A stretch of 64,000 nt of DNA from a bacterium (GTDB lineage Bacteria; Patescibacteriota; Minisyncoccia; Phycocordibacterales; UBA2100). The notes beneath the pieces were generated by a model. It was given only the letters and a program-made list of their open reading frames with translations. It did no database searches and was not told the DNA's origin. The translations under genes and the position numbers were made by a program. The stretch is taken from positions 103,451 through 167,450 of the forward strand of contig JAYPJF010000002.1 of the NCBI GenBank assembly GCA_038128225.1. Reading direction: 5' to 3'. Below, piece after piece: positions 1 to 64,000 of this stretch; positions within the stretch are counted from its first letter, which is position 1; each line of letters starts with the position of its first letter.

Positions 1-54
1 GCTCCACTGAACGTCGACTTGTGCCGGCTTCCCAAAGCCGGCACAATACTTTTT

Positions 55-1311
55 ATGCAGAAAAATGAACTTATACGGTATGAGCTGCCAGATTCGCCTG
101 GAGTGTATCTTTTTTGGAAAGGCGAAGAACTTTTGTATGTTGGCAAGGCGACGTCGCTCAAAGACCGAACAAAAAGTTATTTCACACATGATCTTATACA
201 GGCACGCGGCGAGCGAATCAGGGGCATGATCGAGTCAGCAACTACGCTCACGTGGAACGCGACCGATTCAGTGCTTGAAGCGCTTATCCTTGAAGCAAAT
301 TTAATAAAAAAACATCAGCCGCCGTTTAATATCCTTGAAAAAGACAACAAGAGTTACAACTATCTCGTTATCACAAAAGAACAATACCCGCGGGTTTTGG
401 TGCTGCGGGGGCGGGAATTGTTTCAACAATGGAATGATAAAGACATCAAACATCTGTTCGGGCCTTTCCCGCAAGGCGGGTCACTCAAAGAGGCGCTGAA
501 GCTTGTGCGCAAAATATTTCCGTATCGTGACATGTGCACACCTGAATCTGGCAAGCCATGTTTCAATAGACAGCTTGGGTTGTGTCCGGGAGTGTGCGAA
601 GGCGCAACGACAACAGAAGAGTATGCAGTAATGATAAAAAATATAGTCACCTTGTTCTCGGGGCGCAAAAAGACGCTCGTGCGACAACTTGAAAAAGAAA
701 TGAAAGTATATGCAAAACAAGAGCGCTTTGAAGAGGCAGCGTGCAGAAGCCGCCAGGTTCATGCGCTCACCCACATCCACGATGTCGCCTTGATTCGGGG
801 TGATGCATTTTCGTCGCGCGGGGGCGACACGAGAGGAATTCGCATCGAAAGTTATGACATTGCGCATACGGCAGGAATGGAGACTGTCGGGGTAATGACA
901 GTACTCGAGGATGGGGAAATCAAAAAAAGTGACTACCGTATGTTTAAGGTTCGCGGTGTCGGAAATAACGACACCAAGGCGCTCGCACAGGTGTTTGAGC
1001 GAAGGCTTACTCACCAGGAGTGGCCGATGCCTCGCCTGGTGGTGGTAGACGGTGGCAAAGGGCAACTCCATGCAATAAAACGGGTGATGAGCAGTGTCGG
1101 CATTGATATTCCCGCAGTTGCGGTGGTAAAAGACGAGCGGCATCGACCACGCGATGTTATTGGCGATCGCGCGTTTCGCGCGTCACACCAAAAAGAGATA
1201 TTACACGCAAACGCAGAAGCGCATCGCTTCGCGCAACGATTCCATGACATACGCAGGCGCAATCGATTGACAGGAAAACGGAACGGGAGTATACGACAGA
1301 AAGGCGCGTGA
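55..1311 (+). CDS. uvrC: Excinuclease ABC subunit C (UvrC), short form lacking the C-terminal HhH domain. The ORF is open to the window start; the ATG at 55 is chosen as the start.
   Basis: N-terminal GIY-YIG motif (GVYLFWKGEELLYVGKATSLKDRTKSYF). Cys-rich UvrB-interaction motif (LGLCPGVCEG). RNase H-like endonuclease region with EAHRFAQRFH near the C-terminus. Ends before any helix-hairpin-helix pair. Confidence 0.8.
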   Translation: MQKNELIRYELPDSPGVYLFWKGEELLYVGKATSLKDRTKSYFTHDLIQARGERIRGMIESATTLTWNATDSVLEALILEANLIKKHQPPFNILEKDNKSYNYLVITKEQYPRVLVLRGRELFQQWNDKDIKHLFGPFPQGGSLKEALKLVRKIFPYRDMCTPESGKPCFNRQLGLCPGVCEGATTTEEYAVMIKNIVTLFSGRKKTLVRQLEKEMKVYAKQERFEEAACRSRQVHALTHIHDVALIRGDAFSSRGGDTRGIRIESYDIAHTAGMETVGVMTVLEDGEIKKSDYRMFKVRGVGNNDTKALAQVFERRLTHQEWPMPRLVVVDGGKGQLHAIKRVMSSVGIDIPAVAVVKDERHRPRDVIGDRAFRASHQKEILHANAEAHRFAQRFHDIRRRNRLTGKRNGSIRQKGA

Positions 1312-1640
1312 AGACCCATATCATGATGGAGGCAGCAATGGCGGAAAGAATTACTCTATGCGTGGTTGGAGTCTACGATGGGAGCAGCAGGGGCCACATC
1401 CTTCGTGAAATCGCTTCCTATGGTGGAGACTTCAACAAGCGGCTCTACGTCTTCCCTCCAAAGGCCCATTTTAAGGAGGGGTTCGGAGCAAGTGTGGAGC
1501 AGCGGGTCAAGGGTGTAAGGAAGGCTTTTGAGTGTGTTTATCCAGACGAAGTGGATACGTGGGCACTTCTGGTGACACGAGATGATGGAGCGGATTGGTG
1601 TGGGATAAGCCAATTAATCGCTTTAATCGCGAATGAATGA
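1308..1640 (+). CDS. hypothetical protein (110 aa)
   Basis: ORF overlaps the uvrC stop by 4 nt and abuts ddl. No recognisable motif. Confidence 0.35.
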   Translation: MKTHIMMEAAMAERITLCVVGVYDGSSRGHILREIASYGGDFNKRLYVFPPKAHFKEGFGASVEQRVKGVRKAFECVYPDEVDTWALLVTRDDGADWCGISQLIALIANE

Positions 1641-1704
1641 GAGTAAAGAAGCGGCTGTCCCCCTGGGGCAGCCGTCGCTTCTTTTTATACGCTATACTTG
1701 TGCC

Positions 1705-2676
1705 ATGGCTCGCACCGTAGTCGGCGTGTTGCGTGGCGGCAACAGCAGCGAGTATGATCTCTCGCTCAAAACAGGGAATACGTTTCTTCAGTCGCTTCCT
1801 GAAGATGATTTTGCAGTGCAGGATATTTTTATAGACAAACAAGGATTGTGGCATATGCGAGGTGTCCCAACAGATCCCATTAGGACAGTGCGGCAGGCTG
1901 ATGTCGTAATTAATGCGCTTCATGGAGGCATGGGTGAGGATGGCACAGTGCAAAAGATCCTAAAAAATGCGCAGGTGCGATTTACCGGGTCAGATGCACT
2001 GTCTGCAGCGCTTACACTCAATAAACCTCGATCGCACGATGTGTTGCGCGAAGCGGGGATTCGGCTCCCTCACTCAGTTGTTTTGTATTCCAATCTCGAA
2101 GCGTCTCCCGCTGATTTGGCGCGGGCGACATTTGAACGAATCGGCCCGCCGTACGTACTGAAACCAGTTTCAGAGGGAGCATCACAGGGCGTCCGCGTTG
2201 CGCACTCAGTGCTTGAGTTGGCAGATGCGCTCGAGCGAATGCTTGCCTGGTTTGAAACAGTAATTGTCGAAGAATTTATTCACGGCAAAGAGGTGAGCGT
2301 GGGTGTCGTGGAGAATTTTCGCGACGAACCGTTGTACGCATTTCCTGCGACAGAAATAGTACTGCCTCGCGGCGAGACGTTCCTCACCACAAATGCCTAT
2401 CGCGACATGTCGTTTAAGGCACTTGCACCCGCGCCAAGTTTGCCGCTTGAACGCAAAAAAGAGGTTGAGTCAATCGCGCGGCGCGCCCACGAAGCGCTGG
2501 GGCTTTCGCACTACTCACGTGCCGACTTTATTGTCACGCCAAAACAGATTTATTTACTCGAGGTAAACGCTTTGCCTGCACTGTATCCGGGGACCCCTTT
2601 GTATGCATCTATGGATGCAGTGGGGTTGAAAACTGATGATTTTTCGAAACACATACTCGAACTTGCAGCGCGATGA
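1705..2676 (+). CDS. ddl: D-alanine--D-alanine ligase
   Basis: ATP-grasp fold motifs (NALHGGMGEDGTVQ, YVLKPVSEGASQGV, EVSVGVVE, LLEVNALP). Start taken at the ATG at 1705 (MARTVVGVLRGG). Confidence 0.85.
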   Translation: MARTVVGVLRGGNSSEYDLSLKTGNTFLQSLPEDDFAVQDIFIDKQGLWHMRGVPTDPIRTVRQADVVINALHGGMGEDGTVQKILKNAQVRFTGSDALSAALTLNKPRSHDVLREAGIRLPHSVVLYSNLEASPADLARATFERIGPPYVLKPVSEGASQGVRVAHSVLELADALERMLAWFETVIVEEFIHGKEVSVGVVENFRDEPLYAFPATEIVLPRGETFLTTNAYRDMSFKALAPAPSLPLERKKEVESIARRAHEALGLSHYSRADFIVTPKQIYLLEVNALPALYPGTPLYASMDAVGLKTDDFSKHILELAAR

Positions 2677-2775
2677 GGGTATTGACATAATAAGTATAAA
2701 ATGTCAATATATTCGACGGTCTGTGCAGGCTGATCTGCGCAGAATCATATGATCAACTAAAAGAGGAGAAACCTC

Positions 2776-3738
2776 ATGGGTTTCTTTAAGGATCTGTTCG
2801 GCGGCAGTTCCGAGTCCGCGCCGCCGGTTGTTCCCGTTCCCACCGTGGAGGACGATCCGTACTACGATCGGAACAATGACCCGGCGATGGGCATCTTCGA
2901 CGGCGGCACGATCGCCGCTATGTTGAAGGCTGGCCAGAATCTGGCGGTCGGCGATACTGCCGAGAACCAGTGGAGCGGGAACGACGAAATTGTCGAGGCG
3001 ATCGCCCAGTACTGGGGCGCCGAAGTCCCGAACCTGGCCGCGATCGCCGACGAAGGCGTCGGCCCCGTCAACGACTGGCTCAAGCAGCATGGCGTCGACC
3101 TCGCGCTTCAGAACCAGGGTCCCGGCCTGTATATGGCCGCGGTCCAGAGCGCGACGATGTTCTGGAGCCAGGCCGGCAGGGCGGCTGAGCTCGACATCCC
3201 CTCAATGGGGGAGCGTGTTCCGGGGTTCGTCCTCGAGGGCGAGCAGGTCGAGGTCTTCGAAGACCTCGACGGTCATCCTTTCGCTCGCATCGCGACGAAG
3301 GATGGGTCCCACGTCTACGTGTGCCCGCTGCCCGAGGAGTATGAGCCTGTCGGCGGCATCGGGCTCATTGATGCCGCTCGCGCTCTCGTCGAGATGACGC
3401 AGGAGGCGAAGCAGAGCCGGAATTACTCCGGCATCCACCTACCCTGTGTCGACTACACGGGAGGGTGCAAGCTCACGGCGCTTCTCGGGATGAACCTCGG
3501 GTCGCTTGAGATCAAGGAGGCGCTCACGGCGCTTTCGCTCAAGATGAACCGGTTTGGTGCGGCCGACAAGGTCGCATCCGCTGCCGGTGGATTCGAGAGT
3601 ACGCCCGCTCCCGCCCTCGTGGTCGACAGCGCCTTCTTCTACTTCAGGACGGCGCCGGGGAGCGATCTGCCGCTCGTCACGGCGGTGATTCCGGTTTCTG
3701 GCTTCAAGGATCCTGGTGACGACGCCATTGCGGCGTAG
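2776..3738 (+). CDS. hypothetical protein encoded by a high-GC (Actinobacteria-like codon usage) gene; likely horizontally acquired
   Basis: Strong SD (AAAGAGGAGAAACCTC) before the ATG. GC and GC3 are clearly higher than in flanking genes. No family recognised from motifs (PYYDRNNDP, HVYVCPLPEEYEPVGG). Confidence 0.6.
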   Translation: MGFFKDLFGGSSESAPPVVPVPTVEDDPYYDRNNDPAMGIFDGGTIAAMLKAGQNLAVGDTAENQWSGNDEIVEAIAQYWGAEVPNLAAIADEGVGPVNDWLKQHGVDLALQNQGPGLYMAAVQSATMFWSQAGRAAELDIPSMGERVPGFVLEGEQVEVFEDLDGHPFARIATKDGSHVYVCPLPEEYEPVGGIGLIDAARALVEMTQEAKQSRNYSGIHLPCVDYTGGCKLTALLGMNLGSLEIKEALTALSLKMNRFGAADKVASAAGGFESTPAPALVVDSAFFYFRTAPGSDLPLVTAVIPVSGFKDPGDDAIAA

Positions 3739-3767
3739 AGTCGCTGACGCCTGAAGCCACAAAAAAT

Positions 3768-3801
3768 GCCCCGGGCGCTTACGCGCCCGGGGTCTTCGTT
3801 T
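3768..3801 (+). terminator. rho-independent terminator after the high-GC gene
   Basis: GCCCCGGGCGC-TTAC-GCGCCCGGGG hairpin followed by TCTTCGTTT. Confidence 0.6.
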
Positions 3802-3831
3802 ACAATAAAAGTTGTTGTACAGTGGGCGGAC

Positions 3832-3907
3832 GGGCCCGTAGCTCAGCTGGTAGAGCGCTGCATTCGCATTGCAGAGGTCAGGGATTCGATCTCCCTCGGG
3901 TCCACCA
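3832..3907 (+). tRNA. tRNA-Ala (anticodon CGC), CCA encoded
   Basis: Manual cloverleaf: acceptor GGGCCCG/CGGGTCC; D-arm GCTC..GAGC; anticodon stem CTGCA/TGCAG with loop TTCGCAT; T-arm AGGGA-TTCGATC-TCCCT; 3' ACCA. Confidence 0.85.
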
Positions 3908-3909
3908 CT

Positions 3910-4749
3910 ATGATTCTTTTGTTTTATAAATACATCACCATAGTTGACCCTAAGACGCTCGCCGAGAAAGTGCGCGTGTACGCCGAAAAACTAGATCTTT
4001 TGGGGCGCATCATTGTTGCAGAAGAAGGGATAAACGGCACCGTCGAAAGTTCGTCGGAAGCAGCGCAAGAATTTTCGGATTTTCTACACACGCTGCCCGG
4101 ATTAGCCGACATGAATATCAAAACAAGCGAAGGGGAGCGAGCTTTCCGAAAGCTCTCAGTAAAAGTACGAAAAGAGATCGTCGGGACCCATTTCCCACAA
4201 GACATTGACCCGCGCGTGCGCACCGCAGTGCACATTCCTGCGCAAACCCTCCGTGAGTGGTATCGGTCGGGGAAGCAGTTTACGGTGGTTGACATGCGTA
4301 ACAGTTACGAATATGCGTCGGGACATTTCAAAAACTCGATTGATCCGGGGATGGAAGCATCGCGCGACCTCCCGGAAGTCATGCCGAAACTCGCGCCGTA
4401 TAAAAACAAAACGGTGGTGACGGTATGCACTGGTGGTGTCCGGTGCGAAAAAATGTCAGCGTACCTTTTGAAAGAAGGATTTACCGATGTGTACCAACTT
4501 GAAAACGGGATCCATACATACATGCAACAGTTTCCTGGTGAGGACTTTGAGGGAACGCTCTATACGTTTGATACCCGCGTCACGATGGATTTCGGGGGCA
4601 AAAGAAAAGTGGTGGGCGCGTGTACTTTTTGCGGCAAACAGACTGAGCGCTACATCAACTGCGCCCAAGGAGAATGTCGAACACATTTTCTCGCGTGTAC
4701 TGAGTGCGCGCCACACGATCGAGCGATGTTCTGTACTCGTTGTAAATAA
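3910..4749 (+). CDS. trhO: rhodanese-domain tRNA U34 hydroxylase TrhO/YceA family (UPF0176) with C-terminal Cys-rich zinc-ribbon extension
   Basis: N-terminal FYKYITIVDP...LGRIIVAEEGINGTV signature. Rhodanese active-site Cys (VTVCTGGVRCEK). Cys cluster CTFCGK...CAQGEC...CTEC...CTRC. The ATG lies 2 nt after the tRNA CCA, so the exact start is uncertain. Confidence 0.7.
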   Translation: MILLFYKYITIVDPKTLAEKVRVYAEKLDLLGRIIVAEEGINGTVESSSEAAQEFSDFLHTLPGLADMNIKTSEGERAFRKLSVKVRKEIVGTHFPQDIDPRVRTAVHIPAQTLREWYRSGKQFTVVDMRNSYEYASGHFKNSIDPGMEASRDLPEVMPKLAPYKNKTVVTVCTGGVRCEKMSAYLLKEGFTDVYQLENGIHTYMQQFPGEDFEGTLYTFDTRVTMDFGGKRKVVGACTFCGKQTERYINCAQGECRTHFLACTECAPHDRAMFCTRCK

Positions 4750-4870
4750 CGGCCACTGCTGTCTTTTAAACCGCATAGCGGTTGACTTTGTCTGTTTTCA
4801 TGTCCGATTCATGTTGTGTGGATAATATTGCTATGCAGGTGGTAAAAAGTGGTTTAAATTTTACTGGTAG

Positions 4871-4898
4871 TGGGGGAAAGTGGGAAACATGGGAAACC
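4871..4898 (+). promoter_or_regulatory. putative MraZ operator: three direct TGGGA-core repeats at about 10-bp periodicity upstream of mraZ
   Basis: TGGGGGAAAG / TGGGAAACA / TGGGAAACC, 30-57 nt upstream of the mraZ ATG. MraZ is known to bind a TGGGN direct-repeat array in its own promoter. Confidence 0.5.
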
Positions 4899-4927
4899 CA
4901 ACATTCTCAACCTGCGAGTAGTTTCAT

Positions 4928-5362
4928 ATGTTCATCGGCGAATACGAACACACTCTGGATGAAAAGAAGCGCGTTACGCTCCCCAAGTCTTTTAAAAATG
5001 AATTGGGAAAGAAAATGGTGGTGACTCGCGGCTTGGATAATTGTCTTTTCATCTATCCGATGACCGCGTGGAAAAAGATCGCTGACCGACTCCAAAACCT
5101 TTCGTTCGCACACGCCGATACGCGCGGGTTCAATCGCTTCTTGCTTTCTGGAGCCGTTGAGGTCGAGGCGGACAAGACTGGAAGGATTCTGATTCCTGAT
5201 CATCACAAAGAATTTGCAAAACTCGGGCGCACGATCGTGTTTGCGGGCGTCTCTGATCGCGTTGAGGTGTGGGACACCGATGCGTGGAAGAAATATAAAG
5301 AGCATATCGAGAAGCAGGCCGATGTGATGGCGGAGAAGTTGGGCGAGATAGGAGTTCTTTAA
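4928..5362 (+). CDS. mraZ: division/cell wall cluster transcriptional regulator MraZ
   Basis: Two MraZ half-domains; typical size and N-terminus (MFIGEYEHTLDEKKRVTLPKSF); position 5' of rsmH. Confidence 0.9.
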   Translation: MFIGEYEHTLDEKKRVTLPKSFKNELGKKMVVTRGLDNCLFIYPMTAWKKIADRLQNLSFAHADTRGFNRFLLSGAVEVEADKTGRILIPDHHKEFAKLGRTIVFAGVSDRVEVWDTDAWKKYKEHIEKQADVMAEKLGEIGVL

Positions 5363-5488
5363 TGGTGATGGTTTCAAGTTGCTGGAAGATTTGCATACGT
5401 CATGCGCACGCGACGCACCACTTCTTCCAGCAACTCGACGCCGGCACCGGAAGACGGGCGTCGCCTACCGTACCCCAGGGAGGGGCAT

Positions 5489-6367
5489 GTGAGCGTTCTT
5501 TTACAAGAAGCAGTAGAGATGCTTGCGATTCAACCCGAATCAGTCGTTGTTGATGCAACGCTCGGAGGAGCGGGGCATACAGCAGCGATCGCGGCGAAGC
5601 TTAGTAAGAAAGGACTTCTTATCGGCATCGACGCAGACAGCAAAGCCATCGAACGAGCACGCGCACGAGTACAAAATTGTGCGCCACGTGTCTGTTTTGC
5701 ACACGGCAATTTCCGAGACATCACGAACCTAGTGCGTTCGTGTACCGATAAGCTTGTTGATGGAATGCTTTTTGATCTTGGGTGGAGCGGATTTCAGTTA
5801 CAAGCGGGGCGTGGCTTCTCGCTAAGCGAGAACGGGCCACTTTTGATGACGTATGCCGACACGGGCGACACGTCTCTCACCGCTCATACCATCGTGAATA
5901 CATGGGGCGAAGAAAGCCTTTACCAAGTTATTCGCGGATGGGGTGAGGAGAGATATGCACGACGTATCGCACGAGGTCTGCTTGAGGCTCGAAACCACGC
6001 CCCGATTGAAACCGCTCATGACTTGCAAGCAATCATTGCCCGTTCGGTACCTCCTGCGTATCGGTATGGGCGCATCCATCCGGCGACGCGCACATTTCAA
6101 GCACTTCGCATCGCGGTGAATGACGAGTTGGGCGCACTGCACGCAGCGCTTCAAAGCGCACCAGAGATTAGTGGTCATGGTACACGCGTTGCAATTATTT
6201 CTTTCCACAGCCTTGAGGATCGGATTGTAAAACACACATTCCAAGCATGGGCAAAAGAGGGAAAAGGAAATGTGCTCACAAAAAAGCCAATCACTGCTTC
6301 ACCAAAAGAAATTGCGCACAATCCACGGTCACGCAGCGCGAAACTCAGGGTATTTCAATTCAACTAA
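5489..6367 (+). CDS. rsmH: 16S rRNA (cytosine1402-N4)-methyltransferase RsmH (MraW)
   Basis: HVSVLLQEAVEMLAIQPESVVVDATLGGAGHT aligns with the RsmH N-terminus. Start proposed at GTG 5489 after the SD GGAGGGG. The longer ORF from 5402 is possible. Confidence 0.8.
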   Translation: MSVLLQEAVEMLAIQPESVVVDATLGGAGHTAAIAAKLSKKGLLIGIDADSKAIERARARVQNCAPRVCFAHGNFRDITNLVRSCTDKLVDGMLFDLGWSGFQLQAGRGFSLSENGPLLMTYADTGDTSLTAHTIVNTWGEESLYQVIRGWGEERYARRIARGLLEARNHAPIETAHDLQAIIARSVPPAYRYGRIHPATRTFQALRIAVNDELGALHAALQSAPEISGHGTRVAIISFHSLEDRIVKHTFQAWAKEGKGNVLTKKPITASPKEIAHNPRSRSAKLRVFQFN

Positions 6368-6372
6368 GCACC

Positions 6373-6738
6373 ATGCAAAATCTTTCAATAACATATCACC
6401 GTTCAATGCAGCGCGTTGGCGTGAAGCTTTTGGACGAGCACCCGCTTGAAACATTCATGTTCCGCTCCACTCTTGGGCTTCTTTTGATACTTGCGTGCGC
6501 ATATGTGTATTTGCTTACCGCTACCACATTTGCGGTTGTTGACCGAAAGGAGGCGCATGCACGCACGACTGAGCTCCAGACAACTGTCGCGCAGCTTGAA
6601 GCAGATTACGCGCAACTTGCACAATCAGTTGACGCACAGCTCGCTGTAGCGTACGCACTCACTGAGCCAATTGAAAAACAATTTGCAACGCGCCATGTGG
6701 CCGGAGCAACAGGCGCACTGGCTCACAATGAAATCTAG
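6373..6738 (+). CDS. ftsL: cell division protein FtsL-like (single TM plus coiled coil)
   Basis: Position between rsmH and ftsI. One TM helix (LGLLLILACAYVYLLTATTFAVV) followed by a heptad-like region. Confidence 0.55.
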   Translation: MQNLSITYHRSMQRVGVKLLDEHPLETFMFRSTLGLLLILACAYVYLLTATTFAVVDRKEAHARTTELQTTVAQLEADYAQLAQSVDAQLAVAYALTEPIEKQFATRHVAGATGALAHNEI

Positions 6739-8434
6739 GTTTGTTCTTCGCACTCGCGTGATCGCGGGCGGCATGATTTTTGCCGCTCTCTTTCTTGGTG
6801 TCCGTCTCTACTTTGTACAAATTGTTCATGGCGATGAGTTTCGAGAAGAGGCACGTTCACAATATGAGGCACCGCGCACCGAAGCAGCTGACCGGGGAAG
6901 CATCTTCTTTACTGACAAAAATGGAAAACATATGGAAGCGGCGCTGATGCGCGCCAGTTATCGCATTGCGATAAAACCAAGCCAACTTGGCGATACGCAC
7001 GCGACATATGACGCGCTGAATTCCGTTACTCCTATCGAATACTCTCGCTACGAAACAAGTACCGCAAAACGCGATGACCCGTACGAAGAAATTGCAACTC
7101 GAGTTCCTGAAGATAAGGCATTTGCGATACAAGCGCTTGGACTTCCCGGTGTTGTCATAGTGCGCGAATATTGGCGCTTCTATCCTGCTCAGAAACTTGC
7201 AGCGCAAACACTTGGTTTTGTGGGATTTCGCGGGGATGAACGTGTCGGGCGCTACGGTCTCGAACGGTATTGGGAAGATGTTTTGAAGCGATCACCGAAT
7301 TCGCATTACTCCAATTTCTTCGCAGAGATATTTTCGAGTGTGCAAGCATTTGCAACCGAGCAAGGAGAAGGTGACCTAGTCACCACGATCGAACCTGTTG
7401 TGGAGCAGCACCTTGAAGATTCACTCAAAGAAATTAATCAGGTGTATCGGCCAAAACACGTAGGAGGAATTATCATGGATCCGAAAACTGGCGCGATTTA
7501 TGCAATGGCCGCACTGCCTACATTTGACCCGAACGAGTACAATACGGTATCTGATCCGGCAGTATACTCGAATCCACTTGTGGAAAGCGTGTATGAATTC
7601 GGCTCGACAGTAAAAGCGCTTACCATGGCGGCTGGGCTTGATGCGGGTGTTATTACTCCAAAAACAACGTACGAAGACCGCGGCTTTGTCATCAAGAGTG
7701 GCGCGCGCATCTCAAACTACGACGGCAAGGCGCGCGGAGTAGTACCGATGCAAGAGGTACTGAGCCAATCACTCAATACAGGTGTCTCGTTCATCGTCGA
7801 TAGACTTGGGCATGAGCGGTTCGCGCGGTACATGCGCGCGTTTAAGCTCGGCGAGGAAACAGGCATTGACTTGCCAAACGAAGTTCCCGGCATACTCTCC
7901 GCGCTTGAAAGTAAAAGTGATGTTGATTATGCGTCAGCGTCGTTTGGGCAAGGATTCGCAACGACGCCGCTTGCACTCACTCGCGCGCTCTCCGCGCTCG
8001 CCAATGACGGAGTATTACCGGAGCCGCATGTGGTTGACTCGATCCGCTATGAAAGCGGCATCACCAAGCGCGTGTGGCGCGAAGGCGTAGATCATGTCAT
8101 CTCAGAAGAAGCAGCAGACACCGTGACCACCATGCTTACCACTGTGGTAGATGAGGCGCTCTTACATGGTGAAATTAAAAACGATCACTACCAAATCGCG
8201 GCAAAAACAGGCACAGCTCAGATCGCGCGCCCTGGCGGCGGATATTACACTGACCGCTATCTGCACTCATTTTTTGGCTATTTTCCAGCAAGTGATCCAA
8301 AGTTTATAATTTTCCTCTACACTGTTGAGCCGCAAGGGGTTGAGTACGCTTCGCAATCTTTAGCGCGGCCATTTGCGGAACTGGCAAATTTCTTGCTGAC
8401 CTATTACGATGTGCCTCCTGACCGAACACCATGA
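6728..8434 (+). CDS. ftsI: peptidoglycan D,D-transpeptidase FtsI (PBP3-type class B penicillin-binding protein)
   Basis: N-terminal TM. SxxK (FGSTVKALT), SxN-like (RISNYDG) and KTGTA motifs. Position in the dcw cluster. Confidence 0.85.
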   Translation: MKSRFVLRTRVIAGGMIFAALFLGVRLYFVQIVHGDEFREEARSQYEAPRTEAADRGSIFFTDKNGKHMEAALMRASYRIAIKPSQLGDTHATYDALNSVTPIEYSRYETSTAKRDDPYEEIATRVPEDKAFAIQALGLPGVVIVREYWRFYPAQKLAAQTLGFVGFRGDERVGRYGLERYWEDVLKRSPNSHYSNFFAEIFSSVQAFATEQGEGDLVTTIEPVVEQHLEDSLKEINQVYRPKHVGGIIMDPKTGAIYAMAALPTFDPNEYNTVSDPAVYSNPLVESVYEFGSTVKALTMAAGLDAGVITPKTTYEDRGFVIKSGARISNYDGKARGVVPMQEVLSQSLNTGVSFIVDRLGHERFARYMRAFKLGEETGIDLPNEVPGILSALESKSDVDYASASFGQGFATTPLALTRALSALANDGVLPEPHVVDSIRYESGITKRVWREGVDHVISEEAADTVTTMLTTVVDEALLHGEIKNDHYQIAAKTGTAQIARPGGGYYTDRYLHSFFGYFPASDPKFIIFLYTVEPQGVEYASQSLARPFAELANFLLTYYDVPPDRTP

Positions 8435-9729
8435 AGAAGATCGCGCGCGCTATCATTTTGTACCTCATTACGGTTGAAGCAAAACTTGTGCTCAAAAAGT
8501 ACAAGCCCACGATTGTGGGGGTGACAGGGAGCGTTGGCAAAACATCGGCGAAAGACGCAATCCATGCCGTACTTGCGGAGCAGTTTTACGTTGCAAAAAG
8601 TAAGAAAAGCATGAACAGTGAATTTGGTGTCCCCCTTTCTATTCTCATGCGCGAAAGCGGGTGGGGAAGCCCGTTCAGTTGGATCATGTCGCTTTGGGAA
8701 GGGGCAACGCTCATTCTATTCAAGAATCACTATCCCAGCGTACTCGTGCTTGAAGTCGGGGCGGATCACCCAGGGGACATTGGAGCAATTGCGGGATGGA
8801 TACAGCCGCAAGTTGCAGTGGTGACAGGTGTTCCTGATGTACCGGTGCACATCGAATTTTTTGGTTCCGTAGAAGAGGTTGCGCGCGAAAAGCGAAAGTT
8901 GGTGGAAGCAACAACTTCGAAGGGTGCTGTTGTTCTCAATGGAGATGATGCGCGTGCGTATGAAATGCGCAAAGGAGTTCCTGGCAAAGTGTACTCATAC
9001 GGGTTTGGCACCCACAACGAAATCCACGCCTCACATGTAGAAACGATGTACGAAGGGCAGGTACCGCATGGCGTGCGATTCCGCATCAATCATCGAGGCT
9101 CTTCGGTGCCAGTTGCGGTACAAGGGGCCTTGGGGCACACGCAGGTGTATCCGGCGCTTGCTGCAGCGGCAGTTGGGCTTGCGCTTAAAATGGATTTGGT
9201 AACTATCGGGAAGGGGTTACTGCACTATGAACCTGCGCCAGGGCGGATGCGCATTGTCGCAGGCAGGAAAGGAAGCACGATCATCGATGATACGTACAAT
9301 TCATCTCCCGCCGCAATGGTCTCCGCACTGGCGACACTTAAGACTATCCAAGGTCCTGGGCGCAAGTATGCCCTTTTGGCTGACATGAAAGAGTTGGGGA
9401 AATTTAGTGACGATGCGCACGCGCGGATTGGCGCGGAAAGCGCACACGGAATTGACTGGCTTGTCACCGTAGGGGAACAAGCAAAAGTTATTGCCGAGAG
9501 CGCACGCACGCACGGGCTACATCCCGAGCGCATTACCGAATTTTCTGCACAAGACTCGCAAAAAGCAGGGGAAACAGTTGCGCGCCGCATTGAGCGAGGA
9601 GACATCATTTTAGTAAAAGGCTCGCAAAGTATGCGCATGGAAAAAGCGGTGAAAGAACTCATGGCGGAACCGCTGCGGGCAAAGGAGTTGCTCGTGCGGC
9701 AAAATAGTGAGTGGCTTGCGCGACACTAA
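8431..9729 (+). CDS. murF: UDP-N-acetylmuramoyl-tripeptide--D-alanyl-D-alanine ligase MurF
   Basis: Mur ligase P-loop (VGVTGSVGKTS). C-terminal GDIILVKGSQSMRME typical of MurF. ATGA overlap with the ftsI stop. Confidence 0.85.
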   Translation: MKKIARAIILYLITVEAKLVLKKYKPTIVGVTGSVGKTSAKDAIHAVLAEQFYVAKSKKSMNSEFGVPLSILMRESGWGSPFSWIMSLWEGATLILFKNHYPSVLVLEVGADHPGDIGAIAGWIQPQVAVVTGVPDVPVHIEFFGSVEEVAREKRKLVEATTSKGAVVLNGDDARAYEMRKGVPGKVYSYGFGTHNEIHASHVETMYEGQVPHGVRFRINHRGSSVPVAVQGALGHTQVYPALAAAAVGLALKMDLVTIGKGLLHYEPAPGRMRIVAGRKGSTIIDDTYNSSPAAMVSALATLKTIQGPGRKYALLADMKELGKFSDDAHARIGAESAHGIDWLVTVGEQAKVIAESARTHGLHPERITEFSAQDSQKAGETVARRIERGDIILVKGSQSMRMEKAVKELMAEPLRAKELLVRQNSEWLARH

Positions 9730-9731
9730 TC

Positions 9732-9995
9732 ATGGAAAAAGAAAAACCCTTCTACGGTAGTGAACGCGAAGCGCGTACTGCACCGGGAGAAATCTACAGA
9801 CATTACAAGGGCGGCATTTATCGCCTGGTGGCGCGCGATGTACTGCATAGCGAAACAGAAGAGCTCGGAGTTGTGTATGAACATTTGTGGCCGCACACAC
9901 ATCGGTTTTTCTTCCGCCCCCAAACCATGTTTTTTGACACGTTGCCGCAAGAGAAAGGTGGAGGGAAACGATTCGCGCTACTCAAAAAGTCGTAG
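9732..9995 (+). CDS. DUF1653 family protein
   Basis: YRHYKGGIYRLV...EHLWPHT motif typical of DUF1653. Confidence 0.55.
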   Translation: MEKEKPFYGSEREARTAPGEIYRHYKGGIYRLVARDVLHSETEELGVVYEHLWPHTHRFFFRPQTMFFDTLPQEKGGGKRFALLKKS

Positions 9996-10034
9996 TTTGA
10001 ATTTGCCAGTTTTTGTTTTATGATGTTTGCCTAA

Positions 10035-10106
10035 GGCCCTATCGTCTATCGGCTAGGACGCGACCCTCTCACGGTCGAAAGCGGGGTTCGATTCCCCGTA
10101 GGGTCA
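10035..10106 (+). tRNA. tRNA-Glu (anticodon CTC), no encoded CCA
   Basis: Manual cloverleaf: acceptor GGCCCTA/TAGGGTC; D-arm GTC-TATCGGCTAG-GAC; anticodon stem CGACC/GGTCG with loop CTCTCAC; T-arm CGGGG-TTCGATT-CCCCG; discriminator A. Confidence 0.8.
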
Positions 10107-10269
10107 TCGGTTTAGGAAAATACTCCGGCTTGCCGGAGTATTTTCGTAGACCGAACGATGATGCCTTGGAGGCAAATCGAACGGCCGGACCGAGCAAAGC
10201 GAGGGAGGTGGGCTCGCGACTTTTTGCGTAGCAAAAAAGTTGTGAGGCGATTCCCCGTAGGGTCATCGG
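10089..10269 (+). repeat. 31-bp direct repeat (CGATTCCCCGTAGGGTCATCGGTTTAGGAAA): copy 1 = tRNA-Glu 3' end plus 13 nt (10089-10119), copy 2 at 10239-10269. The two copies flank a 119-bp palindrome-rich spacer.
   Basis: Exact duplication seen in the sequence. The spacer contains AAAATACTCCGGC-TTGC-GCCGGAGTATTTT and CTTTTTGC-GTA-GCAAAAAAG inverted repeats. Confidence 0.8.
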
Positions 10270-10294
10270 TTTAGGAAAGTCACAAGGCAGTAAG

Positions 10295-10328
10295 TATTCC
10301 ATGTAACAAAAAACAGCGGCCCACGAGT
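10295..10328 (-). terminator. rho-independent terminator for the minus-strand gene ending at 10349
   Basis: Minus strand reads CAGCGGCCCAC-TCG-TGGGCCGCTG followed by TTTTTTGTT. Confidence 0.7.
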
Positions 10329-10348
10329 GGGCCGCTGTGCGTTCTGCA

Positions 10349-11353
10349 TCATCCAATGAGGATCTTTCGGAGAGATGCAAGTGTCTCTTCAGCTTGTGCG
10401 GTCGAGGGATCGGTCACCACCGCTTGTAGAGTGGCAAACTCTGACCTCGCACTACTCAGGCGCGCCTGCGCACGCTCAATTTCTGATTCGAGTTCAGCGA
10501 TTTCTTTTCTGAGAGCCGACAAAGCTTGGCCGTGTTGTTTGGCGCCTTCAACAATCTGCGAAAGTCGCACGACCTCCGAAAGTAAGTCGCGTGGCAGCGA
10601 CGGTGCCTCTTTTTCCTCTTTGCCGACAGGTGATGTTTCGGCGGGCTGTGTCACCACTGCAAGCGTTGGTGCCGTTCTTACATGTCTAAGCCATTTGTCC
10701 CCAATGATCAGCAAAGATGCAACTTTCCCCGGCTTGAGATCGCCACCAGCGATGAGTGCCACAATGTCGGCCTCACAATTCATGCGATCCAGCCGCGTGA
10801 GGATGTCGATGCAGACCTCACGAGGGATCACACCTGCATTAGTCGCTTTTGCAACAGCCTCCTCGAAGAACAGGGTAATTGCCTCATTTGTCAGAGGCGT
10901 TGGCTCTACAACTGTTAGCGTGCTTTGTAATGGCGTCGGTTCTGAGGTATCGTGCGCGCCTTGGTCTGCCTTCTCGGCTGTGGAAGAGGCGTCTTTTATT
11001 TTGCCCAACCTTTTTTCGAGGGCAGCATAAAACGCTTCTGGCTCCATCCCATACGGTGTCACAACCTGCAGTGAGTATCTGGCATCGTTGCCGCCGGACT
11101 GCCAGCGGATTTCGACTGATCTTCGTTGGGTATTTGGCAACCCTAGTTGGAGTCCTTTGGCGTGGGGTCCTCCCTTAATCCTGCCTTCGACTATCGCGGT
11201 AAACGTTCCGGACATTCCGCACTCGAGTAAGACTTGTGCCAACGCTGCTCTGAAGTTTTTGTCAGGGCCAAAGTCCCGTACGATCCTTTCTTTTCCACTC
11301 AAAATTACCTGTACTACGGGGGTGGCATGTTTAGGATTAGCGTGTGTGCTCAT
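10349..11353 (-). CDS. hypothetical protein with C-terminal coiled coil (island gene)
   Basis: Start chosen at the ATG with SD GGAGAGAG (MSTHANPKH...). C-terminal heptad-rich region (LRKEIAELESEIERAQARL). Transcribed divergently from the DUF262 gene. Confidence 0.5.
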   Translation of the reverse strand: MSTHANPKHATPVVQVILSGKERIVRDFGPDKNFRAALAQVLLECGMSGTFTAIVEGRIKGGPHAKGLQLGLPNTQRRSVEIRWQSGGNDARYSLQVVTPYGMEPEAFYAALEKRLGKIKDASSTAEKADQGAHDTSEPTPLQSTLTVVEPTPLTNEAITLFFEEAVAKATNAGVIPREVCIDILTRLDRMNCEADIVALIAGGDLKPGKVASLLIIGDKWLRHVRTAPTLAVVTQPAETSPVGKEEKEAPSLPRDLLSEVVRLSQIVEGAKQHGQALSALRKEIAELESEIERAQARLSSARSEFATLQAVVTDPSTAQAEETLASLRKILIG

Positions 11354-11583
11354 CACTCTCTCCATGATGACTGGTTCGTTATAAGGCAAAACGCACCACA
11401 TCGGGTGGCATTTTCCACCAAGAGTGTAACACTTGACAGCTGATTTGACAAATGTCGCTATACATCTTAGCATGCCTCGCAAGACTAGCGTCTCGCGGGT
11501 CTTCTCGGGTGCCAACGCAAAAAAAGTCGTTGGGGGACACCCGGGTGTTCCTTGACAAAGTAGTCCAAACCGAAGGATAGGAA

Positions 11584-12675
11584 ATGTCAAACATCCAGCC
11601 TGTCAAACTGTTCAATGCGGCGCTTGACGATGCAACAGACAGCCCCGCCGGAGTTGTTCTGCGTGGAGCTCTTGATCTGGGATCGTTGCATCACTTGCTT
11701 CGCGATGACTATCAGCGTGAGGCACAGCCGCTCACTGCGCAGTGGCGCATCCTTGATGCGTTGCAGAAGCGTACCCGCCTTCCTGATGTTGATCTCGGCA
11801 TGCGGGGAGAGGAGTTCACGACCCGTGATGGATCGTTCTTCCTCAAAGACCCGACGTACATCATTGACGGCGTCCAGCGCATCTCGACGATTATCCACTT
11901 CGTGAACACGAATCCGGGTGTTGACGTTCGCATCGGTGCGACCGTCCATCTGAATACGACAAAGGAGTGGGAGCGCGAGCGCTTCCACAGGCTCAACAAC
12001 TGGCGGAGTAAGCTTTCACCCAACATCCTGCTGCGCAACATGCGGGAGAGCAACGCCGGGGTCCTGATGCTCTATAGTATCTCGACAAACGACAAGGTGT
12101 TTCCATTGCGCGGTCGCGTGTCATGGAACCAGCGCATGACCAAGGGCGAACTCACTACCGCGCTCACGTTCGCGAAAACGGTCGCGTACTTGCACGGCCA
12201 CAAGGTGTCCTCGCACCGCAACAACGTCGAGGAGATCGGCATCGGCTTGCAGAAACTCGTCGACGTAGTCGGCATTCAGGCACTTCGCGAAAATATCCGC
12301 ACCTTCTTCGATCTCATCGACACATGCTGGGGGATCAAGAGCGTGCAGTACAAGGAGAGCGCGATCTACATGCGAGGGCAGTTCTTGTTCGTACTCGCGC
12401 GACTTCTGTCAGATCACTATGACTTCTGGCAGGATGACGCGGAGAAGCGGCTGTTCGTCGGCGCTGATCTGCGGCGGAAGATCGCCCAATTCCCGATTCA
12501 CGATCCGGAGGTGGTCCGTCTTGCTGGTTCCTCTGGCGCGGCTCGGCAGATCCTCTACATCTTGCTTCGTGATCACATCAACAAGGGCAAGACCACGAAG
12601 AGGCTTTCGCCGCGCTCGACGGCCACGACGGCGGATCTCAGTGACGACGATGAGGACGATGCCAAAGCCGCGTAA
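11584..12675 (+). CDS. DndB/DUF262-like ParB-nuclease-domain protein (DGxQR motif), acidic C-terminal tail
   Basis: YIIDGVQRIST matches the DGQQR/DGQHR signature of the DUF262/DndB ParB-like nuclease family. Size is about DndB-like (363 aa). Higher GC than the host backbone. Confidence 0.55.
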   Translation: MSNIQPVKLFNAALDDATDSPAGVVLRGALDLGSLHHLLRDDYQREAQPLTAQWRILDALQKRTRLPDVDLGMRGEEFTTRDGSFFLKDPTYIIDGVQRISTIIHFVNTNPGVDVRIGATVHLNTTKEWERERFHRLNNWRSKLSPNILLRNMRESNAGVLMLYSISTNDKVFPLRGRVSWNQRMTKGELTTALTFAKTVAYLHGHKVSSHRNNVEEIGIGLQKLVDVVGIQALRENIRTFFDLIDTCWGIKSVQYKESAIYMRGQFLFVLARLLSDHYDFWQDDAEKRLFVGADLRRKIAQFPIHDPEVVRLAGSSGAARQILYILLRDHINKGKTTKRLSPRSTATTADLSDDDEDDAKAA

Positions 12676-12806
12676 GCGCAGGGCGCTCGTTGCCAAAGGG
12701 CGTCGCCTAATTCGGGCTGCGAGAATAAACATTGGCATTGCACGGAAACGCATCAATGAGATGCGTCGGATCCTTGCAAGAACTCCAAGAACTCGCTGAC
12801 AAAACG

Positions 12807-12843
12807 CTCCGGCTGGTATCGCACCAGCCGGAGCATTTTTTTG
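12807..12843 (+). terminator. rho-independent (possibly bidirectional) terminator
   Basis: CTCCGGCTGGT-ATCGC-ACCAGCCGGAG followed by TTTTTTTG. A second GC hairpin with a T9 run follows at 12862-12898. Confidence 0.65.
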
Positions 12844-12895
12844 TGCACGTATTTCATAATGAGAGCCGGCGCCGCATCGCAGCGCCGGTTTTTTT

Positions 12896-13363
12896 TTACG
12901 GGTTTCCCATCTGTGTCTCCAGGTCTTCGATTTCCTCCACACTCAAAAACCGAAGCCATGTCAGAATCAAGACGTAGTCTGGCATGTCGGAGAAGACATG
13001 ATGCTCGTCGCTCCGCACCACTTTATAACTTTCCACGGCTGCCATGCCGCGCATGACCACTTCACCTTCGACAAACACCCACGCATGAATTTCATCCGGC
13101 GAAACAATGTCGGCAACGCCAGACGCAACTACGGCATCAAAAAGACCAACAAATGAGGCACCTGGTGACAGGTGCGCTTTTTTGTCAGGTCTGACGAAAA
13201 GCGTTACAGCAGTATTTGCCTGATTGTTGCCGGCGAGCTCTATGCCACCAACAAAACCAGGAATCACATGTTGGTCGGTTGTACGCGCGATGAACTGGGC
13301 GACATCGCTCTCATCCGTTGGGCGCTCCCATGAAATGCGCAAAAGCACATTTGATAGACGCAT
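12896..13363 (-). CDS. hypothetical protein (156 aa)
   Basis: ATG with SD AGAGGAG (MRLSNVLLRISWERP...). No family recognised. Confidence 0.45.
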   Translation of the reverse strand: MRLSNVLLRISWERPTDESDVAQFIARTTDQHVIPGFVGGIELAGNNQANTAVTLFVRPDKKAHLSPGASFVGLFDAVVASGVADIVSPDEIHAWVFVEGEVVMRGMAAVESYKVVRSDEHHVFSDMPDYVLILTWLRFLSVEEIEDLETQMGNP

Positions 13364-13382
13364 GGTAGTCTCCTCTGGGTTT

Positions 13383-13577
13383 TTAGAAACGCATTCGTGA
13401 CGCAAGTCTTGCCGCAAGGTCTGTGAGATCAAGCGGCAGGCCGAGCCATTTTTTGGTTTCGGTTTGCTGCTTCAGCGCAGCGAGTCGTTCATCGACCTCT
13501 TTGTCGCGACGATAGGGGTTCCATATCACCACAACCACAGCCAACACAAGAACTATAAGTCCACTGATTTCGGCCAT
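13383..13577 (-). CDS. small membrane protein (64 aa, one TM)
   Basis: SD GGAAGGAGA before the ATG; hydrophobic helix LIVLVLAVVVVIW; 20 nt upstream of the 156-aa gene. Confidence 0.45.
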   Translation of the reverse strand: MAEISGLIVLVLAVVVVIWNPYRRDKEVDERLAALKQQTETKKWLGLPLDLTDLAARLASRMRF

Positions 13578-13728
13578 GTGTTTCTCCTTCCGCTCGACAA
13601 GATACTATTTTGTGGTGTTATTTGCAAGCGTACTCTCATTAGGTAGTTAGATTAATAACAGGTTAAAAGAAAGCCCCCGCGCTCAAAAAATTTGCGCGGA
13701 GGCTCAAGGAATCAAGAGGGACAAGCCC

Positions 13729-14529
13729 TCAAGCGTTCAAGGGTCGCCTCCGGGAGGAGGACAAGCCCATGTCGGAGTTGCGCTCGACATTCCACCAGCG
13801 GCTGACGATGAGCCCGTGAGCGCCGAAGTAACCGACGTAGACGCGGCTACCGCCCGAGTCCAGACTCGACGTGCGGACGTAGATGCCCGGCAGCAGATAG
13901 ACGTTCCTGACCGCCTTGTACGAAGTGAGACACCAGGCGACCTCGGCGACGTTGGGCACCATCTCCTCGTCGGAGAGAAGCGCCCGCTGTTCGTTCCAGT
14001 TCTTCGAGGTGGACTCGGGGACCGGCTCTTTGCGGAGCATGAGCCACCGGGTCTCGACCTTGTCGTTCTGGGCGAATGCCTTCTCCGCGTACCAGCCGCC
14101 GTCCTTCGAGTAGAAATGGTCCTTCTTCACGGCGCGAACGTTGAGAAGGGACATCGGACGGTTGGGACCGGCGACGAGCATGTAGCCGTTGTCGCGGCAC
14201 CACTCCAGCACTTCCTGCGCGGGCACGGAGTCGCCGAACTGCGCGAGCTGCTCGTCGGTGTAGACGATTGGCTTGCGCGACTTGGCGATTTCCTCCGGCG
14301 CGATGAAGTCCTTGCCGAGGATGGTACGGGCGAGGCTGTAGTCCGGCGTCTTCGCCGTGAACCGGCGAATGCCCGCGAGCACGTGCGTCTGGAACTCGCC
14401 GCCGCGCTCCAAGAGCCGTTGGAGACCGTCCTTGTCGGGATTGATCTCCTTGAGCGCCTTGTCGGTGGCGTCGTCCACGAAACGCTTGAACTGCTTCTGC
14501 TGGTGAGGCGTGATCGAACGAATCGTCAT
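13729..14529 (-). CDS. hypothetical protein (267 aa), high GC
   Basis: SD AGGAGAAAAGCG before the ATG (MTIRSITPHQQKQFKRF...). The large antisense ORF on + is a GC-driven shadow. A terminator hairpin lies downstream at about 13672-13700. Confidence 0.5.
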   Translation of the reverse strand: MTIRSITPHQQKQFKRFVDDATDKALKEINPDKDGLQRLLERGGEFQTHVLAGIRRFTAKTPDYSLARTILGKDFIAPEEIAKSRKPIVYTDEQLAQFGDSVPAQEVLEWCRDNGYMLVAGPNRPMSLLNVRAVKKDHFYSKDGGWYAEKAFAQNDKVETRWLMLRKEPVPESTSKNWNEQRALLSDEEMVPNVAEVAWCLTSYKAVRNVYLLPGIYVRTSSLDSGGSRVYVGYFGAHGLIVSRWWNVERNSDMGLSSSRRRPLNA

Positions 14530-14710
14530 CGCTTTTCTCCTTTGCATAGCCGGAATCGCTCCGGCGGGGTTTACCACACGTAGACCCGTTTCAGGTCGTC
14601 CTTCCGAACGATCCCGAGGTGATTACATTATATTAATATGGAATTGTCAAATCATGTTCCAAACAGGAGATTTTGATAGTTGGGAGTGAAGTTTTTAGCT
14701 AAAGCAACAA

Positions 14711-15961
14711 TCAGTGAGCACTCGTTTTTGTAATTTTGTAAATTGCACCTGCGCGGTCGTCAGATACAAACGCAACACCTCCGGGTTCGGCAAGAATGTC
14801 TACGGGTCGGCCGATTGCATCATCGGGATCGTTGGTAGAGAGAAATCCGGCAAGGAAGTCGGTTGGTGCAGTGGTTACGTTTCGTTCACTATCGAGATTG
14901 AAACGTACGATCTTGTATCCACTCGGTTCTGAGCGGTTCCATGAACCATGGTATGCAACAAGTACATCGTTGCCCCATCCGTCGGGCCAACCTTCTTCAG
15001 GTACAAATGAGAGTCCAAGTGCTGCCACATGGGCTGGAAGCTCAATATGCGGCGCGCGTGTGTCTTCACAAGGGTCGCGTACATAGTGGTTTCGATCGTA
15101 ATCAATGTCATGGACTTTGTTGCCATAGCAAATCGGCCACCCATAATTTCCTCCGCGCTCGATGATATTCACCTCGTCGGGAGGAATGTCGTCGCCGATA
15201 AGATCGCGCCCGTTGTCCGTGCCCCAGAGTGAACCGTCCACCGGATCAGTTGCCATAAACACCGTGTTGCGCAAGCCGCGCGCAAAGGTTGTCATCGACT
15301 CACTTTCAAGATCATATGCCTGCACGGTGGCGCGCTGCGGATCTTTTTCATCGCATACATTACAGGAGGAGCCGATGGAAATAAGCAACGTTTTTCCGTC
15401 TGGGTGACGCAGCAAGGTGCGCGTGTAGTGACCGCCACCATTGGGAAGCTGCGCGTGTAACCGCATGTCATACACGGAAACGGTGTCTGCGTCATAGCGA
15501 TACGAGCGCAGCGCGTTCGCTTCGGCGACAAAGAGGCGACAGCTGTCTTGGTCTGCGCTCGCGTTTCCCGTTGTGTCACAGATCATCGCGAGCCCGTGAG
15601 GTTGTTTCAAGGCATTAAGAACAGTCACTTTGCTTTCTGCGATGCCGTCGGCATCGAGGTCTTGAAGCGCAACAACGCTCCCATGTTTAGTCAACGAAAC
15701 AAGTAAAGCACCTTTGGGGTCGCGAATCATGACACGCGCACCAGGCACGTCGCGCGAAAAAATGCTAATCGCAAAACCTTCAGGGACCTTGAGTGGTAAA
15801 TCTTCACTGAGTGGCAGGGGAGGCGGCTGAGATGTTTTTGTTGCGACTGCCAACAGAAACCCTGGCGGTGTTTCTACGACGAAGCGGTACATACGGTAGC
15901 CACCCCATGCCAAGAGCGTGAGGGCAATTGCTACAATAATTATCCATGCCCATGCGCGCAT
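14711..15961 (-). CDS. PQQ-dependent sugar dehydrogenase-like beta-propeller protein (soluble aldose dehydrogenase/YliI family), N-terminal membrane anchor
   Basis: N-terminal TM (AWIIIVAIALTLLAWGGY); GGNYGWP and HGSWNRS motifs typical of glucose/sorbosone dehydrogenase beta-propellers. Confidence 0.7.
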   Translation of the reverse strand: MRAWAWIIIVAIALTLLAWGGYRMYRFVVETPPGFLLAVATKTSQPPPLPLSEDLPLKVPEGFAISIFSRDVPGARVMIRDPKGALLVSLTKHGSVVALQDLDADGIAESKVTVLNALKQPHGLAMICDTTGNASADQDSCRLFVAEANALRSYRYDADTVSVYDMRLHAQLPNGGGHYTRTLLRHPDGKTLLISIGSSCNVCDEKDPQRATVQAYDLESESMTTFARGLRNTVFMATDPVDGSLWGTDNGRDLIGDDIPPDEVNIIERGGNYGWPICYGNKVHDIDYDRNHYVRDPCEDTRAPHIELPAHVAALGLSFVPEEGWPDGWGNDVLVAYHGSWNRSEPSGYKIVRFNLDSERNVTTAPTDFLAGFLSTNDPDDAIGRPVDILAEPGGVAFVSDDRAGAIYKITKTSAH

Positions 15962-16107
15962 GTTTCTATCATACGATAGGAAACATAAACACCACATGAA
16001 CGCACAGGAATAAGAGTGTCCCGCGGCAAGTGACCAAACCCCATTTCACTGGTATGATCGGCACGATGTTTACACTGCCGCTACCAATTCGAGAGCCTAT
16101 TTCCCAG

Positions 16108-17322
16108 ATGCTTTGCGCGGCCTGGGTGCTCTTTCTTATATGCATGCCTCTTGCGGCCGGAGCGCAAACCCCCGACGTGTACTTTTTTGAGCGCGAAGAT
16201 TGCGTGCATTGCCAGGCAGAAAAAGCGTTTCTTGAAGAGCTTGCGCGGGCTCAGTCGGGACTCGTTGTTGAGTCGTACGACGTGGTACGTGATACAGAAG
16301 CGCGAACGCTTTTTGAGCAACTTGTGGGGGCGGCGCATTTGCCAAAAGTGACTCCGGTGACAGTAGTTGGCACGACGGTACTCCAGGGTTTTGATAGCGC
16401 AGAAACCACAGGCGTGATCATTGCGGAATTGATTTCTGAGCAAGAGCCAACAGAACTCGAATCGCTCATTCGCGAAGGTGCTCTACATGTATCAACGGCG
16501 ATTGCCCCCGCGTGCGAGGCAGGCGAAACGAGCGACGGAAACGTGTGTATTCCCGGGGCAAGCACAGGCACCGTGTCAGTACCCATTTTAGGCTCTATTA
16601 ATGTTGAAGGCCTCTCGCTCATATCTGTATCGGCGCTTTTAGGTTTTATTGATGGATTCAATCCATGCGCCATGTGGGTGTTGATAACGTTTCTTGTCAT
16701 CCTTTCGCAGGTAGGCGATCGGCGGCGCATGTGGCAGGTTGCGGGTTTGTTTATTGTTGCGGAGGCTTTGATGTATAACCTCATTCTTAATGTATGGTAC
16801 ACAACGTGGGACTTTGTCGCGCTTGATGCGGTTGTCACTCCGTTGGTGGGAATCATCGCGCTTTGCGGCGGATCATTTTTTCTGTGGCGTTGGTGGAAAC
16901 GAAGGAAGCTATCGGCGCTCGTGTGTGATATTACTCCTGAAGCACAGCATTCAAATTTAGTGTCGCGCATGCAGCGGGTCGCTGATAAGCCGCTGACGTT
17001 TATCGTCGCACTAGCGATTATTGGCATCGCGTTTTCGGTTAACATTATCGAATTCGCGTGTTCGCTCGGTATTCCGCAGGCATACACAAAGTTGCTTGAA
17101 TTGAATGCGCCTGAGTTTCTTGTTCGGCAGGGATACCTTGCCGTGTACACGCTGTTTTATATGCTCGATGATTTTATCGTATTTGGTCTTGCACTGTGGG
17201 GTTTTGGGAAGCTACATGCGCACGGGGCGAAGTATGCGAACTTGTCTGCACTTGTGGGCGGGATCGCGCTTTTGCTTTTGGGCGTACTGCTAATTGTATT
17301 TCCGAGCGCGCTTGTTTTTTAG
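16108..17322 (+). CDS. thioredoxin/glutaredoxin-fold (CxxC) domain fused to a polytopic membrane domain; putative disulfide-transfer protein (DsbD/CcdA-like)
   Basis: Signal peptide, then EREDCVHCQAEKAFLEE (CxxC in a glutaredoxin-like context). At least 6 predicted TM helices with conserved Cys (GFNPCAMW, ALCGGSFF, FACSLG). Confidence 0.55.
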   Translation: MLCAAWVLFLICMPLAAGAQTPDVYFFEREDCVHCQAEKAFLEELARAQSGLVVESYDVVRDTEARTLFEQLVGAAHLPKVTPVTVVGTTVLQGFDSAETTGVIIAELISEQEPTELESLIREGALHVSTAIAPACEAGETSDGNVCIPGASTGTVSVPILGSINVEGLSLISVSALLGFIDGFNPCAMWVLITFLVILSQVGDRRRMWQVAGLFIVAEALMYNLILNVWYTTWDFVALDAVVTPLVGIIALCGGSFFLWRWWKRRKLSALVCDITPEAQHSNLVSRMQRVADKPLTFIVALAIIGIAFSVNIIEFACSLGIPQAYTKLLELNAPEFLVRQGYLAVYTLFYMLDDFIVFGLALWGFGKLHAHGAKYANLSALVGGIALLLLGVLLIVFPSALVF

Positions 17323-17336
17323 CATGCTACTATAAC

Positions 17337-17603
17337 GCCATGGTATTTGGGAAAAAAGGAATAGAGAATGCCCCAAGCGTAAAAAAAGAATCACTGGGCA
17401 CGCGGCCGTTTACATACGCAGATATTAAGGCGCATTGTGAAGGATCCACGATACACAACGATCTCAATAGGCCAGAAGTACGAGATTTACTAAATCGTTG
17501 GGAGCAGACGGGTATAGATTCGATAACAGGAGATTCGTCTGTGCGTACAAAATTACTGCAAGAGATCAACGAGGTCCTCGGTCGGAGTGGGCAGATGCAC
17601 TGA
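17337..17603 (+). CDS. hypothetical small protein (88 aa)
   Basis: ORF only, no motif. Follows the membrane gene with a 14-nt gap. Confidence 0.3.
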   Translation, partial: AMVFGKKGIENAPSVKKESLGTRPFTYADIKAHCEGSTIHNDLNRPEVRDLLNRWEQTGIDSITGDSSVRTKLLQEINEVLGRSGQMH

Positions 17604-17706
17604 TGCTGTTCACGTTTGTACATGTGTACAGCCGCAATGGGCTTGTTCGAGCAACTACTTTGTGACATAACTCTTCTAGACCACATGGTCCGAAAAGGAG
17701 AGTTGC

Positions 17707-18438
17707 ATGATACACAGTATCGACCTGCGGGTGCCAGAAAGAATTCAGCTTCTGATGGATGCAGAAAATGTTGAAGGCGTTCTGCGTGAAGTGTTGTCCC
17801 CAGGTGACGACGACGCTACATTCCATGACACACTCAGCGAATACCGACTCACCACACATCTTGTTGAATGGCTCGCAGCGCGAATCAATTTCGAACAAGG
17901 GGTTCGCCTCTCTGAAGAAGCGGATCTTTCGCGCGACACCAAAGCGCTGGTGCTTGGACGAATGGCCGCGGTTGCTTCTGCCGCTGAGGCTCAGAAATTT
18001 ATTGCCGGCATAGTGGAGAGTTGTGGGCATGATCTAGGAGATGAGGAATTGTTCCAGATCATGCCGTTTGTCCGAGCGGCTTGTGAGGAACAGGGGCATG
18101 AAGCAGCGCGCGCCGTTATCCGAGGCTTGGTGCACTACATGTACCATAGCGCAGACAGTACTGCGCGTGCAGACCTAAACACCTTACTCGCGCGCGCGTC
18201 GGGCTCTGGAGTCGCTCCCAGTCTGAATTCTGCGCCGCGAGAGCCAGTGATCGTAGTGCTTGTACTGCTCGGCATGCTCGTTTTTGGAATTGGTGCCTCC
18301 GCCGGTTTTATACCGAACCCACTCTCAGAGCCGGGTTTTGCGGAAACTATCGGCTGGGGTTTGCTCGTGGGCGCGTGTGTTGGTGCTGTAGTGGGGCTGG
18401 TTGTCCGCATAGCAACTGTTCTGCGACGCAGGCAGTAA
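17707..18438 (+). CDS. hypothetical protein with two C-terminal TM helices
   Basis: SD AAAGGAGAG before the ATG; C-terminal hydrophobic helices; GC hairpin terminator at 18462-18494. Confidence 0.5.
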   Translation: MIHSIDLRVPERIQLLMDAENVEGVLREVLSPGDDDATFHDTLSEYRLTTHLVEWLAARINFEQGVRLSEEADLSRDTKALVLGRMAAVASAAEAQKFIAGIVESCGHDLGDEELFQIMPFVRAACEEQGHEAARAVIRGLVHYMYHSADSTARADLNTLLARASGSGVAPSLNSAPREPVIVVLVLLGMLVFGIGASAGFIPNPLSEPGFAETIGWGLLVGACVGAVVGLVVRIATVLRRRQ

Positions 18439-18494
18439 AGGACTTAAAGTTTTGCGAGCGCGCGGCGAATGTCGCGCGCTCTTTGTCTAGCTAG

Positions 18495-18522
18495 TTGAAA
18501 CAAATGCAAAGTGTTGTATATT
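18495..18522 (+). promoter_or_regulatory. sigma70-like promoter (TTGAAA-16nt-TATATT)
   Basis: The -35/-10 hexamers with a 16-nt spacer lie 30 nt upstream of the 18552 ATG. Confidence 0.45.
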
Positions 18523-18551
18523 CTTGACGGCAGTCACATAGGGATTGGAAA

Positions 18552-18953
18552 ATGGAAAACATCGGGATCGTGTCGGCAGCATGGGTGTTGGGAATTAACA
18601 TATGCGCCATATTGGTAGTTGTTGCGGGCGCAGAAACCATCATTGATCTATGCAGGGCAGTGTATTACTTGGTGAGATATCCGCATATCGATACCGATAT
18701 TCTTTCGGCTTTGAGCGACTCTGCGTGGTGGACGTTTCCGAAACTTGAGCAGTATGATGCGCGACGTTTCAGTTACGACCTACATGTGCACGTGTCGCGC
18801 CTCAAAGAAGCAGGCCTTATTGAGACGGAGGGCGGCTCTCCAATTGGAAGGGTCGCGCGACGCGGCATGCGCTTCCGCATAACCCCAAAAGGGCAGTGGA
18901 AGTTACAGAATTTCACGAAACAGCATGCGCATGCGTATAGGCGCGCCCGGTAA
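18552..18953 (+). CDS. hypothetical protein, N-terminal TM plus possible winged-helix C-terminus
   Basis: TM helix (IGIVSAAWVLGINICAILVVVAGA) and a basic C-terminal region. A bidirectional hairpin AAAGCCCGCC-GATAA-GGCGGGCTTT follows at 18991-19015. Confidence 0.45.
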   Translation: MENIGIVSAAWVLGINICAILVVVAGAETIIDLCRAVYYLVRYPHIDTDILSALSDSAWWTFPKLEQYDARRFSYDLHVHVSRLKEAGLIETEGGSPIGRVARRGMRFRITPKGQWKLQNFTKQHAHAYRRAR

Positions 18954-19032
18954 CGGGCGCATTTTTTATAGGATTTTCTCAGGCTTCGCAAAAGCCCGCC
19001 GATAAGGCGGGCTTTCTGGTAAAACAGATTTA

Positions 19033-19377
19033 TCAGATAGTGGGGGCCGCATCAGCGAGGGCCTTGTAGTACATCGCGGCGCAGTGAAGTGCTTTGCGAC
19101 CGTCAGGCTCGATCGTGTACATGGCGACCATTTTTTTATTTTTGGATGGCAGGTGACTCTTACTCGAAACGAAACGTCGATTACGCAATCGTCTAAGCGA
19201 AACACCAATTTGCTGAATCGTGATTGTCACGTTGAGTCTTTTGGCGATTGCCTGTGCGATTGCAAAAGAATAGTTTGTAGCGTTCGGTGAGCGGGTTAGC
19301 TCGCACAGAATCAGGTACTGTACCGGTGCCAGCACCATGTGGTGCCTTGGTAACGGAAGGGTTATCTTTGGAGACAT
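19033..19377 (-). CDS. PadR-family transcriptional regulator (winged helix)
   Basis: LILCELTRSPNATNYSFAIAQAIAKR..IQQIGVSLRRL...YTIEPDGRKAL matches the PadR HTH plus wing pattern. SD AGAGGA before the ATG. Confidence 0.55.
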   Translation of the reverse strand: MSPKITLPLPRHHMVLAPVQYLILCELTRSPNATNYSFAIAQAIAKRLNVTITIQQIGVSLRRLRNRRFVSSKSHLPSKNKKMVAMYTIEPDGRKALHCAAMYYKALADAAPTI

Positions 19378-19550
19378 TGCGGCATCCTCTTTTTACATTG
19401 CTTTTATTCATCTATCACGGTGTATACACTGTGTCAAAATGAAACTGCCAGGGCCCGCGCGCCACACCCATCCGTTCTCTTGTGCTTTACATGTTTTTAT
19501 GGTAAAGAAATTTTGGAGCAAAAAGCTCTTGAACATAAAGGAGAAATTCA

Positions 19551-20051
19551 ATGACCTCGGCTTCGAAGAATAAGGATCTCCGTCAAAGGCTCGTGGAGGC
19601 GTTGACCGCTACGACGAAAAAAGCGATCAAGGCAAAGGATGTGCCTGCAACGATGCCGAAAGATGCACGCGCTCTCGGCGAAGCCCCGCCTCATCTTCAG
19701 CACCTCTTTGCGCTGTTGTGGGAGGCGGCCGATCGGATGACTCAGATGGTCACCGCGGCTCAGGAAACTGGAATTGACAAGGCAGGGAAAGAAGCCAAAA
19801 TCGCGTTTGTGCGGAAGGTCGAAGAGATGCAGGATCAGGTACAAGCGCTTCGGGCGCTCTTCTATCAGCTCGTCAGTGAGTATTACGCCCCTGATACCCA
19901 GAAGGGGGGTATTCTTTTTGGTTACGGAGCCACGCTCCAAGGAGGAGTTCTCCATATGTACGCTCACACTGCAAAGAGTGCCGAAGAGGCTGCAATGCGT
20001 GAGGCGCTGTTTGGTAGAGGCGGCATTGGGGTCACTATCCTCAAGATGTGA
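19551..20051 (+). CDS. hypothetical protein (166 aa) upstream of the TasA-like locus
   Basis: SD AAGGAGAAA before the ATG. Followed by the terminator at 20067-20097 (GGGGCGCGCAAC-GAGA-GTTGCGCGCC-TTTTT). Confidence 0.5.
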   Translation: MTSASKNKDLRQRLVEALTATTKKAIKAKDVPATMPKDARALGEAPPHLQHLFALLWEAADRMTQMVTAAQETGIDKAGKEAKIAFVRKVEEMQDQVQALRALFYQLVSEYYAPDTQKGGILFGYGATLQGGVLHMYAHTAKSAEEAAMREALFGRGGIGVTILKM

Positions 20052-20066
20052 AGCGAGGTTGAGAAG

Positions 20067-20097
20067 TGGGGCGCGCAACGAGAGTTGCGCGCCTTTT
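20067..20097 (+). terminator. rho-independent terminator
   Basis: 10-bp GC stem plus a T5 run. Confidence 0.7.
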
Positions 20098-20322
20098 TCA
20101 CAAGTGACGAAAAATTCGCCGCCGCATTTTTGGGATAAAAAATCTTTATACACATATTGTTCACATCTTCTCCACGCAATTCACAATTGACCGCTTGCAT
20201 TAATGCGCGCGATGATTCTAACGGGACTATTCTTTTGCTGCGCGCGGCGCGTGCGCTACTCCGCGGGCAGCACGGGAAAGTTTTCATTATTAAGTTTACA
20301 AGTTTTTAATTTAACAAATTGC

Positions 20323-21240
20323 ATGAATAGAATTCTTTTGAGTTTGGGTGTGATTGCATTTGTGGGTGCCGCAGCTGCAGGTGCAACGGGCGCGTTCTTC
20401 AACGACACAGAAACGTCGACAGGAAACACGTTTGCTGCAGGAGATATCGATCTTCAGATTGATAGCGTCGCGCACTACAACGGAATGGTGTGTACTTTAG
20501 TTGGAAACACCTACCACTGGATTCCAGAAAGCGATGTGACTTTGGATCAAAATATGCAACCAGTTGCGGATGTGGATATGAACGAGCAGACAGAGTGGGA
20601 CGTATTCAATACTGCGAATCCGACCCAATATCCAGAGGCAGGTACTGCGTGTCAAGGTACGTGGCCGGTAGGCAATCTCGACGAAAACACACTCGGCATG
20701 GACGAGTTTTTCAACTTCTCCGATATTAAGCCAGGTGATAATGGGGAAAACACGGTCTCGGTTCACGTGGGAAGCAACGATGCGTGGATGTGTGTCTCAA
20801 TCGCGAATATTGCGGATGCAGACAACACATGTACTGAGCCTGAGGATAGCGAAGTTGGAGAGCTTTGTACTGTCAGCGTGCCTGAAAACACTGTAAACGG
20901 TGAGCTCGATTCAAATCTCAACTTCTTCGCATGGCGTGACGACGGAGACAACGTGTTTGAAAGCGGTGAAGTTGCACTTGGCGGGCCGGTTGCCGCAAAT
21001 ACATTGCTCGCTCAATCATGGGCGCTCGCGGAGAGCGGTGATACGCCAATCCCTGGAGATTCCACACAATATATCGGTCTTGCATGGTGCGCAGGCACAA
21101 TGAGTGTCGTGGGCAACACAATCTCATGTAATGGGTCAGGTATGAGTAACCTTGCTCAAACTGATTCATGGGGGGCGGATCTGACGTTCTACGTAGAACA
21201 GTCCCGAAACAATCCGAATTTCCTCTGTAATCAAGATTAA
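20323..21240 (+). CDS. TasA/CalY (camelysin, peptidase M73)-like secreted protein with SipW-cognate class signal peptide, paralog 1
   Basis: N-terminus MNRILLSLGVIAFVGAAAAGATGAFFNDTETSTGNTFAAGDIDLQIDS. Conserved blocks FFNFSDIKPGDNGENTVSVH, AWRDDGDNVFESGE, YIGLAWCAGT, NLAQTD...FYVEQSRNNPNFLC. Confidence 0.75.
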   Translation: MNRILLSLGVIAFVGAAAAGATGAFFNDTETSTGNTFAAGDIDLQIDSVAHYNGMVCTLVGNTYHWIPESDVTLDQNMQPVADVDMNEQTEWDVFNTANPTQYPEAGTACQGTWPVGNLDENTLGMDEFFNFSDIKPGDNGENTVSVHVGSNDAWMCVSIANIADADNTCTEPEDSEVGELCTVSVPENTVNGELDSNLNFFAWRDDGDNVFESGEVALGGPVAANTLLAQSWALAESGDTPIPGDSTQYIGLAWCAGTMSVVGNTISCNGSGMSNLAQTDSWGADLTFYVEQSRNNPNFLCNQD

Positions 21241-21347
21241 CTAGTCTCTCTAGCCGTACTACGCTCGATTCGTTCGAGCGTAGCGGGCTGAAGGGATAAG
21301 TCTCACAGCGATTAGCCAGGTTGGATTATTAAACTCAGAAAATCTGC

Positions 21348-22826
21348 ATGAAAAGAATCTTATTAAGCCTTGGAACAATCGTGTTTATTGGCGCAAGCGT
21401 TGTAAGTGCAACAGGCGCATTTTTCAATGACACAGAAACGTCGACAGGAAACACGTTTGCTGCAGGAGACATCGATCTTCGAATCGACAATGAAAGTTAT
21501 GCTACTAACAACGCGGGGGTGCTTGTCGCGAGCCCGAATAATTCGTGGGCGCTTTCAGATCTGACCAGCCAGTTATTTTTCAGTTTTGACGATCTCAAAC
21601 CGGGAGACATCGGGGAGGACACGATCTCGGTACACGCGGGGTCAAATGATGCCTGGGCATGTATGGCAGCAGACATAACCGCAACGCCAGACAATGGCAT
21701 AAACGAACCAGAAGCAGACGCCGGTGACGTAACCGACGGCGCACAAGGTGGTGAACTTCAAAATTATCTCAATTTCGTATTTTGGCGTGACGACGGAGAC
21801 AACGTGTTTGAAAACGACGAAGCGCAAATTACACAATGGGTTGGCCAGGCAGGCACCTTGTTTAACGGCGCGTGGGCACCGATTGCTGATGCGCAAAACG
21901 GCGCTGTTATTTCTGGAGGGACAACACGCTACGTAGGCAAGGCATGGTGCTTCGGCACGCTCGCAGCCGCTGCAGTTGCTCAAGACGGACAAGGCAAAAC
22001 GGGAAACAACGGCCCGCTCGCGCGCGGCACAGGATTTACGTGTTCAGGTGTGGGCAATCAAAACAACGCGCAGACAGACGGCGTCCTCGTTGACGTTTCA
22101 TTCTATGCAACACAGGCTCGCAACAATGGAAGCTTCGTATGTTCCTCATTGGCGCCGTTTGCGGGCAGTAGCACCGTTGTTGAAATTACGGAGAGTGCAC
22201 TCTCAGAATCACCGAGTGACTTGCTCGCAGCTCCTAACTCGTGGCTCTTCTACAATGACACCAACGATACAATCATGACGATTGATCAGTTTGCGCCGAA
22301 TGGCGAAAACCACATGGACACTATTGCGGGTGCCGAGGGTGCAAAGATGCTTCTTGCGGACGCTTCAAGTCGCTACAACATTGCAACGTATAAGTACAAA
22401 GATGTGAAATTGAGCGATATCAACTCGCTTAAGTACCGCATATACGACGGCTCTGCTTCAGCTGAGACACCGTACCTGCACTTCAATGTTGACTTCGTAA
22501 ACAACGACACGTGGCAGCGACGCTTGGTGATGGTGCCAACGGGTGTTGTCGCAAATACATGGACTACTGTTGATGCGATTGCCGGTGGCACAGCACTGTG
22601 GACCTACTCAGGAACTTTCTGGCCCGCAGGTTCAACCAGCAACGGCTCGATTCCTGGCGCAACAGCACGTTCGTGGAATGACATTCTTGCCGATTACCCG
22701 AATGCGGAGACACGCTCGACCGATTCATTCTTCGGTGTTCGCGTTGGTCATCCAGGACCAGCGGGGGAGACCGGGTATGTGGACTGGGTTGAGTTCAACG
22801 GAGAGACAAGTGATTTCGTCCAGTAA
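21348..22826 (+). CDS. TasA/CalY-like secreted protein with SipW-cognate signal, paralog 2 (long C-terminal extension)
   Basis: MKRILLSLGTIVFIGASVVSATGAFFNDTETSTGNTFAAGDIDLRIDN and the same conserved blocks (FFSFDDLKPGDIGEDTISVH, FWRDDGDNVFENDE, YVGKAWCFGT, FYATQARNNGSFVC). Extra C-terminal domain of about 230 aa. Confidence 0.75.
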   Translation: MKRILLSLGTIVFIGASVVSATGAFFNDTETSTGNTFAAGDIDLRIDNESYATNNAGVLVASPNNSWALSDLTSQLFFSFDDLKPGDIGEDTISVHAGSNDAWACMAADITATPDNGINEPEADAGDVTDGAQGGELQNYLNFVFWRDDGDNVFENDEAQITQWVGQAGTLFNGAWAPIADAQNGAVISGGTTRYVGKAWCFGTLAAAAVAQDGQGKTGNNGPLARGTGFTCSGVGNQNNAQTDGVLVDVSFYATQARNNGSFVCSSLAPFAGSSTVVEITESALSESPSDLLAAPNSWLFYNDTNDTIMTIDQFAPNGENHMDTIAGAEGAKMLLADASSRYNIATYKYKDVKLSDINSLKYRIYDGSASAETPYLHFNVDFVNNDTWQRRLVMVPTGVVANTWTTVDAIAGGTALWTYSGTFWPAGSTSNGSIPGATARSWNDILADYPNAETRSTDSFFGVRVGHPGPAGETGYVDWVEFNGETSDFVQ

Positions 22827-22940
22827 TTCGTCTTTAGCCGCACTCGACATTCTGGCAGAGCCAAAGTGTCGAGCGGGCTGAAGGAGAAGGCGTCTTTTCA
22901 GCAAGGTCTTTTAACAAGTTCAGTTTAAGCATTACACAGT

Positions 22941-24404
22941 ATGCGCAGAATATTTCTGAGTGTTTTGACGATCGTGGCAGTCGGCGGTGCAGTAATTGGC
23001 GGAACGGGTGCGTTTTTTAGTGACACGGAAACAGCTACGGGAAATTTGTTTACCGCAGGTGCACTTGATTTGAAAGTTGACAATGATAGCTACTACAACG
23101 GGAATCGTTGTACGTTTCTTGATGCGCAGGCAACAACGTCACCTGGCTTTTACTGGCAGGGAAATGCCGTGTACCCGGTGCCAGGTTCACCTTGTGAGAC
23201 CTCGTTTCCTGAATCAGACCTTGACGACGGACGCCTCTTCTTTAATTTCACCGACATGAAGCCAGATGATGAAGGTGAAGACACAATCTCCTTGCATGTA
23301 CAAAACGACGCCTGGGCGTGTCTCGATGTTTCTCTCACGTCAAACGACGATCGTTCAACGACCGAACCTGAAGGCCAAGTCGATGCTCTTGAAGATATAA
23401 ACAACACATGGGATGGGGAGCTCGCACAAAATCTGCAATTTTATTGGTGGGCAGACGATGGAGACAATGTATACGAAACGGGAGAAAATTCGCTCACTAA
23501 CGGGCAAGTGATGTCTCTTATGGATCTTGCGAGCACCAGCGGCATGTTTTCAGTGCCACTCGCAGATTCAACTCAAAACGCGTGGGGTGTAGGCGGTCCA
23601 CTTCCTGCTAATCAGGTAATGTATATTGGTAAAGCGTGGTGTTTCGGAACGCTCACACTTGATCCGGTTCCTGCAGGGCAGGGCGTGAATCCTACAGTTG
23701 ACCCAGGGGTGAACTGTGACGGAACTGCGCTCACCAACCTCACTCAGACCGATGGCGTGACGCTCGATATGGCTTTCCGCACGGTTCAGGCGCGCAATAA
23801 CCGCAACTTCGTATGTTACGAGGATACAACTCGCGCAACAATCACTGTGGTAAAGCAAATTACGAATGACAATGGCGGCAACAATGTTGTTGCAGACTTC
23901 CAGCTCTTCTTGGACAACGGCGTAGTGACGATTCCAGTTACTTCTGGCGCGGGGAACGTGGTTAGCGGTGGAACCTACACAGTTGCCGAGACCGGCGTTC
24001 AAGGGTATGTCGGATCGTTTATTCAAGGACCTGGCCAAGACTGTGACGCGAATGGCCAAGTGACCATTGCAGCGGGGGAAAGCAAAACATGTGTCCTCAC
24101 AAACAACGATCTTCCTGCAACTATCACGCTTGTGAAAAACGTAACGGGAACACCACCGCTTGCGAGTCCGACGGTGTTCGGTCTGAACATCGACGGCGGC
24201 TTGGTGCCGCACAACACCTCGGTGCAGGTTTCGGCAAACACACCGCATCTAATTAACGAAGCAGGTCGTGCAGGGTACACCTTCTCAGGACCAATCACTG
24301 GTACATCAAACTATGGCCAGTCATGTCCGGCAGTATTAGGAGGCTCTGTAACGCTTGCTGAAGGGGAAGCGATCACGTGTACGATTACCAACAATAAGAA
24401 TTAA
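22941..24404 (+). CDS. TasA/CalY-like secreted protein with SipW-cognate signal, paralog 3, with two C-terminal Ig-like beta-sandwich repeats
   Basis: GGTGAFFSDTETATGNLFTAGALDLKVDN and conserved blocks. C-terminal tandem repeats ITVVKQITNDNGG...TYTVAETGVQGY...TCVLTNNDLPATITLVKNV...TCTITNN. Confidence 0.75.
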   Translation: MRRIFLSVLTIVAVGGAVIGGTGAFFSDTETATGNLFTAGALDLKVDNDSYYNGNRCTFLDAQATTSPGFYWQGNAVYPVPGSPCETSFPESDLDDGRLFFNFTDMKPDDEGEDTISLHVQNDAWACLDVSLTSNDDRSTTEPEGQVDALEDINNTWDGELAQNLQFYWWADDGDNVYETGENSLTNGQVMSLMDLASTSGMFSVPLADSTQNAWGVGGPLPANQVMYIGKAWCFGTLTLDPVPAGQGVNPTVDPGVNCDGTALTNLTQTDGVTLDMAFRTVQARNNRNFVCYEDTTRATITVVKQITNDNGGNNVVADFQLFLDNGVVTIPVTSGAGNVVSGGTYTVAETGVQGYVGSFIQGPGQDCDANGQVTIAAGESKTCVLTNNDLPATITLVKNVTGTPPLASPTVFGLNIDGGLVPHNTSVQVSANTPHLINEAGRAGYTFSGPITGTSNYGQSCPAVLGGSVTLAEGEAITCTITNNKN

Positions 24405-24409
24405 CGCGT

Positions 24410-25303
24410 ATGGTTACGCGGGTAGCAGCTCGGGCAACAATCGCAACGGTCGTTGCGGTTGTTGCAATAGCTGCATACACCGCGCGTGGTGTTGAGCCGG
24501 GGATTACGTTTGCAACACAAGGTATCGACCTCAAAATTGACAGCAAAGCGTGGTACAACGGCGCACTCGTTCCTTCGGCGACGTGGGCTTTGAAGAATCT
24601 TGTTCCTGGGTCTGACAAGTTTTTCAATCTCACCGATATAAAACCCGGGGATACCGGTTGCAATGTGATCTCGATGCACATTCAGAAAAAAGATGCATGG
24701 ATGTGTTTGGACTTCAAAAACTTGCAGCAAAGCGAGAATGGCGTGAACGAACCGGAATCGAGCGCAGACACCACAAGTGGAGCGGGTGACCTTGCGGACG
24801 GGCTCGAGTTTTTTGGCTGGGAAGACGATGGAGATGGGAAGTTTGAGCCACCGCGCGAGCAGACTCTTTTTGGCACAACAACACAAGCAGCGTCGTACGT
24901 GTTTAATAACAAAACATATGTCATCGGTGATTCACGGCGTGGCAATATATGCCGGAAAGATACAGTGCGCTTTGTCGGCATGTGTTGGTGCGCGGGGAAT
25001 CTCAGTGTGAATTGGATTGCCGGAAAAACGAGCTGTGATGCAACTGCGCTAGGCAACGAAGCACAAACAGACACGATGAGTGTTGATGTGGAGATTCGTG
25101 CCGAACCCGCACAAGACAAGCCTAAGTTTGTATGCGGCACAACACCGCCAGGAAACGGTGGCACTAACCCACCTGCTGTGCCACCTGCACCTTCGCCAAC
25201 CACGACACCACCAACTACGAATAAGCTTCAAGATCTCATAACCGACCTACTCAACCGCACTGGTTCGATTCGTGATCGCATCCCCGTGATCCCACGACCA
25301 TAG
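24410..25303 (+). CDS. TasA/CalY-like paralog 4 with divergent N-terminal signal and Pro/Thr-rich C-terminus
   Basis: Shares FFNLTDIKPGDTGCNVISMH, FFGWEDDGDGKFE, FVGMCWCAGN, NEAQTD...KPKFVC. The N-terminus lacks the FFxDTE motif. 5-nt gap after paralog 3 and a 1-nt gap before the peptidase gene. Confidence 0.65.
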   Translation: MVTRVAARATIATVVAVVAIAAYTARGVEPGITFATQGIDLKIDSKAWYNGALVPSATWALKNLVPGSDKFFNLTDIKPGDTGCNVISMHIQKKDAWMCLDFKNLQQSENGVNEPESSADTTSGAGDLADGLEFFGWEDDGDGKFEPPREQTLFGTTTQAASYVFNNKTYVIGDSRRGNICRKDTVRFVGMCWCAGNLSVNWIAGKTSCDATALGNEAQTDTMSVDVEIRAEPAQDKPKFVCGTTPPGNGGTNPPAVPPAPSPTTTPPTTNKLQDLITDLLNRTGSIRDRIPVIPRP

Positions 25304-25304
25304 T

Positions 25305-27500
25305 ATGAAATTCTTTGGCAACATCCTGTACGGCGCATTCATCCTCGTTTTTCTCGGGGTAACCGGCCTTTTTCTTGCGACTTTGTTGCCCATTCCCAAC
25401 AATATAGAAATAAAAATCGTGAAGTCAGGCTCGATGGAACCGACGATTCTCACGGGTTCGATTGTGGTGATCAAGCCGCAGGATGTGTATCAAATCGGTG
25501 ACGTCGTGACCTTTGGTGCGGACACAAAGGCCGAGATTCCCACGACGCACCGTATCATCGCGATGCGCACTGATGTCAGCACAACGTGGTTTTCAACAAA
25601 AGGCGATGCGAACGAAGAAGCGGATCCGCAGATGATCCGCGCTGACCAAATCATCGGCAAAGTGCTTGCCGTGGTCCCGTACGCTGGGTACATGCTCGAT
25701 TTTGCCCGTCAACCAATCGGGTTTACGTTCATGATTGGCATTCCGGCCGGGCTCTTAATTCTTGATGAATTCATCAACATTTATAAAGAATTGCGCCGTT
25801 CGCGGCGCAGACGCGATGATGACGAGAGAACGGGAACAAAAGTGGATGAGGTAACGTACATGCGCCCACGTGCAATGGACGACGTATTTGTGCCTATATA
25901 TACGCCTATGGCGCACACAACACCCGCGGCGCACTCGGAATCACGGGCAGGCAAGCGCTTAGTGACTGCGTTCGCTATGTATTTCATTTTTGTGCTTACC
26001 ATTTCTGATACCGCAGGAGCAACGATTTCATACTTCGCAGACACCAACGTATCACATGACAATACACTTATCGCGCGATCCCTCGATTTCACCGTGGATG
26101 CGGGTGAGACGATGGTAGCGTCGATAGGGGAAGGCGACGAGGTGTACGTCACCACGACATTTACTCCTGAAGCAGGGAGTTTGCCGACAGCGTATCGGGT
26201 TGTTGCTGAAAAAACAGGCGGCGTGGAACCGCTGTGCTCGCTCTTGTATGCTGACGCGACTTCTACTCCCACATACACGGGACCGCTCATTGATCTTGTG
26301 ACTGGCACGACCACTGAGGAAATAACCGACTGGCAAGTGCGCGTAACGCTGCCGGACGCAACAGGGGTTGTCGAGAATGATTCGTGCGCTTTCGATCTGG
26401 TGTATCAGGGATGGTATCTCCTTAATGGGCAATGGGGATACACTGACGAGGAACGCGTAAACCTTGAATTTGCCTATACACCGGGAGGCGAAATAATTAT
26501 CGATCCTCCAGGGTTGCCACCAGATGTTGTACTGAATGAATTTTTGCCCAACCCTGATGTGAGCGCGAATGGGCTCAATCTTGGAAGTGATTCCAGCGAC
26601 ATGCCGCTTGGAGAATGGGTTGAGCTCTACAATAACGAGGACACCCCTGTTGATGTCGCCAACTGGTACATAGCGGATGGCGCTGGCGGCATAGGAAATC
26701 AGCAGGCAGTTATTTCGTCATTGAATACTGCTCCGGCAACCACCGTCATTCCAGCGCACGGCTGGCTTGTAGTCTATTTTAACGCTTCAACACTGAACAA
26801 CACGGGCGACTCCATTTATTTGTATACTGATGAGGATTTTCTCATTGATTTTTACTCGTACGGAACTCCAAGTGAGTATTGTGAAAATGAACCGACACCA
26901 GCTGACGCGAATGTTGATACAAGTGCGCCCGGTGTTTGTAGTGGTGCGACAGTCGCACCGAATAAGTCATATGCACGCATCCCTGATGGTATAGGGTCAT
27001 TCATAGATCCGATTCCAACACCTGGAGGAGCGAACATGCCTGACCTTGTCATTGAAGTGGCGGCAGGCAGTGAATCGCAGGAGCCGGTTTTGCCGGAAGC
27101 TGAAGAAACTGATGTGGTGGTAGGCTCTGAACCCGCTGCAGTTTCTTCAGAAGGGGCCTTAAATTCACACGGAGGCGGCTCAAATTCAGACGCACCTTCT
27201 GAACGTGAGGAAATGGGCGCTGGGGAAGCGGACTCGGAAGTGACCGAAAGTGATGACGAAAGTATCTCCGAGGAAAATCCTACCGCAGAGGCGGAGGAGC
27301 CGGAAACACAATCAGTAGAAGCACAACCTGCAGACCAAAACAGTGCACAAGAGCCACCGGGGTCCGTGACGCAGACAGAACCGTCTTCTGCGCCAGAGAG
27401 TGGGCCGGCACCTACAGAACTTCCGCCCGCAATTGAGCCCTCTGCACCCGAGACTCCGCCACCTGCTCAAGCAGTCGATTCCGCACCACCGGCAGAATAG
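25305..27500 (+). CDS. SipW-type (archaeal/eukaryal-type, S26B) signal peptidase I fused to a SipW-substrate-like segment, a lamin-tail domain (LTD) and an acidic Pro/Glu/Ser-rich tail
   Basis: N-terminal TM then KSGSMEPTILTGSIVVIKP...IPTTHRIIAM (catalytic Ser/His boxes of SipW-like peptidases). Internal TM plus DTAGATISYFADTNVSHDNTLIARSLDF resembling the cognate signal. LTD-like VVLNEFLPNPD...EWVELYNNEDTPVDVANWYIAD...GDSIYLYTDEDFLIDFYSYG. Low-complexity tail from about aa 590. Confidence 0.75.
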   Translation: MKFFGNILYGAFILVFLGVTGLFLATLLPIPNNIEIKIVKSGSMEPTILTGSIVVIKPQDVYQIGDVVTFGADTKAEIPTTHRIIAMRTDVSTTWFSTKGDANEEADPQMIRADQIIGKVLAVVPYAGYMLDFARQPIGFTFMIGIPAGLLILDEFINIYKELRRSRRRRDDDERTGTKVDEVTYMRPRAMDDVFVPIYTPMAHTTPAAHSESRAGKRLVTAFAMYFIFVLTISDTAGATISYFADTNVSHDNTLIARSLDFTVDAGETMVASIGEGDEVYVTTTFTPEAGSLPTAYRVVAEKTGGVEPLCSLLYADATSTPTYTGPLIDLVTGTTTEEITDWQVRVTLPDATGVVENDSCAFDLVYQGWYLLNGQWGYTDEERVNLEFAYTPGGEIIIDPPGLPPDVVLNEFLPNPDVSANGLNLGSDSSDMPLGEWVELYNNEDTPVDVANWYIADGAGGIGNQQAVISSLNTAPATTVIPAHGWLVVYFNASTLNNTGDSIYLYTDEDFLIDFYSYGTPSEYCENEPTPADANVDTSAPGVCSGATVAPNKSYARIPDGIGSFIDPIPTPGGANMPDLVIEVAAGSESQEPVLPEAEETDVVVGSEPAAVSSEGALNSHGGGSNSDAPSEREEMGAGEADSEVTESDDESISEENPTAEAEEPETQSVEAQPADQNSAQEPPGSVTQTEPSSAPESGPAPTELPPAIEPSAPETPPPAQAVDSAPPAE

Positions 27501-27533
27501 CGGTGCAAAAAAGTTGTGGTAGAATGCGCCCGC

Positions 27534-28370
27534 ATGGGATGGCTCATACCAACGGCATTTGCTGAAGAAATAGTGCACGCAACAACGACGGCTGCAACGA
27601 CTACACATGAAGCTGCGCATGAGGGTGGCATACACGTTGCGCTCGCGGCAGAAAGACTTGGTGAATTTATTGGTATTCCAATCACAAACACGCTCGTGAC
27701 AAGTTGGGTGGTCATGGCGGTACTTATTGCGCTTGCAGTATTTATCAATCGCCGCATTGCGCTCGTGCCTGGCAAGGCGCAAGTACTTTTTGAAAGCATG
27801 TTTACGTTTGTGTATGACTATGTGCGCGAAGTGCTAGAAAGCGACACGCTCGCGCGAAAGTTCTTTCCGTTTCTTGTTACGTTATTCTTGTTCATTTTTA
27901 CTGCAAACATACTTGAATTTACCCCGGGCATTGGATCGCTCGGCTTTCATCACGGTGACACTTTTGTACCGCTTTTCCGCAGCATGAATACGGACCTCAA
28001 CGTGACACTCGCACTTACGATCATCGCGGTTCTGGTGATAGAAATCACCGGAGTGATTATGCTCGGCTTCTTTCGCTATGCGAGCAAGTTTCTGAACTTC
28101 TCGTCCCCAATCAATTTCGTTGTTGGTCTTATCGAATTGTTTACTGAAGTAGCGCGTTTGGTGTCCTTTTCTTTCCGTTTGTTTGGAAACATTTTTGCGG
28201 GTGAAGTGTTGATTGCCGTTATTGTGTTCTTTTTGCCGTACATAGTGCCAGTTCCGCTGATGCTGTTTGAAGTATTTGTGGGGTTCATCCAAGCGGCAAT
28301 TTTTACACTTCTGACCCTCTTCTTCATCAAAATGGCTATCGCCGAACCGCATGGTTCGGAGGCACATTAA
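27534..28370 (+). CDS. atpB: F0F1 ATP synthase subunit a
   Basis: Polytopic membrane protein heading the atp operon; conserved Arg-containing helix (VSFSFRLFGNIFAGE). Confidence 0.85.
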   Translation: MGWLIPTAFAEEIVHATTTAATTTHEAAHEGGIHVALAAERLGEFIGIPITNTLVTSWVVMAVLIALAVFINRRIALVPGKAQVLFESMFTFVYDYVREVLESDTLARKFFPFLVTLFLFIFTANILEFTPGIGSLGFHHGDTFVPLFRSMNTDLNVTLALTIIAVLVIEITGVIMLGFFRYASKFLNFSSPINFVVGLIELFTEVARLVSFSFRLFGNIFAGEVLIAVIVFFLPYIVPVPLMLFEVFVGFIQAAIFTLLTLFFIKMAIAEPHGSEAH

Positions 28371-28465
28371 GCTGCGTCAGTCTTACAAAGTAACGGCAAG
28401 CCGCTTTCCACTGTGCGGTAGCCGGCTAGGAAAAGCTATGGTACTATGCACGCGTCATTTACTAA

Positions 28466-28708
<243 letters not shown>

Positions 28709-28714
28709 CCTCGT

Positions 28715-29161
28715 ATGAGTGAGCTGTTTGACGCATTTGGAGTTGATTGGCGCTTGCTACTTGTGCAGGCGGTCAACTTCGGCATACTTCTTGGCGCACT
28801 CACGTATTTTTTGTACAAACCAGTGCTTGCGATGATCGAAAAGCGACAGGCGCTCATTGTTGAAGGCGTGCGCGATGCGGAAGCCGCACGGAAACGACTC
28901 GCTCAAGCTGAAGAAGAGCGCAGCGGGATAGTGGGAAGTGCAGCTCAAGAAGCGGAGCGCATTGTGGCCACAGCACGCGAACGCGGCATGGAGAAGGAAG
29001 CGGCTATTGTCACCCATGCGCACGAACGTGCAGAGACACTCTTGAAAGAAGCCGTGGAGCGCGGAGACATTATCAAGCGTGAAGCGATGAAGGCAAGTGA
29101 TGCACAGATTGCACGCGCAGCTGTATTGGCTGCGGAAAAGATTTTGGCGGAAAAAGTTTAG
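28715..29161 (+). CDS. atpF: F0F1 ATP synthase subunit b
   Basis: Single N-terminal TM plus a long charged helix; operon position. Confidence 0.8.
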   Translation: MSELFDAFGVDWRLLLVQAVNFGILLGALTYFLYKPVLAMIEKRQALIVEGVRDAEAARKRLAQAEEERSGIVGSAAQEAERIVATARERGMEKEAAIVTHAHERAETLLKEAVERGDIIKREAMKASDAQIARAAVLAAEKILAEKV

Positions 29162-29162
29162 T

Positions 29163-29519
29163 ATGGAAGCGCGCTACGCACAGGCACTACTTGCCATGGT
29201 TGAGGCCGGAACAACCCCCCACGAGGCGGTGGCAAAACTTGCTGCAGTCTTAAAGGCAAAAGGGAAAGAATCATTACTTCCGCGCATCGCGCACGCAGTA
29301 CAGATTTTCGGGGCAAAAGCACAGAAAGCCCAAGCAATTCTTGAGGTTGCGGATCAGGCGCAGGCGAAACACGCCGCTCACGCAAGTGGTGTTGCGCATG
29401 CGCGCATTGTTGAAAACAAGACGCTTATCGGCGGGTGGCGCGTTTTTGACGGATCGACCCTTAAAGACGCCACATTCAAGCGCCATTTAAAAAATATTTA
29501 TTCACATGTGATTGCATAG
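29163..29519 (+). CDS. atpH: F0F1 ATP synthase subunit delta (short form, 118 aa)
   Basis: Operon position between b and alpha; helical protein. Start at the ATG directly after the atpF stop. Confidence 0.6.
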
Positions 29520-29520
29520 T

Positions 29521-31080
29521 ATGGAACACTCGATCGTAGACAAAATCATCAAGGAGATTGAAAAGTTCTCGCCAACAGTGCATGAGGCAAACGCGGGGCG
29601 CATTGTCTCGGTAGGAGACGGTGTGGTTGCAATCGAGGGAATGAAACAGGCGATTGCAAACGAGGTAATCGAATTTGAAGTTGACGCAGGTAAACCTTTG
29701 AAGAATTCTCTCGATGTTGCGCGCGTATACGGCCTCGTACTTAACCTTGAGGAAGATGGAGTGCGTGCAGTCGTTTTGGGTGAGACAAGTCGGGTGCAAG
29801 AGGGAATGATCGCAACTTCAACCGGCCGCGTGCTTTCAATCCCAGTGAGTGACAATCTCGTTGGACGAGTGGTGAATGCACTTGGTGAGCCAGTTGATGG
29901 ATTGGGGCCAATCAAAGATGCGAAACTTGTGCCGATTGAGCGCGAAGCGTACGGCGTCATTGAGCGTAAGTCAGTGGGAACACCACTGCATACAGGAATC
30001 AAAGCAATCGATGCAATGATTCCTATTGGGCGCGGTCAACGTGAACTTATTATCGGTGACCGCTTCACGGGGAAAACCACAATTGCGATTGATACAATTA
30101 TTAACCAAAAAAGTGAGCCAAAAGAGACTCGTCCTATTTGCATCTATGTCGCCATTGGACAAAAAGAATCCAAAACGGCCCGCATCGTGCAACAACTTAA
30201 GGACGCCGGCGCATTTGAGTACACTGTGATCGTTGATGCACCGGCTTCCGCTCCTGCAGCGTTGCAGTACCTTGCACCATTTGCAGGCGCTGCGATTGGC
30301 GAGCATTTTATGGTGCAAGGCAAAGATGCGCTTGTAATTTATGACGACCTTTCAAAGCAAGCGGTCGCGTATCGTCAACTTTCGCTCTTGTTGCGTCGAC
30401 CGCCAGGGCGCGAAGCGTATCCGGGTGATATCTTCTACCTTCACTCACGACTTCTCGAACGTGCTGCAAAACTTTCCGATGAAAAAGGTGGGGGCTCGCT
30501 GACCGCGCTTCCAATCATTGAAACACAGGAAGGCGATGTGTCTGCCTATATCCCAACTAACGTGATTTCTATTACTGACGGACAAATTTTCCTCGATACG
30601 GGTCTCTTTAACAAAGGTATTCGTCCCGCAATTGATGTCGGCATTTCGGTGTCACGCGTTGGTTCTTCAGCACAAACAAAAGCAATGAAAAGCGTTGCCG
30701 GCACACTGCGTTTGTCACTTGCGCAATTCCGTGAACTCGAAGCGTTTGTGCAGTTCGCCTCTGACTTGGATGAAACGACTGCAAAGCGTATCGATGAAGG
30801 ACGCCGTATGGTTGAGATGTTGAAGCAAGGAAAAGGTGTGCCAATGCCGTTTGAGACACAAGTCCTGGTACTGTACGCTGCCACCAAAGGATTTCTTAAT
30901 GGAGTCTCGGCAGAGGGACTGCGTGGAGCGGAGGCGAAACTTCTTGCGTTTATGGACACACACGCACATGACGTGCTTGCGACCATCCGTGACACAGGGA
31001 AAATCGAAGAAGGTACCAAAGAAAAACTTGAGCGCGCCCTGCACACTTTTAAGGATGCACACAAAGATCTTTTTGCATGA
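29521..31080 (+). CDS. atpA: F0F1 ATP synthase subunit alpha
   Basis: Walker [10 protein letters not shown]; conserved alpha-subunit blocks ([42 protein letters not shown]). Confidence 0.95.
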
Positions 31081-31475
31081 GTATGAGCGAGGCAAGTCCA
31101 CAGTCTACACCACAAGAAAAGCCGAGTGACTTTGAAGCAGTGGTTGCTCGCATTGATGAAGTTGAAAAGCGATTGAAAGGCAAGCGAGCACAACTTGCGG
31201 TACTTAGCGGAAGCGGGCAGCATCAGAGTGCGTTGATCGATGTACTGAAGGGGCGCGCGGCGAAGTTGCGCGAATGGGTGAGGGAAGAGCCTGCAAACGC
31301 ACATCCGCATGAGTTACATGCCGAAGTAGTAAGCGAAGTCCGTGGCATTGATGCGCAGCGCAGCGAGACCTCGAGTGAGGTGCAAACAGTCGAGCGCGAG
31401 ATTGCGGCCCTCGCACTGGAACTAGATGCCTTGCACGAATTGTATGCGTCACTTCGAAAAGAGACGGTGAACTAA
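31077..31475 (+). CDS. hypothetical acidic coiled-coil protein inserted between atpA and atpG
   Basis: ATGA overlap with the atpA stop and a 5-nt gap to atpG. 132 aa, helical with heptad character. No match to known ATP synthase subunits. Confidence 0.5.
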
Positions 31476-31480
31476 CTTAT

Positions 31481-33774
<2,294 letters not shown>

Positions 33775-33775
33775 T

Positions 33776-34021
33776 ATGGCACACTCGTTTCAGCTCACAA
33801 TTGCTTCTGCGTCAGAGAATATTTTTAGTGGCGAGGCACAGTCGATCACGTTCCCGGGAACCGGAGGAGAATTTACCGTGCTTGCACACCACGAGCCGCT
33901 TGTAAGCACGCTTAAAGAGGGACAACTCACCATCGAGGCGGCTGGAGAGAAAAGACGTATTGCTATCACACGCGGAGGGCTTGTTGAAATCGCACACAAT
34001 CGCGTCACGGTGTTGGTATAA
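33776..34021 (+). CDS. atpC: F0F1 ATP synthase subunit epsilon (beta-sandwich only; C-terminal helical domain absent)
   Basis: 81 aa; FQLTIASASENIFSGEAQSITFPGTGGEFTVLAHHEPLVSTLKEG matches the epsilon N-terminal domain. Confidence 0.75.
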   Translation: MAHSFQLTIASASENIFSGEAQSITFPGTGGEFTVLAHHEPLVSTLKEGQLTIEAAGEKRRIAITRGGLVEIAHNRVTVLV

Positions 34022-34029
34022 TCAGCACG

Positions 34030-35240
34030 TGCCCACTTTTTTGAAAAGTACCTGTATTCGAGCGCTTGTTGTAAGTTCATTTTTTGTCGTCGGGGCGTCC
34101 ATAGTTTCCGCAGCCACTCTTGGGCCAGGGTGTCGCGAGGCGACTGCAGAAGACAAAGCCGCAATGAAGGCGCGCGGTATACCTGAGTCGTTCCAGGTGT
34201 GCCCAGCGGATGAACTTTTACTGGGAGTTGGCAAAGACTTTGAACAATGGTACTCACGAATTAAAAGCGAAGATAGGTGTCGAAGTAATAAATGCACTCT
34301 TTCGTGTCGCACGCGAAATACGGGCGCACAAAGATGCGGCCCTACTTCAAGACGGTGGGGATCGATTGGTTGTCATCCAAATAACAGCACTGCAATTTTT
34401 CCTACCGTCTCGCATGGTTTTGCGGCACATATTGAACTTCTGCGCCGCTATTGTGGCGAGTTTGGCAAATGTACAATCGGAGCTGCGATTACAAAATGGG
34501 CGCCTCCAAATGTTCATAACAATTCCACGCGGAGTTATGTCGCATTTGTTTCTCGTGTTGCGGGAGTGCCAGCGAATCAAGTGTACGATCCAAACGATGT
34601 CGACCTTGTGGCACGGTTAGCAACAGCGATGTCGTGTTATGAGGCCGGGTCCCTTCCATACTCCGCCGCAGAACTTAAAGCAGGATTGGTTATGGCAGCT
34701 GGTGGCAAGAGAGTCGCAACGCCAGCAAATGTTGGTGCGCTGCTTCAAGAAAGTCTTACGGGCAGCTATGCTACAAATCCAAGTGATTCGCCTGGCTCAA
34801 CACCTGATAGCTGGCTCTATCCAAAAAACACTGTCACTGAAGGAAAATACACGCCCAAAACCGGTTCAGGTGTCGATGAGCAACGTGAGACTAGCACAGG
34901 TGACATAAAAGCACCTCCGTCTCCGTCACAAAGTGCCAGCGCAAGCCTGAACAAATCACACACTAGCCCCTCAATTGCTATTGTTGCGTGGCCTGACACG
35001 ACCACGGTTAGACAGGGTGCGCGCATCGCGTGGACAAGCATCGGCATGGATACGGAGCGCCAATGTGTAGTGAAAAATTGGAAAGGGACGACTGTTGCAA
35101 CGGGAACGACCGGTACACTTACACTATTACTTACAAAAGAAGATGCGGGGAAAACTCTCGAAATACATGTTTCTTGCACACCAGAGAATCCTACGGTACC
35201 TGAACTCATAAAAGAGATTTCGGTGCTTGTTGCACAATGA
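34030..35240 (+). CDS. hypothetical secreted protein (signal peptide, Cys-rich N-terminal half, Ser/Thr-rich middle)
   Basis: Start uncertain (GTG 34030 proposed; the ORF frame is open from 33960). Hydrophobic signal ALVVSSFFVVGASIVSAATLG. Confidence 0.4.
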
Positions 35241-35554
35241 AGACATTTCAAAAAAGAAGGGAAGATTTTGTCTGCGAACGGTGCGGAAAAGAAGTGAAAG
35301 GAGACGGCTACACGAACCACTGCGAGCATTGTTTTTGGAGTAAGCATGTGGATGTGCACCCAGGAGATCGTGGTGCAGCGTGCCAAGGAATGATGGCTCC
35401 GGCTACACTCGAACATGAGCGAGGCGAATATGTACTCACACATACGTGTGTACGCTGTGCTCACAAAAAGCGAAATAAGCTCAGTCCGAAAGTGCGCATT
35501 GAAGATGTTCTCGCAGCTATTTCCGAGGCAAACCAAAAAGAGACAAAAAGATAG
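35237..35554 (+). CDS. RNHCP domain protein
   Basis: FVCERCGKEV...GYTNHCEHCFWSKHVD...CVRC: RNHCP signature with Cys pairs. Confidence 0.6.
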   Translation: MKTFQKRREDFVCERCGKEVKGDGYTNHCEHCFWSKHVDVHPGDRGAACQGMMAPATLEHERGEYVLTHTCVRCAHKKRNKLSPKVRIEDVLAAISEANQKETKR

Positions 35555-35582
35555 CCGCCGAGTCATGAGTGACTCGGCGGCC
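35555..35582. terminator. bidirectional hairpin terminator (12-bp perfect stem GCCGCCGAGTCA/TGACTCGGCGGC)
   Basis: Lies between the convergent RNHCP gene and the RND transporter gene. Confidence 0.55.
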
Positions 35583-35709
35583 GCGTTGTGCAAGGGTTGA
35601 TCCCGACGGAGTGTAGGCAATCTCCCTTGCTAGGCAGGCCTTTCGTGTTGGGCCTCGACTCCCCAACCTTATTAACCTGCCTGCGCGCGCGACCGCGCAT
35701 TTCCGGCGC

Positions 35710-38700
35710 CTACAAATTGCTAGGTGGAAGCGTACCAGATGGAGACTGATTTGCAAGTGCGAGCTTCCCTGGCCAACGATAGTAGAGTATAGGGACAAAC
35801 AAAAGCGTAAGCACTGTAGCAAACAAGAGACCAAACATAATCGCGTAAGCGAGAGGACCCCACAATGCGGAACTACCGGCAAGGGGAATCATTCCCACAA
35901 CGGTTGTGATGGTGGTAAGAAGAATGGCACGTAGACGAGAGGCGGCTGCTTCAATAACAACCTCGCGATGTGAAAGTTCGATGCGCTGCGTCTCGAAACG
36001 CTTCATTGAATCAAGTAAGATGATCGCGTGGTTAATAATGACACCTGCAAGTGCGATGATGCCAAGAAGTGATGAGAAACTTAGTGGCTGTTGCATTAAG
36101 AAGAGCCCGAACATGACGCCGATGAGGGAAAGCGGTACCACGGAGAGTAAGTACAGCGTATGGCGGATTGAATTAAATTCCAGGACAAGAATCGCAAACA
36201 TCAAGACAAGTCCACCGATGAACGCAAAAAACATTTCGCGGAACGAACGGTCAACTTCTTCCGTTTCGCCACCGACGATCATATGTACGCCTTCAGGAAT
36301 CTCGACTGTCTCGATTTTTTCTTCAAACGCCTGTGTGATTGCAACAGGGGTTGTGCCGGGTTTCGTGTACGCAGCCACTGATTCAATACGGAGTCTGTCT
36401 TCATGGGTAATAGAAGTGTTGCCGGGTTCGAGTGTCACATCAAGCACCGAACCAAGTAATATTGGCCCTGCGGGCGTTTCAATAGCGATCTGGCGAATCG
36501 CATCAGCGGTGACGTGATTTGTTTCGCTTGGGTCGCGGAAATTTGGATTCAAATCCAATTTCACCAGCACATCAATATCTGTACCACCTGCTTTGATTGT
36601 GGTTGCGATGGCGCCGTTTACTGCAGTGCGTAGCGTTTGAGCAATAAGGAGAGGGCTAAGTCCGTTGGCCGCCGCTTTTGCTCGGTCCACGGAGAAAGCG
36701 AACTGTGTTGTGTTATTGCGTGTGCTCGTGGTTATTTCCGTTGCGCCCGGAATCTCAGCGAGGAGATCTTCAGCTTTCGAAACTGCAGTGGCAAGCTCGG
36801 TGAGGTCTTCACCAGCGAATTTGATCAATACAGGTGCACCGGTAGGCGGCCCGTTATTCGGCTCGTACACGCGCACATCTGCGCTCGAAACTTGTGCGAT
36901 CGCGTCTCGCAAATCTTCAACAGCCTCAGTGCTTGTCACTGAGCGATCCTCACGCAGAAGAATAGTAATGTTTGCAAATCGCGCTCCCGATCCTGCGTTT
37001 TGATTGAAACTGGAGCCAGACCCGGTGGTAGAAACAAATGACTCAATGTATGGCTTGTCGTATAGAAGCTCCTCAACTTCGCGAGTCGACAAGTCAGTTG
37101 CCTGGAGTGAAGTTCCTGCAGGTTTTTCGATCTCAATGTAAATAAAGTTCAAATCTTCTTGAGGGAAGAAAATACTGTGCACCGCACCGGTTGCGGGAAG
37201 CGCGATGGACGCAACAAACAAAACCAGAATGCCAATGAGGAAACGGTTTTCTTTTGTGCGGTTTCCCAGAATGCCGTCAAGGAAAGATCGATACCATTGC
37301 TGCGCACGTGCATTATACGCATCTTGAATTTCCTCAAGGCGGGAGCGCTCGGTCCGCACTGCCATGACTGTAATAAGAGGCACAAGACCCAGCGCAACAA
37401 AAATTGATGCCATCAGCACGAAAATGATCGTGAAGGGGATGCTTGCGATAAATTCACCTACGATCCCGGAAATAAAAAAGAGTGGCACGAACACCGCCAC
37501 GGTCGTGAGCGTCCCCGCAATGAGTGGCCACGCATACTCTTCAAGTGACGCGCGCGCAGCCTCTTCTTTGGTTTTATACTTGTGAATACGCGTGTGAATA
37601 GCCTCCACAACGACAATCCCGGAATCGACAAGAATGCCGATTGCGAGAATCAAAGAAAAGAGAGAAACGAAGTTAATACTGTTTCCGGATACATACAGTC
37701 CGATGAAGGCGATAAGGAACGATAGAGGAATGGAGAGCCCGGCAACAATAGCCTCGCGCCATCCAAGCGTCACGAACAAAACCAGCATAACCAAAAGCAT
37801 CGTGACTGCGCCGGTTTCAGTTAATTCAAACAGGTCACGCTTAATTTCATCCGCTTGGTCGAGCACGGTGGCAATTTCTCCAGTGATTACGCCTGTGCGT
37901 TGCATCTCTTCAAGTTTTTCTGTGGCATCCTGTGCAACTGAAAGAATGTTTGCCTGTGCCGTTTTGAAAACATTGATTGTAAGTGCGGGTTGTGAAGGAG
38001 TACCGTCAACGCTAAGTCGGGAGTATGACCGCGCTGCTTCGACACCGTCGGAGACCAAAGCCACGTCTCGAACGTAGAGCGGGATGCCGCTTCCGGTATT
38101 GATGGGGATATTTTGTACCTCAGAAGCAACATCGACATCGCTTTTAAGTGCAAGCGTATACTCGATGTTATTAACAATGATGTTGCCAACCGGGAGGGAA
38201 ACGTTTGCGCTCTGGATAGCAGTCGCAACGTCTATAAGACGCACGTTGTACTGGTCGAGTTTTTCGCGATTCACTACCACCTGAACCTCTCGATTGCGAA
38301 CTCCGCTTACTTCGACACGCCCGACACCTCCGACACTCTCGAGCTCGTCGATGATAGTTTCAGACAGCTCGAATAGTTCCGAGGGCAGAAAGTCTCCGGA
38401 TACTGATGCGATCAACACTGGTTGGTCGGCAAAGTTTACCTCGCTTACAACCGGGTCCTCAGCTTCCTCAGGGAGCCGTGGCTTTATTGTGTCCACCTCG
38501 TCCTTGAGTTCTTGTATCGATTTGTCGAGATCGGCGCTTGCGTTGAATTCAACAGTAACGATTGAGACGCCTTCGCTTGAACGAGAGGTGAGCTTATTAA
38601 GATTGGGGAGATTGTAGACACCATCCTCAATTTCATTGGTGATGAGCTGCTCCACGTCTTCGGCTGAAGCACCAGGAAGTACCACGGAGACGATGCCAAC

Positions 38701-38832
38701 CGGAACCTTAACTTCGGGGGAAGATTCTTTAGGAATTGCCACGAGTGACGCAATTCCTACGCCAAGAAGAGCGACAAGCAACAACAGAGTAAACTGTCTT
38801 TTCCTAAGGAAAAATGTCCACAACGGAAGCAT
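35710..38832 (-). CDS. RND efflux transporter, AcrB/HAE1-like permease (1040 aa)
   Basis: 12-TM architecture with two large periplasmic loops; typical AcrB-family blocks (e.g. GIVVVEAIH, LVDDAIVVVE-like). Confidence 0.85.
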   Translation of the reverse strand: MLPLWTFFLRKRQFTLLLLVALLGVGIASLVAIPKESSPEVKVPVGIVSVVLPGASAEDVEQLITNEIEDGVYNLPNLNKLTSRSSEGVSIVTVEFNASADLDKSIQELKDEVDTIKPRLPEEAEDPVVSEVNFADQPVLIASVSGDFLPSELFELSETIIDELESVGGVGRVEVSGVRNREVQVVVNREKLDQYNVRLIDVATAIQSANVSLPVGNIIVNNIEYTLALKSDVDVASEVQNIPINTGSGIPLYVRDVALVSDGVEAARSYSRLSVDGTPSQPALTINVFKTAQANILSVAQDATEKLEEMQRTGVITGEIATVLDQADEIKRDLFELTETGAVTMLLVMLVLFVTLGWREAIVAGLSIPLSFLIAFIGLYVSGNSINFVSLFSLILAIGILVDSGIVVVEAIHTRIHKYKTKEEAARASLEEYAWPLIAGTLTTVAVFVPLFFISGIVGEFIASIPFTIIFVLMASIFVALGLVPLITVMAVRTERSRLEEIQDAYNARAQQWYRSFLDGILGNRTKENRFLIGILVLFVASIALPATGAVHSIFFPQEDLNFIYIEIEKPAGTSLQATDLSTREVEELLYDKPYIESFVSTTGSGSSFNQNAGSGARFANITILLREDRSVTSTEAVEDLRDAIAQVSSADVRVYEPNNGPPTGAPVLIKFAGEDLTELATAVSKAEDLLAEIPGATEITTSTRNNTTQFAFSVDRAKAAANGLSPLLIAQTLRTAVNGAIATTIKAGGTDIDVLVKLDLNPNFRDPSETNHVTADAIRQIAIETPAGPILLGSVLDVTLEPGNTSITHEDRLRIESVAAYTKPGTTPVAITQAFEEKIETVEIPEGVHMIVGGETEEVDRSFREMFFAFIGGLVLMFAILVLEFNSIRHTLYLLSVVPLSLIGVMFGLFLMQQPLSFSSLLGIIALAGVIINHAIILLDSMKRFETQRIELSHREVVIEAAASRLRAILLTTITTVVGMIPLAGSSALWGPLAYAIMFGLLFATVLTLLFVPILYYRWPGKLALANQSPSGTLPPSNL

Positions 38833-38835
38833 GGT

Positions 38836-40485
38836 TTATTGAACAGCCACTTCTTGCCCCTCTTTGAGTCCGCGTACGTCTAAGACAATCCGCGTGTCGT
38901 CGGAAACGCCAGTGACTTCGACCTTGTCACCAAGGAGCGTTCCAATCTCAATCGGGTGTGCGACAAGCGTGGATTCGGGAGAAACGCTAAAAACAATAGC
39001 GCGGTTCGCTTCGATTTTGATAGCCTCAACTGGAATTGCGATAGCACGTGCAGCATTAGTGCGTGTTGTCTGCACGCGAGGAATTTCGATACGCACTGAT
39101 TCGCCATTGGTGAGCGTCGTTTGATCAGCGACTGCAATGCGCACTTCGATTTTCTTTGTCGTGGGGTCAATCGCACTTGCTATTTTAGTAATCGTGCCGG
39201 TTGTTTGTTCGATGCGGACTTCGGTGCCTTCGGCGATTGTGTTTCGATCATCTTCTGAAACGTATGTAAGTATTTCAAGCGCGTTGTTGTTCGAAACCAC
39301 TGCAACGGACTGGAGTGGCGAAACATAGTCACCGCGACTAATCGAAAGACTGTTAAGAGTTCCTCCGATAGGAGCGCGCACGATTGTCTTTTCAAGGGCC
39401 GAAAGCGCCGCGCTGTATGCGCCTTGAGCTTGTTTGAGCGCTGCTTGTGCGGTCGCGATTTCTTCCGAACGGCCTGTGGTGTCCTGATTTACCTGGCGCT
39501 CAGCGACCGCGCTCTGTGTTGCCTTACTATTCAGGTCTTGTGCCGCGCCTGACAATGTGCCGAGCGCTGTTGCAAGTGTTGATCGCGCGGCACTTGCGAG
39601 AGAAATGTAGCCATTAATTTCCTCTTGGGTCACGTTTTGTGTCGCGATCCCTTTATTGAGTGCACTTGATAGCAAATCAACAAAAGTTCGAATCGCGCGC
39701 GTTTCTTCTTGCGCCAATTCAAGTTCAGCAAAAAGATCACTTGTTGCCGTGACACGGTCTCGGCGCGCTGCTTGCGCATCAAGGATTTGTTCAATAACGA
39801 TCCGCTGTTGTTCTACTTGGTTTTTCAGTGCGCTATCCGATGTTTGTACGTTCAGACGAGGCACGCTTGAACGCGGGTTTGAAAACATGGTGTCAAGTTT
39901 TGAGTATATGACGTCATCGTTTGTGTTGTAGGCAGTGGCAATCGTATTGACCGTTGCGCTGCGCGCTTCTGAAAGCGCTGTTGCGGCACTTTGTGCGGAT
40001 ACTTTAGTAATATCCTGCGATTCTGTGCGTGAACCGTTTTCGAGGCGAGCGAGCGCTGCTTTTGCACTGTCGAGAACACCCTCTGCCTGTGTGACCGCTG
40101 CACGTTGGGCGCTGTTCTCGATTTCCGCAATGATGCGCCCCGCCCCCACCGTGTCTCCGAGCTGGTAGTACACGTTGGTGACTCGGCCACTTGTCTCTGT
40201 GCGGAGCTCCGCCTCGCTTTTTGACTCCACTTTGCCGACGACAGGTAGTGGTGTCGTGTTCGCAACAATGTCAGCGATGGAAAGCACGGAAACTGTTCGC
40301 GCACGAGGTTCTTCTTCTACGACCGCAGTTTCTTCGCCGGACAAGAAAAAAAGGCCGACAATTGCCAGTACGAGAAGCATCGCACTAACTTGGTAGGTGC
40401 GCGGTGAGCGTGTTGTTGCATAGACCCACATCGAACCAATGCGGCTGCGCATTTGTGACACTGAAAGTAAATTGAAATACTGCAT
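38836..40485 (-). CDS. RND efflux membrane fusion protein (HlyD/AcrA-like periplasmic adaptor) with extended coiled coil
   Basis: N-terminal TM, a long alpha-helical hairpin, and C-terminal beta-barrel/lipoyl-like segments. Immediately upstream of the permease. The start among M27/M39 is uncertain. Confidence 0.7.
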   Translation of the reverse strand: MQYFNLLSVSQMRSRIGSMWVYATTRSPRTYQVSAMLLVLAIVGLFFLSGEETAVVEEEPRARTVSVLSIADIVANTTPLPVVGKVESKSEAELRTETSGRVTNVYYQLGDTVGAGRIIAEIENSAQRAAVTQAEGVLDSAKAALARLENGSRTESQDITKVSAQSAATALSEARSATVNTIATAYNTNDDVIYSKLDTMFSNPRSSVPRLNVQTSDSALKNQVEQQRIVIEQILDAQAARRDRVTATSDLFAELELAQEETRAIRTFVDLLSSALNKGIATQNVTQEEINGYISLASAARSTLATALGTLSGAAQDLNSKATQSAVAERQVNQDTTGRSEEIATAQAALKQAQGAYSAALSALEKTIVRAPIGGTLNSLSISRGDYVSPLQSVAVVSNNNALEILTYVSEDDRNTIAEGTEVRIEQTTGTITKIASAIDPTTKKIEVRIAVADQTTLTNGESVRIEIPRVQTTRTNAARAIAIPVEAIKIEANRAIVFSVSPESTLVAHPIEIGTLLGDKVEVTGVSDDTRIVLDVRGLKEGQEVAVQ

Positions 40486-40607
40486 GGCAAAAGCGTAATT
40501 ATTTATTGCGACACTACAATTTACCATGTCAAATACCACATTGTCAATTTGTGCATTACCCACAGAGTGGCGCGCGGTGACTATCCTGTGTCTGGTATAC
40601 TCGGCGT

Positions 40608-40832
40608 ATGTTAAAAAACTTCTTGCTTACGCAGGCCATAAAATCGGCTACAAAAAATTTGCCTGCCGATCAAAAAGAAAAAATTCAAAAGCTGGTTGAG
40701 GAAAAGCCGGAACTAGTCATGGAGTTGGCGACTGCAGTTCAGGCAGAGGTCCAAAGTGGAAAGAGTATGCAGGAAGCAATTCAGGCGGTTTTTGAAAAGC
40801 GCGGTGGGGAATTGAAGACCCTTTTTGCATAA
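40608..40832 (+). CDS. hypothetical small helical protein (74 aa)
   Basis: ORF with a 3-nt gap to the next gene. Confidence 0.35.
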   Translation: MLKNFLLTQAIKSATKNLPADQKEKIQKLVEEKPELVMELATAVQAEVQSGKSMQEAIQAVFEKRGGELKTLFA

Positions 40833-40835
40833 CGT

Positions 40836-41411
40836 ATGAAGAAAATTTTCATTGTACTTGGCAATCCTGACAAGGATTCATTCACCGGAGCGCTTGCCGA
40901 TCAGTATGAGCAAGCAGCGCGTGAGGCAGGCCACGACGTGCGCCGCATGAATATTGAGGAAATGCAATTTGACCCCATTCTCCACAAAGGATACAAATCG
41001 ATCCAAGAACTTGAACCCGATCTTAAGACGATGCAAGAGCATGTGCGCTGGGCTGACCATTTTGTGGTGTTGTATCCAAATTGGTGGTGTGCAATGCCGG
41101 CAAAACTGAAAGGCATGTTTGATCGGGCGTGGTTGCCTGGTTTTGCATTTAACTTTGACAAAAAAACTAAAGCACTCATCCAAAGACTGCACGGAAAAAC
41201 CGCGCGGGTTGTGGTTGTTGCGGGCACGCACAGTCCGTTTATGACGTGGTTAAAGTTTGGTGATTATACAAACGAAATTTCGCGAGGTATTTTGGGATTT
41301 GCGGGGTTTGATGTCCGAGTTTCAACTTTTGGGCCGTGTGACCATGTAGAACCTCACGTACATAACGAATGGATGAACGAGATTCGTGATCTTGGGGCTC
41401 GTGGCGCGTAA
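40836..41411 (+). CDS. flavodoxin-like fold NAD(P)H dehydrogenase (quinone) family protein
   Basis: MKKIFIVLGNPDKDSFTGALA...HFVVLYPNWWCAMPAKLKGMFDR pattern of the Flavodoxin_2 / NAD(P)H:quinone oxidoreductase family. Confidence 0.65.
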   Translation: MKKIFIVLGNPDKDSFTGALADQYEQAAREAGHDVRRMNIEEMQFDPILHKGYKSIQELEPDLKTMQEHVRWADHFVVLYPNWWCAMPAKLKGMFDRAWLPGFAFNFDKKTKALIQRLHGKTARVVVVAGTHSPFMTWLKFGDYTNEISRGILGFAGFDVRVSTFGPCDHVEPHVHNEWMNEIRDLGARGA

Positions 41412-41551
41412 GTTTGTACCCGTACGAACATTCCTCGCATCAGCGAGGGAGTCATAACGGGCTTTCAAAGCGAGTATTTTTCAGCTAAGGTACACACAGA
41501 CCGGTTCTTTGAATGGTCAGGAAAAACCGGCGAAAAGTGAAAGGACAGACT

Positions 41552-42865
41552 ATGAACGCAACGGAGTCGTATGAGGCTTCTGGTGGGCGGTACCCACAGG
41601 GAGTACTTGTGTACGGAGGCAAGACCAAACGAGTGTATGAGGTTCGAGGAGACCCTCGCTTGGCAATCCTTTCTTCCAAAGATGACATCACCGCAGGAGA
41701 CGGTGCAAAACATGACGTTATGCCCGGCAAAGCACGTTTCGCAAACGAAACGACATGTAATGTCTTTAGATTGCTTGAAGCGTGCGACATCCCGGTGGCG
41801 TTCAAAGAGTACCTTAACGCAACAGCGTTTGTTGCGCATAAGTGCACCATGCTTCCGTTTGAGGTGGTGGTTCGGCGCGCAGCATGTGGGTCGTATCTCA
41901 AGCGCAACCCGCATTTCGCGCGCGAGCAGTTATTCCCTCGGCTTGTTGTCGAATTTTTTCTGAAGACGTCTGGGAGGAAGTGGGAAGAGCGTACACTTGA
42001 GTGTGATGATCCGCTCTTGGTTCATTCAGAAGAAGCGAGAACCATTTCTTTGTACCATCCCGCAAAGTTGTTCACGCCGCACGCACCGTTTCTTGTATTG
42101 CCTGAACTCGATGTCTTTAGGCACACAAGGAACCGGAATGTTTTTGCGGCATTGGAGCGCGTTGCTCGGCAGGCGTTTCTTGTGCTTGAGAAGGCTTGGC
42201 ACGTACAAAACGGCACGTTACTCGATTTCAAGGTTGAATTTGGCTTTGATGTCGATGGGAGCATACGCCTCGCAGACGTCATTGACAATGACTCGTGGCG
42301 TGTTGTTTCGAACGGCTCGCATCTCGACAAACAATTGTACCGCGATGGTGGTGCGCTGAATGTTGTAGAAAGAGCGTATGCGCGCGTCGCAAAAGTAACG
42401 CAGCGATTTTGCGTGCCTGCGCAGCGCATTTTTCTCTGGCGTGAGACGGTCGATACAAGCCTCGCAGTGTTTGAGAATACACTTGAGGGCCTGCACGACT
42501 TGATAACAGTTGTCACGTGTCCAGTACAAAGAAGACCCACCGCTGCGGTCACGACGCTGCAGAGTTTGCAGCACAGCGATCCAGACGCGGTCGTCGTCTT
42601 CTGTCAGGATTCGGTCGACGGTGCATGCAGCACGATACTTTCCCTACACTCGACCGTTCCGGTTATTGCAGTGTGCGCCGCTGGAGAGGTTCGCTCAAAC
42701 ACCTTGACGATCTCTACGACGAGAAAAGCGCCACTAATGCGCGTTAGCAGCCCAGAGGAAGCTGTTGCAGCTGCGTTGCAGATACTTGCCGTGCGAAATC
42801 CAAAGATCTACGCGCGGCAGTGTTTCGAAATGGAAAAGGACGCAGAGAACGCGTTCCGGATCTGA
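41552..42865 (+). CDS. purC: SAICAR synthetase (PurC) with a C-terminal degenerate PurE-like/flavodoxin-fold extension of about 160 aa
   Basis: The N-terminal 280 aa carry PurC blocks (YGGKTKRVYEV, ITAGDGAKHDVMPGKARFANETTCNVFRLL, LLDFKVEFG). The C-terminus (VVVFCQDSVDGACSTILSLHSTVPVIAVCAAGEV...ALQILAV) has a PurE-like alternating pattern but lacks the canonical PurE catalytic residues. Confidence 0.6.
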   Translation: MNATESYEASGGRYPQGVLVYGGKTKRVYEVRGDPRLAILSSKDDITAGDGAKHDVMPGKARFANETTCNVFRLLEACDIPVAFKEYLNATAFVAHKCTMLPFEVVVRRAACGSYLKRNPHFAREQLFPRLVVEFFLKTSGRKWEERTLECDDPLLVHSEEARTISLYHPAKLFTPHAPFLVLPELDVFRHTRNRNVFAALERVARQAFLVLEKAWHVQNGTLLDFKVEFGFDVDGSIRLADVIDNDSWRVVSNGSHLDKQLYRDGGALNVVERAYARVAKVTQRFCVPAQRIFLWRETVDTSLAVFENTLEGLHDLITVVTCPVQRRPTAAVTTLQSLQHSDPDAVVVFCQDSVDGACSTILSLHSTVPVIAVCAAGEVRSNTLTISTTRKAPLMRVSSPEEAVAAALQILAVRNPKIYARQCFEMEKDAENAFRI

Positions 42866-42952
42866 GAAGTGCATTTAGTACGCCCCCGGCGAATGCCGGG
42901 GGCTCTCTATATAAAACGGAAAAAATGCGCTATAGTGCAGCACACTTTTGAT

Positions 42953-44065
42953 ATGTCGAGCAGCAAACTAGCGATAGGGATAGTGGGACTTCCTAATGTC
43001 GGGAAATCGACGTTATTTACGGCGCTTACTAAAAAACAAGTGCTCATCGCAAACTATCCATTCGCGACCATCGATCCTACAGTAGGTGTTGTTGCAGTTC
43101 CTGATCGTAGGCTTGATCAACTGAGTGCAATGTCGAAATCACAGAAAATCGTTCCGGCAATCGTGGAGTTTGTTGACATCGCTGGCTTGGTAAAGGGAGC
43201 TTCGCAAGGGGAAGGACTCGGAAACCAGTTTCTTTCAAATATTCGGGAAGTAGATGCAATCGCGCATGTGGTGCGCATGTTTGATGATCCTGACATCACT
43301 CACGTGAGTGGAGAAGTCGACCCCCGTCATGACATTGAAGTAATAAATCTTGAACTTATTTTGGCAGATTTACAAAGCGCGACAAAACGCCTTGATCGAG
43401 TGACGCGTGACGCACGCTCTGGTGACAAACAGCTCATCGCAGAGCGTGATCTGCTTACGAAGATTGTTGCAACACTTGAAACAGGGAAAATGGCAAGCAC
43501 CGTAGCATATGATCCTTTGGAAGAGCCCCTAGTGAAGCAACTGCAACTTCTCACCACTAAGCCGGTTTTGTATGTTCTCAATCGCAAAAATGGCGCCGTT
43601 AACATTGATGCAGAAAACGGAAACCGATGGCGTGAGCTGCAGGACTATTTTAAGGAAACACACGCACATTATGTTCTCGTTGATGCTGCAACTGAACACG
43701 AGCTTAACGATGTACACGATGACGAACGTGAGCAGTTTCGCCGCGAACTCGGAGTTGATGTAAGCGGCGTGGACGCACTTATTAAAGCAGGGTACGAGAC
43801 GTTAGACTTGCTTTCATATTTTACTACAGGTGAAAAAGAGTCCCGAGCCTGGACCGTAACGCGCGGGGCGACTGCTCCAGAAGCTGCCGGTGTGATTCAC
43901 ACTGATTTTAAGGACAAATTTATTCGCGCGGATGTTATCCCATGGGAAGCGCTACTGAATGCCGGTTCGTGGAGTAGTGCGCGAGAGAAAGGATTAGTGC
44001 GAACAGAGGGGAAAGAATACATTGTGCAGGACGGTGATGTTATGGAATTTCGCCACGGCGCCTAA
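42953..44065 (+). CDS. ychF: ribosome-binding ATPase YchF (Obg-family GTPase)
   Basis: G1 [13 protein letters not shown]; NxxD-like [12 protein letters not shown]; C-terminal TGS domain ([13 protein letters not shown]). Confidence 0.9.
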
Positions 44066-44135
44066 AGCCACACACTTTTACTCTTAGCATTGCGTGATTG
44101 ATCGTCAGAAGAGGGAGGTGTACCATATCTGTATT

Positions 44136-45068
44136 ATGGAAAAACCAATACGGGCTACTCCCAAGGATTTCTTTGTGTGGTTGGGCGCACTTATTACGAT
44201 GTATGGAAGTGTCGCTGCGCTTATCACACTTCTTTTTCAGTATATCGACTATTCGTTTCCAGATCCGTTGGAATACTACTATGCCGATCCGTATTCTGGC
44301 CCAATTCGCTTTGCGATGGCGACATTGATTGTACTGGTCCCTGTGGCAATACTTTTGATGCGTATCATTCGCAAAGATATCGCACATAACCCAATGAAAA
44401 ACGATCTTTGGGTGAGGCGTTGGGCGCTCGTTCTTACAGTGTTTCTTGCCGCCGCGATTGCAATCGGCGACCTTATCACGCTCATCAATTACTTTTTAGG
44501 CGGTGAATTAACTGCACGCTTTTTGCTCAAGGTTGCGGTGGTGCTGCTCGTTGCAGGCGGTGTCTTTTTCCACTTTTTGGCAGACTTGCGTGGCTACTGG
44601 GCAAAAAATGCTGACAAAGCGAACATGGTTGGGATAGCGGCGGGTATTTTGGTCATACTCAGTATCACTGCAGGATTCTTCATTATGGGTTCGCCTGCAC
44701 AAGTCCGCCTGTATCGATTCGACGATCAAAAAGTACAAGATCTCACAAATATTCAATGGCAACTTGTTAACTACTACCAGCAAAAAGAGCGGTTGCCCGA
44801 TGCTCTTAGTGAGCTCGAAGATCCAATAAGCGGCTTCATCACTCCTACTGATCCTCAAACTGGTGAAACGTACCTGTACCAGAAAGAAGGCGATGAATCT
44901 TTCCGTTTGTGTGCACAGTTCAATACAGAAAGTCGACAAAGCCCCACGCGGCCGACATACAACGGCATTTCAGAAAATTGGGAACATGCCGAAGGTGAGA
45001 CTTGTTTCTCGCGCGTCATTGATCCCGAACGATACCCTCCGTTTGAGAAGCCTGTGCCAGCCCGGTAG
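44136..45068 (+). CDS. DUF5671 family membrane protein
   Basis: Four to five TM helices followed by QLVNYYQQKERLPDALSEL...ETYLYQKEGDESFRLCA, a pattern recurrent in Patescibacteria DUF5671 proteins. Start uncertain. Confidence 0.55.
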   Translation: MEKPIRATPKDFFVWLGALITMYGSVAALITLLFQYIDYSFPDPLEYYYADPYSGPIRFAMATLIVLVPVAILLMRIIRKDIAHNPMKNDLWVRRWALVLTVFLAAAIAIGDLITLINYFLGGELTARFLLKVAVVLLVAGGVFFHFLADLRGYWAKNADKANMVGIAAGILVILSITAGFFIMGSPAQVRLYRFDDQKVQDLTNIQWQLVNYYQQKERLPDALSELEDPISGFITPTDPQTGETYLYQKEGDESFRLCAQFNTESRQSPTRPTYNGISENWEHAEGETCFSRVIDPERYPPFEKPVPAR

Positions 45069-45177
45069 GTCATTTTAAGGCAGGGGATTACTGCCACTCC
45101 ACTGTGTAGACAGTAGAAGAAACATATGGTACCAAGTTCCCGGTGCCTCCACGGGGAGGCTACACTGGAGAATTCCC

Positions 45178-45516
45178 ATGATGCGCACACTGCTTGTGGT
45201 TGTTCTTATGCTTCTTGCCCAGTCCGCGGTTGGGGCACAAGAAGTTCACAAGATGATACAATCCTGGGTGTATGTAAGTTCGGATGGGATGCGAGTCGAA
45301 GAGTGGCACATGTACCCAAATGGAAGCCAAGTGCCTTATCGGAGTTTTGACTTTTCGGCTGAGCGATTTTGCAGTCATACAGTGTACACGATCGTCGGCG
45401 CGTCAACGATGACCAGCGATTGTGTCGCGTTCAAAGTTTTGTTGGCCACTCCAAAAGGCAAAACGCTTTTCAAAGAGATCAGCGCTCGTCGCGATGCGTT
45501 TTTAGCCAATAATTGA
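45178..45516 (+). CDS. small secreted hypothetical protein (signal peptide)
   Basis: MMRTLLVVVLMLLAQSAVGA signal. Terminator hairpin GAAGCGCGCAA...TTGCGCGCTTC follows at 45523-45560. Confidence 0.45.
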   Translation: MMRTLLVVVLMLLAQSAVGAQEVHKMIQSWVYVSSDGMRVEEWHMYPNGSQVPYRSFDFSAERFCSHTVYTIVGASTMTSDCVAFKVLLATPKGKTLFKEISARRDAFLANN

Positions 45517-45587
45517 AGTTTTCGAAGCGCGCAAAGACGATTCCTTGCGCGCTTCATCTTTTTGCCAAGCAATGATAGGCTATTTTC

Positions 45588-48425
45588 ATGCGGTACGATC
45601 ACAAAAAGATTGAGAAGAAATGGCAAAAAAAGTGGAAAAGTTCTAACCTGTACAAAACAAAGGACGACCCAAAAAAGAAAAAGTCATACGTGCTAGACAT
45701 GTTCCCATACCCGTCGGGAGAAGGACTCCATGTTGGACATCCAAAAGGATATATTGCCACTGACGTGTATTCGCGCCTTAAACGCATGCAGGGTTTTAAC
45801 ACACTTCACCCGATGGGATGGGACGCTTTCGGTCTCCCTGCAGAAAATTTTGCAATCAAGAACAAAATCCACCCACGTAAAGCGGTGGAAAAGAACATCA
45901 AGCGCTTTAAAGAACAACTTGCAATGCTTGGTTTCAACTACGATTGGAGTCGAGAAATCAACACCACGGACCCTGCGTACTATAAATGGACACAATGGAT
46001 ATTTTTGCAGCTCTATAAAAAAGGTCTTGCGTATCAATCAAATGAGCCAATTAATTGGTGTCCCTCATGTCAAACAGGACTTTCGAATGAAGATCTTGAC
46101 GGTGGCCTGTGTGAGCGTTGTGGCTCACAAGTAGAAAAACGTTCAATGCGTCAGTGGGTGCTTCGAATCACCCGGTATGCTGACCGATTGCTGAACGATC
46201 TTGAACTTCTTCCTAAATGGCCAGAACATATCAAAGAAGCCCAGCGCAACTGGATTGGTAGAAGCGAGGGTGCGCTTGTGTCGTTTTCGCTAACAGATGT
46301 CCCAGGGCAGACAAGTGGCACACACCAGGTTGAGGTTTTTACAACACGGCCGGACACCATGTTTGGCGCTACTTTTGTCGCGATTTCTCCCGAGTTGGCG
46401 CAGAAGTGGATCGAAGTAGGATGGCAGGCGTCAAAAGAGGTGCATGAGTACGTACAAAAGGCGCTTGCAGATCGAATAACACAAGGCGTTAAAGGTGTTC
46501 AAGAGAAAACAGGAATTCACGCGGGCATTAGTGCAATCAACCCCGCAAATCAGGAAAAAATCCCTGTGTGGGTTGCGAATTATGTACTGGGCGACGTTGG
46601 CACAGGGGCCATTATGGCGGTGCCGGCACACGATGAGCGAGACTTTGAGTTCGCAAAAAAATATCAGCTCCCCATAGTACAGGTCGTAAAGCCGGTGTAT
46701 GTCGACAAGATAAACCCGGTTCGCGAGGGTGTAAAAAACACCAAGCGCTCAATTGTTATCATTGCCGTAAAACATTGGGAGAAAGATTTGTATCTCATGA
46801 ACGCCTCGGAAAAATATAAGTGGAAAATACTCTTTACTGGAGGAATCGAAGAAGGAGAGGATCCAGTAGAAACGGCTAAGCGTGAAATTCGTGAAGAAAG
46901 TGGCTACAAGAATTTTCGCTCTGGGCGAGTGCTTGATTTCGTACACAAAGATGTTTTCTACGCGCCGCATAAAGGGGTAAATCGCGAGGTTGACGTTACT
47001 AATGTTTTACTTGAGCTCGAAAATGGCGAGATGGGCGAGATCACGGAAGAAGAGCAGGCGCTCCACCAAGTCTCATGGAAGACGCGTGAGGAAATGATTC
47101 AAGAGATTTCACATGACAATCACCGCTTTGTATTTCGTTATGCCACTGAAGGGGGGCGGCCAAATGATTGGTCAGGGACCCTCATCCATTCAGGAGCTTT
47201 CGACGGAATGACCTCAGATCAGGCAAAAAAGAAAATCACCGATCATGTCGGAGGAGTATGGACAACAACATACCGCATCAAGGATTGGGTATTTTCGCGG
47301 CAGCGGTACTGGGGAGAGCCCATCCCCATTATTCATTGTGCCGCGTGCGGCGTGGTGCCAGTGCCAGATAAAGACCTTCCAGTAAAACTTCCTGAAGTTA
47401 AAAACTATGCACCGACAGGGACAGGAGAGTCGCCGCTTGCGGCGATCGAAAAATGGGTCAATGTAGCGTGTCCGCACTGTAAAGGGAGGGCAAAGCGCGA
47501 GACAAACACAATGCCGCAGTGGGCGGGGTCTTCCTGGTACTGGCTTCGTTTTATGGATCCAAAAAACAAAAAGTCTTTTGTTGATAAAAAAAAGGAGCGC
47601 TATTGGAAACCTGTCGATGTGTACGTAGGTGGGGATCATGCGGTGCGGCATCTTATTTATGCGCGCTTTTGGCATAAATTTTTGTATGACCTGCATCTGG
47701 TTTCCGGCAAAGAACCGTTCACGCGTCTTGAGTTTCTCGGGTTCATTCTTGCAGAAGATGGGCGCAAAATGTCTAAGCGTTGGGGGAACATCATACGTCC
47801 AGACGACATTGTGAAAACGTGGGGTGCAGACACACTGCGTCTGTATGAAATGTTTATGGGGCCGTTTACTGATGCGATTGCGTGGAACACAAACAACATG
47901 ATTGGTGTACGGCGATTTTTGGAGCGCGTATGGACTCTCAGGGAAAGTGTAAGCGCGAAAGATAATCGGGACCTCGACGCGGTGCTCCATCGCACTATCA
48001 AAAAAGTGGGCGAAGATATCGAGGCGTTTAAATTCAACACTGCCGTAAGTCAGATGATGGTGTTTGTTAACGAAGCGCACGGCAAAGTAGTGGGGCGTGC
48101 GCAGTGGGAAATGTTTCTGAAAATTCTCGCACCTTTTGCGCCACATAGCACAGAAGAACTCTGGACTCAGCTTGGCTACAAGAAATCAATCCATCGTGAA
48201 TCATGGCCAAAGTACAGTGCGCGAAAAATAAAAGTTGCTGTAACAACAATCGCAGTGCAGGTGAACGGCAAAGTGCGCGGAGAGGTTTCTCTTGCGCCCG
48301 ACGCACCCAAAGATGACGCGTGCGCGGCGGGCCGTCTTGCAGTTTTGAAGTGGCTCGAAAACAAAGAAGAAAAGAACGTGATCTATGTGCCGGGAAAAAT
48401 CCTGAACTTCGTTATTGGAGAATAA
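45588..48425 (+). CDS. leuS: leucyl-tRNA synthetase carrying an inserted Nudix hydrolase domain (insertion about 46690-47180)
   Basis: HIGH-type motif (HVGHPKGY); editing CP1 region; AVPAHDERDFEFAKKY; KMSKR-type motif (KMSKRWGN). Between the AVPAHD motif and GTLIHSGAFDG lies a Nudix fold of about 160 aa with the box GGIEEGEDPVETAKREIREESGY. Confidence 0.9.
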   Translation: MRYDHKKIEKKWQKKWKSSNLYKTKDDPKKKKSYVLDMFPYPSGEGLHVGHPKGYIATDVYSRLKRMQGFNTLHPMGWDAFGLPAENFAIKNKIHPRKAVEKNIKRFKEQLAMLGFNYDWSREINTTDPAYYKWTQWIFLQLYKKGLAYQSNEPINWCPSCQTGLSNEDLDGGLCERCGSQVEKRSMRQWVLRITRYADRLLNDLELLPKWPEHIKEAQRNWIGRSEGALVSFSLTDVPGQTSGTHQVEVFTTRPDTMFGATFVAISPELAQKWIEVGWQASKEVHEYVQKALADRITQGVKGVQEKTGIHAGISAINPANQEKIPVWVANYVLGDVGTGAIMAVPAHDERDFEFAKKYQLPIVQVVKPVYVDKINPVREGVKNTKRSIVIIAVKHWEKDLYLMNASEKYKWKILFTGGIEEGEDPVETAKREIREESGYKNFRSGRVLDFVHKDVFYAPHKGVNREVDVTNVLLELENGEMGEITEEEQALHQVSWKTREEMIQEISHDNHRFVFRYATEGGRPNDWSGTLIHSGAFDGMTSDQAKKKITDHVGGVWTTTYRIKDWVFSRQRYWGEPIPIIHCAACGVVPVPDKDLPVKLPEVKNYAPTGTGESPLAAIEKWVNVACPHCKGRAKRETNTMPQWAGSSWYWLRFMDPKNKKSFVDKKKERYWKPVDVYVGGDHAVRHLIYARFWHKFLYDLHLVSGKEPFTRLEFLGFILAEDGRKMSKRWGNIIRPDDIVKTWGADTLRLYEMFMGPFTDAIAWNTNNMIGVRRFLERVWTLRESVSAKDNRDLDAVLHRTIKKVGEDIEAFKFNTAVSQMMVFVNEAHGKVVGRAQWEMFLKILAPFAPHSTEELWTQLGYKKSIHRESWPKYSARKIKVAVTTIAVQVNGKVRGEVSLAPDAPKDDACAAGRLAVLKWLENKEEKNVIYVPGKILNFVIGE

Positions 48426-48487
48426 CTTGCCAAGACCTCTGAGTTGTGTGATGATCGTCTTGGCATAAGAAATTAATGGAGGGTTCA

Positions 48488-48619
48488 ATGAGAGTTGGAA
48501 GCTGCGTGCTTGGGGCATGCCTGGCGGCGATCGTCACGCTTTTTCTTGTGGCGCACATCATCGAAGCAGGAAGTCTTCTCGGTCGCGTGCCCGTTCCTAT
48601 AGCGCTCGTGGAGGAGTGA
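48488..48619 (+). CDS. small membrane protein (43 aa)
   Basis: SD GGAGGG 6 nt before the ATG; one TM helix. Confidence 0.35.
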   Translation: MRVGSCVLGACLAAIVTLFLVAHIIEAGSLLGRVPVPIALVEE

Positions 48620-48624
48620 ATGTC

Positions 48625-48813
48625 ATGAGCACTGTAATTGCAGCAGGCGTGCTTGCCGGGATCATCTTGGTAGTGTTGTCAAAGCACTTGCCGAGAAGTC
48701 TCACAAGGCGCCGCTTTCAGATAGGCCGCAGTGACGTGGCCGTCAAAGAGGCACTCGCGATAAGCGGTCTTGTCATTGTTCTCGCATTCGGCGCAGCATA
48801 CGCGCTGAGCTAA
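48625..48813 (+). CDS. small membrane protein (62 aa, two TM)
   Basis: SD GGAGGAG before the ATG; immediately follows the 43-aa ORF. Confidence 0.4.
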   Translation: MSTVIAAGVLAGIILVVLSKHLPRSLTRRRFQIGRSDVAVKEALAISGLVIVLAFGAAYALS

Positions 48814-48850
48814 AGGTTCAAGAGAAGATCCCCGGCCACAGCGCCGGGGA

Positions 48851-50272
48851 TCAGTTTTTTATATACATGACTCCATCTTGAGTATCAACAACCTCGTACC
48901 CCTTAGCGACTATTTCTTTGCGCAATTCGTCGGCGTCCGCCCAGTTTTTTTGAGCGCGTGCCTCTTCTCGACGCACTGCAATGACGTGAACATCCTGCGG
49001 CAAGTCTTGCAAGGAAGTGGCTTTTGGCTTGGCTCGGGAAGCAAGTGCGGCGTTTTTTTCGAGGAGACCGAGTCCCAAAACCGCATCCGCGTGCTCCAAA
49101 AATTGCACTAACGCGTGTCCAGAAAGCGAAGTGTCGCCAATGGCCTCCCAAACGATTGCAAGCGCTCCAGGCGTATCGACGTCGTCATTTATGCGCTCAT
49201 GGAAACGTTCAGTGTAGGTTTCTGCGGGGTCGCCTTCGTCTTTTCCGCGCGCATAATAGGCTTTGTGTAATCGGGTAAGCGCAGTTTGGGCAGCATCAAG
49301 TGCAGCCCATGAAAAACTACTGGGTGATCGATAGTGTGCAGTCAAAAACCAGTAGCGCAACGCGAGTGGATGATATCCTTTTTCAACAATCGTGTGCAAA
49401 TAAACCACGTTGCCTTCAGATTTCGCAATTTTGTGGCCATCAAGCTGTATGTGTGCGCGATGAAGCCAGAATCGCGAAAACGGTTTTCGTCCTGTCGCCG
49501 CTTCAGACTGTGCAATTTCATTATTGTGATGGATGGCAATATGCTCGATACCGCCCGTATGAATATCGATTTGTTCACCAAGTTCTGCACGAGCCATTGC
49601 TGAGCACTCTATGTGCCAACCAGGGAAGCCGCGCCCCCACGGAGATTCCCAGCCGAGCGCCGCATTATTCTTCCAAAGCGCGAAATCTGCCGCATGTATT
49701 TTTTCCGTATTGGTGACACGACCTTCTTCTAGTTTTTGATCGCGCAAGCCCCCCAACATGCCGTATTCGGGAAAGCGGGATGTATCAAAATACACACCAT
49801 CAGATGTCTTATACACGTACCCTTTTTCAGCGATTGTTTGGATGAGTGCGATTTGTGCAGGGATATACTCGCTCGCGCGTACAAACGTGATTGCAGATTC
49901 GGTTACGTTGAGCATTCGAATATCTTCGAGGTACTGTTTTATATATTTATCTGCGAGCATTCGCATACCTTCAAGCGACATTGGAAGGCCTTCGCGCTTG
50001 ATTCCCTTGGTCATTTTGTCTTCACCGTCGTCAGCGTCAGAAACCAAGTGACCAAAGTCGGTAAAGTTAATGACTTGGCGCACTTCGAGTGTGTTTGCGA
50101 TGAGAATTCGGCGAAGCGTATCAGCGAAGACGGCGGCGGAAAGGTTTCCTATGTGTTGCACATCGTACACCGTGGGCCCGCAGTTATACATGCGCACCGC
50201 TCGCCCTTGGGGCGCGGTAAATGTTTCTTTGGTGCGTGTCAGTGTATTGAAAAAATGTAACGGAGGCATCAA
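48851..50272 (-). CDS. cysS: cysteinyl-tRNA synthetase
   Basis: HIGN motif (VQHIGNLSA); KMSKS-like KIAKSEGN; zinc-binding Cys near the N-terminus (MYNCGPTVYD). Confidence 0.9.
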   Translation of the reverse strand: MMPPLHFFNTLTRTKETFTAPQGRAVRMYNCGPTVYDVQHIGNLSAAVFADTLRRILIANTLEVRQVINFTDFGHLVSDADDGEDKMTKGIKREGLPMSLEGMRMLADKYIKQYLEDIRMLNVTESAITFVRASEYIPAQIALIQTIAEKGYVYKTSDGVYFDTSRFPEYGMLGGLRDQKLEEGRVTNTEKIHAADFALWKNNAALGWESPWGRGFPGWHIECSAMARAELGEQIDIHTGGIEHIAIHHNNEIAQSEAATGRKPFSRFWLHRAHIQLDGHKIAKSEGNVVYLHTIVEKGYHPLALRYWFLTAHYRSPSSFSWAALDAAQTALTRLHKAYYARGKDEGDPAETYTERFHERINDDVDTPGALAIVWEAIGDTSLSGHALVQFLEHADAVLGLGLLEKNAALASRAKPKATSLQDLPQDVHVIAVRREEARAQKNWADADELRKEIVAKGYEVVDTQDGVMYIKN

Positions 50273-50305
50273 GGCAACTCTACCCGAATTTCACTGAAAG
50301 GGCCA

Positions 50306-51232
50306 CTAGAGCCAGTGCTTGCGTTTGAAATATAGAAACATAAGAATGCCCGTAACCCCCATTCCGGCTATGATCATCCAAAATCCATACGGCGAATCCG
50401 CGATGGGTGTTTGTACCGTATTCATGCCAAAAATTCCTGTAATGAGCGTGAGAGGGAACGTGACAAACGCCATAATCGTAAGCACTTTCATAATCTCGTT
50501 TTGTTTAGTCGTGAGCAGAGAGTTATTGGTTTCGCGCAGCTCTTTGAGAGACTCACTATGACGTTGTATCAAACCATGAACTCGGTAGTACTCATTAATT
50601 AAATTGCGCGCTGATAGTCGGTATGTGCTACCAAAAAAAGTTTCAGCATCACTCTCAAACTGACGGAGCACATCACGGTGTGGCTCTATAGATTGACGAA
50701 GGTTGAGGAGATTTCGTCCGACTTGTGACAGTGTCGCAACCATTTCGCGTTCGCGTCCCTCGAAAATTTGGGTTTCAACATCATCGAGCATGTCACCGAT
50801 GTATGCCACCTCGTGTTCGACAGATTTATACAACTTTCGCAACATGTAGTAAAAAATATAACCCGCATGATCACCTAAATTACTTTTATCTAAAACAGAA
50901 TTTACCTCAAAGATTTTTGAAAACTTATGAAGTGGGTCAACAAGTTCATAACGTGTGGTAATTATAAATTTCTCCCCAATCACAAAATCCACTTCTTGGA
51001 CCGTTGTATTGTGCGTGTGCTTTAGCGCAGGGAAATGCAGTATCAGATACAGGTAGTGTTCATGCAGTTCGGCTCGCGGCTTTGGCGTCGGAAGCAGGAG
51101 CTCTTCCGCGACCGTTGGGTCAATGCCAAACTCGTCCATAATTAAACGCACGTCATCATGCGTTGGCGATTCTAAATCAATCCACACCAATGGACCGTGA
51201 GGATAGCGGTGCATCATGGATCCAGTATACAA
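50306..51232 (-). CDS. corA: CorA-family magnesium/cobalt transporter
   Basis: C-terminal two TM helices with the GMN motif (ITGIFGMNTV). Confidence 0.85.
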   Translation of the reverse strand: MYTGSMMHRYPHGPLVWIDLESPTHDDVRLIMDEFGIDPTVAEELLLPTPKPRAELHEHYLYLILHFPALKHTHNTTVQEVDFVIGEKFIITTRYELVDPLHKFSKIFEVNSVLDKSNLGDHAGYIFYYMLRKLYKSVEHEVAYIGDMLDDVETQIFEGREREMVATLSQVGRNLLNLRQSIEPHRDVLRQFESDAETFFGSTYRLSARNLINEYYRVHGLIQRHSESLKELRETNNSLLTTKQNEIMKVLTIMAFVTFPLTLITGIFGMNTVQTPIADSPYGFWMIIAGMGVTGILMFLYFKRKHWL

Positions 51233-51304
51233 GACGAGTGCGTGAGCTTGTAGTACAAGTGGGGAAGAAGCCGCCTTTTAGGCGGCTTCAGTGATGTTCA
51301 TTCA

Positions 51305-51508
51305 CTAAAAACTTAAACGAAAAAGCAGGCTCGTCTCAAACGCAAGACATAAAACAGTAATAATCAGCAACGCACCGCTGTATTTGTGGCGTGGTGTACC
51401 GAAGATTCCAAGAATTGTTTCTGCCACCCACACCACCAGGACACTTGGGGCACCAATGAACAACGTTGTTGTCATAGCGAGAATCCAAAGTTCAACTAAG
51501 TCGCGCAT
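51305..51508 (-). CDS. small membrane protein (67 aa)
   Basis: Two hydrophobic helices; ORF only. Confidence 0.3.
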   Translation of the reverse strand: MRDLVELWILAMTTTLFIGAPSVLVVWVAETILGIFGTPRHKYSGALLIITVLCLAFETSLLFRLSF

Positions 51509-51594
51509 GAGACCTCCTGTGCATTGGCAACTTCCCGTTTTGTAACGCGTTTGTCGCGCTTTTGCAACATACTTTTGTGTGAGATACTTACTAA

Positions 51595-52842
51595 ATGCGA
51601 ACTATTTCATTATGGACAGGGGCAGCAGTTTTGGTCTTCGCAACCGCACTTTCTTTCGCGGGCGGCATTGTCGTTGGCGCACAGCGAAACGGCATCGCCC
51701 AAACTGCATTAGCATCAGCGCTCTTGCCGGCAGCACAACCTGAAAATGTCGACTTTAGCCCAGTCTGGCGTGCCTGGAAAATTATTGATCAACGGTATGT
51801 GCCTTCGCGCGTCGGCACCAGCACGGCGAGCACGTCTCCAAACGGCGCGACGGACCCTCAAGAGCGTGTATGGGGGCTTGTGCAAGGACTCGCGGCGTCA
51901 CTTGATGACCCGTATACGGTGTTTTTGCCACCGGCTGAAGCGGAAATTTTTGAAGATGATATCAGTGGCGCATTTGAAGGCGTGGGTATGGAGATTGCGA
52001 TTCGTGATCAGCGACTCGTGGTCGTCTCGCCCTTAAAGGACTCGCCGGCATTCACGGCCGGCGTAAAAGCAGGAGATCATATTTACAAAATCGATGGAAC
52101 TGAATCGCGCGGCTTAGGAGTAGACGAGGCGGTAAAATTGATCCGCGGACCAAAAGGAAGTGTCGTTATCTTGACTATTGTGCGCGAAGGAGAGACTGAG
52201 CCGCTTGAAATTAAAGTTACGCGTGACGTGATCAATATTCCTACGATTCAAACGGAGTTGCGCTCTGATGGAATCTTTGTGATAGAGCTTTACAATTTTT
52301 CAGCAGTTTCCTCCGGATTGTTCCGTGATGCGTTGCGCGAATTTGTGCAAACAAGCTCAAACAAACTCATTCTCGATTTGCGTGGGAATCCTGGCGGGTA
52401 CCTGCAAGCAGCGGTGGAAATGGCCAGCTGGTTTCTTAAGGCAGGAGACGTTGTTGTAACTGAAGATTATGCTGACAAAGATGACGCCATTATTCATAAA
52501 AGTCTCGGGTACAATATCTTCACCGACAAGCTCCAGATGGTGATTTTGGTTGATCGCGGTTCGGCTTCAGCTTCTGAAATTCTTGCGGGGGCACTGCGTC
52601 ATTATGGAATTGCAAAGCTTGTCGGCACTAACACTTTTGGAAAAGGCTCAGTACAAGAATTGCTTCCAATAACACAGGACACGTCACTTAAAATCACAAT
52701 CGCGCGCTGGCTCGATCCGGCGGGTGTGCAAATACCAAATGATGGCATAACTCCTGACGTGAAAGTTGAAAATTCTGAAGAGGATGTACAAGCGGGCAGG
52801 GATTTGCAGCTGGAGAAGGCGGTTGAGTTACTAAAAAAGTGA
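51595..52842 (+). CDS. ctpA: C-terminal processing peptidase (S41, CtpA/Prc-like) with PDZ domain
   Basis: N-terminal TM; PDZ (GVGMEIAIRDQRLVVVSPLKDSPAFTAGVKAGD); S41 catalytic blocks (LILDLRGNPGGYL, VILVDRGSASASEILAG). Confidence 0.85.
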   Translation: MRTISLWTGAAVLVFATALSFAGGIVVGAQRNGIAQTALASALLPAAQPENVDFSPVWRAWKIIDQRYVPSRVGTSTASTSPNGATDPQERVWGLVQGLAASLDDPYTVFLPPAEAEIFEDDISGAFEGVGMEIAIRDQRLVVVSPLKDSPAFTAGVKAGDHIYKIDGTESRGLGVDEAVKLIRGPKGSVVILTIVREGETEPLEIKVTRDVINIPTIQTELRSDGIFVIELYNFSAVSSGLFRDALREFVQTSSNKLILDLRGNPGGYLQAAVEMASWFLKAGDVVVTEDYADKDDAIIHKSLGYNIFTDKLQMVILVDRGSASASEILAGALRHYGIAKLVGTNTFGKGSVQELLPITQDTSLKITIARWLDPAGVQIPNDGITPDVKVENSEEDVQAGRDLQLEKAVELLKK

Positions 52843-52888
52843 GAGTTCGCACGTGCGGACCCTCACTTCATTGAGAAAGTTCAGATTG

Positions 52889-53155
52889 CTACTGTTTGAA
52901 GGAAAGTGCACCAAACCATGCGACCCAGTCATCACCACTGGGCATGAAAGCCTTCAGCCAATCGATGAATCCTGGCCTGCGGCCATCAATCCACCAATGC
53001 TCCCAGCCAAAACAGGAGATGAGAACACCGCTTGGGATACGAGCGTGCGCAGCCCTTCTGGCCGCCCAGTAGGAAGAACCTTCTCCCCACAGGTCGCAAC
53101 TTTCGATTCGTTGCCTTGTGTCGTAGTACGACACCGAAATTTTGTAGAGGTACAT
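52889..53155 (-). CDS. hypothetical Trp-rich small protein (88 aa)
   Basis: SD GGAGAAAGA before the ATG. Palindromic hairpin (CGCACGTGCG core) between it and ctpA. Confidence 0.4.
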   Translation of the reverse strand: MYLYKISVSYYDTRQRIESCDLWGEGSSYWAARRAAHARIPSGVLISCFGWEHWWIDGRRPGFIDWLKAFMPSGDDWVAWFGALSFKQ

Positions 53156-53253
53156 TTTGATCTTTCTCCGTTGACCCAGCCAGGTGAATCAAACCATAAA
53201 AGAGGTCGGTGTTCAAGTTTCCCAGCATCCGAACATCAGGGTACTATGGTGTA

Positions 53254-53694
53254 ATGAAAGTCATACTTCTTAAAGATGTCGCAAAAGTCGGGCGCGTCAA
53301 TGAGGTAAAAGACGTTGCGGATGGCTTTGCACTCAACTCACTTTTTCCTCGCAAACTTGCAATTCAGGCTACTGTCGCCGCGCTGAGTGCGCACCAGATG
53401 AAAATGGAAGAGTCGATGCGTGACATTGTCGGGCATGAAAAAAGCGTGCGCAGCGCGCTAGAAAAACTGGCGCATGCGCGTCTTGAAGTGCGTCGGCCTG
53501 CAAACAAAGAAGGTCACTTGTATGAAGCGGTGCGAGAAGAGACGGTTCATGCATTGAGTGAGCAGTATACGCAGACACGATTGCCACACATGCTCACGAG
53601 ATATACCCCTATTAAGACCGTGGGCGAACATGAAGTCACTTTTAGTCATGGAGAGAACAGCGCGCACGCACGCATTATAGTGATTGCGGCGTAG
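53254..53694 (+). CDS. rplI: 50S ribosomal protein L9
   Basis: MKVILLKDVAKVGRVNEVKDVADGFALNSLFPRKLA N-terminal domain signature. Confidence 0.85.
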   Translation: MKVILLKDVAKVGRVNEVKDVADGFALNSLFPRKLAIQATVAALSAHQMKMEESMRDIVGHEKSVRSALEKLAHARLEVRRPANKEGHLYEAVREETVHALSEQYTQTRLPHMLTRYTPIKTVGEHEVTFSHGENSAHARIIVIAA

Positions 53695-53751
53695 TACTGG
53701 AACTTTCAAAAACAAAAACCCTCAGGCGGAGAGGGTGATTGAAAATCGCGA

Positions 53752-54024
53752 CTAATCAATGCGCACGACGCGACGGGTAACCAATTGTCCGTCGTATGTT
53801 GTTTTTCGCTTTGATGAAAATTTAACTGTTCCGGCAGTGAGTGCAAAAAGCGTGTGATCCTTCCCAATGCCAACGTTCTTGCCGGGCAAAATTTTAGTTC
53901 CTCGCTGGCGGACGATCACGGAACCAGGCTGCGCCTTTTGTCCATCCGCAACTTTCACACCCAAATACTTTGGGTTTGAGTCAGTAAGGTTTCTCGCTGT
54001 TCCGCCCGCTTTTCTTGTTGCCAT
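53752..54024 (-). CDS. rpmA: 50S ribosomal protein L27
   Basis: [12 protein letters not shown]...[35 protein letters not shown]. Confidence 0.9.
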
Positions 54025-54395
54025 ACTATATACTTAATGGTGTGGCAGTGAGTATACAAGAAGAGCCCCCAAAGATCAAGTTTTTCGAGAAATGGCAGGG
54101 TTTTGTGATACCCGCATTGGTGGTTCTTGTTGGGGTGGCTAGTTTTGGACTTGGGAGGGTCTCGCGCGGCGAGCGCGCGGATGCGGTGACGATACAAAAT
54201 GTCTCGCAAGAACCCGCAGAACCGCGCGTGCTCGGTGGCCTCGTTGTGGCATCAAAAAGCGGCGACAAGTACCATTTTCCATGGTGTGCTGGGGCAAATA
54301 GCATCAAGGCTGCAAACAGGCTCTGGTTTAAAGACGAAGCCGCCGCTCGTAAGGCTGGGTATACACCAGCAGGTAATTGCAAGGGACTTAAATAG
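54015..54395 (+). CDS. membrane-anchored protein with Ada-like zinc-binding (metal-binding) domain
   Basis: TM helix, then [38 protein letters not shown] resembling the Ada N-terminal Zn domain pattern (YH..C...N...F...A...GYxPC..C). Confidence 0.45.
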
Positions 54396-54432
54396 GCAAA
54401 AAAGGACGCCGGCACTTCGTGCCGGCGTCGCG

Positions 54433-54705
54433 TCACCATGCAGGAAACAGTCTCTGCAAAGTCTGTGGGTCAACTCCGCCAAAAAACAAGGCCCAAATAA
54501 TAAGGCCCATAACCACCCAGAACCCGACGAAGGCGAAAATGTCTCGGTGCTTGTTCATGGCGCAGGATTTACCGGAGACGCGGGAGTAGGATTGGTCCAC
54601 CAGCTCGACACGTTTCCCTTAAGAGGGTATAGACGGTTTACTGGGCCTGCAACGAACGTGATCGTGAGCGCGATCACGCACATGCCTTTGAGAATGTAGC
54701 GCATG
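54433..54705 (-). CDS. pair of translationally coupled tiny ORFs (49 aa, 54556-54705; 41 aa, 54433-54558) encoding hydrophobic peptides
   Basis: SD AGGGAGAAAAAGC before the first ATG. ATGA stop/start overlap between the two ORFs. Strong rho-independent terminator (GACGCCGGCAC-GAA-GTGCCGGCGTC-TTTTTT on the minus strand) directly after the second stop. Confidence 0.35.
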
Positions 54706-54719
54706 CTTTTTCTCCCTGG

Positions 54720-55262
54720 CTACTTCAAAAAGTACGCAATAGAGATAACACACCACGTAAACGTGCCCATGCTCGTGATTTTCTGGATTGGGGTGAGTGT
54801 CCAGAAAGTTTCAACGAACGACAGGTCGCTAAAACTACGAGTAGCGAGAGTGAACTGCTCCTCGTAGTCCATGCCCTTTCGGACGCTTACACGAATTCTG
54901 CGTAAAAGATACTGCTCAACGTTCCACGCCGTCAAACCGGCGATGATGCCAAGCGATGGCAGAAACACTTGAAACATTTGCGCGGTAAAGTCTGACGGCA
55001 GGAAACTTCGTGCGAAGTACGCGGCGAGGAACGTCGCGGTCCCACCGATATAGACGTTGAGGGTGGTAACCCTGCTCGTCTCGTCGTTTGCGATCGACGT
55101 GCGCAGTGCCTGTGCGGCCGCTATTTCTCGGCTAGCAGCGGCAAGAGCTTCTGCCGCGCTTAAAACACTGCGCGCAATAGTTGCGCAAAGTTCATGCGTG
55201 GCTCCTTCTAACATGACTCCCTCTATCTTTTGCACAAGTCCCTCGTTCATCGAAACCTCCAC
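54720..55262 (-). CDS. hypothetical membrane protein (180 aa)
   Basis: Several hydrophobic helices; ORF only. Confidence 0.4.
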   Translation of the reverse strand: MEVSMNEGLVQKIEGVMLEGATHELCATIARSVLSAAEALAAASREIAAAQALRTSIANDETSRVTTLNVYIGGTATFLAAYFARSFLPSDFTAQMFQVFLPSLGIIAGLTAWNVEQYLLRRIRVSVRKGMDYEEQFTLATRSFSDLSFVETFWTLTPIQKITSMGTFTWCVISIAYFLK

Positions 55263-55337
55263 AGGTCATTATGGCCCGCGCGACTATACAATTAAAATGT
55301 CTACTGGGCAAGCGAAATAGGGGAGTGGTACACTGTC

Positions 55338-55937
55338 TTGATGATTGTCATCGACATAGAGGCATCTGGAACGGAATATCACAAACACTCAATTGTTTCC
55401 CTTGGGGCAATTGATTTTAGTGATCCGACACGTCAGTTTTACGACGAGTGCCGCATATGGGGTGGCGCACATATCATGGAGGGAGCGCTTCGTGTGAATG
55501 GGTTTAGCGAGGCAGAAATCACGGATCCTGAAAAAAAGGCTGAAGCCGAACTCATTAAAGCATTCATGGCGTGGGCACATGATACACCCGATCGTACGCT
55601 TGCAGGACAGAATGTTTCGTTTGATCGCGATTTTGTAAAAGCAGCATGTGAGCGTGCAAAACACGACTATGATCTTGCCTATCGAACCATTGATACACAC
55701 ACTCTCGCCTGGATGCATATGATAAAGCGGCATCTTGTGCCGCCGATTGATCCAACGCATCATCGGTCAGCACTTGATTTGGATGCGGTGTTAAATTACG
55801 TAGGCATCCCTGCGGAGCCAAACCCTCACAATGCGCTTACCGGCGCAATGTGCCACGCAGAGTGCATCTCACGTCTTTTGTATGATCAAAAGCTTCTCCC
55901 CGAGTTTGAACACCATGACATCCCTTGGCAACAGTAA
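55338..55937 (+). CDS. DEDDh 3'-5' exonuclease domain protein (DnaQ/RNase T-like)
   Basis: Exo I VIDIEASG; Exo II with HD (QNVSFDRDFV); Exo III H-x4-D (HNALTGAMCHAE). Confidence 0.65.
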   Translation: MMIVIDIEASGTEYHKHSIVSLGAIDFSDPTRQFYDECRIWGGAHIMEGALRVNGFSEAEITDPEKKAEAELIKAFMAWAHDTPDRTLAGQNVSFDRDFVKAACERAKHDYDLAYRTIDTHTLAWMHMIKRHLVPPIDPTHHRSALDLDAVLNYVGIPAEPNPHNALTGAMCHAECISRLLYDQKLLPEFEHHDIPWQQ

Positions 55938-56698
55938 AGAGCCAGGCTCGTGATATGCGAAATACGTCATGGGGTGTTGTTGCGGATTGGTATGATGAAC
56001 ATCTAAACTTAGATGACACGCATCATGCTCAAGTAATTGCACCAAATCTTCTACGAATTGTTGCACCACAGGTCACCATGAATCTGTTAGATATCGGGTG
56101 CGGGGAGGGCTACTTTACACGGCTTTTTGAAAAAGCAGGTGCGCACACAGTTGGTACGGACATATCGAAAGAACTTATCGCAAAAGCACAAAAGAAAAGC
56201 TCTGCTGAGTACTATGTGGCGGCGGCACATGCGCTTACGTGTGCGAATGATGCTCAATTCGAAGTGGTAACTGCCGTGTTGACACTCCAAAACATGGAGC
56301 GCATTGAGCCGGTTTTTAAAGAAGTTGCACGCGTGCTCAAACCTCATGGAAGATTCGTTTTTGTGCTTAATCACCCGGCGTTTCGCGTTCCGAAGCGTAG
56401 TAGTTGGGGGTGGGATACTGAGGCGCAGATGCAGTATCGACGCATTGATGCGTACTTGTCTGCGTTCTCGGAAAAAATAAATATGACTCCCGGGGGAGAG
56501 CCGACGTACACATACTCGTTCCACCGCTCTCTTCAAGATTACATGAAAGCGGCGCGCGGTAGCGGTTTTGCTTTCACGCGCCTCGAAGAGTGGGTGTCAC
56601 ATCGCGTTAGTGAACGTGGGCCACGCCAGGGTGCGGAAGATAAAGCGCGAAAAGAGATCCCGTTGTTCTTGGCAATTGAAGCGAGTATAGTGCGATGA
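55925..56698 (+). CDS. class I SAM-dependent methyltransferase
   Basis: Motif I LLDIGCGEGYFT; post-I acidic residue; motif-II-like region. Confidence 0.7.
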   Translation: MATVKSQARDMRNTSWGVVADWYDEHLNLDDTHHAQVIAPNLLRIVAPQVTMNLLDIGCGEGYFTRLFEKAGAHTVGTDISKELIAKAQKKSSAEYYVAAAHALTCANDAQFEVVTAVLTLQNMERIEPVFKEVARVLKPHGRFVFVLNHPAFRVPKRSSWGWDTEAQMQYRRIDAYLSAFSEKINMTPGGEPTYTYSFHRSLQDYMKAARGSGFAFTRLEEWVSHRVSERGPRQGAEDKARKEIPLFLAIEASIVR

Positions 56699-57090
56699 TG
56701 GAGTCGCGCGAATTTGAAATAGCGGTACAAAGAGGCTATGAGCAGCTTCCTGAGTGGGTGCGGCAAAAAATTAAAAATGTCGCGCTTTTGGTTGAAGACG
56801 AGCCGAGTATCGGGGATCGTGCAGCGCAAAAGCTCACGCACGACGAAACACTTTTTGGGTTGTACAAAGGAATACCCCTTTCACTTCGAGGTGTGGAGTA
56901 TGGGGTGGGGGAGACGTATCCTGACACCATTACAATTTATCGCAAGCCGATTATTAAAGCATCGGGCGGCAACGCTACGCGCATTTCGCAGATAGTTGCA
57001 GACACTGTGTGGCATGAGTTTGCACACCATTTTGGACTCACTGAACACGAAGTGCGCGCAAGAGAAAAGCAGCGCGGCATAGTATACTGA
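56695..57090 (+). CDS. zincin-like metallopeptidase family protein (DUF1025-like, HExxH)
   Basis: HEFAHHFGL motif near the C-terminus; small size typical of the family. Confidence 0.55.
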   Translation: MMESREFEIAVQRGYEQLPEWVRQKIKNVALLVEDEPSIGDRAAQKLTHDETLFGLYKGIPLSLRGVEYGVGETYPDTITIYRKPIIKASGGNATRISQIVADTVWHEFAHHFGLTEHEVRAREKQRGIVY

Positions 57091-57094
57091 GCAT

Positions 57095-57865
57095 ATGCCT
57101 ATCATCTTACTTTCGGTCATTGTGGGTGCACTAGGTTGTGCAGTGCTGGTGTTGCGACAGGTTAACCAATATGAACGAGGCGTGTTGTTTACCATGGGTC
57201 GATTTACGAAAGTTGTTGAGCCAGGGTGGCGCATTGTTATCCCAATCTTCCAAGGCATGAGTAAGATCGACATGCGCGTCAAAGCGGTTGATGTGCCAGA
57301 GCAAAAAGCAATCACCAAGGACAATATTCCTGTTGGGGTAAATGCGGTGATTTATTATCGCGTTGCAGAAGCATCGCACGCCGTGCTCGAAGTTGAAAAT
57401 TTCTTTGATGCGATGAGCCAACTTGCGCAAACGACTATGCGCAACGTCGTCGGGGAAGTGGAGCTTGATGAGCTACTTGCCCAGCGGGACAAAATTTCTT
57501 CACGTATTCGCGACATCGTTGATGTCGCAAGCGACCCGTGGGGCATCAAGGTGTCAAATGTTGAACTTAAAGACGTGGTATTGCCGCCAGACATGGAACG
57601 GACGATTGCAAAACAAGCAGAAGCTGAGCGCGAAAAGCGCGCGGTGATTATTAAAGCCGAAGGAGAGGTTATTGCTGCGGAAAACATGGCAAAAGCCGCC
57701 TTGATTCTTGCATCTTCTCCAGGAGCGCTCCACTTGAGAACGCTGCAGTCAATTAATGATATTTCCTCCGACCAATCCAATACCGTTGTGTTTGCGGTAC
57801 CTCTTGAGGTTCTTAGGGCGTTTGAACATACGGTTCCACAAATTACTACGGTGCATAAAAAATAA
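57095..57865 (+). CDS. SPFH/Band-7 (stomatin/prohibitin-like) family protein
   Basis: N-terminal TM; SPFH core; Ala/Glu-rich coiled coil (IAKQAEAEREKRAVIIKAEGE). Confidence 0.8.
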   Translation: MPIILLSVIVGALGCAVLVLRQVNQYERGVLFTMGRFTKVVEPGWRIVIPIFQGMSKIDMRVKAVDVPEQKAITKDNIPVGVNAVIYYRVAEASHAVLEVENFFDAMSQLAQTTMRNVVGEVELDELLAQRDKISSRIRDIVDVASDPWGIKVSNVELKDVVLPPDMERTIAKQAEAEREKRAVIIKAEGEVIAAENMAKAALILASSPGALHLRTLQSINDISSDQSNTVVFAVPLEVLRAFEHTVPQITTVHKK

Positions 57866-57871
57866 ATTTGT

Positions 57872-58309
57872 ATGTCTGACTCACTTCGCTCTTTAGTCAA
57901 AGTTTTTCTTAACGCGCACCGCAAAATGGTGCTTGCGGTTTTAGACGACACAGGACGACCAAATGTGTCATTGATGCTCTATGCCGTCGACGACAACTTG
58001 AACTTCTATTTCGGCACACGTAAGCAATTTGGAAAATATAAGTCACTCCAGAAAGATGCCCGCGTCGCTGTGTTGGTGCAAGAAGAAGGGCTCGATCCGC
58101 TCCGTGTAGTAGACGTGCAGGGGCACGCAGAAGAATTGAGCGCCGAGGAAACAAAAGAAAAACTTACTTTTTTGGAAAGCAAAAACCCAGCAAAATATTA
58201 TGTTAAAGACGCGGAGGATTTTGTCATGTTCCGAGTCGTTCCGGAAAATGTGCGTTGGCTTGATGCGACAAGTGGTGAGCTCAAATCAGAAGTTGTTCCG
58301 CTCAGCTAA
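57872..58309 (+). CDS. pyridoxamine 5'-phosphate oxidase-like FMN-binding split-barrel protein
   Basis: Size and pattern (MVLAVLDDTGRPNVSLMLYAVDD...YFGTRKQFGKYKSL) of the PNPOx-like fold. Confidence 0.55.
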   Translation: MSDSLRSLVKVFLNAHRKMVLAVLDDTGRPNVSLMLYAVDDNLNFYFGTRKQFGKYKSLQKDARVAVLVQEEGLDPLRVVDVQGHAEELSAEETKEKLTFLESKNPAKYYVKDAEDFVMFRVVPENVRWLDATSGELKSEVVPLS

Positions 58310-58625
58310 ACTACATGTTCCTGTGTAGGGCAGGGGACCTCCTGACCTAAGAGGCGCTTCACTGACTCGCCTGTGTGCGTTGATTGCGCTCTTCCTTAGA
58401 AGATCCCTCAGTGCGCCTAAGGTCGCAGCCGCCAAAGACAATCTGAAAAAGATTGCGCTAAATGAAAAATGTAGGCACTGTTTAGAGTCGCCACGGGGAG
58501 ACGAGATCGTCAAGGTACCTGGGGATAACTCCTGTACACCCTAACGTCGCACAATATATCTTTTGCGACATAATGCATGATCGACAAGGGCCTGGGTTTG
58601 AACCAGGCCCGGTAGGATTCGTGTC

Positions 58626-59099
58626 TTATCTGAGTCCGCAATGAAGCCGACAATAAATCTGAAAGACGGCCCGTGGACGCATAATAATTACATACACCTC
58701 CCCTAACTTTACTACCGCAATATTTAGGCTTGCTATTATCTCTTCCTGCAGCCCTTTTTGAAGTGCGTAGTCTGTGTCTCGTGCTGGTCGAATCTTGCAA
58801 CGAGCTGCTCGAATAAGGAGGTCGCTGCTTTCATTGAGCGATTCCTTAATCTTGTTGAGCGGTACATCAAGCGCCCAGCGCCGATGCAAAGTGAGCGCAA
58901 GCATGATTGTCGGCGCACGTTTTTCGCACTCTATGTCATACAGGTCCCCATCATCGGGGTCATTAGGTGCTTCGGGGCTTGGTAGCGTGACAGAGAGCAA
59001 AGCTTCTTCGTCGGCTGCCTGACTTTTCGCCGCGTATACTGAGGTTGGCCACAGACACAGACCGATTGCCAGCGCTGCTATAAGGCTTCTGTAGCGCAT
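58626..59099 (-). CDS. hypothetical secreted protein (signal peptide)
   Basis: MRYRSLIAALAIGLCLWPTSVYAAKS signal. The C-terminal end is uncertain and may be shorter. Confidence 0.4.
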   Translation of the reverse strand: MRYRSLIAALAIGLCLWPTSVYAAKSQAADEEALLSVTLPSPEAPNDPDDGDLYDIECEKRAPTIMLALTLHRRWALDVPLNKIKESLNESSDLLIRAARCKIRPARDTDYALQKGLQEEIIASLNIAVVKLGEVYVIIMRPRAVFQIYCRLHCGLR

Positions 59100-59208
59100 T
59101 GAATACTCCTTTCTGAAGGACGTCCGCCAATTCCCTTTCTTCTTTCAAAACTAAAGCACAGATGTGTGAAAGTGCAAGTTTTGCTGTACACAGGTTGAGT
59201 AATGACTG

Positions 59209-60471
59209 TTACAAATAATCAAGAGGGTTTAAGTAGCCATTAAGCGGCGAAACCGGTATCGCCGCTTGTGCGCAGTTCGTTTTTGCACGGATGTCACCAA
59301 GTTTTCTAACCTGCACTGCATTTGATGCGTACACTGTGAAATGGAGGTGCGGTCCTGTTGAGTAGCCAGTGTTCCCACTGTAGCCAATGATGTCTCCAGT
59401 GGCTATCTCGATGCCCTTAGAGGCCGCAATTTCTGAAAGGTGTGCGTACAGTGTCGACAAGCCGTTTGCGTGTTTGATAAGGACCCATTTTCCGTATGAG
59501 TAGCACCCCGCATACTGATCAGTGTTGCCAGTCCCCTCAACGACCCCTGTAAGCGCCGCTTTAATCGGGGTGCCGATAGAGGCCCGGAAATCAACCCCGT
59601 TGTGTCCTTGCCCACTGTACGCGCCAGAGCGCGCGAATGATGTGTCGCCAAACTCCTGTGTAATTTTCACCGAGTCTAGAGGCCATCGAAGAATCCCTTT
59701 CCCTACAGGGGGGATTCGCGCAGGGTCAAGGGTATATGACAACTGGGACTCTAGTTCTCTAAGCGACTGTTCAAATTCCGCCTTTGCTGCACGCTTCTCT
59801 TCAAGTGTACGTTGGTAGTTCGACTCTTTTTGCTTTGTGGTTGAAAGCAGTGTGTCTTTTTCTCGCTGTGTAATCTGAAGCGCATGTTCTTGTGCTGCTA
59901 GGTCCTTTTTTTGGGATTCAAGAAGGATCTTCTTCTGCTCGGTGGTACGTTTTGATTCCTCAAGTCCTTTTTTAGCTTCCGAAACTGTATCGAGGTGTTC
60001 GTGAAGTGATGCTTCAAACTGCTCTAATGATTCAAGATCATCCCACGCAGCTGAAAGAGATGCTTCACCAAGCAACACCTCAAGAAGCGTGCGTTGATCA
60101 AGTGTATCCGCGGCACGAAGCGCCCCCGCAAGTGCGGCTTCACCGCGATCGAGTGCAAGTTCATGGTCTTCGATCGTTTCGCCTAGCCCCTCCAACTCCA
60201 ATGAAGTGGCGCCTATTTTATTTTGTGTCGCCTTTACGTTTGCACTTACTTTTTTTCGAGAGATATCAATTTCTTTTACTGCGCTTTCCAATGTACGTTT
60301 TTCTGCGCCAACGACAGTGAGATCTTTCTCATATTGTGCGATTTCCGCCTCTAGTTTTTTAATTTGCGCTTCATGATCGCCAATTTTCGATTCAATTTCA
60401 GTCGTATTTTGCGCGAACACCAGCACGGGCACTATAAAAGCGACACTCAAAAACGCCCAAACGCGTATCAT
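59209..60471 (-). CDS. M23-family peptidoglycan DD-metalloendopeptidase with N-terminal coiled-coil domain (EnvC-like architecture)
   Basis: Signal/TM, about 250 aa of coiled coil, then M23 motifs (HNGVDFRASIGTPIKAA, YGKWVLIKHANGLSTLYAHLS, GNTGYSTGPHLHFTVY). Confidence 0.8.
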   Translation of the reverse strand: MIRVWAFLSVAFIVPVLVFAQNTTEIESKIGDHEAQIKKLEAEIAQYEKDLTVVGAEKRTLESAVKEIDISRKKVSANVKATQNKIGATSLELEGLGETIEDHELALDRGEAALAGALRAADTLDQRTLLEVLLGEASLSAAWDDLESLEQFEASLHEHLDTVSEAKKGLEESKRTTEQKKILLESQKKDLAAQEHALQITQREKDTLLSTTKQKESNYQRTLEEKRAAKAEFEQSLRELESQLSYTLDPARIPPVGKGILRWPLDSVKITQEFGDTSFARSGAYSGQGHNGVDFRASIGTPIKAALTGVVEGTGNTDQYAGCYSYGKWVLIKHANGLSTLYAHLSEIAASKGIEIATGDIIGYSGNTGYSTGPHLHFTVYASNAVQVRKLGDIRAKTNCAQAAIPVSPLNGYLNPLDYL

Positions 60472-61784
60472 GACTCTAGTATACCAATAGCCCCGCGGAC
60501 GCGCGCAAGTGTCTTTTCTTTGCCAAGAACATACGCGACCGTAAAGGGATCGGGAGACTTCTCTTGCCCCGTAAGTGCGTAGCGCATCGGCCAGAGAACA
60601 TTTCCGCGTCCGTTATTTTCTGCATATGACCACAGAGCATCTTTAATCTCTTCTGGAGAGTTGAATGCTATTTTTTCGAGACACGGAATAAGTTCGGAAA
60701 GATGTTTTCGCGCCTCACCAACCGACTGTTTACCTGGGAGCCGTGCAGGGTCAAGCACAATAGCATCTGTTACAAATTGTAGTTCATGTGCGGCGATCAT
60801 GTGTTTGACATCGTCGAGTACGACAATGCGGTCGCGAATCGCACGCACCAAACGCTGCTTCTCGCCTTCTGTCGCAGAGATGTCGACAAGTTGCTCCAAA
60901 ATAAGTGTCGTGACTTCTTCAAGAGTAAGCGCGTTGAGATACATGCGGTTGAACCAACGAAGCTTATCTTCATTGAACACCGCCCCACCTTTTTGGATCG
61001 CTTCGATGTTAAACGCAGCGACAAGTTCTTCGCGAGAGAATATCTCTTGCTCGGTGCCTGGATTCCAACCCAAGAGTGCTATGAAGTTTACAAACGCATC
61101 AGGAAGATATCCGCGCGCCCGAAAGTCCCTGACTGATGTCGCATGCTTTCGCTTTGAGAGCTTCGTTCGATCAGGAGCTAAGATAAGCGGCAAATGTGCG
61201 TAGATGGGGCGCTCAAACCCGAGAGCTTCTTGGATAAGGATTTGTCTGGGAGTATTTGACACGTGGTCTTCCCCGCGAATTACATGGGTAATCTGTTCAT
61301 CGGCATCGTCGACCACAACCGCGAAATGAAACAAGGGATCGTCCATGGTGCGTGCGATAACAAAATCACCAAGGTCGGTTGTGTCAACAGCGACTTCACC
61401 ACGAATCAGGTCCCTGAACGTGACTAAGCCGCCGCGATTGCGCAAACGCACGACCGCAACAATCTTAGTCGGGTCCTCTTTCGACGGTTCCCTTGAGATG
61501 TAGGCACGATCGCTCGCAACAAGAGACTCCAGCAGTGCTGTGTGTCGCTTTTGGTTCTGGCTCTGGACGTACACTTCATCAGGAACGAGTTTGAGCCACT
61601 CAAGCTGAGTTTGTATGTCGCTTTGAAAGTCGGCCTTGCTACGCTCTTTATCAGTGTCTTCAATCCGGAGTACAAATACACCCTGTTGTTGGCGTGCATA
61701 CAACCAGTTAAAAAGCGCCGTGCGCGCGGTGCCAAGATGGAAAAACCCCGTAGGACTTGGCGCGATTCTTGTACGAATTTGCAT
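60468..61784 (-). CDS. gltX: glutamyl-tRNA synthetase
   Basis: APSPTGFFHLGTARTALFNWLYAR (HIGH-class motif); KLSKR motif (DRTKLSKRKH). Confidence 0.9.
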   Translation of the reverse strand: MQIRTRIAPSPTGFFHLGTARTALFNWLYARQQQGVFVLRIEDTDKERSKADFQSDIQTQLEWLKLVPDEVYVQSQNQKRHTALLESLVASDRAYISREPSKEDPTKIVAVVRLRNRGGLVTFRDLIRGEVAVDTTDLGDFVIARTMDDPLFHFAVVVDDADEQITHVIRGEDHVSNTPRQILIQEALGFERPIYAHLPLILAPDRTKLSKRKHATSVRDFRARGYLPDAFVNFIALLGWNPGTEQEIFSREELVAAFNIEAIQKGGAVFNEDKLRWFNRMYLNALTLEEVTTLILEQLVDISATEGEKQRLVRAIRDRIVVLDDVKHMIAAHELQFVTDAIVLDPARLPGKQSVGEARKHLSELIPCLEKIAFNSPEEIKDALWSYAENNGRGNVLWPMRYALTGQEKSPDPFTVAYVLGKEKTLARVRGAIGILES

Positions 61785-61786
61785 AC

Positions 61787-62926
61787 CTATGCAGTGTGTT
61801 CCAACGCCACATCGAGTAAGATGCGTGCGATTTTTTTTGCCGCATCGGGTTGAGCGAATTTTTGAGCAGCTCCGCCCATGCGCACCAGCTCTTCATGGTT
61901 TTCAAGCAACCGGTCTATTTCAGCAGAAAGAATATGCGGCGTGAGGTTTTTTTGTTCAATGACGACCGCGGCGCCTGCGCGCGCATATGAATAGGCGTTG
62001 CGCACCTGATCATGCGAGACATCTTCGGGGATGGGGATAACAATCGAGGGCATCCCCCAGGCTGCAATTTCAAACAACGTTCCCGAACCGGCGCGTGAGA
62101 CGACTAGTGAAGCAATCCCTGCACTCATCCGCAGTGCAAGAGCATTAAGGAGACCGAAACAGCGATACCTATTATCGTACCGTGCCTCTTCGGTGATAAG
62201 GCGTGCCATGCCCGCAACCTCATCATAATTCGCTTTACCTGTCTGGTGGACAACGTTGTATTTTTTGATAAGGAGTGGCAGCGCATCAATGATTGCATTA
62301 TTGATCACCTGTGCTCCTTGCGAGCCACCAAGAACGAGGATAGTGGGTACAGAGCGGTCAAGTTTTAAAAACTCGTGCCCCCCTTCTTTAATAGGGTGTT
62401 CTAGCTCATGCCGAATCGGGTGCCCCACTCGCGCAATGCGCTCACGCACTGTTCGCGGAAAGTTTTCTGCCGCGTCAGGATGCGCGACACCAATTGCTTG
62501 CGCAAATTTCGATGACCATAATGACACCCGCCCCGGTTGCGCGTCGGCATCATATACGATAACTGGGATATTGAGTATACGCGCCGCTGCGAGCGTGGGA
62601 AACGCAGCATACCCTCCAGTCGAAAAAATGACATCCGGATACAGGTTAAACAATTGGATCAATGACCGCACGGTGCCCCATGCAACTCTAAAAAAATCAA
62701 AGATATTGAGCACGGAACGATACCGACGCACTTTCCCCACAGGCGCTGCAATATGCTCGATGTTCTGCTCGACAAGCGCTTCGCGATCAAACGGAACAGG
62801 GCCAAGGTACAAAAGTTGCGGGGTGAGCAATTTCCGCTCCTCGGCAAGTGCATGAATCTGTTCGGCGACAGCAATAAGCGGATAGAAATGCCCTCCCGTA
62901 CCTCCCCCAGTCAAAGCTATTTTCAT
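61787..62926 (-). CDS. murG: UDP-N-acetylglucosamine--N-acetylmuramyl-(pentapeptide) pyrophosphoryl-undecaprenol GlcNAc transferase MurG
   Basis: MKIALTGGGTGGHFYPLIAVAEQ N-terminus; GT28 C-terminal domain (GGSQGAQVIN). Confidence 0.85.
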   Translation of the reverse strand: MKIALTGGGTGGHFYPLIAVAEQIHALAEERKLLTPQLLYLGPVPFDREALVEQNIEHIAAPVGKVRRYRSVLNIFDFFRVAWGTVRSLIQLFNLYPDVIFSTGGYAAFPTLAAARILNIPVIVYDADAQPGRVSLWSSKFAQAIGVAHPDAAENFPRTVRERIARVGHPIRHELEHPIKEGGHEFLKLDRSVPTILVLGGSQGAQVINNAIIDALPLLIKKYNVVHQTGKANYDEVAGMARLITEEARYDNRYRCFGLLNALALRMSAGIASLVVSRAGSGTLFEIAAWGMPSIVIPIPEDVSHDQVRNAYSYARAGAAVVIEQKNLTPHILSAEIDRLLENHEELVRMGGAAQKFAQPDAAKKIARILLDVALEHTA

Positions 62927-62957
62927 AGATACGAATATCCTATCATTCTTAAAACAC

Positions 62958-64000
62958 CTAGGTAACTCGCGCAGAGCGCGAAACGTTAAGCAGAATGCCA
63001 ACGCTTCCAAGTGCAACAAGGAGCGCTGTGCCGCCTTGGCTTACAAATACTAAAGGGATGCCTGTAAGCGGAATAACGCCGAGCATGGCTGCAATGTTAA
63101 AGAACGACTGTCCGACAATATATGCAACGATTCCAACGGCAAGTAGTGCCCCAAACAAATCAGGTGCTCGCATTGCAATTACAAGACCCCGAATTCCGAG
63201 CGCAAGAAACAGGCCAAGTAACGTAAGCGAACCAATCAAGCCAAACTCTTCAGCCGCAACCGCAAAAATTGAATCGTTGATCGGCTCAGGAAGGAGTTCA
63301 AACTTTTGCACACTCTGGCCAAACCCCCTGCCCCACAAACCGCCGGATCCAATCGCAATGAGTGACTGTTTAATCTGGTACCCACTTCCCTGCGGGTCGT
63401 GCTCGGGATTCAGAAATGTGTGCACGCGATCAAATACATATGGCCGGAAAAACGCCAGTGCTGCTAAGAGTACGCAGCCTACCGCAATGAGTGCCGCCGT
63501 GCTTTTCCAATGGGCACCCGCCGCAACATACATAGCAATTGCCGCAATAACGATGACGCCGTACGTTCCAGTATCCGGCTGCAAAAGAAGCAATATGCCC
63601 GGCAAGCCAACAATAATAAGAAACCCAAAAAAACCCCGAACCCAGTCCCCGACCTCTTTTTTGATTCGCGAGAAATACCACGCAAGCATAAGCACGGTAC
63701 CGATTTTGAGCGCTTCAGACGGCTGAAAAGAGACCCCAAAAATTGACACCCAACGATGTGCGCCACCTGCCTCGATGCCAATACCTGGCACAAAAACAAG
63801 CGCAGTGGCAAAAAGAGCAAGACCATAGAGATATGGCGCATACGTGCGCCACGCTCGATACGAGATCCGAGAAGCGAGGAAAAGTGCGACCGCCCCGAGG
63901 CCAAATCCAAGTCCAATATGTCCTGTAATAACTGAAACAACTTCGTCGGCGTCCCGAGCCAAAATGCCAAGTGCAGCGGAGGAAAAAATCAAAAACCCGC
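62958..64000 (-). CDS. ftsW: SEDS-family peptidoglycan glycosyltransferase FtsW/RodA; 5' end runs off the window
   Basis: About 10 TM helices. The ORF is still open at the window edge (the reported Met is a TTG with no upstream stop). Directly upstream of murG. Confidence 0.75.
   Translation of the reverse strand, partial: GFLIFSSAALGILARDADEVVSVITGHIGLGFGLGAVALFLASRISYRAWRTYAPYLYGLALFATALVFVPGIGIEAGGAHRWVSIFGVSFQPSEALKIGTVLMLAWYFSRIKKEVGDWVRGFFGFLIIVGLPGILLLLQPDTGTYGVIVIAAIAMYVAAGAHWKSTAALIAVGCVLLAALAFFRPYVFDRVHTFLNPEHDPQGSGYQIKQSLIAIGSGGLWGRGFGQSVQKFELLPEPINDSIFAVAAEEFGLIGSLTLLGLFLALGIRGLVIAMRAPDLFGALLAVGIVAYIVGQSFFNIAAMLGVIPLTGIPLVFVSQGGTALLVALGSVGILLNVSRSARVT

Follow-up and report, generated by a model that had tools for sequence, protein, structure and literature searches.

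Gene Content and Composition of the Segment Downstream of tRNA-Glu(CTC)

The window, by which is meant the whole 64-kb stretch of DNA analyzed, derives from a Paceibacterota (CPR) chromosome and includes a 4.6-kb stretch (10035-14600) that begins with an intact tRNA-Glu gene (anticodon CTC) followed in order by genes A (334 aa), B (363 aa), D (155 aa), C (64 aa), and E (266 aa). The five genes had been recognized in a preliminary description of the sequence, and none is confidently annotated by Pfam or NCBIfam. That description interpreted the segment as one old island of 4.3 kb at the 3′ end of tRNA-Glu whose integrase was lost and whose five genes might form a defense or DNA modification module around a DUF262/DndB-like B protein. 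As it stated, an integrase is missing: no integrase or recombinase domain was detected among scanned ORFs ≥50 aa. The strong terminators that it noted also were evident as hairpins after A (10313-10338) and, bidirectionally, between B and D. Synteny ends past the tRNA in all relatives, the closest of the genomes compared having about 50% MurF identity, which supports the view of an accessory, variable region at a tRNA-adjacent synteny breakpoint. The breakpoint and the absence of annotation are compatible with a single island.

The GC content of 10035-14600 is 0.554 and that of equal-length windows across the entire 64 kb averages 0.507 ± 0.017, placing this GC-richest stretch in the top 0.08% and in effect at the window maximum. 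The higher GC past tRNA-Glu on which the single island was founded is thus genuine, but its source is narrower than proposed as the value falls to 0.522 once B and E are removed. Against a GC3 background of 0.505 ± 0.058, values were 0.51 for A, 0.54 for D, 0.52 for C, 0.73 for B, and 0.86–0.88 for E. Codon usage gave the same division: z-scores for E (7.7) and B (2.3) deviated, whereas those for D (1.1) and A (0.3) were near background. The GC excess of the region is the sum of B and E alone, A, C, and D look native by composition, and the shift is a property of B plus E rather than of the whole segment, which argues against a single inserted unit. The large antisense ORFs that had been offered as evidence of the shift do exist at 10356-11030 (224 aa) and 13816-14583 (255 aa). 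Neither matched any Pfam family, and the latter occupies the antisense frame in codon register with E, as expected at a GC3 near 0.87. Outside the region, a third GC3 outlier of the same kind as B and E is located at 2776-3738 (GC3 0.81).

Duplication of the tRNA 3′ End

The tRNA-Glu(CTC) gene (10035..10106, + strand) was identified by ARAGORN and scored 52.7 bits with the Rfam tRNA model. The MurF to tRNA-Glu(CTC) linkage is maintained in distant relatives (L002, L005, L006, L012, and L041), and the tRNA, coupled to MurF-DUF1653, serves as a backbone anchor. An att-like core (10089..10119, + strand), made up of the final 18 nt of the tRNA and the adjoining 13 nt, recurs as an attR-like copy at 10248..10278 (+ strand), where a tRNA 3′-end fragment persists and the remainder of the tRNA is absent. 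The two copies match perfectly over 31 nt and none was expected in 100 shuffles. This duplication had been overlooked in the preliminary description. Straight after the tRNA is a hairpin of ~23 bp (10107..10154; inverted repeat I2, 23 nt, 91% complementary) whose left arm lies within the first repeat copy and which belongs to a 174-nt stretch with a folding z-score of −8.0. The 128-bp spacer between the copies (10120..10247) matched no Rfam family and had no exact match in IMG/VR. Three Logan contigs from the strain of the window (L115, L116, and L156) all break at 10249, as expected when a k = 31 assembly meets a repeat of 31 nt. The L113 locus has the same layout from the tRNA to gene A, but without the 31-nt duplication.

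The repeat marks a past integration at the tRNA 3′ end, in keeping with the earlier suggestion that such ends act as integration sites, although only 128 bp are bracketed. Site-specific integration would have generated the perfect duplication, with only these 128 bp of the integrated element persisting between the copies. The spacer may be the remnant of an element that was deleted subsequently, or a miniature element. The locus resembles tRNA-targeted integrative elements and genomic islands in that the tRNA 3′ end and its flank are perfectly repeated in direct orientation, and in having accessory genes immediately past the tRNA at a synteny breakpoint. It differs in that the repeats span just 128 bp, the integrase is absent, and the downstream genes lie outside the repeats, are of mixed composition, and include one native gene. 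Thus, although the position beside the tRNA and the att-like repeat speak for a single island, the small bracketed span and the lack of a third repeat copy near 12.6–14.8 kb speak against it.

Gene B Encodes a ParB/Srx-Fold Protein with Phage Relatives

Gene B (11584..12675, + strand) specifies a ParB/Srx-fold protein with a DGQHR/DUF262-like domain, followed by a C-terminal helical extension (…DHINKGKTTKRL) and then an acidic tail. The signature elements of DGQHR proteins are a QR pair, a DGxxR pentapeptide, and an FxxxN motif (PMC4619093). Their counterparts in B are YQR (43–45), DGVQR (95–99), and FxxxN (134–138), and the QR pair, the DGxxR-type pentapeptide, and FxxxN are invariant in 40 homologs. 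Residues 90–275 aligned with TIGR03187 (E = 7.7e-5), a family matched by 23 of the 40 members, but at 22.6 bits compared with a cut-off of 58.85 bits. Weak matches to GmrSD_N were obtained with 15 of the 40 members in Pfam, and to DndB (PF14072) with two; B itself scores below all family cut-offs. Foldseek searches with the AF2 model (pLDDT 87.7) retrieved pNOB8 ParB-N, PadC, BrxU, and sulfiredoxin from the PDB, with TM-scores to BrxU of only 0.24–0.28, and viral DUF262, DndB-like, and ParB-like proteins from BFVD with E-values down to 3e-7. The DGxQR motif and divergent transcription described earlier for B were confirmed, and its DndB/DUF262-like character holds as superfamily membership through motifs, fold, and sub-cut-off family matches. 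These data support placement of B, which is compositionally foreign, in the ParB/Srx-fold DGQHR/DUF262 superfamily.

Compared with DGQHR/DndB proteins (TIGR03187, TIGR03233, and PF14072), B shares the three motifs and the 90–275 alignment, and like DndB it is ~360 aa and divergent from its neighbor as a DndB-type regulator would be. However, its motif is DG(L/V)QR rather than DGQHR, its scores are far under the cut-offs, it bears the additional C-terminal extension and acidic tail, and no dndACDE, dpd, or pbe genes are present near B or elsewhere in the window. The DUF262 (GmrSD_N) enzymes GmrSD, BrxU (PDB 7P9K/7P9M), and SspE have in common with B the fold and a DGxQR NTP-binding-type motif, as well as the GmrSD_N, BrxU, and viral DUF262 matches noted above. 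In contrast to these enzymes, B is a solo protein in which no DUF1524, HNH/His-Me, or other recognizable nuclease domain was found, and it lacks a defense-island neighborhood: the 64-kb window contains no dnd, dpd, ssp, or brx genes.

Homologs of B occur at 32 IMG/VR loci, where neighboring genes encode DNA primase/polymerase, exonuclease, sliding clamp, ligase, and HNH proteins; more distant relatives occupy phage DNA replication modules. In L061, B adjoins a resolvase gene and an HTH gene near tRNA-Gln. No partner gene is conserved across the B loci. The protein is strongly conserved, with a dN/dS of about 0.1. Judged from its sequence and predicted fold, B most likely binds NTP and DNA, may nick DNA, and stems from a phage or mobile element. 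Since most genomes carry it as a solo gene, it probably acts on DNA by itself.

The Divergent A-B Pair

Gene A (10349..11353, − strand) encodes an N-terminal domain without assignment and a C-terminal coiled coil, as described previously, and matched coiled coils only in Pfam, NCBIfam, and PADLOC. The family comprises 66 representative clusters. Its profile matched only ORFs that adjoin B in the closest clade (L060, L113, and L114; 36–42% identical). A and B are transcribed divergently from an intergenic region (11354..11583) with back-to-back promoter-like hexamers at 11445-11473 (+) and 11451-11423 (−), and with a stem-loop/palindrome block upstream of B that is conserved with L113 and L060. 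By analogy with DndB, which acts on its operon, B may control the divergent promoter that it shares with A in the closest clade.

The pair is situated between tRNA-Glu(CTC) and D. The pair follows tRNA-Glu(TTC) in another metagenome; the order tRNA-Glu, A(−), B(+) is that of L113, in which the 3′ half of the tRNA is identical, and A and B also are paired in L060. In L155, no A-B pair intervenes between the tRNA and D. We infer that A-B was inserted between the tRNA and D, an argument which depends on the single relative L155, where the tRNA is inverted relative to MurF, so that the history of A-B was not a simple insertion. In all three genomes with paired genes A is host-like and B is not, which is awkward for co-transfer.

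An alternative is that A-B is a two-gene defense or conflict module that a mobile element delivers to tRNA-Glu genes, B being an NTP-dependent DNA sensor or nuclease akin to the N-domains of GmrSD, BrxU, and SspE, and A a specificity or effector subunit that diversifies rapidly. In favor of this idea are the fold and motifs of B, which are of DUF262 type, the location of the pair 3′ of tRNA-Glu genes in two genomes, the proximity of B to tRNA-Gln and a resolvase in L061, and an arms-race-like asymmetry whereby A is 36–42% identical between paired loci while B remains 77–84% identical. Conversely, B has no recognizable nuclease domain, A is missing from most B loci, including all phage loci, A homologs without B exist (L159), PADLOC matches are weak and those of A reflect its coiled coil only, and the position of phage B genes in replication modules accords with DNA metabolism as well as with defense or counter-defense. 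A module of this type is conceivable but unlikely.

Gene D and Probably C Are Lineage-Specific

Genes B and D converge on a bidirectional terminator (12801..12839; inverted repeat I6, 17 nt, 94% complementary) which is flanked by an A-run and a T-run and which the terminator scan reported with 12 pairs. Gene D (12896..13363, − strand) is lineage-restricted, with only six homologs in existence, and its C-terminal part gave a weak transglutaminase-core-like match to Transglut_core3 in Pfam that was under the cut-off (E = 0.0015). In both closest relatives, L155 (near MurF) and L153, D adjoins tRNA-Glu(CTC), and it is 52–55% identical in these genomes, which is comparable to backbone proteins (MurF 48%, FtsI 56%, MraW 53%). 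Its retention beside the tRNA in the two relatives therefore marks D as a native, lineage-specific backbone gene. The comparison of synteny at the tRNA that the preliminary description had recommended thus yields an accessory breakpoint, as it anticipated, but not one island.

Gene C (13383..13577, − strand, from the ORF list) lies upstream of D with a gap of 20 nt and probably is co-transcribed with it. The product has an N-terminal hydrophobic helix, and the small TM protein reported earlier corresponds to this reading of the sequence. Homologs were absent from every locus retrieved, and gene calls on Logan contigs from the strain of the window include C. Like D, it probably is native and lineage-specific.

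Gene E Is a Diversity-Generating Retroelement Target

The product of gene E (13729..14529, − strand) is helical in its N-terminal part and carries a C-type-lectin/FGE-like domain at its C terminus. The family exceeds 300 members and has no Pfam domain. The AF2 model (pLDDT 88.3) matched the Bd2740 C-terminal domain, EgtB/SenA, TvpA, and FGE in Foldseek searches, and sequence similarity to solved C-type-lectin proteins was nil. A homolog 74% identical in L120 is accompanied by a 117-nt VR/TR pair and an RVT_1 gene, with 16 of 17 VR/TR mismatches at TR adenines. The homologous 117-nt segment of E (13747..13863, − strand) differs from the L120 template at AAC, AAT, and AAG codons. Across the family, column entropy was 2.36 bits where the L120 TR codon has A in its first two positions, compared with 0.71 elsewhere (p = 1e-5). 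The 3′ flank of E (13665..13728, − strand) contains the CTTGAGGGCTTGTCCC motif followed by a GC-rich terminator hairpin; CTTGAGGGCTTGTCCC is common to other VR flanks and absent from the TR, and it may represent an IMH/hairpin-like motif.

Sequence and model comparisons thus place E in a family of diversity-generating retroelement (DGR) variable, or target, proteins. The C-terminal domain resembles DGR proteins of the TvpA type (Treponema denticola, PDB 2Y3C), and the absence of any other recognizable domain resembles the 'clade 2' targets of CPR bacteria (Roux et al., 2021), which usually are without recognizable domains (PMC8144416). Also typical of DGR variable proteins are the 3′-end VR, adenine-mismatched TR, and adjacent RVT_1 gene of the L120 homolog, and family hypervariability exactly at TR-adenine codons. 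In related genomes a reverse transcriptase (RT) copies the template repeat (TR), making errors specifically at adenines, and the copy replaces the final 117 nt of the gene, so that some 15 residues on a binding surface of C-type-lectin type are rewritten. E itself carries the traces of such rewriting. Unlike such proteins, E has neither TR nor RT within the 64-kb window, its VR does not differ among three independent assemblies (L116, L117, and L158), in which consensus assembly may mask VR heterogeneity, and adenine-poor third positions (A3 0.03) extend over the entire gene, beyond the VR. E looks like an orphan, stranded DGR target because the window is without TR and RT and the VR is identical in the three assemblies; either a DGR at another place in the genome would act on it in trans, or it would have ceased to diversify. 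The DGR character of E, which was not visible in the preliminary description, runs counter to the role of unknown defense partner that had been proposed for this 267-aa gene.

A Probable Mosaic Accessory Patch

The segment is best explained, with a probability of roughly 70%, as a mosaic accessory patch past MurF-DUF1653-tRNA-Glu(CTC) assembled in several separate events, which would comprise the tRNA scar, phage-related B with A, native D with probably C, and orphan E. Each of these components belongs to a class already known from these very small bacteria. B and E never were found together at 36 other B loci and two other independent E loci, each instead occurring alone in a context that differs in each genome. 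With the backbone-like D, the native composition of A, C, and D, and the 128-bp span of the repeats, this pattern largely refutes a single island, which is very improbable. Nor is a defense module supported: weak PADLOC matches of B to NsnA and PD-T4-2_A might hint at defense, but the best PADLOC match for the five proteins had E = 3e-4, all were coiled-coil or motif-only, no defense-system model matched at a meaningful E-value, DndB and DUF262 profiles matched below cut-off, and B has no conserved partner.

The opposite view, that nothing is foreign and that five vertically inherited Paceibacterota genes occupy a rearrangement-prone region, would make high GC3 a selected property of the B and E families, for example through codon use or mRNA constraints. 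B and E homologs are indeed GC3-rich in every Paceibacterota host examined despite dS values of 0.8–2.0 between copies, both families are large, uniform in length, and under purifying selection, and A, the partner of B, is host-like. Nonetheless, vertical inheritance is improbable in view of the variable contexts of B and E, the resolvase and HTH genes beside B in L061, the missing A-B pair at the equivalent site in L155, and the known mobility of DGR cassettes (PMC8144416). Moreover, phage homologs of B track contig GC, from a GC3 of 0.46 at 0.43 GC up to 0.91 at 0.65 GC, and the B family therefore has no intrinsic GC3 requirement.

A Segment of Mixed Composition Downstream of tRNA-Glu(CTC)

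The window covers housekeeping genes of a Patescibacteria/Paceibacterota (CPR) chromosome, among them those for UvrC, Ddl, MraW, FtsI, MurF, ATP synthase, and several aminoacyl-tRNA synthetases. In a scan of two large genome/metagenome contig collections, the nearest MurF was only 45-51% identical, and the named relatives were all MAGs of Paceibacterota or of other CPR. The same strain recurred in Logan assemblies of four sequencing runs with 99.8-100% identity. The five genes located 3' of tRNA-Glu(CTC) (10035-10106), denoted A to E, had been proposed to form a 4.3-kb island of higher GC content integrated at the tRNA and possibly acting as a defence module. Their content was as the preliminary description had it: A (10349-11353, minus strand) has a coiled-coil C-terminus, B (11584-12675, plus strand) carries the motif DGVQR, D (12896-13363, minus strand) specifies 155 aa, C (13383-13577, minus strand) specifies 64 aa with a hydrophobic N-terminus, and E (13729-14529, minus strand) specifies 266 aa.

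The GC content of the segment (10035-14600) was 0.554 compared to 0.507 ± 0.017 for windows of equal length, which is effectively the maximum of the window. The elevation therefore is real, but it had been mislocalized: per-gene GC3 and codon usage revealed that the excess is concentrated in two genes and is not spread across the segment. Against a background GC3 of 0.505 ± 0.058, the values for B and E were 0.73 and 0.86-0.88 with codon-usage z-scores of 2.3 and 7.7, respectively, whereas D (GC3 0.54, z 1.1) and A (GC3 0.51, z 0.3) did not share the atypical usage of a uniform island. The GC3 of C was 0.52, with a codon-usage score that is not meaningful at 64 aa. When B and E were removed the GC content of the remainder was 0.522. 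The large antisense ORFs that had been offered as evidence of an island do exist, and the long ORF over E occupies the codon-aligned antisense frame, which remains free of stops whenever a gene avoids codons ending in A. As this frame is expected from high GC3 and the ORFs matched no family, they were rejected as genuine genes.

Defence models returned only weak motif or coiled-coil matches to the five proteins, none of which had a meaningful PADLOC match, and the window is devoid of dnd, dpd, and brx genes. The assertion that no integrase remains was borne out, with no recombinase family detected among the five gene products or 10 additional ORFs from the segment. Overall, the interpretation of the region as a single island with a defence function is not supported. 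The region instead is an unremarkable mosaic of accessory genes at a breakpoint linked to a tRNA. One of its elements can be named, a variable protein of a diversity-generating retroelement (DGR) that lacks its retroelement here, and another belongs to a large, uncharacterized ParB/DGQHR-like family that is shared with phages. This patchwork corrects a plausible but wrong annotation as a defence island at a tRNA and leaves the current understanding of DGRs, ParB-like proteins, and tRNA-linked integration unchanged.

The tRNA-Glu Repeat and the Chromosomal Position of Gene D

The last 18 nt of tRNA-Glu and 13 nt of its flank are duplicated perfectly (10089-10119 and 10248-10278), with 0 such repeats expected by chance. 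Rather than flanking the entire island, the two 31-nt copies enclose 128 bp only. Local alignment of the tRNA and its flank disclosed no third copy near the B/D, C/E, or E/GSDH junctions: scores against 12600-13000, 13560-13760, 14560-14760, and other intergenic stretches were ≤24 compared to a random maximum of 29. Upstream of the second copy, similarity to the tRNA ends abruptly, as would be expected of a recombination junction more than of a tandem tRNA that had decayed. In the homologous locus L113, the A and B homologs come immediately after a tRNA-Glu(TTC) that has an identical 3' half, and the duplication is missing. In view of this arrangement and the short interval between the repeats, the duplication would mark a separate integration whose element was lost later, and A and B are located outside the duplication. 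Exact matches to the att-like 27-mer and the spacer 25-mer were absent from IMG/VR. Three independent Logan contigs of the same strain (L115, L116, and L156) stop at window position 10249, where the second copy begins; this common end reflects assembly with k = 31 across a 31-nt repeat, and no biological variation is involved. The 174 nt that follow tRNA-Glu (10107-10280) folded far better than shuffled sequences (-85 kcal/mol, z = -8.0) into an ~23-bp hairpin directly after the tRNA and, beyond it, a long structure that takes in the second copy of the tRNA 3' end, and matched no Rfam family.

As the MurF scans provided no closer relative, the synteny comparison was built from homologs of D, of which only six were found among 5.8 billion proteins; a sequence search of the PDB with D produced nothing meaningful. 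In both homologs for which the genomic context was retrieved (L155 and L153), D is positioned 87-138 nt from tRNA-Glu(CTC), and in L155 the two adjoin the MraZ-MraW-FtsL-FtsI-MurF cluster. The identity of D in these relatives (52-55%) is akin to that of MurF (48%), FtsI (56%), and MraW (53%). Thus, D, which is native-looking in composition, belongs to the chromosome backbone. The expectation that relatives lack the five genes as a block at this site was not realized, at least in a comparison confined to distant relatives with ~50% MurF identity, as D adjoins the tRNA in L155 and L153 and only A, B, C, and E are missing from these two loci. Nothing intervenes between D and the tRNA in L155, whereas A and B separate them in the window and the orientation of the tRNA relative to D is opposite in the two loci. 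More than a simple insertion therefore has occurred. MurF followed by tRNA-Glu(CTC) in the window orientation was observed in five further loci (L002, L005, L006, L012, and L041), the last of which also includes DUF1653, and synteny downstream of the tRNA was lost in every relative.

A 16-nt inverted repeat (94% complementary; 9977-9992 and 10217-10232) brackets the tRNA gene: one arm closely precedes the tRNA, and the other closely precedes the second copy of its 3' end. The repeat may be the trace of an inversion that separates the window from L155 and L153. L155, the closest relative, also possesses an inserted PemK-type toxin gene (4992-5564) between FtsI and MurF that is absent from this position in the window. 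Elsewhere in the window, a run of paralogous genes (20203-25303) contains repeated segments, e.g., 20381-20455 and 21406-21480 with 93% identity, and is related to a gene at the edge of the L155 locus that adjoins the LTD-domain gene of that locus (12137-12904).

Gene E Specifies a DGR Variable Protein

The E protein has >300 relatives of ~262 aa that are restricted to CPR and that possess no Pfam domains. DGR targets in CPR have been reported to be without recognizable domains (PMC8144416), and E is alike in this respect. The AlphaFold2 (AF2) model of E (pLDDT 88.3) predicts a C-terminal domain of the C-type-lectin/FGE type that resembles the C-terminal domain of Bd2740 (probability 0.99, TMt 0.62), EgtB/SenA, FGE, and the DGR protein TvpA. 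As the E-values of these matches were all 0.04 or weaker, the C-type-lectin-type fold is assigned to the model with moderate confidence. Sequence searches of the PDB with B and E gave nothing meaningful, neither protein matched GenBank phages, and E had no match in IMG/VR.

The assignment of E as a DGR target derives from the homologous locus L120. A gene for a 74%-identical E homolog in this locus terminates in a 117-nt variable repeat (VR, 10664-10780) with a template repeat (TR, 11146-11262) 365 nt downstream. The repeats differ by 17 mismatches, 16 of which are at TR adenines, and an RVT_1 reverse transcriptase (RT) gene is located at 11656-12732. This is a textbook DGR arrangement. Downstream of the stop codon, the VR flanks have a short motif in common that the TR lacks. 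Among 36 members of the E family, column entropy was 2.36 bits at the 17 codons that bear adenines in contrast to 0.71 at the 22 others (Mann-Whitney p = 1e-5), and the window protein has its own residues exactly at the adenine-templated positions. Thus, one gene of the segment that had been listed as unknown can be named as a DGR variable protein.

Within the 64-kb window, self-BLAST detected no copy of the E 3' end that could be a TR, and tblastn with the L120 RT detected no RT. The VR of the window gene (13747-13863) is identical at the consensus level in L116, L117, and L158, which are same-strain loci assembled from three different sequencing runs; E differs among them only at 14082, 14093, and 14568. 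The consensus sequences of these three assemblies therefore exhibit no sign of ongoing diversification. With neither TR nor RT nearby and an invariant VR, the window gene appears to be an orphan DGR target, either a fossil or one that is served in trans from beyond the 64 kb.

In a further locus, L118, a 28-aa fragment (9712-9795, minus strand) next to an E homolog (10001-10786) matches the C-terminus of the L120 RT with 68% identity. L118 is a decayed DGR beside a still-intact target gene, and decay of the cassette around targets of this family hence does occur.

Gene B Is a Probable Solo Member of the DGQHR/DUF262 Superfamily

At least 349 relatives (clusters) of B were recovered with a uniform length of ~355-370 aa, a Pfam domain in none, and, where a source was named, an origin nearly always in Paceibacterota/Pacebacteria or other CPR. 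Across 40 homologs, three motifs do not vary: Y43-Q44-R45, D95-G96-x-Q98-R99, and F134-xxx-N138. DGQHR domains are defined by a QR pair, a DGQHR-type pentapeptide, and FxxxN, elements that are also seen in DUF262 (PMC4619093). B possesses all three elements, with a pentapeptide that is DG(L/V)QR and not DGQHR itself. The TIGR03187 model aligned with residues 90-275 of B (E = 7.7e-5, 22.6 bits compared to a cut-off of 58.85) and with 23 of the 40 family members (best E = 1.2e-6), GmrSD_N (PF03235) matched B at 18.2 bits compared to a cut-off of 33.2 and 15 of the 40 members, and DndB (PF14072) matched two (best E = 0.0015). TIGR03233 did not match the family, and all family scores were below curated cut-offs. 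With the AF2 model of B (pLDDT 87.7), fold searches of the PDB recovered ParB-N domains, PadC, BrxU, and sulfiredoxin, all at weak E-values. Searches of BFVD retrieved many viral DUF262 proteins (E = 1e-5 to 1e-7, TM 0.3-0.5), as well as viral proteins annotated as DNA-sulfur modification-associated or ParB-like (E down to 3e-7, TM 0.3-0.5). The C-terminal part of B is a helical extension without a match among solved structures and terminates in an acidic tail.

The preliminary description had regarded B as DndB/DUF262-like. Unlike DndB, neither B in the window nor its homologs in loci L060, L061, L063, and L113 are linked to dndACDE or a comparable DNA-modification operon. Unlike GmrSD-type type IV restriction enzymes, B has no C-terminal DUF1524/His-Me finger nuclease domain, and Pfam and NCBIfam models detected no DUF1524 or HNH domain in B or in any of the 40 homologs. 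With the motifs in place, matches to the fold, scores below the cut-offs, and neither nuclease domains nor dnd, dpd, or brx genes, B thus probably belongs to the ParB/Srx-fold DGQHR/DUF262 superfamily, but is not DndB or GmrSD proper. Judging from the motifs and the model, it would most likely bind DNA in an NTP-dependent manner, and possibly nick it, in a setting that is mobile or derived from phages. The gene is under strong purifying selection (dN/dS ~0.1, dS 1.0-2.0). This large Paceibacterota-plus-phage family of solo ParB/Srx-fold, DGQHR-like proteins has no described function and merits biochemistry.

The context of B differs in every genome. B adjoins A in the window, L113, and L060, and is situated between peptidase and AlaRS genes in L063. 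Homologs with 37-57% identity were present on 32 IMG/VR contigs beside phage DNA primase/polymerase, exonuclease, sliding clamp, ligase, HNH, and sigma-factor genes. Across 36 loci no conserved partner gene was found, only collinear groups of related phages. At the L061 locus (9005-9851), where B is 67% identical, a serine recombinase (Resolvase) gene and a small HTH gene precede B and tRNA-Gln follows; this was the only B locus observed with a recombinase.

The A family is modest and very divergent (66 representative clusters), and its profile located A only beside B and only in the closest B clade, within which A is 36-42% and B 77-84% identical. The composition of A is host-like in all three genomes with the A-B pair. 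The intergenic region between the two genes has back-to-back promoter-like sites and a conserved stem-loop/palindrome upstream of B, a layout that is compatible with regulation of the pair by B. The palindrome, AAGACyrGC-loop-GCrGGTyTT, precedes the start codon of B by ~60-110 nt in each of the three genomes (~11480-11510 in the window, ~1406-1448 in L113, and ~8380-8420 in L060) and could be an operator or a 5'-UTR element.

Persistent GC-Rich Composition of B and E Homologs

A third strong compositional outlier lies outside the segment: X320, a 320-aa gene (2776-3738, plus strand) between Ddl and tRNA-Ala (3832-3907), has a GC content of 0.641, GC3 of 0.81, third-position adenine (A3) of 0.03, and a codon-usage z-score of 5.8. 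X320 had no relative in Pfam, the PDB, or IMG/VR, and a relationship with E was rejected as comparison of the two revealed none.

Homologs of B and E were GC3-rich in every CPR host examined. A GC3 of 0.79 was recorded for an E homolog in a host whose genes average 0.33, and this is the GC3 of the E homolog in L118, a 42%-GC genome. The offset holds despite large synonymous divergence between copies (dS 0.8-2.0, at or near saturation). Third-position adenine is especially low in B, E, and X320 (A3 0.03-0.10), but GC-rich codon usage commonly has this pattern as well, so it is not diagnostic. It is improbable that the three genes represent a Paceibacterota gene pool that retains a GC-rich, A3-poor composition whatever the GC content of the host. 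Were this so, retention of the composition at dS 0.8-2.0 would need an active process and not a one-off transfer. Candidates would be repeated recombination with phage-borne genes that replaces the chromosomal copies and, for the DGR target, occasional RT-mediated conversion that purges adenines well past the 117-nt VR. The lasting offset across hosts is a small puzzle concerning gene flow, or RT/recombination activity, in CPR. Phage-borne relatives of B follow the GC content of their own contig. This speaks for a phage or mobile source of B that is GC-rich and against a constraint intrinsic to the gene. The host-like composition of the adjacent A gene fits poorly with simple co-transfer of A and B.

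What the first reader, a model, noticed from the sequence alone, without database searches (positions are those of the whole stretch)
11584..12675. DGxQR (DUF262/DndB-like) ParB-nuclease-domain protein with acidic tail, divergently arranged with a coiled-coil protein
The motif YIIDGVQRIST at residues about 95-105 is the hallmark of the DUF262/DndB/GmrS N-terminal ParB-like NTPase/nuclease domain. These families act in DNA-phosphorothioation regulation, 7-deazaguanine systems and type IV restriction. The partner here (334-aa coiled-coil protein, shared divergent promoter region 11354-11583) is not a known companion. The pair may be a new two-gene module.
Basis: partly seen in the sequence, partly recalled or inferred. 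Interest (0 to 1): 0.55.

Follow-up and report, generated by a model that had tools for sequence, protein, structure and literature searches.

The report
Stand-alone DGxQR ParB-fold protein, optional partner
The gene encodes a strongly conserved but unstudied branch of a known nucleotide-binding, DNA-associated protein superfamily (ParB/DndB/DUF262) that came from phages and now sits alone in tiny "candidate phyla" bacteria, and the neighbouring coiled-coil gene is a recurrent but optional companion rather than an obligate partner.

Summary
ORF 11584-12675 (+) encodes a 363-aa protein with YIIDGVQRIST at residues 92-102 and an acidic tail. It is divergent from a 334-aa gene (10349-11353, -) whose last ~80 residues form long helices.

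The protein has a ParB/sulfiredoxin fold by structure search. It carries all three DGQHR/DUF262 signature motifs (YQR, DGxQR, FxxxN), each at least 99% conserved in 156 homologues. No curated model reaches its cut-off, and every listed homologue lacks a Pfam assignment.

It has no HNH/DUF1524 nuclease. No dnd, dpd or ssp genes lie nearby, so it is not DndB, DpdB or GmrSD proper.

The family has hundreds of members. They occur in Patescibacteria, in Acidobacteriota prophage-like modules (ParB-DGxQR-PD-(D/E)XK-AAA_24-ERCC4-RecD2), and on viral contigs next to YqaJ/ERF recombination genes.

The partner belongs to a second uncharacterised family of at least 86 clusters. It lies next to DGxQR genes in 8 loci, in two gene orders and several clades. 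That is only about 5% of DGxQR loci, and two of three other partner homologues have no DGxQR neighbour.

Verdict: a new variant of a known superfamily, probably an NTP-gated DNA-binding switch of phage origin with a facultative partner. Interest is moderate.

The parts
11584..12675 (+). DGxQR protein gene (363 aa), a stand-alone divergent DGQHR/DUF262-superfamily protein
   Evidence: ORF; at least 349 homologues, none with a Pfam assignment; AF2 pLDDT 89, pTM 0.82; ParB/Srx-fold matches
11584..12033 (+). N-terminal ParB/sulfiredoxin-like domain (residues ~1-150), mixed strands and helices
   Evidence: Secondary structure of the model; Foldseek hits to ParB-N, PadC, Noc, BrxU and Srx; GmrSD_N hit at residues 85-149
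11710..11718 (+). Y43-Q44-R45, the 'QR pair' motif of DGQHR domains
   Evidence: 100% conserved in 156 members; motif definition in PMC4619093
11866..11880 (+). D95-G96-V97-Q98-R99, a variant of the DGQHR/DGQQR NTP-pocket motif, at the end of strand 91-95 and just before helix 97-109
   Evidence: D, G and R 100% and Q 99% conserved; position in the model
11983..11997 (+). F134-x-x-x-N138, the FxxxN motif of DGQHR domains
   Evidence: 99-100% conserved; PMC4619093
12034..12618 (+). Basic, mostly alpha-helical C-terminal domain (residues 151-345; pI 9.99, net charge +11.3), with W181, Q183, N237, D246, F267, F281, F303, D307, L324 and H331 at least 95% conserved
   Evidence: the TIGR03187 match extends to residue 275
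12619..12672 (+). Acidic C-terminal tail (residues 346-363), disordered in the model; seen in the Patescibacteria members inspected and absent from the Acidobacteriota members, which end in GGTRRAV
10349..11353 (-). Partner gene (334 aa): basic N-terminal alpha/beta domain (~1-120), acidic/Pro-rich linker, middle domain, C-terminal long helices (256-333)
   Evidence: family of 86 clusters at 50% identity
11423..11473 (.). Back-to-back promoter-like sites sharing the TTGACA/TGTCAA -35 region: + strand 11445-11473 for the DGxQR gene, - strand 11451-11423 for the partner
   Evidence: Consensus scan; TTGACA invariant in the alignment with L005 and L090. Consensus matches only, not shown to be functional
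12806..12834 (+). Strong terminator-like hairpin (12 pairs, then T-run) 130 nt after the DGxQR stop, so the gene looks monocistronic
10313..10338 (-). Terminator-like hairpin just after the partner's stop codon
10035..10106 (+). tRNA-Glu(ctc) flanking the pair; tRNA-Glu lies in the same position in L090

Best explanation
The 363-aa protein is a stand-alone member of a large, strongly conserved branch of the DGQHR/DUF262 (ParB/sulfiredoxin-fold NTPase) superfamily that no curated model covers.

Shown here:
- a ParB/Srx-like N-terminal domain with the three invariant pocket motifs (YQR, DGxQR, FxxxN);
- a basic helical C-terminal domain;
- no nuclease domain;
- its own promoter-like site and terminator;
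- relatives in prophage-like and viral contigs at the head of recombination/replication modules.

Inferred: it binds, and probably hydrolyses, a nucleoside triphosphate in the DGxQR pocket, and uses that as a switch controlling DNA binding by the basic C-terminal domain. It would then act as a regulator or DNA sensor of mobile-element origin, not as a restriction nuclease. In the Patescibacteria members the acidic tail may mask the DNA-binding surface or recruit a partner.

The neighbouring 334-aa protein belongs to a second uncharacterised, fast-evolving family. It associates with DGxQR genes recurrently but facultatively. The most plausible role is an accessory adaptor or effector used by some lineages, not an obligate subunit.
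For: Fold: AF2 pLDDT 89. Foldseek PDB hits are to pNOB8 ParB-N (prob 0.99), PadC, Noc, BrxU and Srx. BFVD gives 31 hits at E<=1e-3 among ParB/DUF262/DndB-like viral proteins.

Motifs: the three signature motifs and about 20 further residues are at least 95% conserved in 156 members.

HMMs: TIGR03187 is hit by 27 of 43 members (best 7.6e-9) and GmrSD_N by 16 of 43.

Charge: the C-terminal domain is +11 and the tail is -6.6.

No nuclease or modification genes.

Mobile-element ancestry: the Acidobacteriota module runs ParB_N/HTH - DGxQR - PDDEXK_1 - AAA_24 - ERCC4 - RecD2, with a serine recombinase nearby. There are 26 IMG/VR contigs, some with YqaJ, ERF, HNH, MT-A70, DnaB or GcrA-like genes nearby.

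Partner: 36-40% identical in the two closest relatives (DGxQR 79-84% identical), in the same divergent arrangement. It lies downstream and co-directional in L036, L065, L106 and L121, and divergent again in L201.

Precedent for NTP-switch behaviour of DUF262 and DndB-like proteins: PMC10952713 and PMC12704722. DndB is a dimeric DNA-binding autoregulator: PMC4507180.
Against: No biochemical evidence exists for this family. All matches to curated models are below their cut-offs.

The third residue of the pentapeptide is not Q in this protein (V97) or in most homologues shown in the alignment (L or V; a few have Q, W or Y), so nucleotide specificity or even binding could differ.

No DNA-binding motif (HTH) was detected in the C-terminal domain, and no full-length structural match was found in PDB (best TM 0.29).

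ParB-fold proteins can also be nucleases or kinases, so the switch/regulator reading is an inference from relatives.

Context in Patescibacteria is too variable to indicate a pathway.
Confidence: 0.55

Rival explanations
1. The DGxQR protein and the coiled-coil protein form an obligate new two-gene system, for example an anti-phage defence or maintenance module.
For: Adjacency in 8 loci, in two gene orders and several DGxQR clades. Overlapping divergent promoter-like sites are conserved in close relatives. The pair sits beside tRNA genes in the window, L090 and L036. Weak PADLOC similarity to DUF262 components of Menshen (NsnA) and PD-T4-2.
Against: The partner was detected next to only 6 of 153 distinct DGxQR loci, plus the window, even with a profile and jackhmmer. 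The M13 peptidase | DGxQR | alaS synteny exists both with (L106) and without (L002, L011, L031) the partner. Partner homologues P0125 and P0132 have no DGxQR gene within 3-4 kb. PADLOC hits cover only 20-50 residues around the motif.
Confidence: 0.15
2. It is a DndB- or DpdB-type component or regulator of a DNA-modification system (phosphorothioation or 7-deazaguanine).
For: The best curated match is the DGQHR domain TIGR03187, spanning residues 90-275. Size (~360 aa) and architecture resemble DndB. One member each touches PF14072 (DndB) and NF041060 (DpdB).
Against: The DndB and DpdB models are hit by only 1 of 43 members, at E~0.008. No dndCDE, dpdA/TGT or ssp genes were found among the larger ORFs of the 64-kb window or among recurrent neighbours in about 150 loci.
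Confidence: 0.05
3. It is the NTPase/sensor half of a split type IV restriction system (GmrS-like) that works with a separately encoded nuclease.
For: DGxQR with Q at the fourth position, as in DUF262 DGQQR. GmrSD_N is hit in 16 of 43 members. BrxU is among the PDB matches. GmrS and GmrD can be separate proteins (PMC4619093). Some viral loci carry an HNH gene a few genes downstream.
Against: No DUF1524/HNH gene is adjacent in the window or recurrently adjacent elsewhere. The gene appears monocistronic. Many family members are themselves phage-borne.
Confidence: 0.1
4. It is a phage-derived DNA-metabolism factor (a ParB-like nuclease, or an accessory or host-nuclease modulator of recombination) retained in Patescibacteria.
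For: It sits immediately upstream of PD-(D/E)XK or YqaJ exonuclease and AAA_24 or ERF genes in prophage-like and viral contigs. Weak PHROG hits to phrog_1583 and phrog_2598.
Against: In Patescibacteria it is not linked to recombination genes. No nuclease-type active site has been identified. Position in a module does not define function.
Confidence: 0.15
5. It is a ParB-like partition or DNA-clamp protein that reaches DNA through an adaptor, with the coiled-coil protein in the role of pNOB8 AspA.
For: The top PDB match is pNOB8 ParB-N (5k5d, prob 0.99). In one search the partner's middle region aligns with helix-rich segments in its distant homologues whose sequence pattern suggests a winged helix; this is my reading of the sequences, and no model supports it.
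Against: No ParA/Walker ATPase neighbour. No PF02195 hit and no GERRxR box. The gene is chromosomal and single-copy among housekeeping genes. No HTH model hits the partner.
Confidence: 0.05

Closest known systems
DGQHR-domain proteins (TIGR03187 / PF14072), including DndB
   Same: ParB/Srx-like N-terminal domain. QR pair, DGxxR pentapeptide and FxxxN motifs all present. Similar size (~360 aa), with a match extending into the helical domain (residues 90-275). DndB is a dimeric DNA-binding autoregulator, and a DndB-like protein binds ATP/GTP (PMC4507180, PMC12704722).
   Different: Scores 22.6 bits against a cut-off of 58.85. The pentapeptide is DG[V/L]QR rather than DGQHR. There is no dnd operon. 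A Patescibacteria-type acidic tail is present. The family occurs in phage recombination modules.
DUF262 / GmrS domain of GmrSD, BrxU and SspE (PF03235)
   Same: Same fold and motif family. The fourth motif residue is Q, as in DGQQR. These domains act as NTPase sensors (PMC4619093, PMC10952713).
   Different: No DUF1524/HNH nuclease domain or neighbour. Scores 18.2 bits against a cut-off of 33.2. Stand-alone and monocistronic.
Stand-alone DUF262 components of Menshen (NsnA), Dazbog and PD-T4-2
   Same: DUF262-type proteins without DUF1524 that work with other proteins. Weak PADLOC hits to NsnA (5.6e-4) and PD-T4-2_A (1.2e-3).
   Different: The hits cover only the motif region. None of the partner genes of those systems is present.
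Orphan and phage ParB-CTPase-fold proteins (survey in PMC12704722); pNOB8 ParB-N / AspA
   Same: ParB-fold module on mobile elements, often with unannotated extra domains. The best PDB structural match is pNOB8 ParB-N.
   Different: No PF02195 hit, no GERRxR box, no ParA. TM-scores are only ~0.3.

Membership tests
DGQHR/DUF262 superfamily (ParB/Srx-fold NTPases) | ParB/sulfiredoxin fold of the motif-bearing domain | tested here: met
   AF2 model pLDDT 89. Foldseek PDB: ParB-N 5k5d prob 0.99, PadC, Noc, BrxU, Srx. BFVD: 31 hits at E<=1e-3.
DGQHR/DUF262 superfamily (ParB/Srx-fold NTPases) | QR pair upstream of the pentapeptide | tested here: met
   Y43-Q44-R45 are 100% conserved in 156 members.
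DGQHR/DUF262 superfamily (ParB/Srx-fold NTPases) | Nearly invariant DGQ(H/Q)R pentapeptide | tested here: met
   Present as the variant D95-G96-[V/L/Q..]-Q98-R99. D, G, Q and R are 99-100% conserved; the third residue is variable.
DGQHR/DUF262 superfamily (ParB/Srx-fold NTPases) | FxxxN motif | tested here: met
   F134 (99%) and N138 (100%).
DGQHR/DUF262 superfamily (ParB/Srx-fold NTPases) | Score above the curated cut-off of TIGR03187, PF03235 or PF14072 | tested here: not met
   22.6 bits against 58.85; 18.2 bits against 33.2; PF14072 is hit by only 1 of 43 members at 0.0085.
DGQHR/DUF262 superfamily (ParB/Srx-fold NTPases) | NTP binding and hydrolysis | not testable with these tools
   Needs biochemistry.
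DndB (phosphorothioation regulator) | Encoded with dndCDE (dndBCDE operon) | tested here: not met
   No such genes among the window ORFs scanned or among recurrent neighbours in about 150 loci.
DndB (phosphorothioation regulator) | Binds palindromic boxes in its own promoter | not testable with these tools
   Only a 9-nt imperfect palindrome at 11534-11551 was seen, and it is not clearly conserved.
GmrSD / BrxU / SspE type IV restriction | DUF1524 (HNH-type) nuclease domain, fused or adjacent | tested here: not met
   No hit in the protein, and none among the recurrent neighbour families that were annotated or the window neighbours scanned.
DpdB (7-deazaguanine DNA modification) | DpdB model match and an adjacent dpdA (TGT-like) gene | tested here: not met
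   NF041060 is hit by 1 of 43 members at 0.0077. No TGT-like gene was seen.
Canonical ParB (CTPase clamp) | PF02195/TIGR00180 match, GERRxR box, HTH, parA neighbour | tested here: not met
   No PF02195 hit. The motif is DGVQR. No ParA-like neighbour.
Menshen / PD-T4-2 defence systems | Full-length match to the DUF262 component, plus the system's other genes | tested here: not met
   PADLOC hits at E 5.6e-4 and 1.2e-3 cover residues 91-138 and 88-109 only. The neighbours have no PADLOC hits beyond coiled-coil noise.

The most novel reading that the evidence does not exclude
The DGxQR NTPase and the 334-aa protein form a previously unknown, tRNA-adjacent two-gene cassette of candidate-phyla bacteria. 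In it the fast-evolving partner (basic N-terminal domain, possible winged helix, coiled-coil dimeriser) acts as the DNA-recognition adaptor or effector, and the DGxQR protein acts as the NTP-driven switch. This would be a new defence or DNA-maintenance system built on the ParB fold. The X-family protein would fill the same role in another clade.
Probability: 0.15. Interest if true: 0.65.

Novelty: new variant of a known kind. Interest (0 to 1): 0.4.

Why it matters
The ParB/Srx NTPase fold is being recognised as a general nucleotide-gated switch used by mobile elements and defence systems (PMC12704722, PMC10952713).

This family has hundreds of members, about 25 near-invariant residues and no curated model. 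It links Patescibacteria chromosomes with phage recombination modules of Acidobacteriota and other hosts, yet it has no assigned function. Defining it would add a stand-alone branch to the DUF262/DndB world.

It would also give a handle on accessory DNA biology in candidate-phyla bacteria, where almost nothing is characterised experimentally. The two recurrent neighbour families, the coiled-coil partner and X, are also completely unannotated.

Tried and rejected
- **PDB sequence searches** with the protein and with the family profile found nothing meaningful.
- **tblastn against cultured phages and PLSDB plasmids** gave no match.
- **Partner, word-indexed homologue search** found only itself and one distant relative.
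- **Partner, metagenome pattern scan** found nothing.
- **Partner, AF2 on a 2-sequence alignment** was poor (pLDDT 42), so no fold search was attempted.
- **Pfam, NCBIfam, PHROG and PADLOC on the partner** gave only coiled-coil noise.
- **Is family X a remote homologue of the partner?** Rejected: hhalign probability 0.3%.
- **Do the island genes orf178 (12896-13432) and orf282 (13729-14577) travel with the DGxQR gene?** Rejected: no tblastn hit in any related locus.
- **A third copy of the tRNA-Glu 3' repeat marking the far end of an island**: none in the window.
- **A conserved operator palindrome in the intergenic region**: not convincing.

Full report
**1. What is in the sequence**

ORF 11584-12675 (+) starts at an ATG preceded by AAGGATAGGAA and encodes 363 aa. 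YIIDGVQRIST lies at residues 92-102, and the protein ends in ...DLSDDDEDDAKAA.

The divergent gene is 10349-11353 (-), 334 aa, with a GGAGAG ribosome-binding site before its ATG. The longer 413-aa TTG ORF listed mechanically is not supported by homologues.

The 230-bp spacer holds two promoter-like sites that share a TTGACA/TGTCAA box: 11445-11473 on the + strand and 11451-11423 on the - strand. That TTGACA is invariant in the alignment with the two closest related loci.

Strong terminator-like hairpins follow each gene, at 12806-12834 (+) and 10338-10313 (-). The two genes therefore look like separate, back-to-back transcription units. The promoter and terminator calls are consensus matches only.

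tRNA-Glu(ctc) lies at 10035-10106.

The rest of the window is housekeeping and resembles Paceibacteria-type Patescibacteria genomes:
- rsmH, a PBP, murF and DUF1653 upstream;
- ATP synthase, AcrB/HlyD, SAICAR synthetase and YchF;
- LeuRS, CysRS, GluRS, MurG, Ddl and UvrC.

No dnd, dpd/TGT, ssp or HNH/DUF1524 gene was seen.

**2. What the DGxQR protein is**

Single-sequence HMM matches are all weak and below the curated cut-offs:
- GmrSD_N: E=0.003, 18.2 bits against a cut-off of 33.2;
- TIGR03187 DGQHR domain: E=7.7e-5, 22.6 bits against 58.85, but spanning residues 90-275 against profile positions 98-272 of 276;
- PADLOC NsnA and PD-T4-2_A over 20-50 residues only;
- phrog_1583: 6e-5.

Across 43 family members, TIGR03187 is hit by 27 (best 7.6e-9) and GmrSD_N by 16. 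DndB (PF14072) and DpdB are hit by one member each.

An AlphaFold2 model from the family alignment is confident (pLDDT 89, pTM 0.82). It shows a mixed alpha/beta N-terminal domain, with the DGxQR motif spanning the end of strand 91-95 and the start of helix 97-109, followed by a mostly helical C-terminal domain.

Foldseek against PDB returns only ParB/Srx-fold proteins at the top: pNOB8 ParB-N, PadC, Noc, BrxU and sulfiredoxin. TM-scores are low (~0.2-0.3), so there is no full-length relative with a solved structure. Against viral models, 31 hits at E<=1e-3 include proteins named as GmrSD_N/DUF262-domain, 'sulfur modification', ParB/sulfiredoxin or nuclease proteins, many of them 250-400 aa; many others are unnamed (TM up to ~0.5).

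Machnicka et al. (PMC4619093) define the DGQHR domain by a QR pair, the DGQHR pentapeptide and an FxxxN motif. Here all three are essentially invariant in 156 distinct homologues: Y43-Q44-R45, D95-G96-x-Q98-R99 and F134xxxN138. So are about 15 more residues spread over both domains.

Membership of the superfamily is therefore well supported. Membership of DndB, DpdB, GmrSD or canonical ParB is not, because their defining partners or domains were tested and are absent.

**3. The family and its contexts**

Counts of homologues found:
- at least 349 clusters at 90% identity, all ~355-390 aa and none with a precomputed Pfam domain;
- 85 species representatives in GTDB genomes;
- 197 metagenome stretches;
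- 27 stretches on 26 IMG/VR loci;
- none in cultured phages or plasmids.

Most are Patescibacteria at 40-86% identity. A clade at 38-40% identity lies in Acidobacteriota, with single cases labelled Planctomycetota and Armatimonadota.

In Patescibacteria the immediate neighbours are highly variable. Of 119 loci with at least 1.2 kb on the right and 106 on the left, most neighbours are singletons. One housekeeping synteny recurs, M13 peptidase | DGxQR | alaS, over 50-64% identity. Type-IV-coupling-protein-like ATPases lie upstream in a few loci.

In Acidobacteriota the gene sits in a conserved prophage-like block: ParB_N/HTH - DGxQR - PDDEXK_1 - AAA_24 - ERCC4 - RecD2-type helicase. A large serine recombinase lies about 6 kb upstream.

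On IMG/VR contigs it precedes YqaJ exonuclease and ERF annealing protein. HNH, MT-A70, DnaB and GcrA-like genes are nearby.

The family is thus a component of temperate-phage early or recombination regions. In Patescibacteria it persists as a stand-alone chromosomal gene under strong purifying selection.

The acidic tail is present in the Patescibacteria members inspected. Acidobacteriota members end in GGTRRAV.

**4. The partner**

The 334-aa protein has no family hit except coiled-coil noise over its last ~70 residues. AF2 on a two-sequence alignment is poor (pLDDT 42) except for the long C-terminal helices 256-333.

By composition it has four parts:
- a basic N-terminal domain (pI 9.9);
- an acidic, Pro-rich linker;
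- a middle domain;
- an acidic helical C-terminus.

An exhaustive profile search finds 86 clusters at 50% identity (24 at E<=1e-10), nearly all 300-420 aa. They align mainly on the N-terminal domain or over the full length. This is a real, fast-evolving family.

*Co-occurrence from the DGxQR side.* The two closest relatives with flanking DNA have the partner in the same divergent position, although it is only 36-40% identical:
- L090, DGxQR 84% identical;
- L005, DGxQR 79% identical.

A profile or jackhmmer search over 153 distinct DGxQR loci finds it in four more: L036, L065, L106 and L121. In those it lies immediately downstream on the same strand. In a neighbour-joining tree the paired DGxQR genes fall in at least three separate places.

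*Co-occurrence from the partner side.* Three further partner homologues were looked up. One (L201) has a divergent DGxQR gene. Two (L200, L202) have none within 3-4 kb and sit among housekeeping genes.

The M13 peptidase | DGxQR | alaS synteny exists both with the partner (L106) and without it (L002, L011, L031).

*Conclusion.* The linkage is far above chance and recurs in two gene orders, which argues for a functional connection. It is facultative on both sides: about 5% of DGxQR loci carry the partner.

A different, unrelated ~250-aa protein ('X') overlaps the DGxQR stop codon in 12 loci of one clade. This suggests that different lineages pair the DGxQR protein with different accessory proteins.

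**5. Mechanism**

Shown: fold, motifs, domain charges, absence of a nuclease domain, transcription-unit signals, and mobile-element contexts.

Inferred from characterised relatives:
- the DGxQR pocket binds and hydrolyses an NTP, as DUF262 does in GmrSD, BrxU and SspE, and as a DndB-like protein binds ATP/GTP (PMC10952713, PMC12704722);
- this gates DNA binding by the basic C-terminal domain, by analogy with DndB, a dimeric DNA-binding autoregulator (PMC4507180).

The acidic tail could be an autoinhibitory DNA mimic or a docking peptide. The basic N-terminal domain of the partner would be a candidate receptor. This last step is speculation.

Rival readings are given with their evidence in the Rival explanations section: an obligate two-gene system, DndB/DpdB, a split GmrSD, a phage recombination or nuclease accessory, and an adaptor-dependent ParB. 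None can be excluded biochemically. The DndB/DpdB and GmrSD memberships fail on tested defining features.

**6. Novelty and verdict**

This is a new variant of a known kind: a stand-alone branch of the DGQHR/DUF262 ParB-fold superfamily that no curated model covers. It has phage ancestry, a wide but sparse distribution, and a facultative uncharacterised partner.

It would interest people working on ParB-fold switches, on DUF262 defence proteins or on Patescibacteria. It is not a categorically new system on present evidence. Interest 0.4.

Noticed in passing
window 10089-10119 and 10248-10278: Exact 31-nt direct repeat made of the last 18 nt of tRNA-Glu(ctc) plus 13 nt of downstream flank, 159 bp apart. 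It looks like an att-type scar of a past integration or excision next to the gene pair. L090 has tRNA-Glu(ttc) in the same position but no duplication. There is no third copy in the window.
   Followed up: partly
L036 7757-10627: In this Kaiserbacteria contig the DGxQR + partner pair (8001-10302) lies between tRNA-Ala and tRNA-Pro genes. Together with the tRNA-Glu adjacency in the window and L090, this hints at a small tRNA-associated cassette.
   Followed up: partly
L041 9101-9877, L042 8995-9786, L046, L057, L058, L059, L085, L149, L169, L173 (possibly fused in L053 and L086): An unannotated ~250-aa protein family ('X') starts at or overlaps the DGxQR stop codon in 12 loci that form one DGxQR clade. 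It has no Pfam hit and is unrelated to the coiled-coil partner (hhalign probability 0.3%).
   Followed up: partly
L070-L088 (for example L079 7003-13915): Acidobacteriota prophage-like module: sigma-like gene, ParB_N/HTH, DGxQR, PDDEXK_1, AAA_24, ERCC4, RecD2-type helicase and a primase-like gene, with a large serine recombinase about 6 kb upstream.
   Followed up: partly
L182, L185, L192 (about 6600-14100); L190, L197; L193-L195: On IMG/VR viral contigs the DGxQR homologue is followed by a 160-aa protein, YqaJ exonuclease, ERF annealing protein and HNH, and preceded by a GcrA-like regulator. In others an MT-A70 methyltransferase lies just downstream, or DnaB upstream.
   Followed up: partly
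window 45588-48425 (+): Leucyl-tRNA synthetase with a NUDIX domain inserted at residues ~401-511. The same fused architecture appears in L202 and L203.
   Followed up: no
window 12896-13432 (-) and 13729-14577 (-): Two ORFs between the DGxQR gene and the glucose/sorbosone-dehydrogenase-like gene. The 178-aa one has only weak transglutaminase-core / lasso-peptide B2-like hits, and the 282-aa one has no hit in any library. Neither is found near DGxQR genes elsewhere. The 2-kb windows covering 10-16 kb have G+C of 0.53-0.55, against roughly 0.47-0.52 in most other 2-kb windows (one at 2-4 kb reaches 0.57).
   Followed up: partly
L002-L004, L008/L011, L031, L106: The M13 peptidase (divergent) | DGxQR | alaS synteny is conserved across DGxQR proteins that are only 50-64% identical to the query. 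This indicates long vertical retention of this phage-derived gene in some Paceibacteria lineages.
   Followed up: partly

Follow-up and report, generated by a model that had tools for sequence, protein, structure and literature searches.

A putative TasA-superfamily fibre cassette with a substrate-fused, SipW-like signal peptidase in a member of the Patescibacteria

Five consecutive forward-strand genes at positions 20323-27500 of the analysed window (the whole stretch of DNA, 64 kb in length) raise the question of whether a bacterium of the Patescibacteria encodes an extracellular fibre of the TasA superfamily together with the peptidase that processes its subunits. The cassette opens with paralog 1 (20323-21240, 305 aa), continues with paralog 2 (21348-22826, 492 aa), paralog 3 (22941-24404, 487 aa) and paralog 4 (24410-25303, 297 aa), and ends with an ORF of 731 aa (25305-27500); the gaps are 107, 114, 5 and 1 nt in order. 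The five ORFs and their sizes had been given in a preliminary description of the locus and agree with our ORF calls, and a public collection holds products identical to all five. The nearest relatives are all Patescibacteria/CPR MAGs, which bears out the earlier impression of a CPR-like bacterium. Scanning for promoters and terminators gave counts at background (10 vs 7.3 expected, and 14 vs 8.9), so that gene spacing is the sole support for an operon structure. Flanking genes, including the ATP synthase operon downstream, were rejected as parts of the cassette because they show no conservation with it, and the window showed no evidence of a sortase or LPXTG system.

Alignment bears out that the products of the first four genes are paralogous: identity to paralog 1 is 36-50%, and 46 columns are invariant, including F(F)..D.KP.D.G, W.DDGD...E, WC.G and QTD....D blocks and four Cys residues. 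An almost invariant SipW-cognate N-terminus had been ascribed to all of them. Paralogs 1-3 indeed share a near-identical N-terminus and pass the TIGR04088 cognate_SipW model (25.4, 19.8 and 23.2 bits, respectively; cutoff 19), whereas the N-terminus of paralog 4 matches neither this nor any other NCBIfam or Pfam model. A family N-terminal HMM, built exclusively from 39 homologs outside the window and run on the 648 six-frame ORFs of the window, recognised paralogs 1-3 with E values of 1e-25 to 1e-29 (1e-29 for paralog 2) and an internal motif of the last gene with E 1e-4, and had no match beyond this locus. At the level of sequence, these matches establish a SipW-cognate signal on paralogs 1-3 and on the module that forms the C-terminal part of the last gene product. 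In paralog 1, the signal peptide (aa 1-24) is followed, after a predicted cleavage at A24|F25, by the donor-strand-like segment FFNDTETSTGNTFAAGDIDL (aa 25-44). Nowhere is the family more conserved than in the ~20 residues behind the predicted cut, which are unstructured in the monomer model. When the family profile was compared by hhalign with TasA, whose sequence was verified against 8AUR, the N-terminus alone aligned, over 45 columns (E 6e-5) that include A27|A28 and residues 28-47; residues 28-38 of TasA are its donor strand (PMC9674648). By this alignment, paralogs 1-3 carry a putative TasA-type donor strand right after the predicted cleavage site. The family consensus N-terminus (MKKILLS) is Sec-like, with RR found only in paralog 3 (MRRIFLS), which also gave a weak match to TIGR02811 (E 0.046).

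The conserved core blocks had been called camelysin-like. The blocks exist but do not resemble camelysin by sequence, as the PF12389 (Peptidase_M73) match of paralogs 1-3 (21.8, 19.9 and 22.8 bits over profile positions ~8-50; cutoff 22.5) is limited to positions ~3-52 of 196 at most, in the window proteins as well as in ten homologs. NF046066 (TasA) scored 15.7 bits vs a cutoff of 450, and searches of PDB sequences with the paralog profiles returned no match. The paralogs are modelled as folded beta-sandwich proteins of 300-500 aa, and in the fold search of the core the TasA fibre was the best structural match and donor-strand filament subunits made up the top matches, at moderate scores. Past its N-terminal segment, paralog 1 consists of the beta-sandwich core alone, without C-terminal add-on, and contains 44 Asp+Glu vs 4 Lys+Arg. 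Paralog 2 combines the same type of signal and donor-strand N-terminus and a core with an unassigned C-terminal domain of ~200 aa, which had no Pfam or NCBIfam match and was found again in 6 of the 80 related loci from species-level genomes that form our synteny sample. In paralog 3, signal, donor-strand N-terminus and core are followed by two SpaA-type prealbumin-like domains (aa ~298-486; PF19403 SpaA_2, E 4.6e-11; SpaA_4, E 1.3e-3), and this C-terminal domain recurs in 25 of the 80 loci. Domains of this kind belong to the pilin/adhesin type of Gram-positive bacteria.

Paralog 4 has a homologous core and a different beginning: an N-terminal membrane helix is followed by YTARGVEPGITFATQGIDLKID, the core and a Pro/Thr-rich tail. 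The TGAFFxDTETST cleavage/donor-strand segment is missing, and with it the 12 residues that correspond to the donor strand of TasA; the family N-terminal HMM reached only E 0.17, aligning the distal TFA..IDL.ID (positions 32-50). Its orthologs lie directly upstream of the peptidase in 19/19 cases and occupy no other position, and 18 of these 19 also lack the motif. In their alignment the helix, an Arg and PG.TFAT..DLKIDS are conserved; an AxA site is not. We therefore propose paralog 4 as an uncleaved, membrane-anchored, acceptor-only terminal subunit; alternatively, a housekeeping peptidase from another part of the genome could process it. A paralog-4-type gene is absent from many related loci, so an anchor of that kind would not be universal.

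The last gene had been taken for a SipW-like S26B peptidase 1 nt past paralog 4. The peptidase is present, but as the first part of a 731-aa fusion with a further substrate-like module (hereafter c-module), which had not been recognised. Its S26B (SipW/Sec11/archaeal-type) domain spans aa 1-170 (25305-25814), and TIGR02228 matched aa 6-157 with 101.5 bits (cutoff 51.85), while the NF046067 SipW equivalog model gave 100.4 bits vs a cutoff of 190. Hydropathy places TM1 at aa ~7-31 and TM2 at aa ~138-158. The S26 catalytic Ser/His dyad, which the preliminary description had put forward as a check, was found as Ser43 (second Ser of SGSMEP) and His82 (TTHR); together with Asp101 and Asp107 (first and last Asp of KGDANEEAD), both are invariant across 20 homologs. 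Human SEC11A was the best PDB sequence match, and its motifs SGSMEP, HR and KGDNN line up with those of the peptidase. On this evidence, the last gene begins with an S26B Ser/His signal peptidase that is SipW-like and not a SipW ortholog.

Behind the peptidase domain, a basic linker (aa ~160-218, 25782-25958; RRSRRRRDDDE...) contains a conserved R...MDD(I/V)..P motif; in the homolog alignment its consensus is RxxxMDDIxxP, with P197 nearly invariant, in fused and stand-alone homologs alike. Judging from its charge and the flanking helices, the linker is presumably cytoplasmic. It leads into an internal signal-anchor helix (aa 219-238) with a second cognate motif (25959-26102), GATISYFADTNVSHDNTLIARSLDF (aa 238-262), for which cleavage is predicted at S242|Y243; T240, Y243 and D246 of this motif are invariant in 26 homologs. 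Profile-profile comparison of the c-module with the paralog N-terminus gave a probability of 95% and E 2.7e-8 over 43 columns, comprising the signal and strand only. TIGR04088 did not match the internal module, and a Pfam scan of the isolated module yielded only an insignificant PF12389 hit (E 0.14). The subsequent beta-sandwich domain (aa ~267-400, 26103-26504) has no sequence homology to the paralog core, and the fold search of the fused module retrieved only generic Ig-like beta-sandwiches, TapA not being among the top matches. The c-module accordingly presents, as TapA does, a predicted subunit-type donor-strand N-terminus on a different fold. A lamin-tail domain (LTD; aa 406-520, 26520-26864; PF00932, E 1.4e-13, 51.6 bits vs cutoff 34.3) and an acidic Pro/Ser/Glu-rich low-complexity tail (aa ~560-731, 26982-27497) complete the protein. 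The tail varies between homologs and aligns poorly, and the model covers only its aa 560-565, with low confidence. Stand-alone versions of the c-module occur among the homologs (P0150-P0153, P0171, P0177).

On balance, we lean towards reading the locus as a self-contained TasA-superfamily extracellular fibre cassette of a Patescibacteria bacterium of the Parcubacteria/Paceibacteria type. How strands insert, which way the fibre points and what paralog 4 and the c-module do in it are our inference. The peptidase would cut paralogs 1-3 after TGA (A24|F25 in paralog 1) and expose the N-terminal strand FFxDTETSTGNTFAAG, the counterpart of TasA residues 28-47, which would enter the beta-sandwich of the next subunit and give rise to a polymer. 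The differing C-terminal domains of paralogs 1-3 (none, unknown and SpaA-like) may decorate the shaft. Cleavage at S242|Y243 would free the fused module at the outward-facing side of the membrane, and since it bears the donor strand on a non-TasA fold, like TapA, it would provide the strand that starts the polymer and come to lie at the distal tip, where its LTD and acidic tail would be exposed as a candidate adhesin. Paralog 4, as an acceptor core on a membrane helix without cleavage motif or donor strand, would stay in the membrane, take the last free strand, and thereby terminate and anchor the fibre. A bolder version, which we regard as doubtful, would make the cassette the source of an undescribed, phylum-wide surface organelle of Parcubacteria-type CPR bacteria: a polar fibre whose LTD-bearing tip initiator or adhesin would be produced either as a self-cleaving fusion with its signal peptidase or in translational coupling to it, and whose membrane-anchored base would accept a strand without donating one. 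Through this fibre the episymbionts would cling to host cells or other surfaces.

The most serious challenge to the fibre model is that the proteins do not polymerise at all and are individual surface or secreted adhesins or binding proteins whose common feature is a specialised signal peptide that a dedicated peptidase removes, with the conserved post-cut segment serving to extend the site that the peptidase recognises. This reading, unlikely in our view, gains from a core that is not TasA-like by sequence, from the moderate fold scores, from family lengths of 209-992 aa, and from C-terminal domains that are variable and adhesin-like (SpaA-like here, VWA in the homologs P0041 and P0043). However, it is subunits of donor-strand filaments in particular that head the structural matches, and the conserved segment matches the TasA donor strand residue by residue. 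Moreover, if assembly played no part, one would hardly expect a paralog that has lost precisely that segment to keep to a single place in the gene order, and the same segment on a non-homologous protein mirrors the TapA/TasA pair.

A second possibility keeps the fibre and reassigns the roles, with the peptidase-fused module remaining unreleased as a membrane nucleator or anchor and paralog 4 acting as a cap, adaptor or chaperone-like protein. The fusion does tie the module physically to a membrane protein, both an anchoring and a nucleating function have been ascribed to TapA of B. subtilis, and a simple signal peptide would not usually be preceded by a long conserved, presumably cytoplasmic segment such as the one ahead of the internal helix. 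Yet the c-module is a separate ORF downstream in 54/80 loci and fused in 12/80, it has a full cognate cleavage motif with the three invariant residues named above, and a free N-terminus is required for the donor strand in every solved system of this kind. We consider such a reassignment rather improbable.

Recurrence of the locus, suggested earlier as a check, is clear in the synteny sample: one to four paralogs lie upstream of the peptidase in 73/80 loci, and in 67 of the 80 a paralog is found within 400 nt, with a median gap of 73 nt. This kept adjacency, together with the fusion of the peptidase to a cognate substrate in several lineages, makes it very improbable that the enzyme is the general type I signal peptidase of the organism and merely happens to sit beside abundant secreted proteins. 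That notion draws on the reduced nature of CPR genomes and on the finding of no other S26 peptidase motif within the 64-kb window, but the motif search covered only this part of the genome, and the enzyme is of the SipW/archaeal and not the LepB type (TIGR02227, 24.3 bits vs cutoff 47). Finally, the Pfam family name Peptidase_M73 and a JGI homolog label, 'predicted ribosomally synthesized peptide with SipW-like signal peptide', would make the paralogs camelysin-type metalloproteases or RiPP precursors, readings that we reject because the Pfam match spans the signal region only, HExxH is absent from all five proteins, and folded beta-sandwich proteins of this size are not peptide precursors.

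Returning to the fibre model, the parallel with tapA-sipW-tasA of B. subtilis (TasA fibre, 8AUR) that had been drawn for this locus holds better than originally claimed, because a TapA-like fifth substrate is present. In both systems, the substrates have a dedicated S26B peptidase of the SipW type encoded beside them, the N-termini of the CPR paralogs and TasA align through cleavage site and donor strand, and an accessory protein of different fold bears a donor-strand-like N-terminus, TapA being the precedent for a strand-donating nucleator. The CPR core differs from TasA in having no detectable TasA/PF12389 sequence similarity, a length of ~260 aa (vs the 196-position PF12389 profile), the four invariant Cys, and the conserved, strongly acidic W.DDGD...E block, within proteins of overall acidic composition. 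Unlike tapA-sipW-tasA, the cassette encodes three shaft-type paralogs with different C-terminal domains instead of one, as well as an additional paralog without donor strand, in the order substrates, peptidase, accessory protein; unlike TapA, the accessory protein is here fused to the peptidase and carries an LTD. The haloarchaeal tafi system (tafA-tafG, with related Thermococcus/Archaeoglobus clusters; PMC11821415, PMC12337348), compared by description, likewise has several paralogous donor-strand subunits with proposed tip/initiator, adaptor, shaft (core) and anchor roles. Its dedicated two-domain S24/S26 peptidase TafD also has an extra C-terminal domain and membrane helices, and deletion showed that it is needed for pilin processing (PMC11821415). 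In contrast to the haloarchaeal tafi pilins, which have Tat signals, the CPR family consensus is Sec-like, and the C-terminal extension of the CPR peptidase is itself a predicted cleavable substrate-like module; no DUF5305 match, as expected of a TafG partner, was found among the locus proteins. Further relatives in the TasA superfamily are archaeal bundling pili (AbpA, 7UEG), Sulfolobus threads (7PNB) and Pyrodictium cannulae (CanX).

Among species-representative genomes, the cassette adjoins upwards of 500 homologs of the peptidase, and the core domain falls into ~1,700 clusters at 50% identity; if fibres are built, it would encode one of the commonest surface structures of the group. To our knowledge, little is known beyond type IV pili of how ultrasmall CPR/Patescibacteria attach to hosts or surfaces. 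The cassette would also offer a compact model of polar assembly without chaperone or usher, in which a single strand of 12 residues, present or absent, defines initiator, shaft and terminator, and the peptidase-substrate fusion would couple processing to nucleation in an unusual way. The preliminary description held such a system to be uncharacterised in these organisms. This stands in so far as we found no study of a SipW/TasA/camelysin system in CPR, and the locus architecture, the donor-strand-less paralog and the peptidase-substrate fusion, which we found nowhere described, are the new features; TasA homologs as such are already on record in the phylum, as PF12389/TasA homologs in Patescibacteria were remarked on in an AnnoTree survey (Wang et al., 2022; PMC9245690). 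Existing TasA-family annotations in Patescibacteria rest on the N-terminal ~45 residues only, that is, signal and donor strand, and homologs of the locus proteins appear at NCBI/JGI under the names 'TasA family protein', 'SipW-dependent-type signal peptide-containing protein', 'signal peptidase I' and 'type I signal peptidase SipW'.

The cassette comprises five ORFs that all run in the same direction in the window translation: paralog 1 (20323-21240, 305 aa), paralog 2 (21348-22826, 492 aa), paralog 3 (22941-24404, 487 aa), paralog 4 (24410-25303, 297 aa) and a 731-aa peptidase fusion (25305-27500), all on the plus strand and separated, from 5' to 3', by 107, 114, 5 and 1 nt. A mechanical ORF list starts paralog 1 further upstream, at an ATG at 20203; the homolog alignment fits the 305-aa form, which is also the call in a public collection (345,348-bp NCBI contig), where the other four calls are identical. 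Paralogs 2-4 share 36-50% identity with paralog 1, and the four-protein alignment contains 46 invariant columns, including F(F)..D.KP.D.G, W.DDGD...E, WC.G and QTD....D together with four Cys, in agreement with the preliminary description, which had called the four upstream genes paralogs with common core blocks. The acidic block W.DDGD...E (20938-20964 in paralog 1) is invariant, with counterparts in paralogs 2-4, as are EPE and QTD....D, and the paralogs are strongly acidic as a whole (44 Asp+Glu versus 4 Lys+Arg in paralog 1). This block could be a candidate calcium site, like those that drive the assembly of cannulae. Immediately upstream of the cassette (17707-20051), four ORFs of 243, 133, 114 and 166 aa gave no Pfam match and had no homolog among the 80 related loci; these are lineage-specific genes.

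Paralogs 1, 2 and 3 passed the SipW-cognate model TIGR04088 with 25.4, 19.8 and 23.2 bits (cutoff 19). A 50-position HMM of the family N-terminus, built from 39 homologs outside the window and run against the 648 six-frame ORFs of the window, recovered paralog 2 (E 1e-29), paralog 1 (E 2e-29), paralog 3 (E 1e-25) and a segment inside the 731-aa protein (E 1e-4), followed by paralog 4 with only E 0.17, and no further ORF of the 648 scored under E 0.8. Because of these scores, the cognate motif stands well above chance and is limited to the cassette. The earlier claim that all four paralogs carry the cognate N-terminus is thus correct for paralogs 1-3 but not for paralog 4, which keeps only the distal TFA..IDL.ID part of it. 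The donor-strand DNA of paralogs 1 and 2 (20395-20455 and 21420-21480; GACACAGAAACGTCGACAGGAAACACGTTTGCTGCAGGAGA.ATCGATCT) is near-identical over about 56 nt, synonymous sites included, pointing to a recent duplication or to gene conversion; many third positions differ in paralog 3. The N-terminus of paralog 3, MRRIFLS (22941-22965), resembles the twin-arginine consensus (RRxFL) and weakly matches the Tat-signal model TIGR02811 (E 0.046), while this pair is NR, KR or KK in paralogs 1 and 2 and in the family consensus; archaeal relatives alternate between Tat and Sec.

At the sequence level, the likeness to TasA is limited to the signal and the segment directly after it. In the window proteins, PF12389 covers no more than about positions 8-50 of its 196-position profile, and in ten homologs that bear this Pfam label only positions 3-52, and searches of PDB sequences with the paralog profiles returned no match. 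The B. subtilis TasA query is identical to the fibre structure 8AUR over residues 28-261. Alignment of a 43-sequence family profile to this query by hhalign extended over 45 columns (E 6e-5) and placed the experimentally established TasA cleavage site between A27 and A28 opposite A24 and F25, and TasA residues 28-47, which form the donor strand and linker (PMC9674648), opposite FFNDTETSTGNTFAAGDIDL. In the AF2 model of paralog 1 (pLDDT 81, pTM 0.75), residues 19-37 are unstructured. A Foldseek search with this model gave the TasA fibre as the sole match below 1e-3, albeit with a low TM-score of 0.29-0.37, and the four best-matching fold comparators are all chaperone-free donor-strand filament subunits of the TasA superfamily.

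Residues 1-170 of the 731-aa protein matched TIGR02228, the archaeal/eukaryote-type signal peptidase I, with 101.5 bits (cutoff 51.85); the Bacillus SipW model gave 100 bits, under its ortholog cutoff of 190, the domain falls short of the bacterial LepB-type model, and the closest solved structure by sequence is human SEC11A. Ser43, His82, Asp101 and Asp107, located in the SGSMEP, TTHR and KGDANEEAD motifs, are invariant in 20 homologs, and the product of 25305-27500 therefore has the Ser/His dyad (Ser43 and His82) on which its assignment had been made to depend. The preliminary description was right about an S26B SipW-like peptidase, as the TIGR02228 score indicates, but overlooked that the gene is a fusion. 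Beyond the peptidase domain and its second membrane helix, a basic linker (RRSRRRRDDDE...) leads to another hydrophobic helix, the third (aa 219-238). After it, GATISYFADTNVSHDNTLIARSLDF repeats the cognate motif; T240, Y243 and D246 do not vary among 26 homologs. From hydropathy and charge, this three-helix arrangement would place the internal motif on the outer side of the membrane, together with the catalytic domain. The part C-terminal to the motif comprises a beta-sandwich domain modelled with confidence, a lamin-tail domain (PF00932, E 1.4e-13) and an acidic Pro/Ser/Glu tail of 170 residues. The profile of this module family aligned with that of the paralog family over 43 columns only (probability 95%, E 2.7e-8). 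Stand-alone modules occur among the homologs (P0150-P0153, P0171 and P0177), and both versions share a conserved R...MDD(I/V)..P motif (25830-25900, aa ~176-198), presumably cytoplasmic and N-terminal to the internal signal helix; such a conserved cytoplasmic segment of about 50 aa is odd in a signal peptide.

The N-terminus of paralog 4 reads ...AIAAYTARGVEPGITFATQGIDLKID, compared with ...GATGAFFNDTETSTGNTFAAGDIDLQID in paralogs 1-3. Across the 80 related loci, proteins that match paralog 4 best were found directly before the peptidase in 19 of 19 cases, and in no other position, and 18 of these 19 have no cognate motif. A membrane helix, an Arg and then PG.TFAT...DLKIDS are conserved in their alignment, with no conserved AxA site, and they are about 12 residues short relative to the other paralogs. 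In the alignment, the absent residues are the exact equivalents of TasA 28-38, the stretch deleted in a B. subtilis donor-strand mutant (PMC9674648). These comparisons show that the predicted strand was selectively lost in paralog 4.

We consider the cassette and its parts solid, with the cognate signals, the S26B peptidase and its catalytic residues, the fusion, the synteny and the strand loss in paralog 4 established, whereas our confidence in fibre formation is moderate and the individual subunit roles are speculative. The peptidase would cut paralogs 1-3 between A24 and F25 and the module between S242 and Y243, and the N-terminal strands thus freed may drive donor-strand polymerisation. 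That the paralogs are instead secreted adhesins, which have a specialised signal in common and do not polymerise, is unlikely, albeit the most serious competing explanation. In the TasA model, a subunit extends its strand only with its own groove filled, and the first strand comes from TapA (PMC9674648); on this basis a polarity can be proposed for the fibre. Because its strand sits on a fold unlike the paralog core, as that of TapA sits on a fold unlike TasA's, the module would give the first strand and come to lie distally, at the tip, where the lamin-tail domain and the acidic tail would be exposed. The shaft would consist of paralogs 1-3, which may differ in what they display: nothing (paralog 1), a 200-aa domain of no known family (paralog 2) or two SpaA-type pilin/adhesin domains (paralog 3). 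Paralog 4 would stay uncleaved and membrane-anchored and take the last free strand, ending and anchoring the fibre. We consider it quite improbable that such a fibre exists but with the accessory roles exchanged, so that the fused module serves as the anchor. Among multi-subunit systems, the haloarchaeal tafi comes closest as a precedent: its paralogs are proposed to act as tip, adaptor, shaft and anchor, and pilin processing is blocked when its dedicated peptidase TafD, a two-domain S26-type enzyme, is deleted (PMC11821415).

With the N-terminus cut away, a profile of the core alone matched 1,706 clusters at 50% identity among 1.84 billion representatives; in nearly all of the matched proteins the core begins at residue ~45-50, and the full proteins are 209 to 992 aa long. 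Judged by sequence, the paralog family is bounded: its N-terminal module is constant and its C-terminal add-ons vary. Some members carry a C-terminal VWA domain (homologs P0041 and P0043). Homologs numbered more than 1,454 for paralog 1 and more than 261 for the peptidase, and the source-named ones belong almost all to Patescibacteria-type MAGs (Paceibacterota, Nomura-, Kaiser-, Zambryski- and Taylorbacteria); Patescibacteria had already been listed among the phyla with PF12389 homologs (Wang et al. 2022, PMC9245690). Scanning of species-representative genomes confirmed at least 546 loci, of which 80, almost all from Patescibacteria-type MAGs, were retained, and their ORFs were called and classified by BLASTP. 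Homologous loci do recur in related genomes, a check the preliminary description had proposed: in 73 of the 80, one to four paralogs precede the peptidase in the same orientation, and in 67 one of them lies within 400 nt of it (median gap 73 nt). The module is a separate ORF after the peptidase, often overlapping it, in 54 loci and fused in 12. Given these counts, a housekeeping peptidase that lies nearby by chance is very improbable. In the related loci, the cassette does not keep the neighbouring genes that it has in the window, and the unit is therefore paralogs, peptidase and module, in this order. In locus L066, the peptidase occurs a second time ~5 kb downstream and the module is 1,440 aa long; in L037 and L079, the peptidase is followed by a paralog-like gene. 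Annotation pipelines already put names on homologs of the cassette proteins. Some database names suggest metalloproteases or RiPPs, a reading that is hardly credible; HExxH occurs in none of the cassette proteins. In the literature searched, neither the locus nor the paralog that lacks the strand nor the fusion of peptidase and substrate is described.

Elsewhere in the window, a 945-aa leucyl-tRNA synthetase (45588-48425, plus strand) carries an unusual insertion, a NUDIX domain (PF00293, E 3.3e-11, aa 401-511) directly C-terminal to its editing domain. On the minus strand (35710-40563), an AcrB-type RND transporter (1040 aa, PF00873, E 2.9e-185) adjoins an HlyD-type membrane-fusion protein (575 aa); relatives of the source genome are presumed to be single-membraned. 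A tRNA gene (3832-3904; Rfam, 64.9 bits) falls within the 5' part of a listed 327-aa ORF (3766-4749, plus strand), whose true start must therefore lie downstream of 3904.
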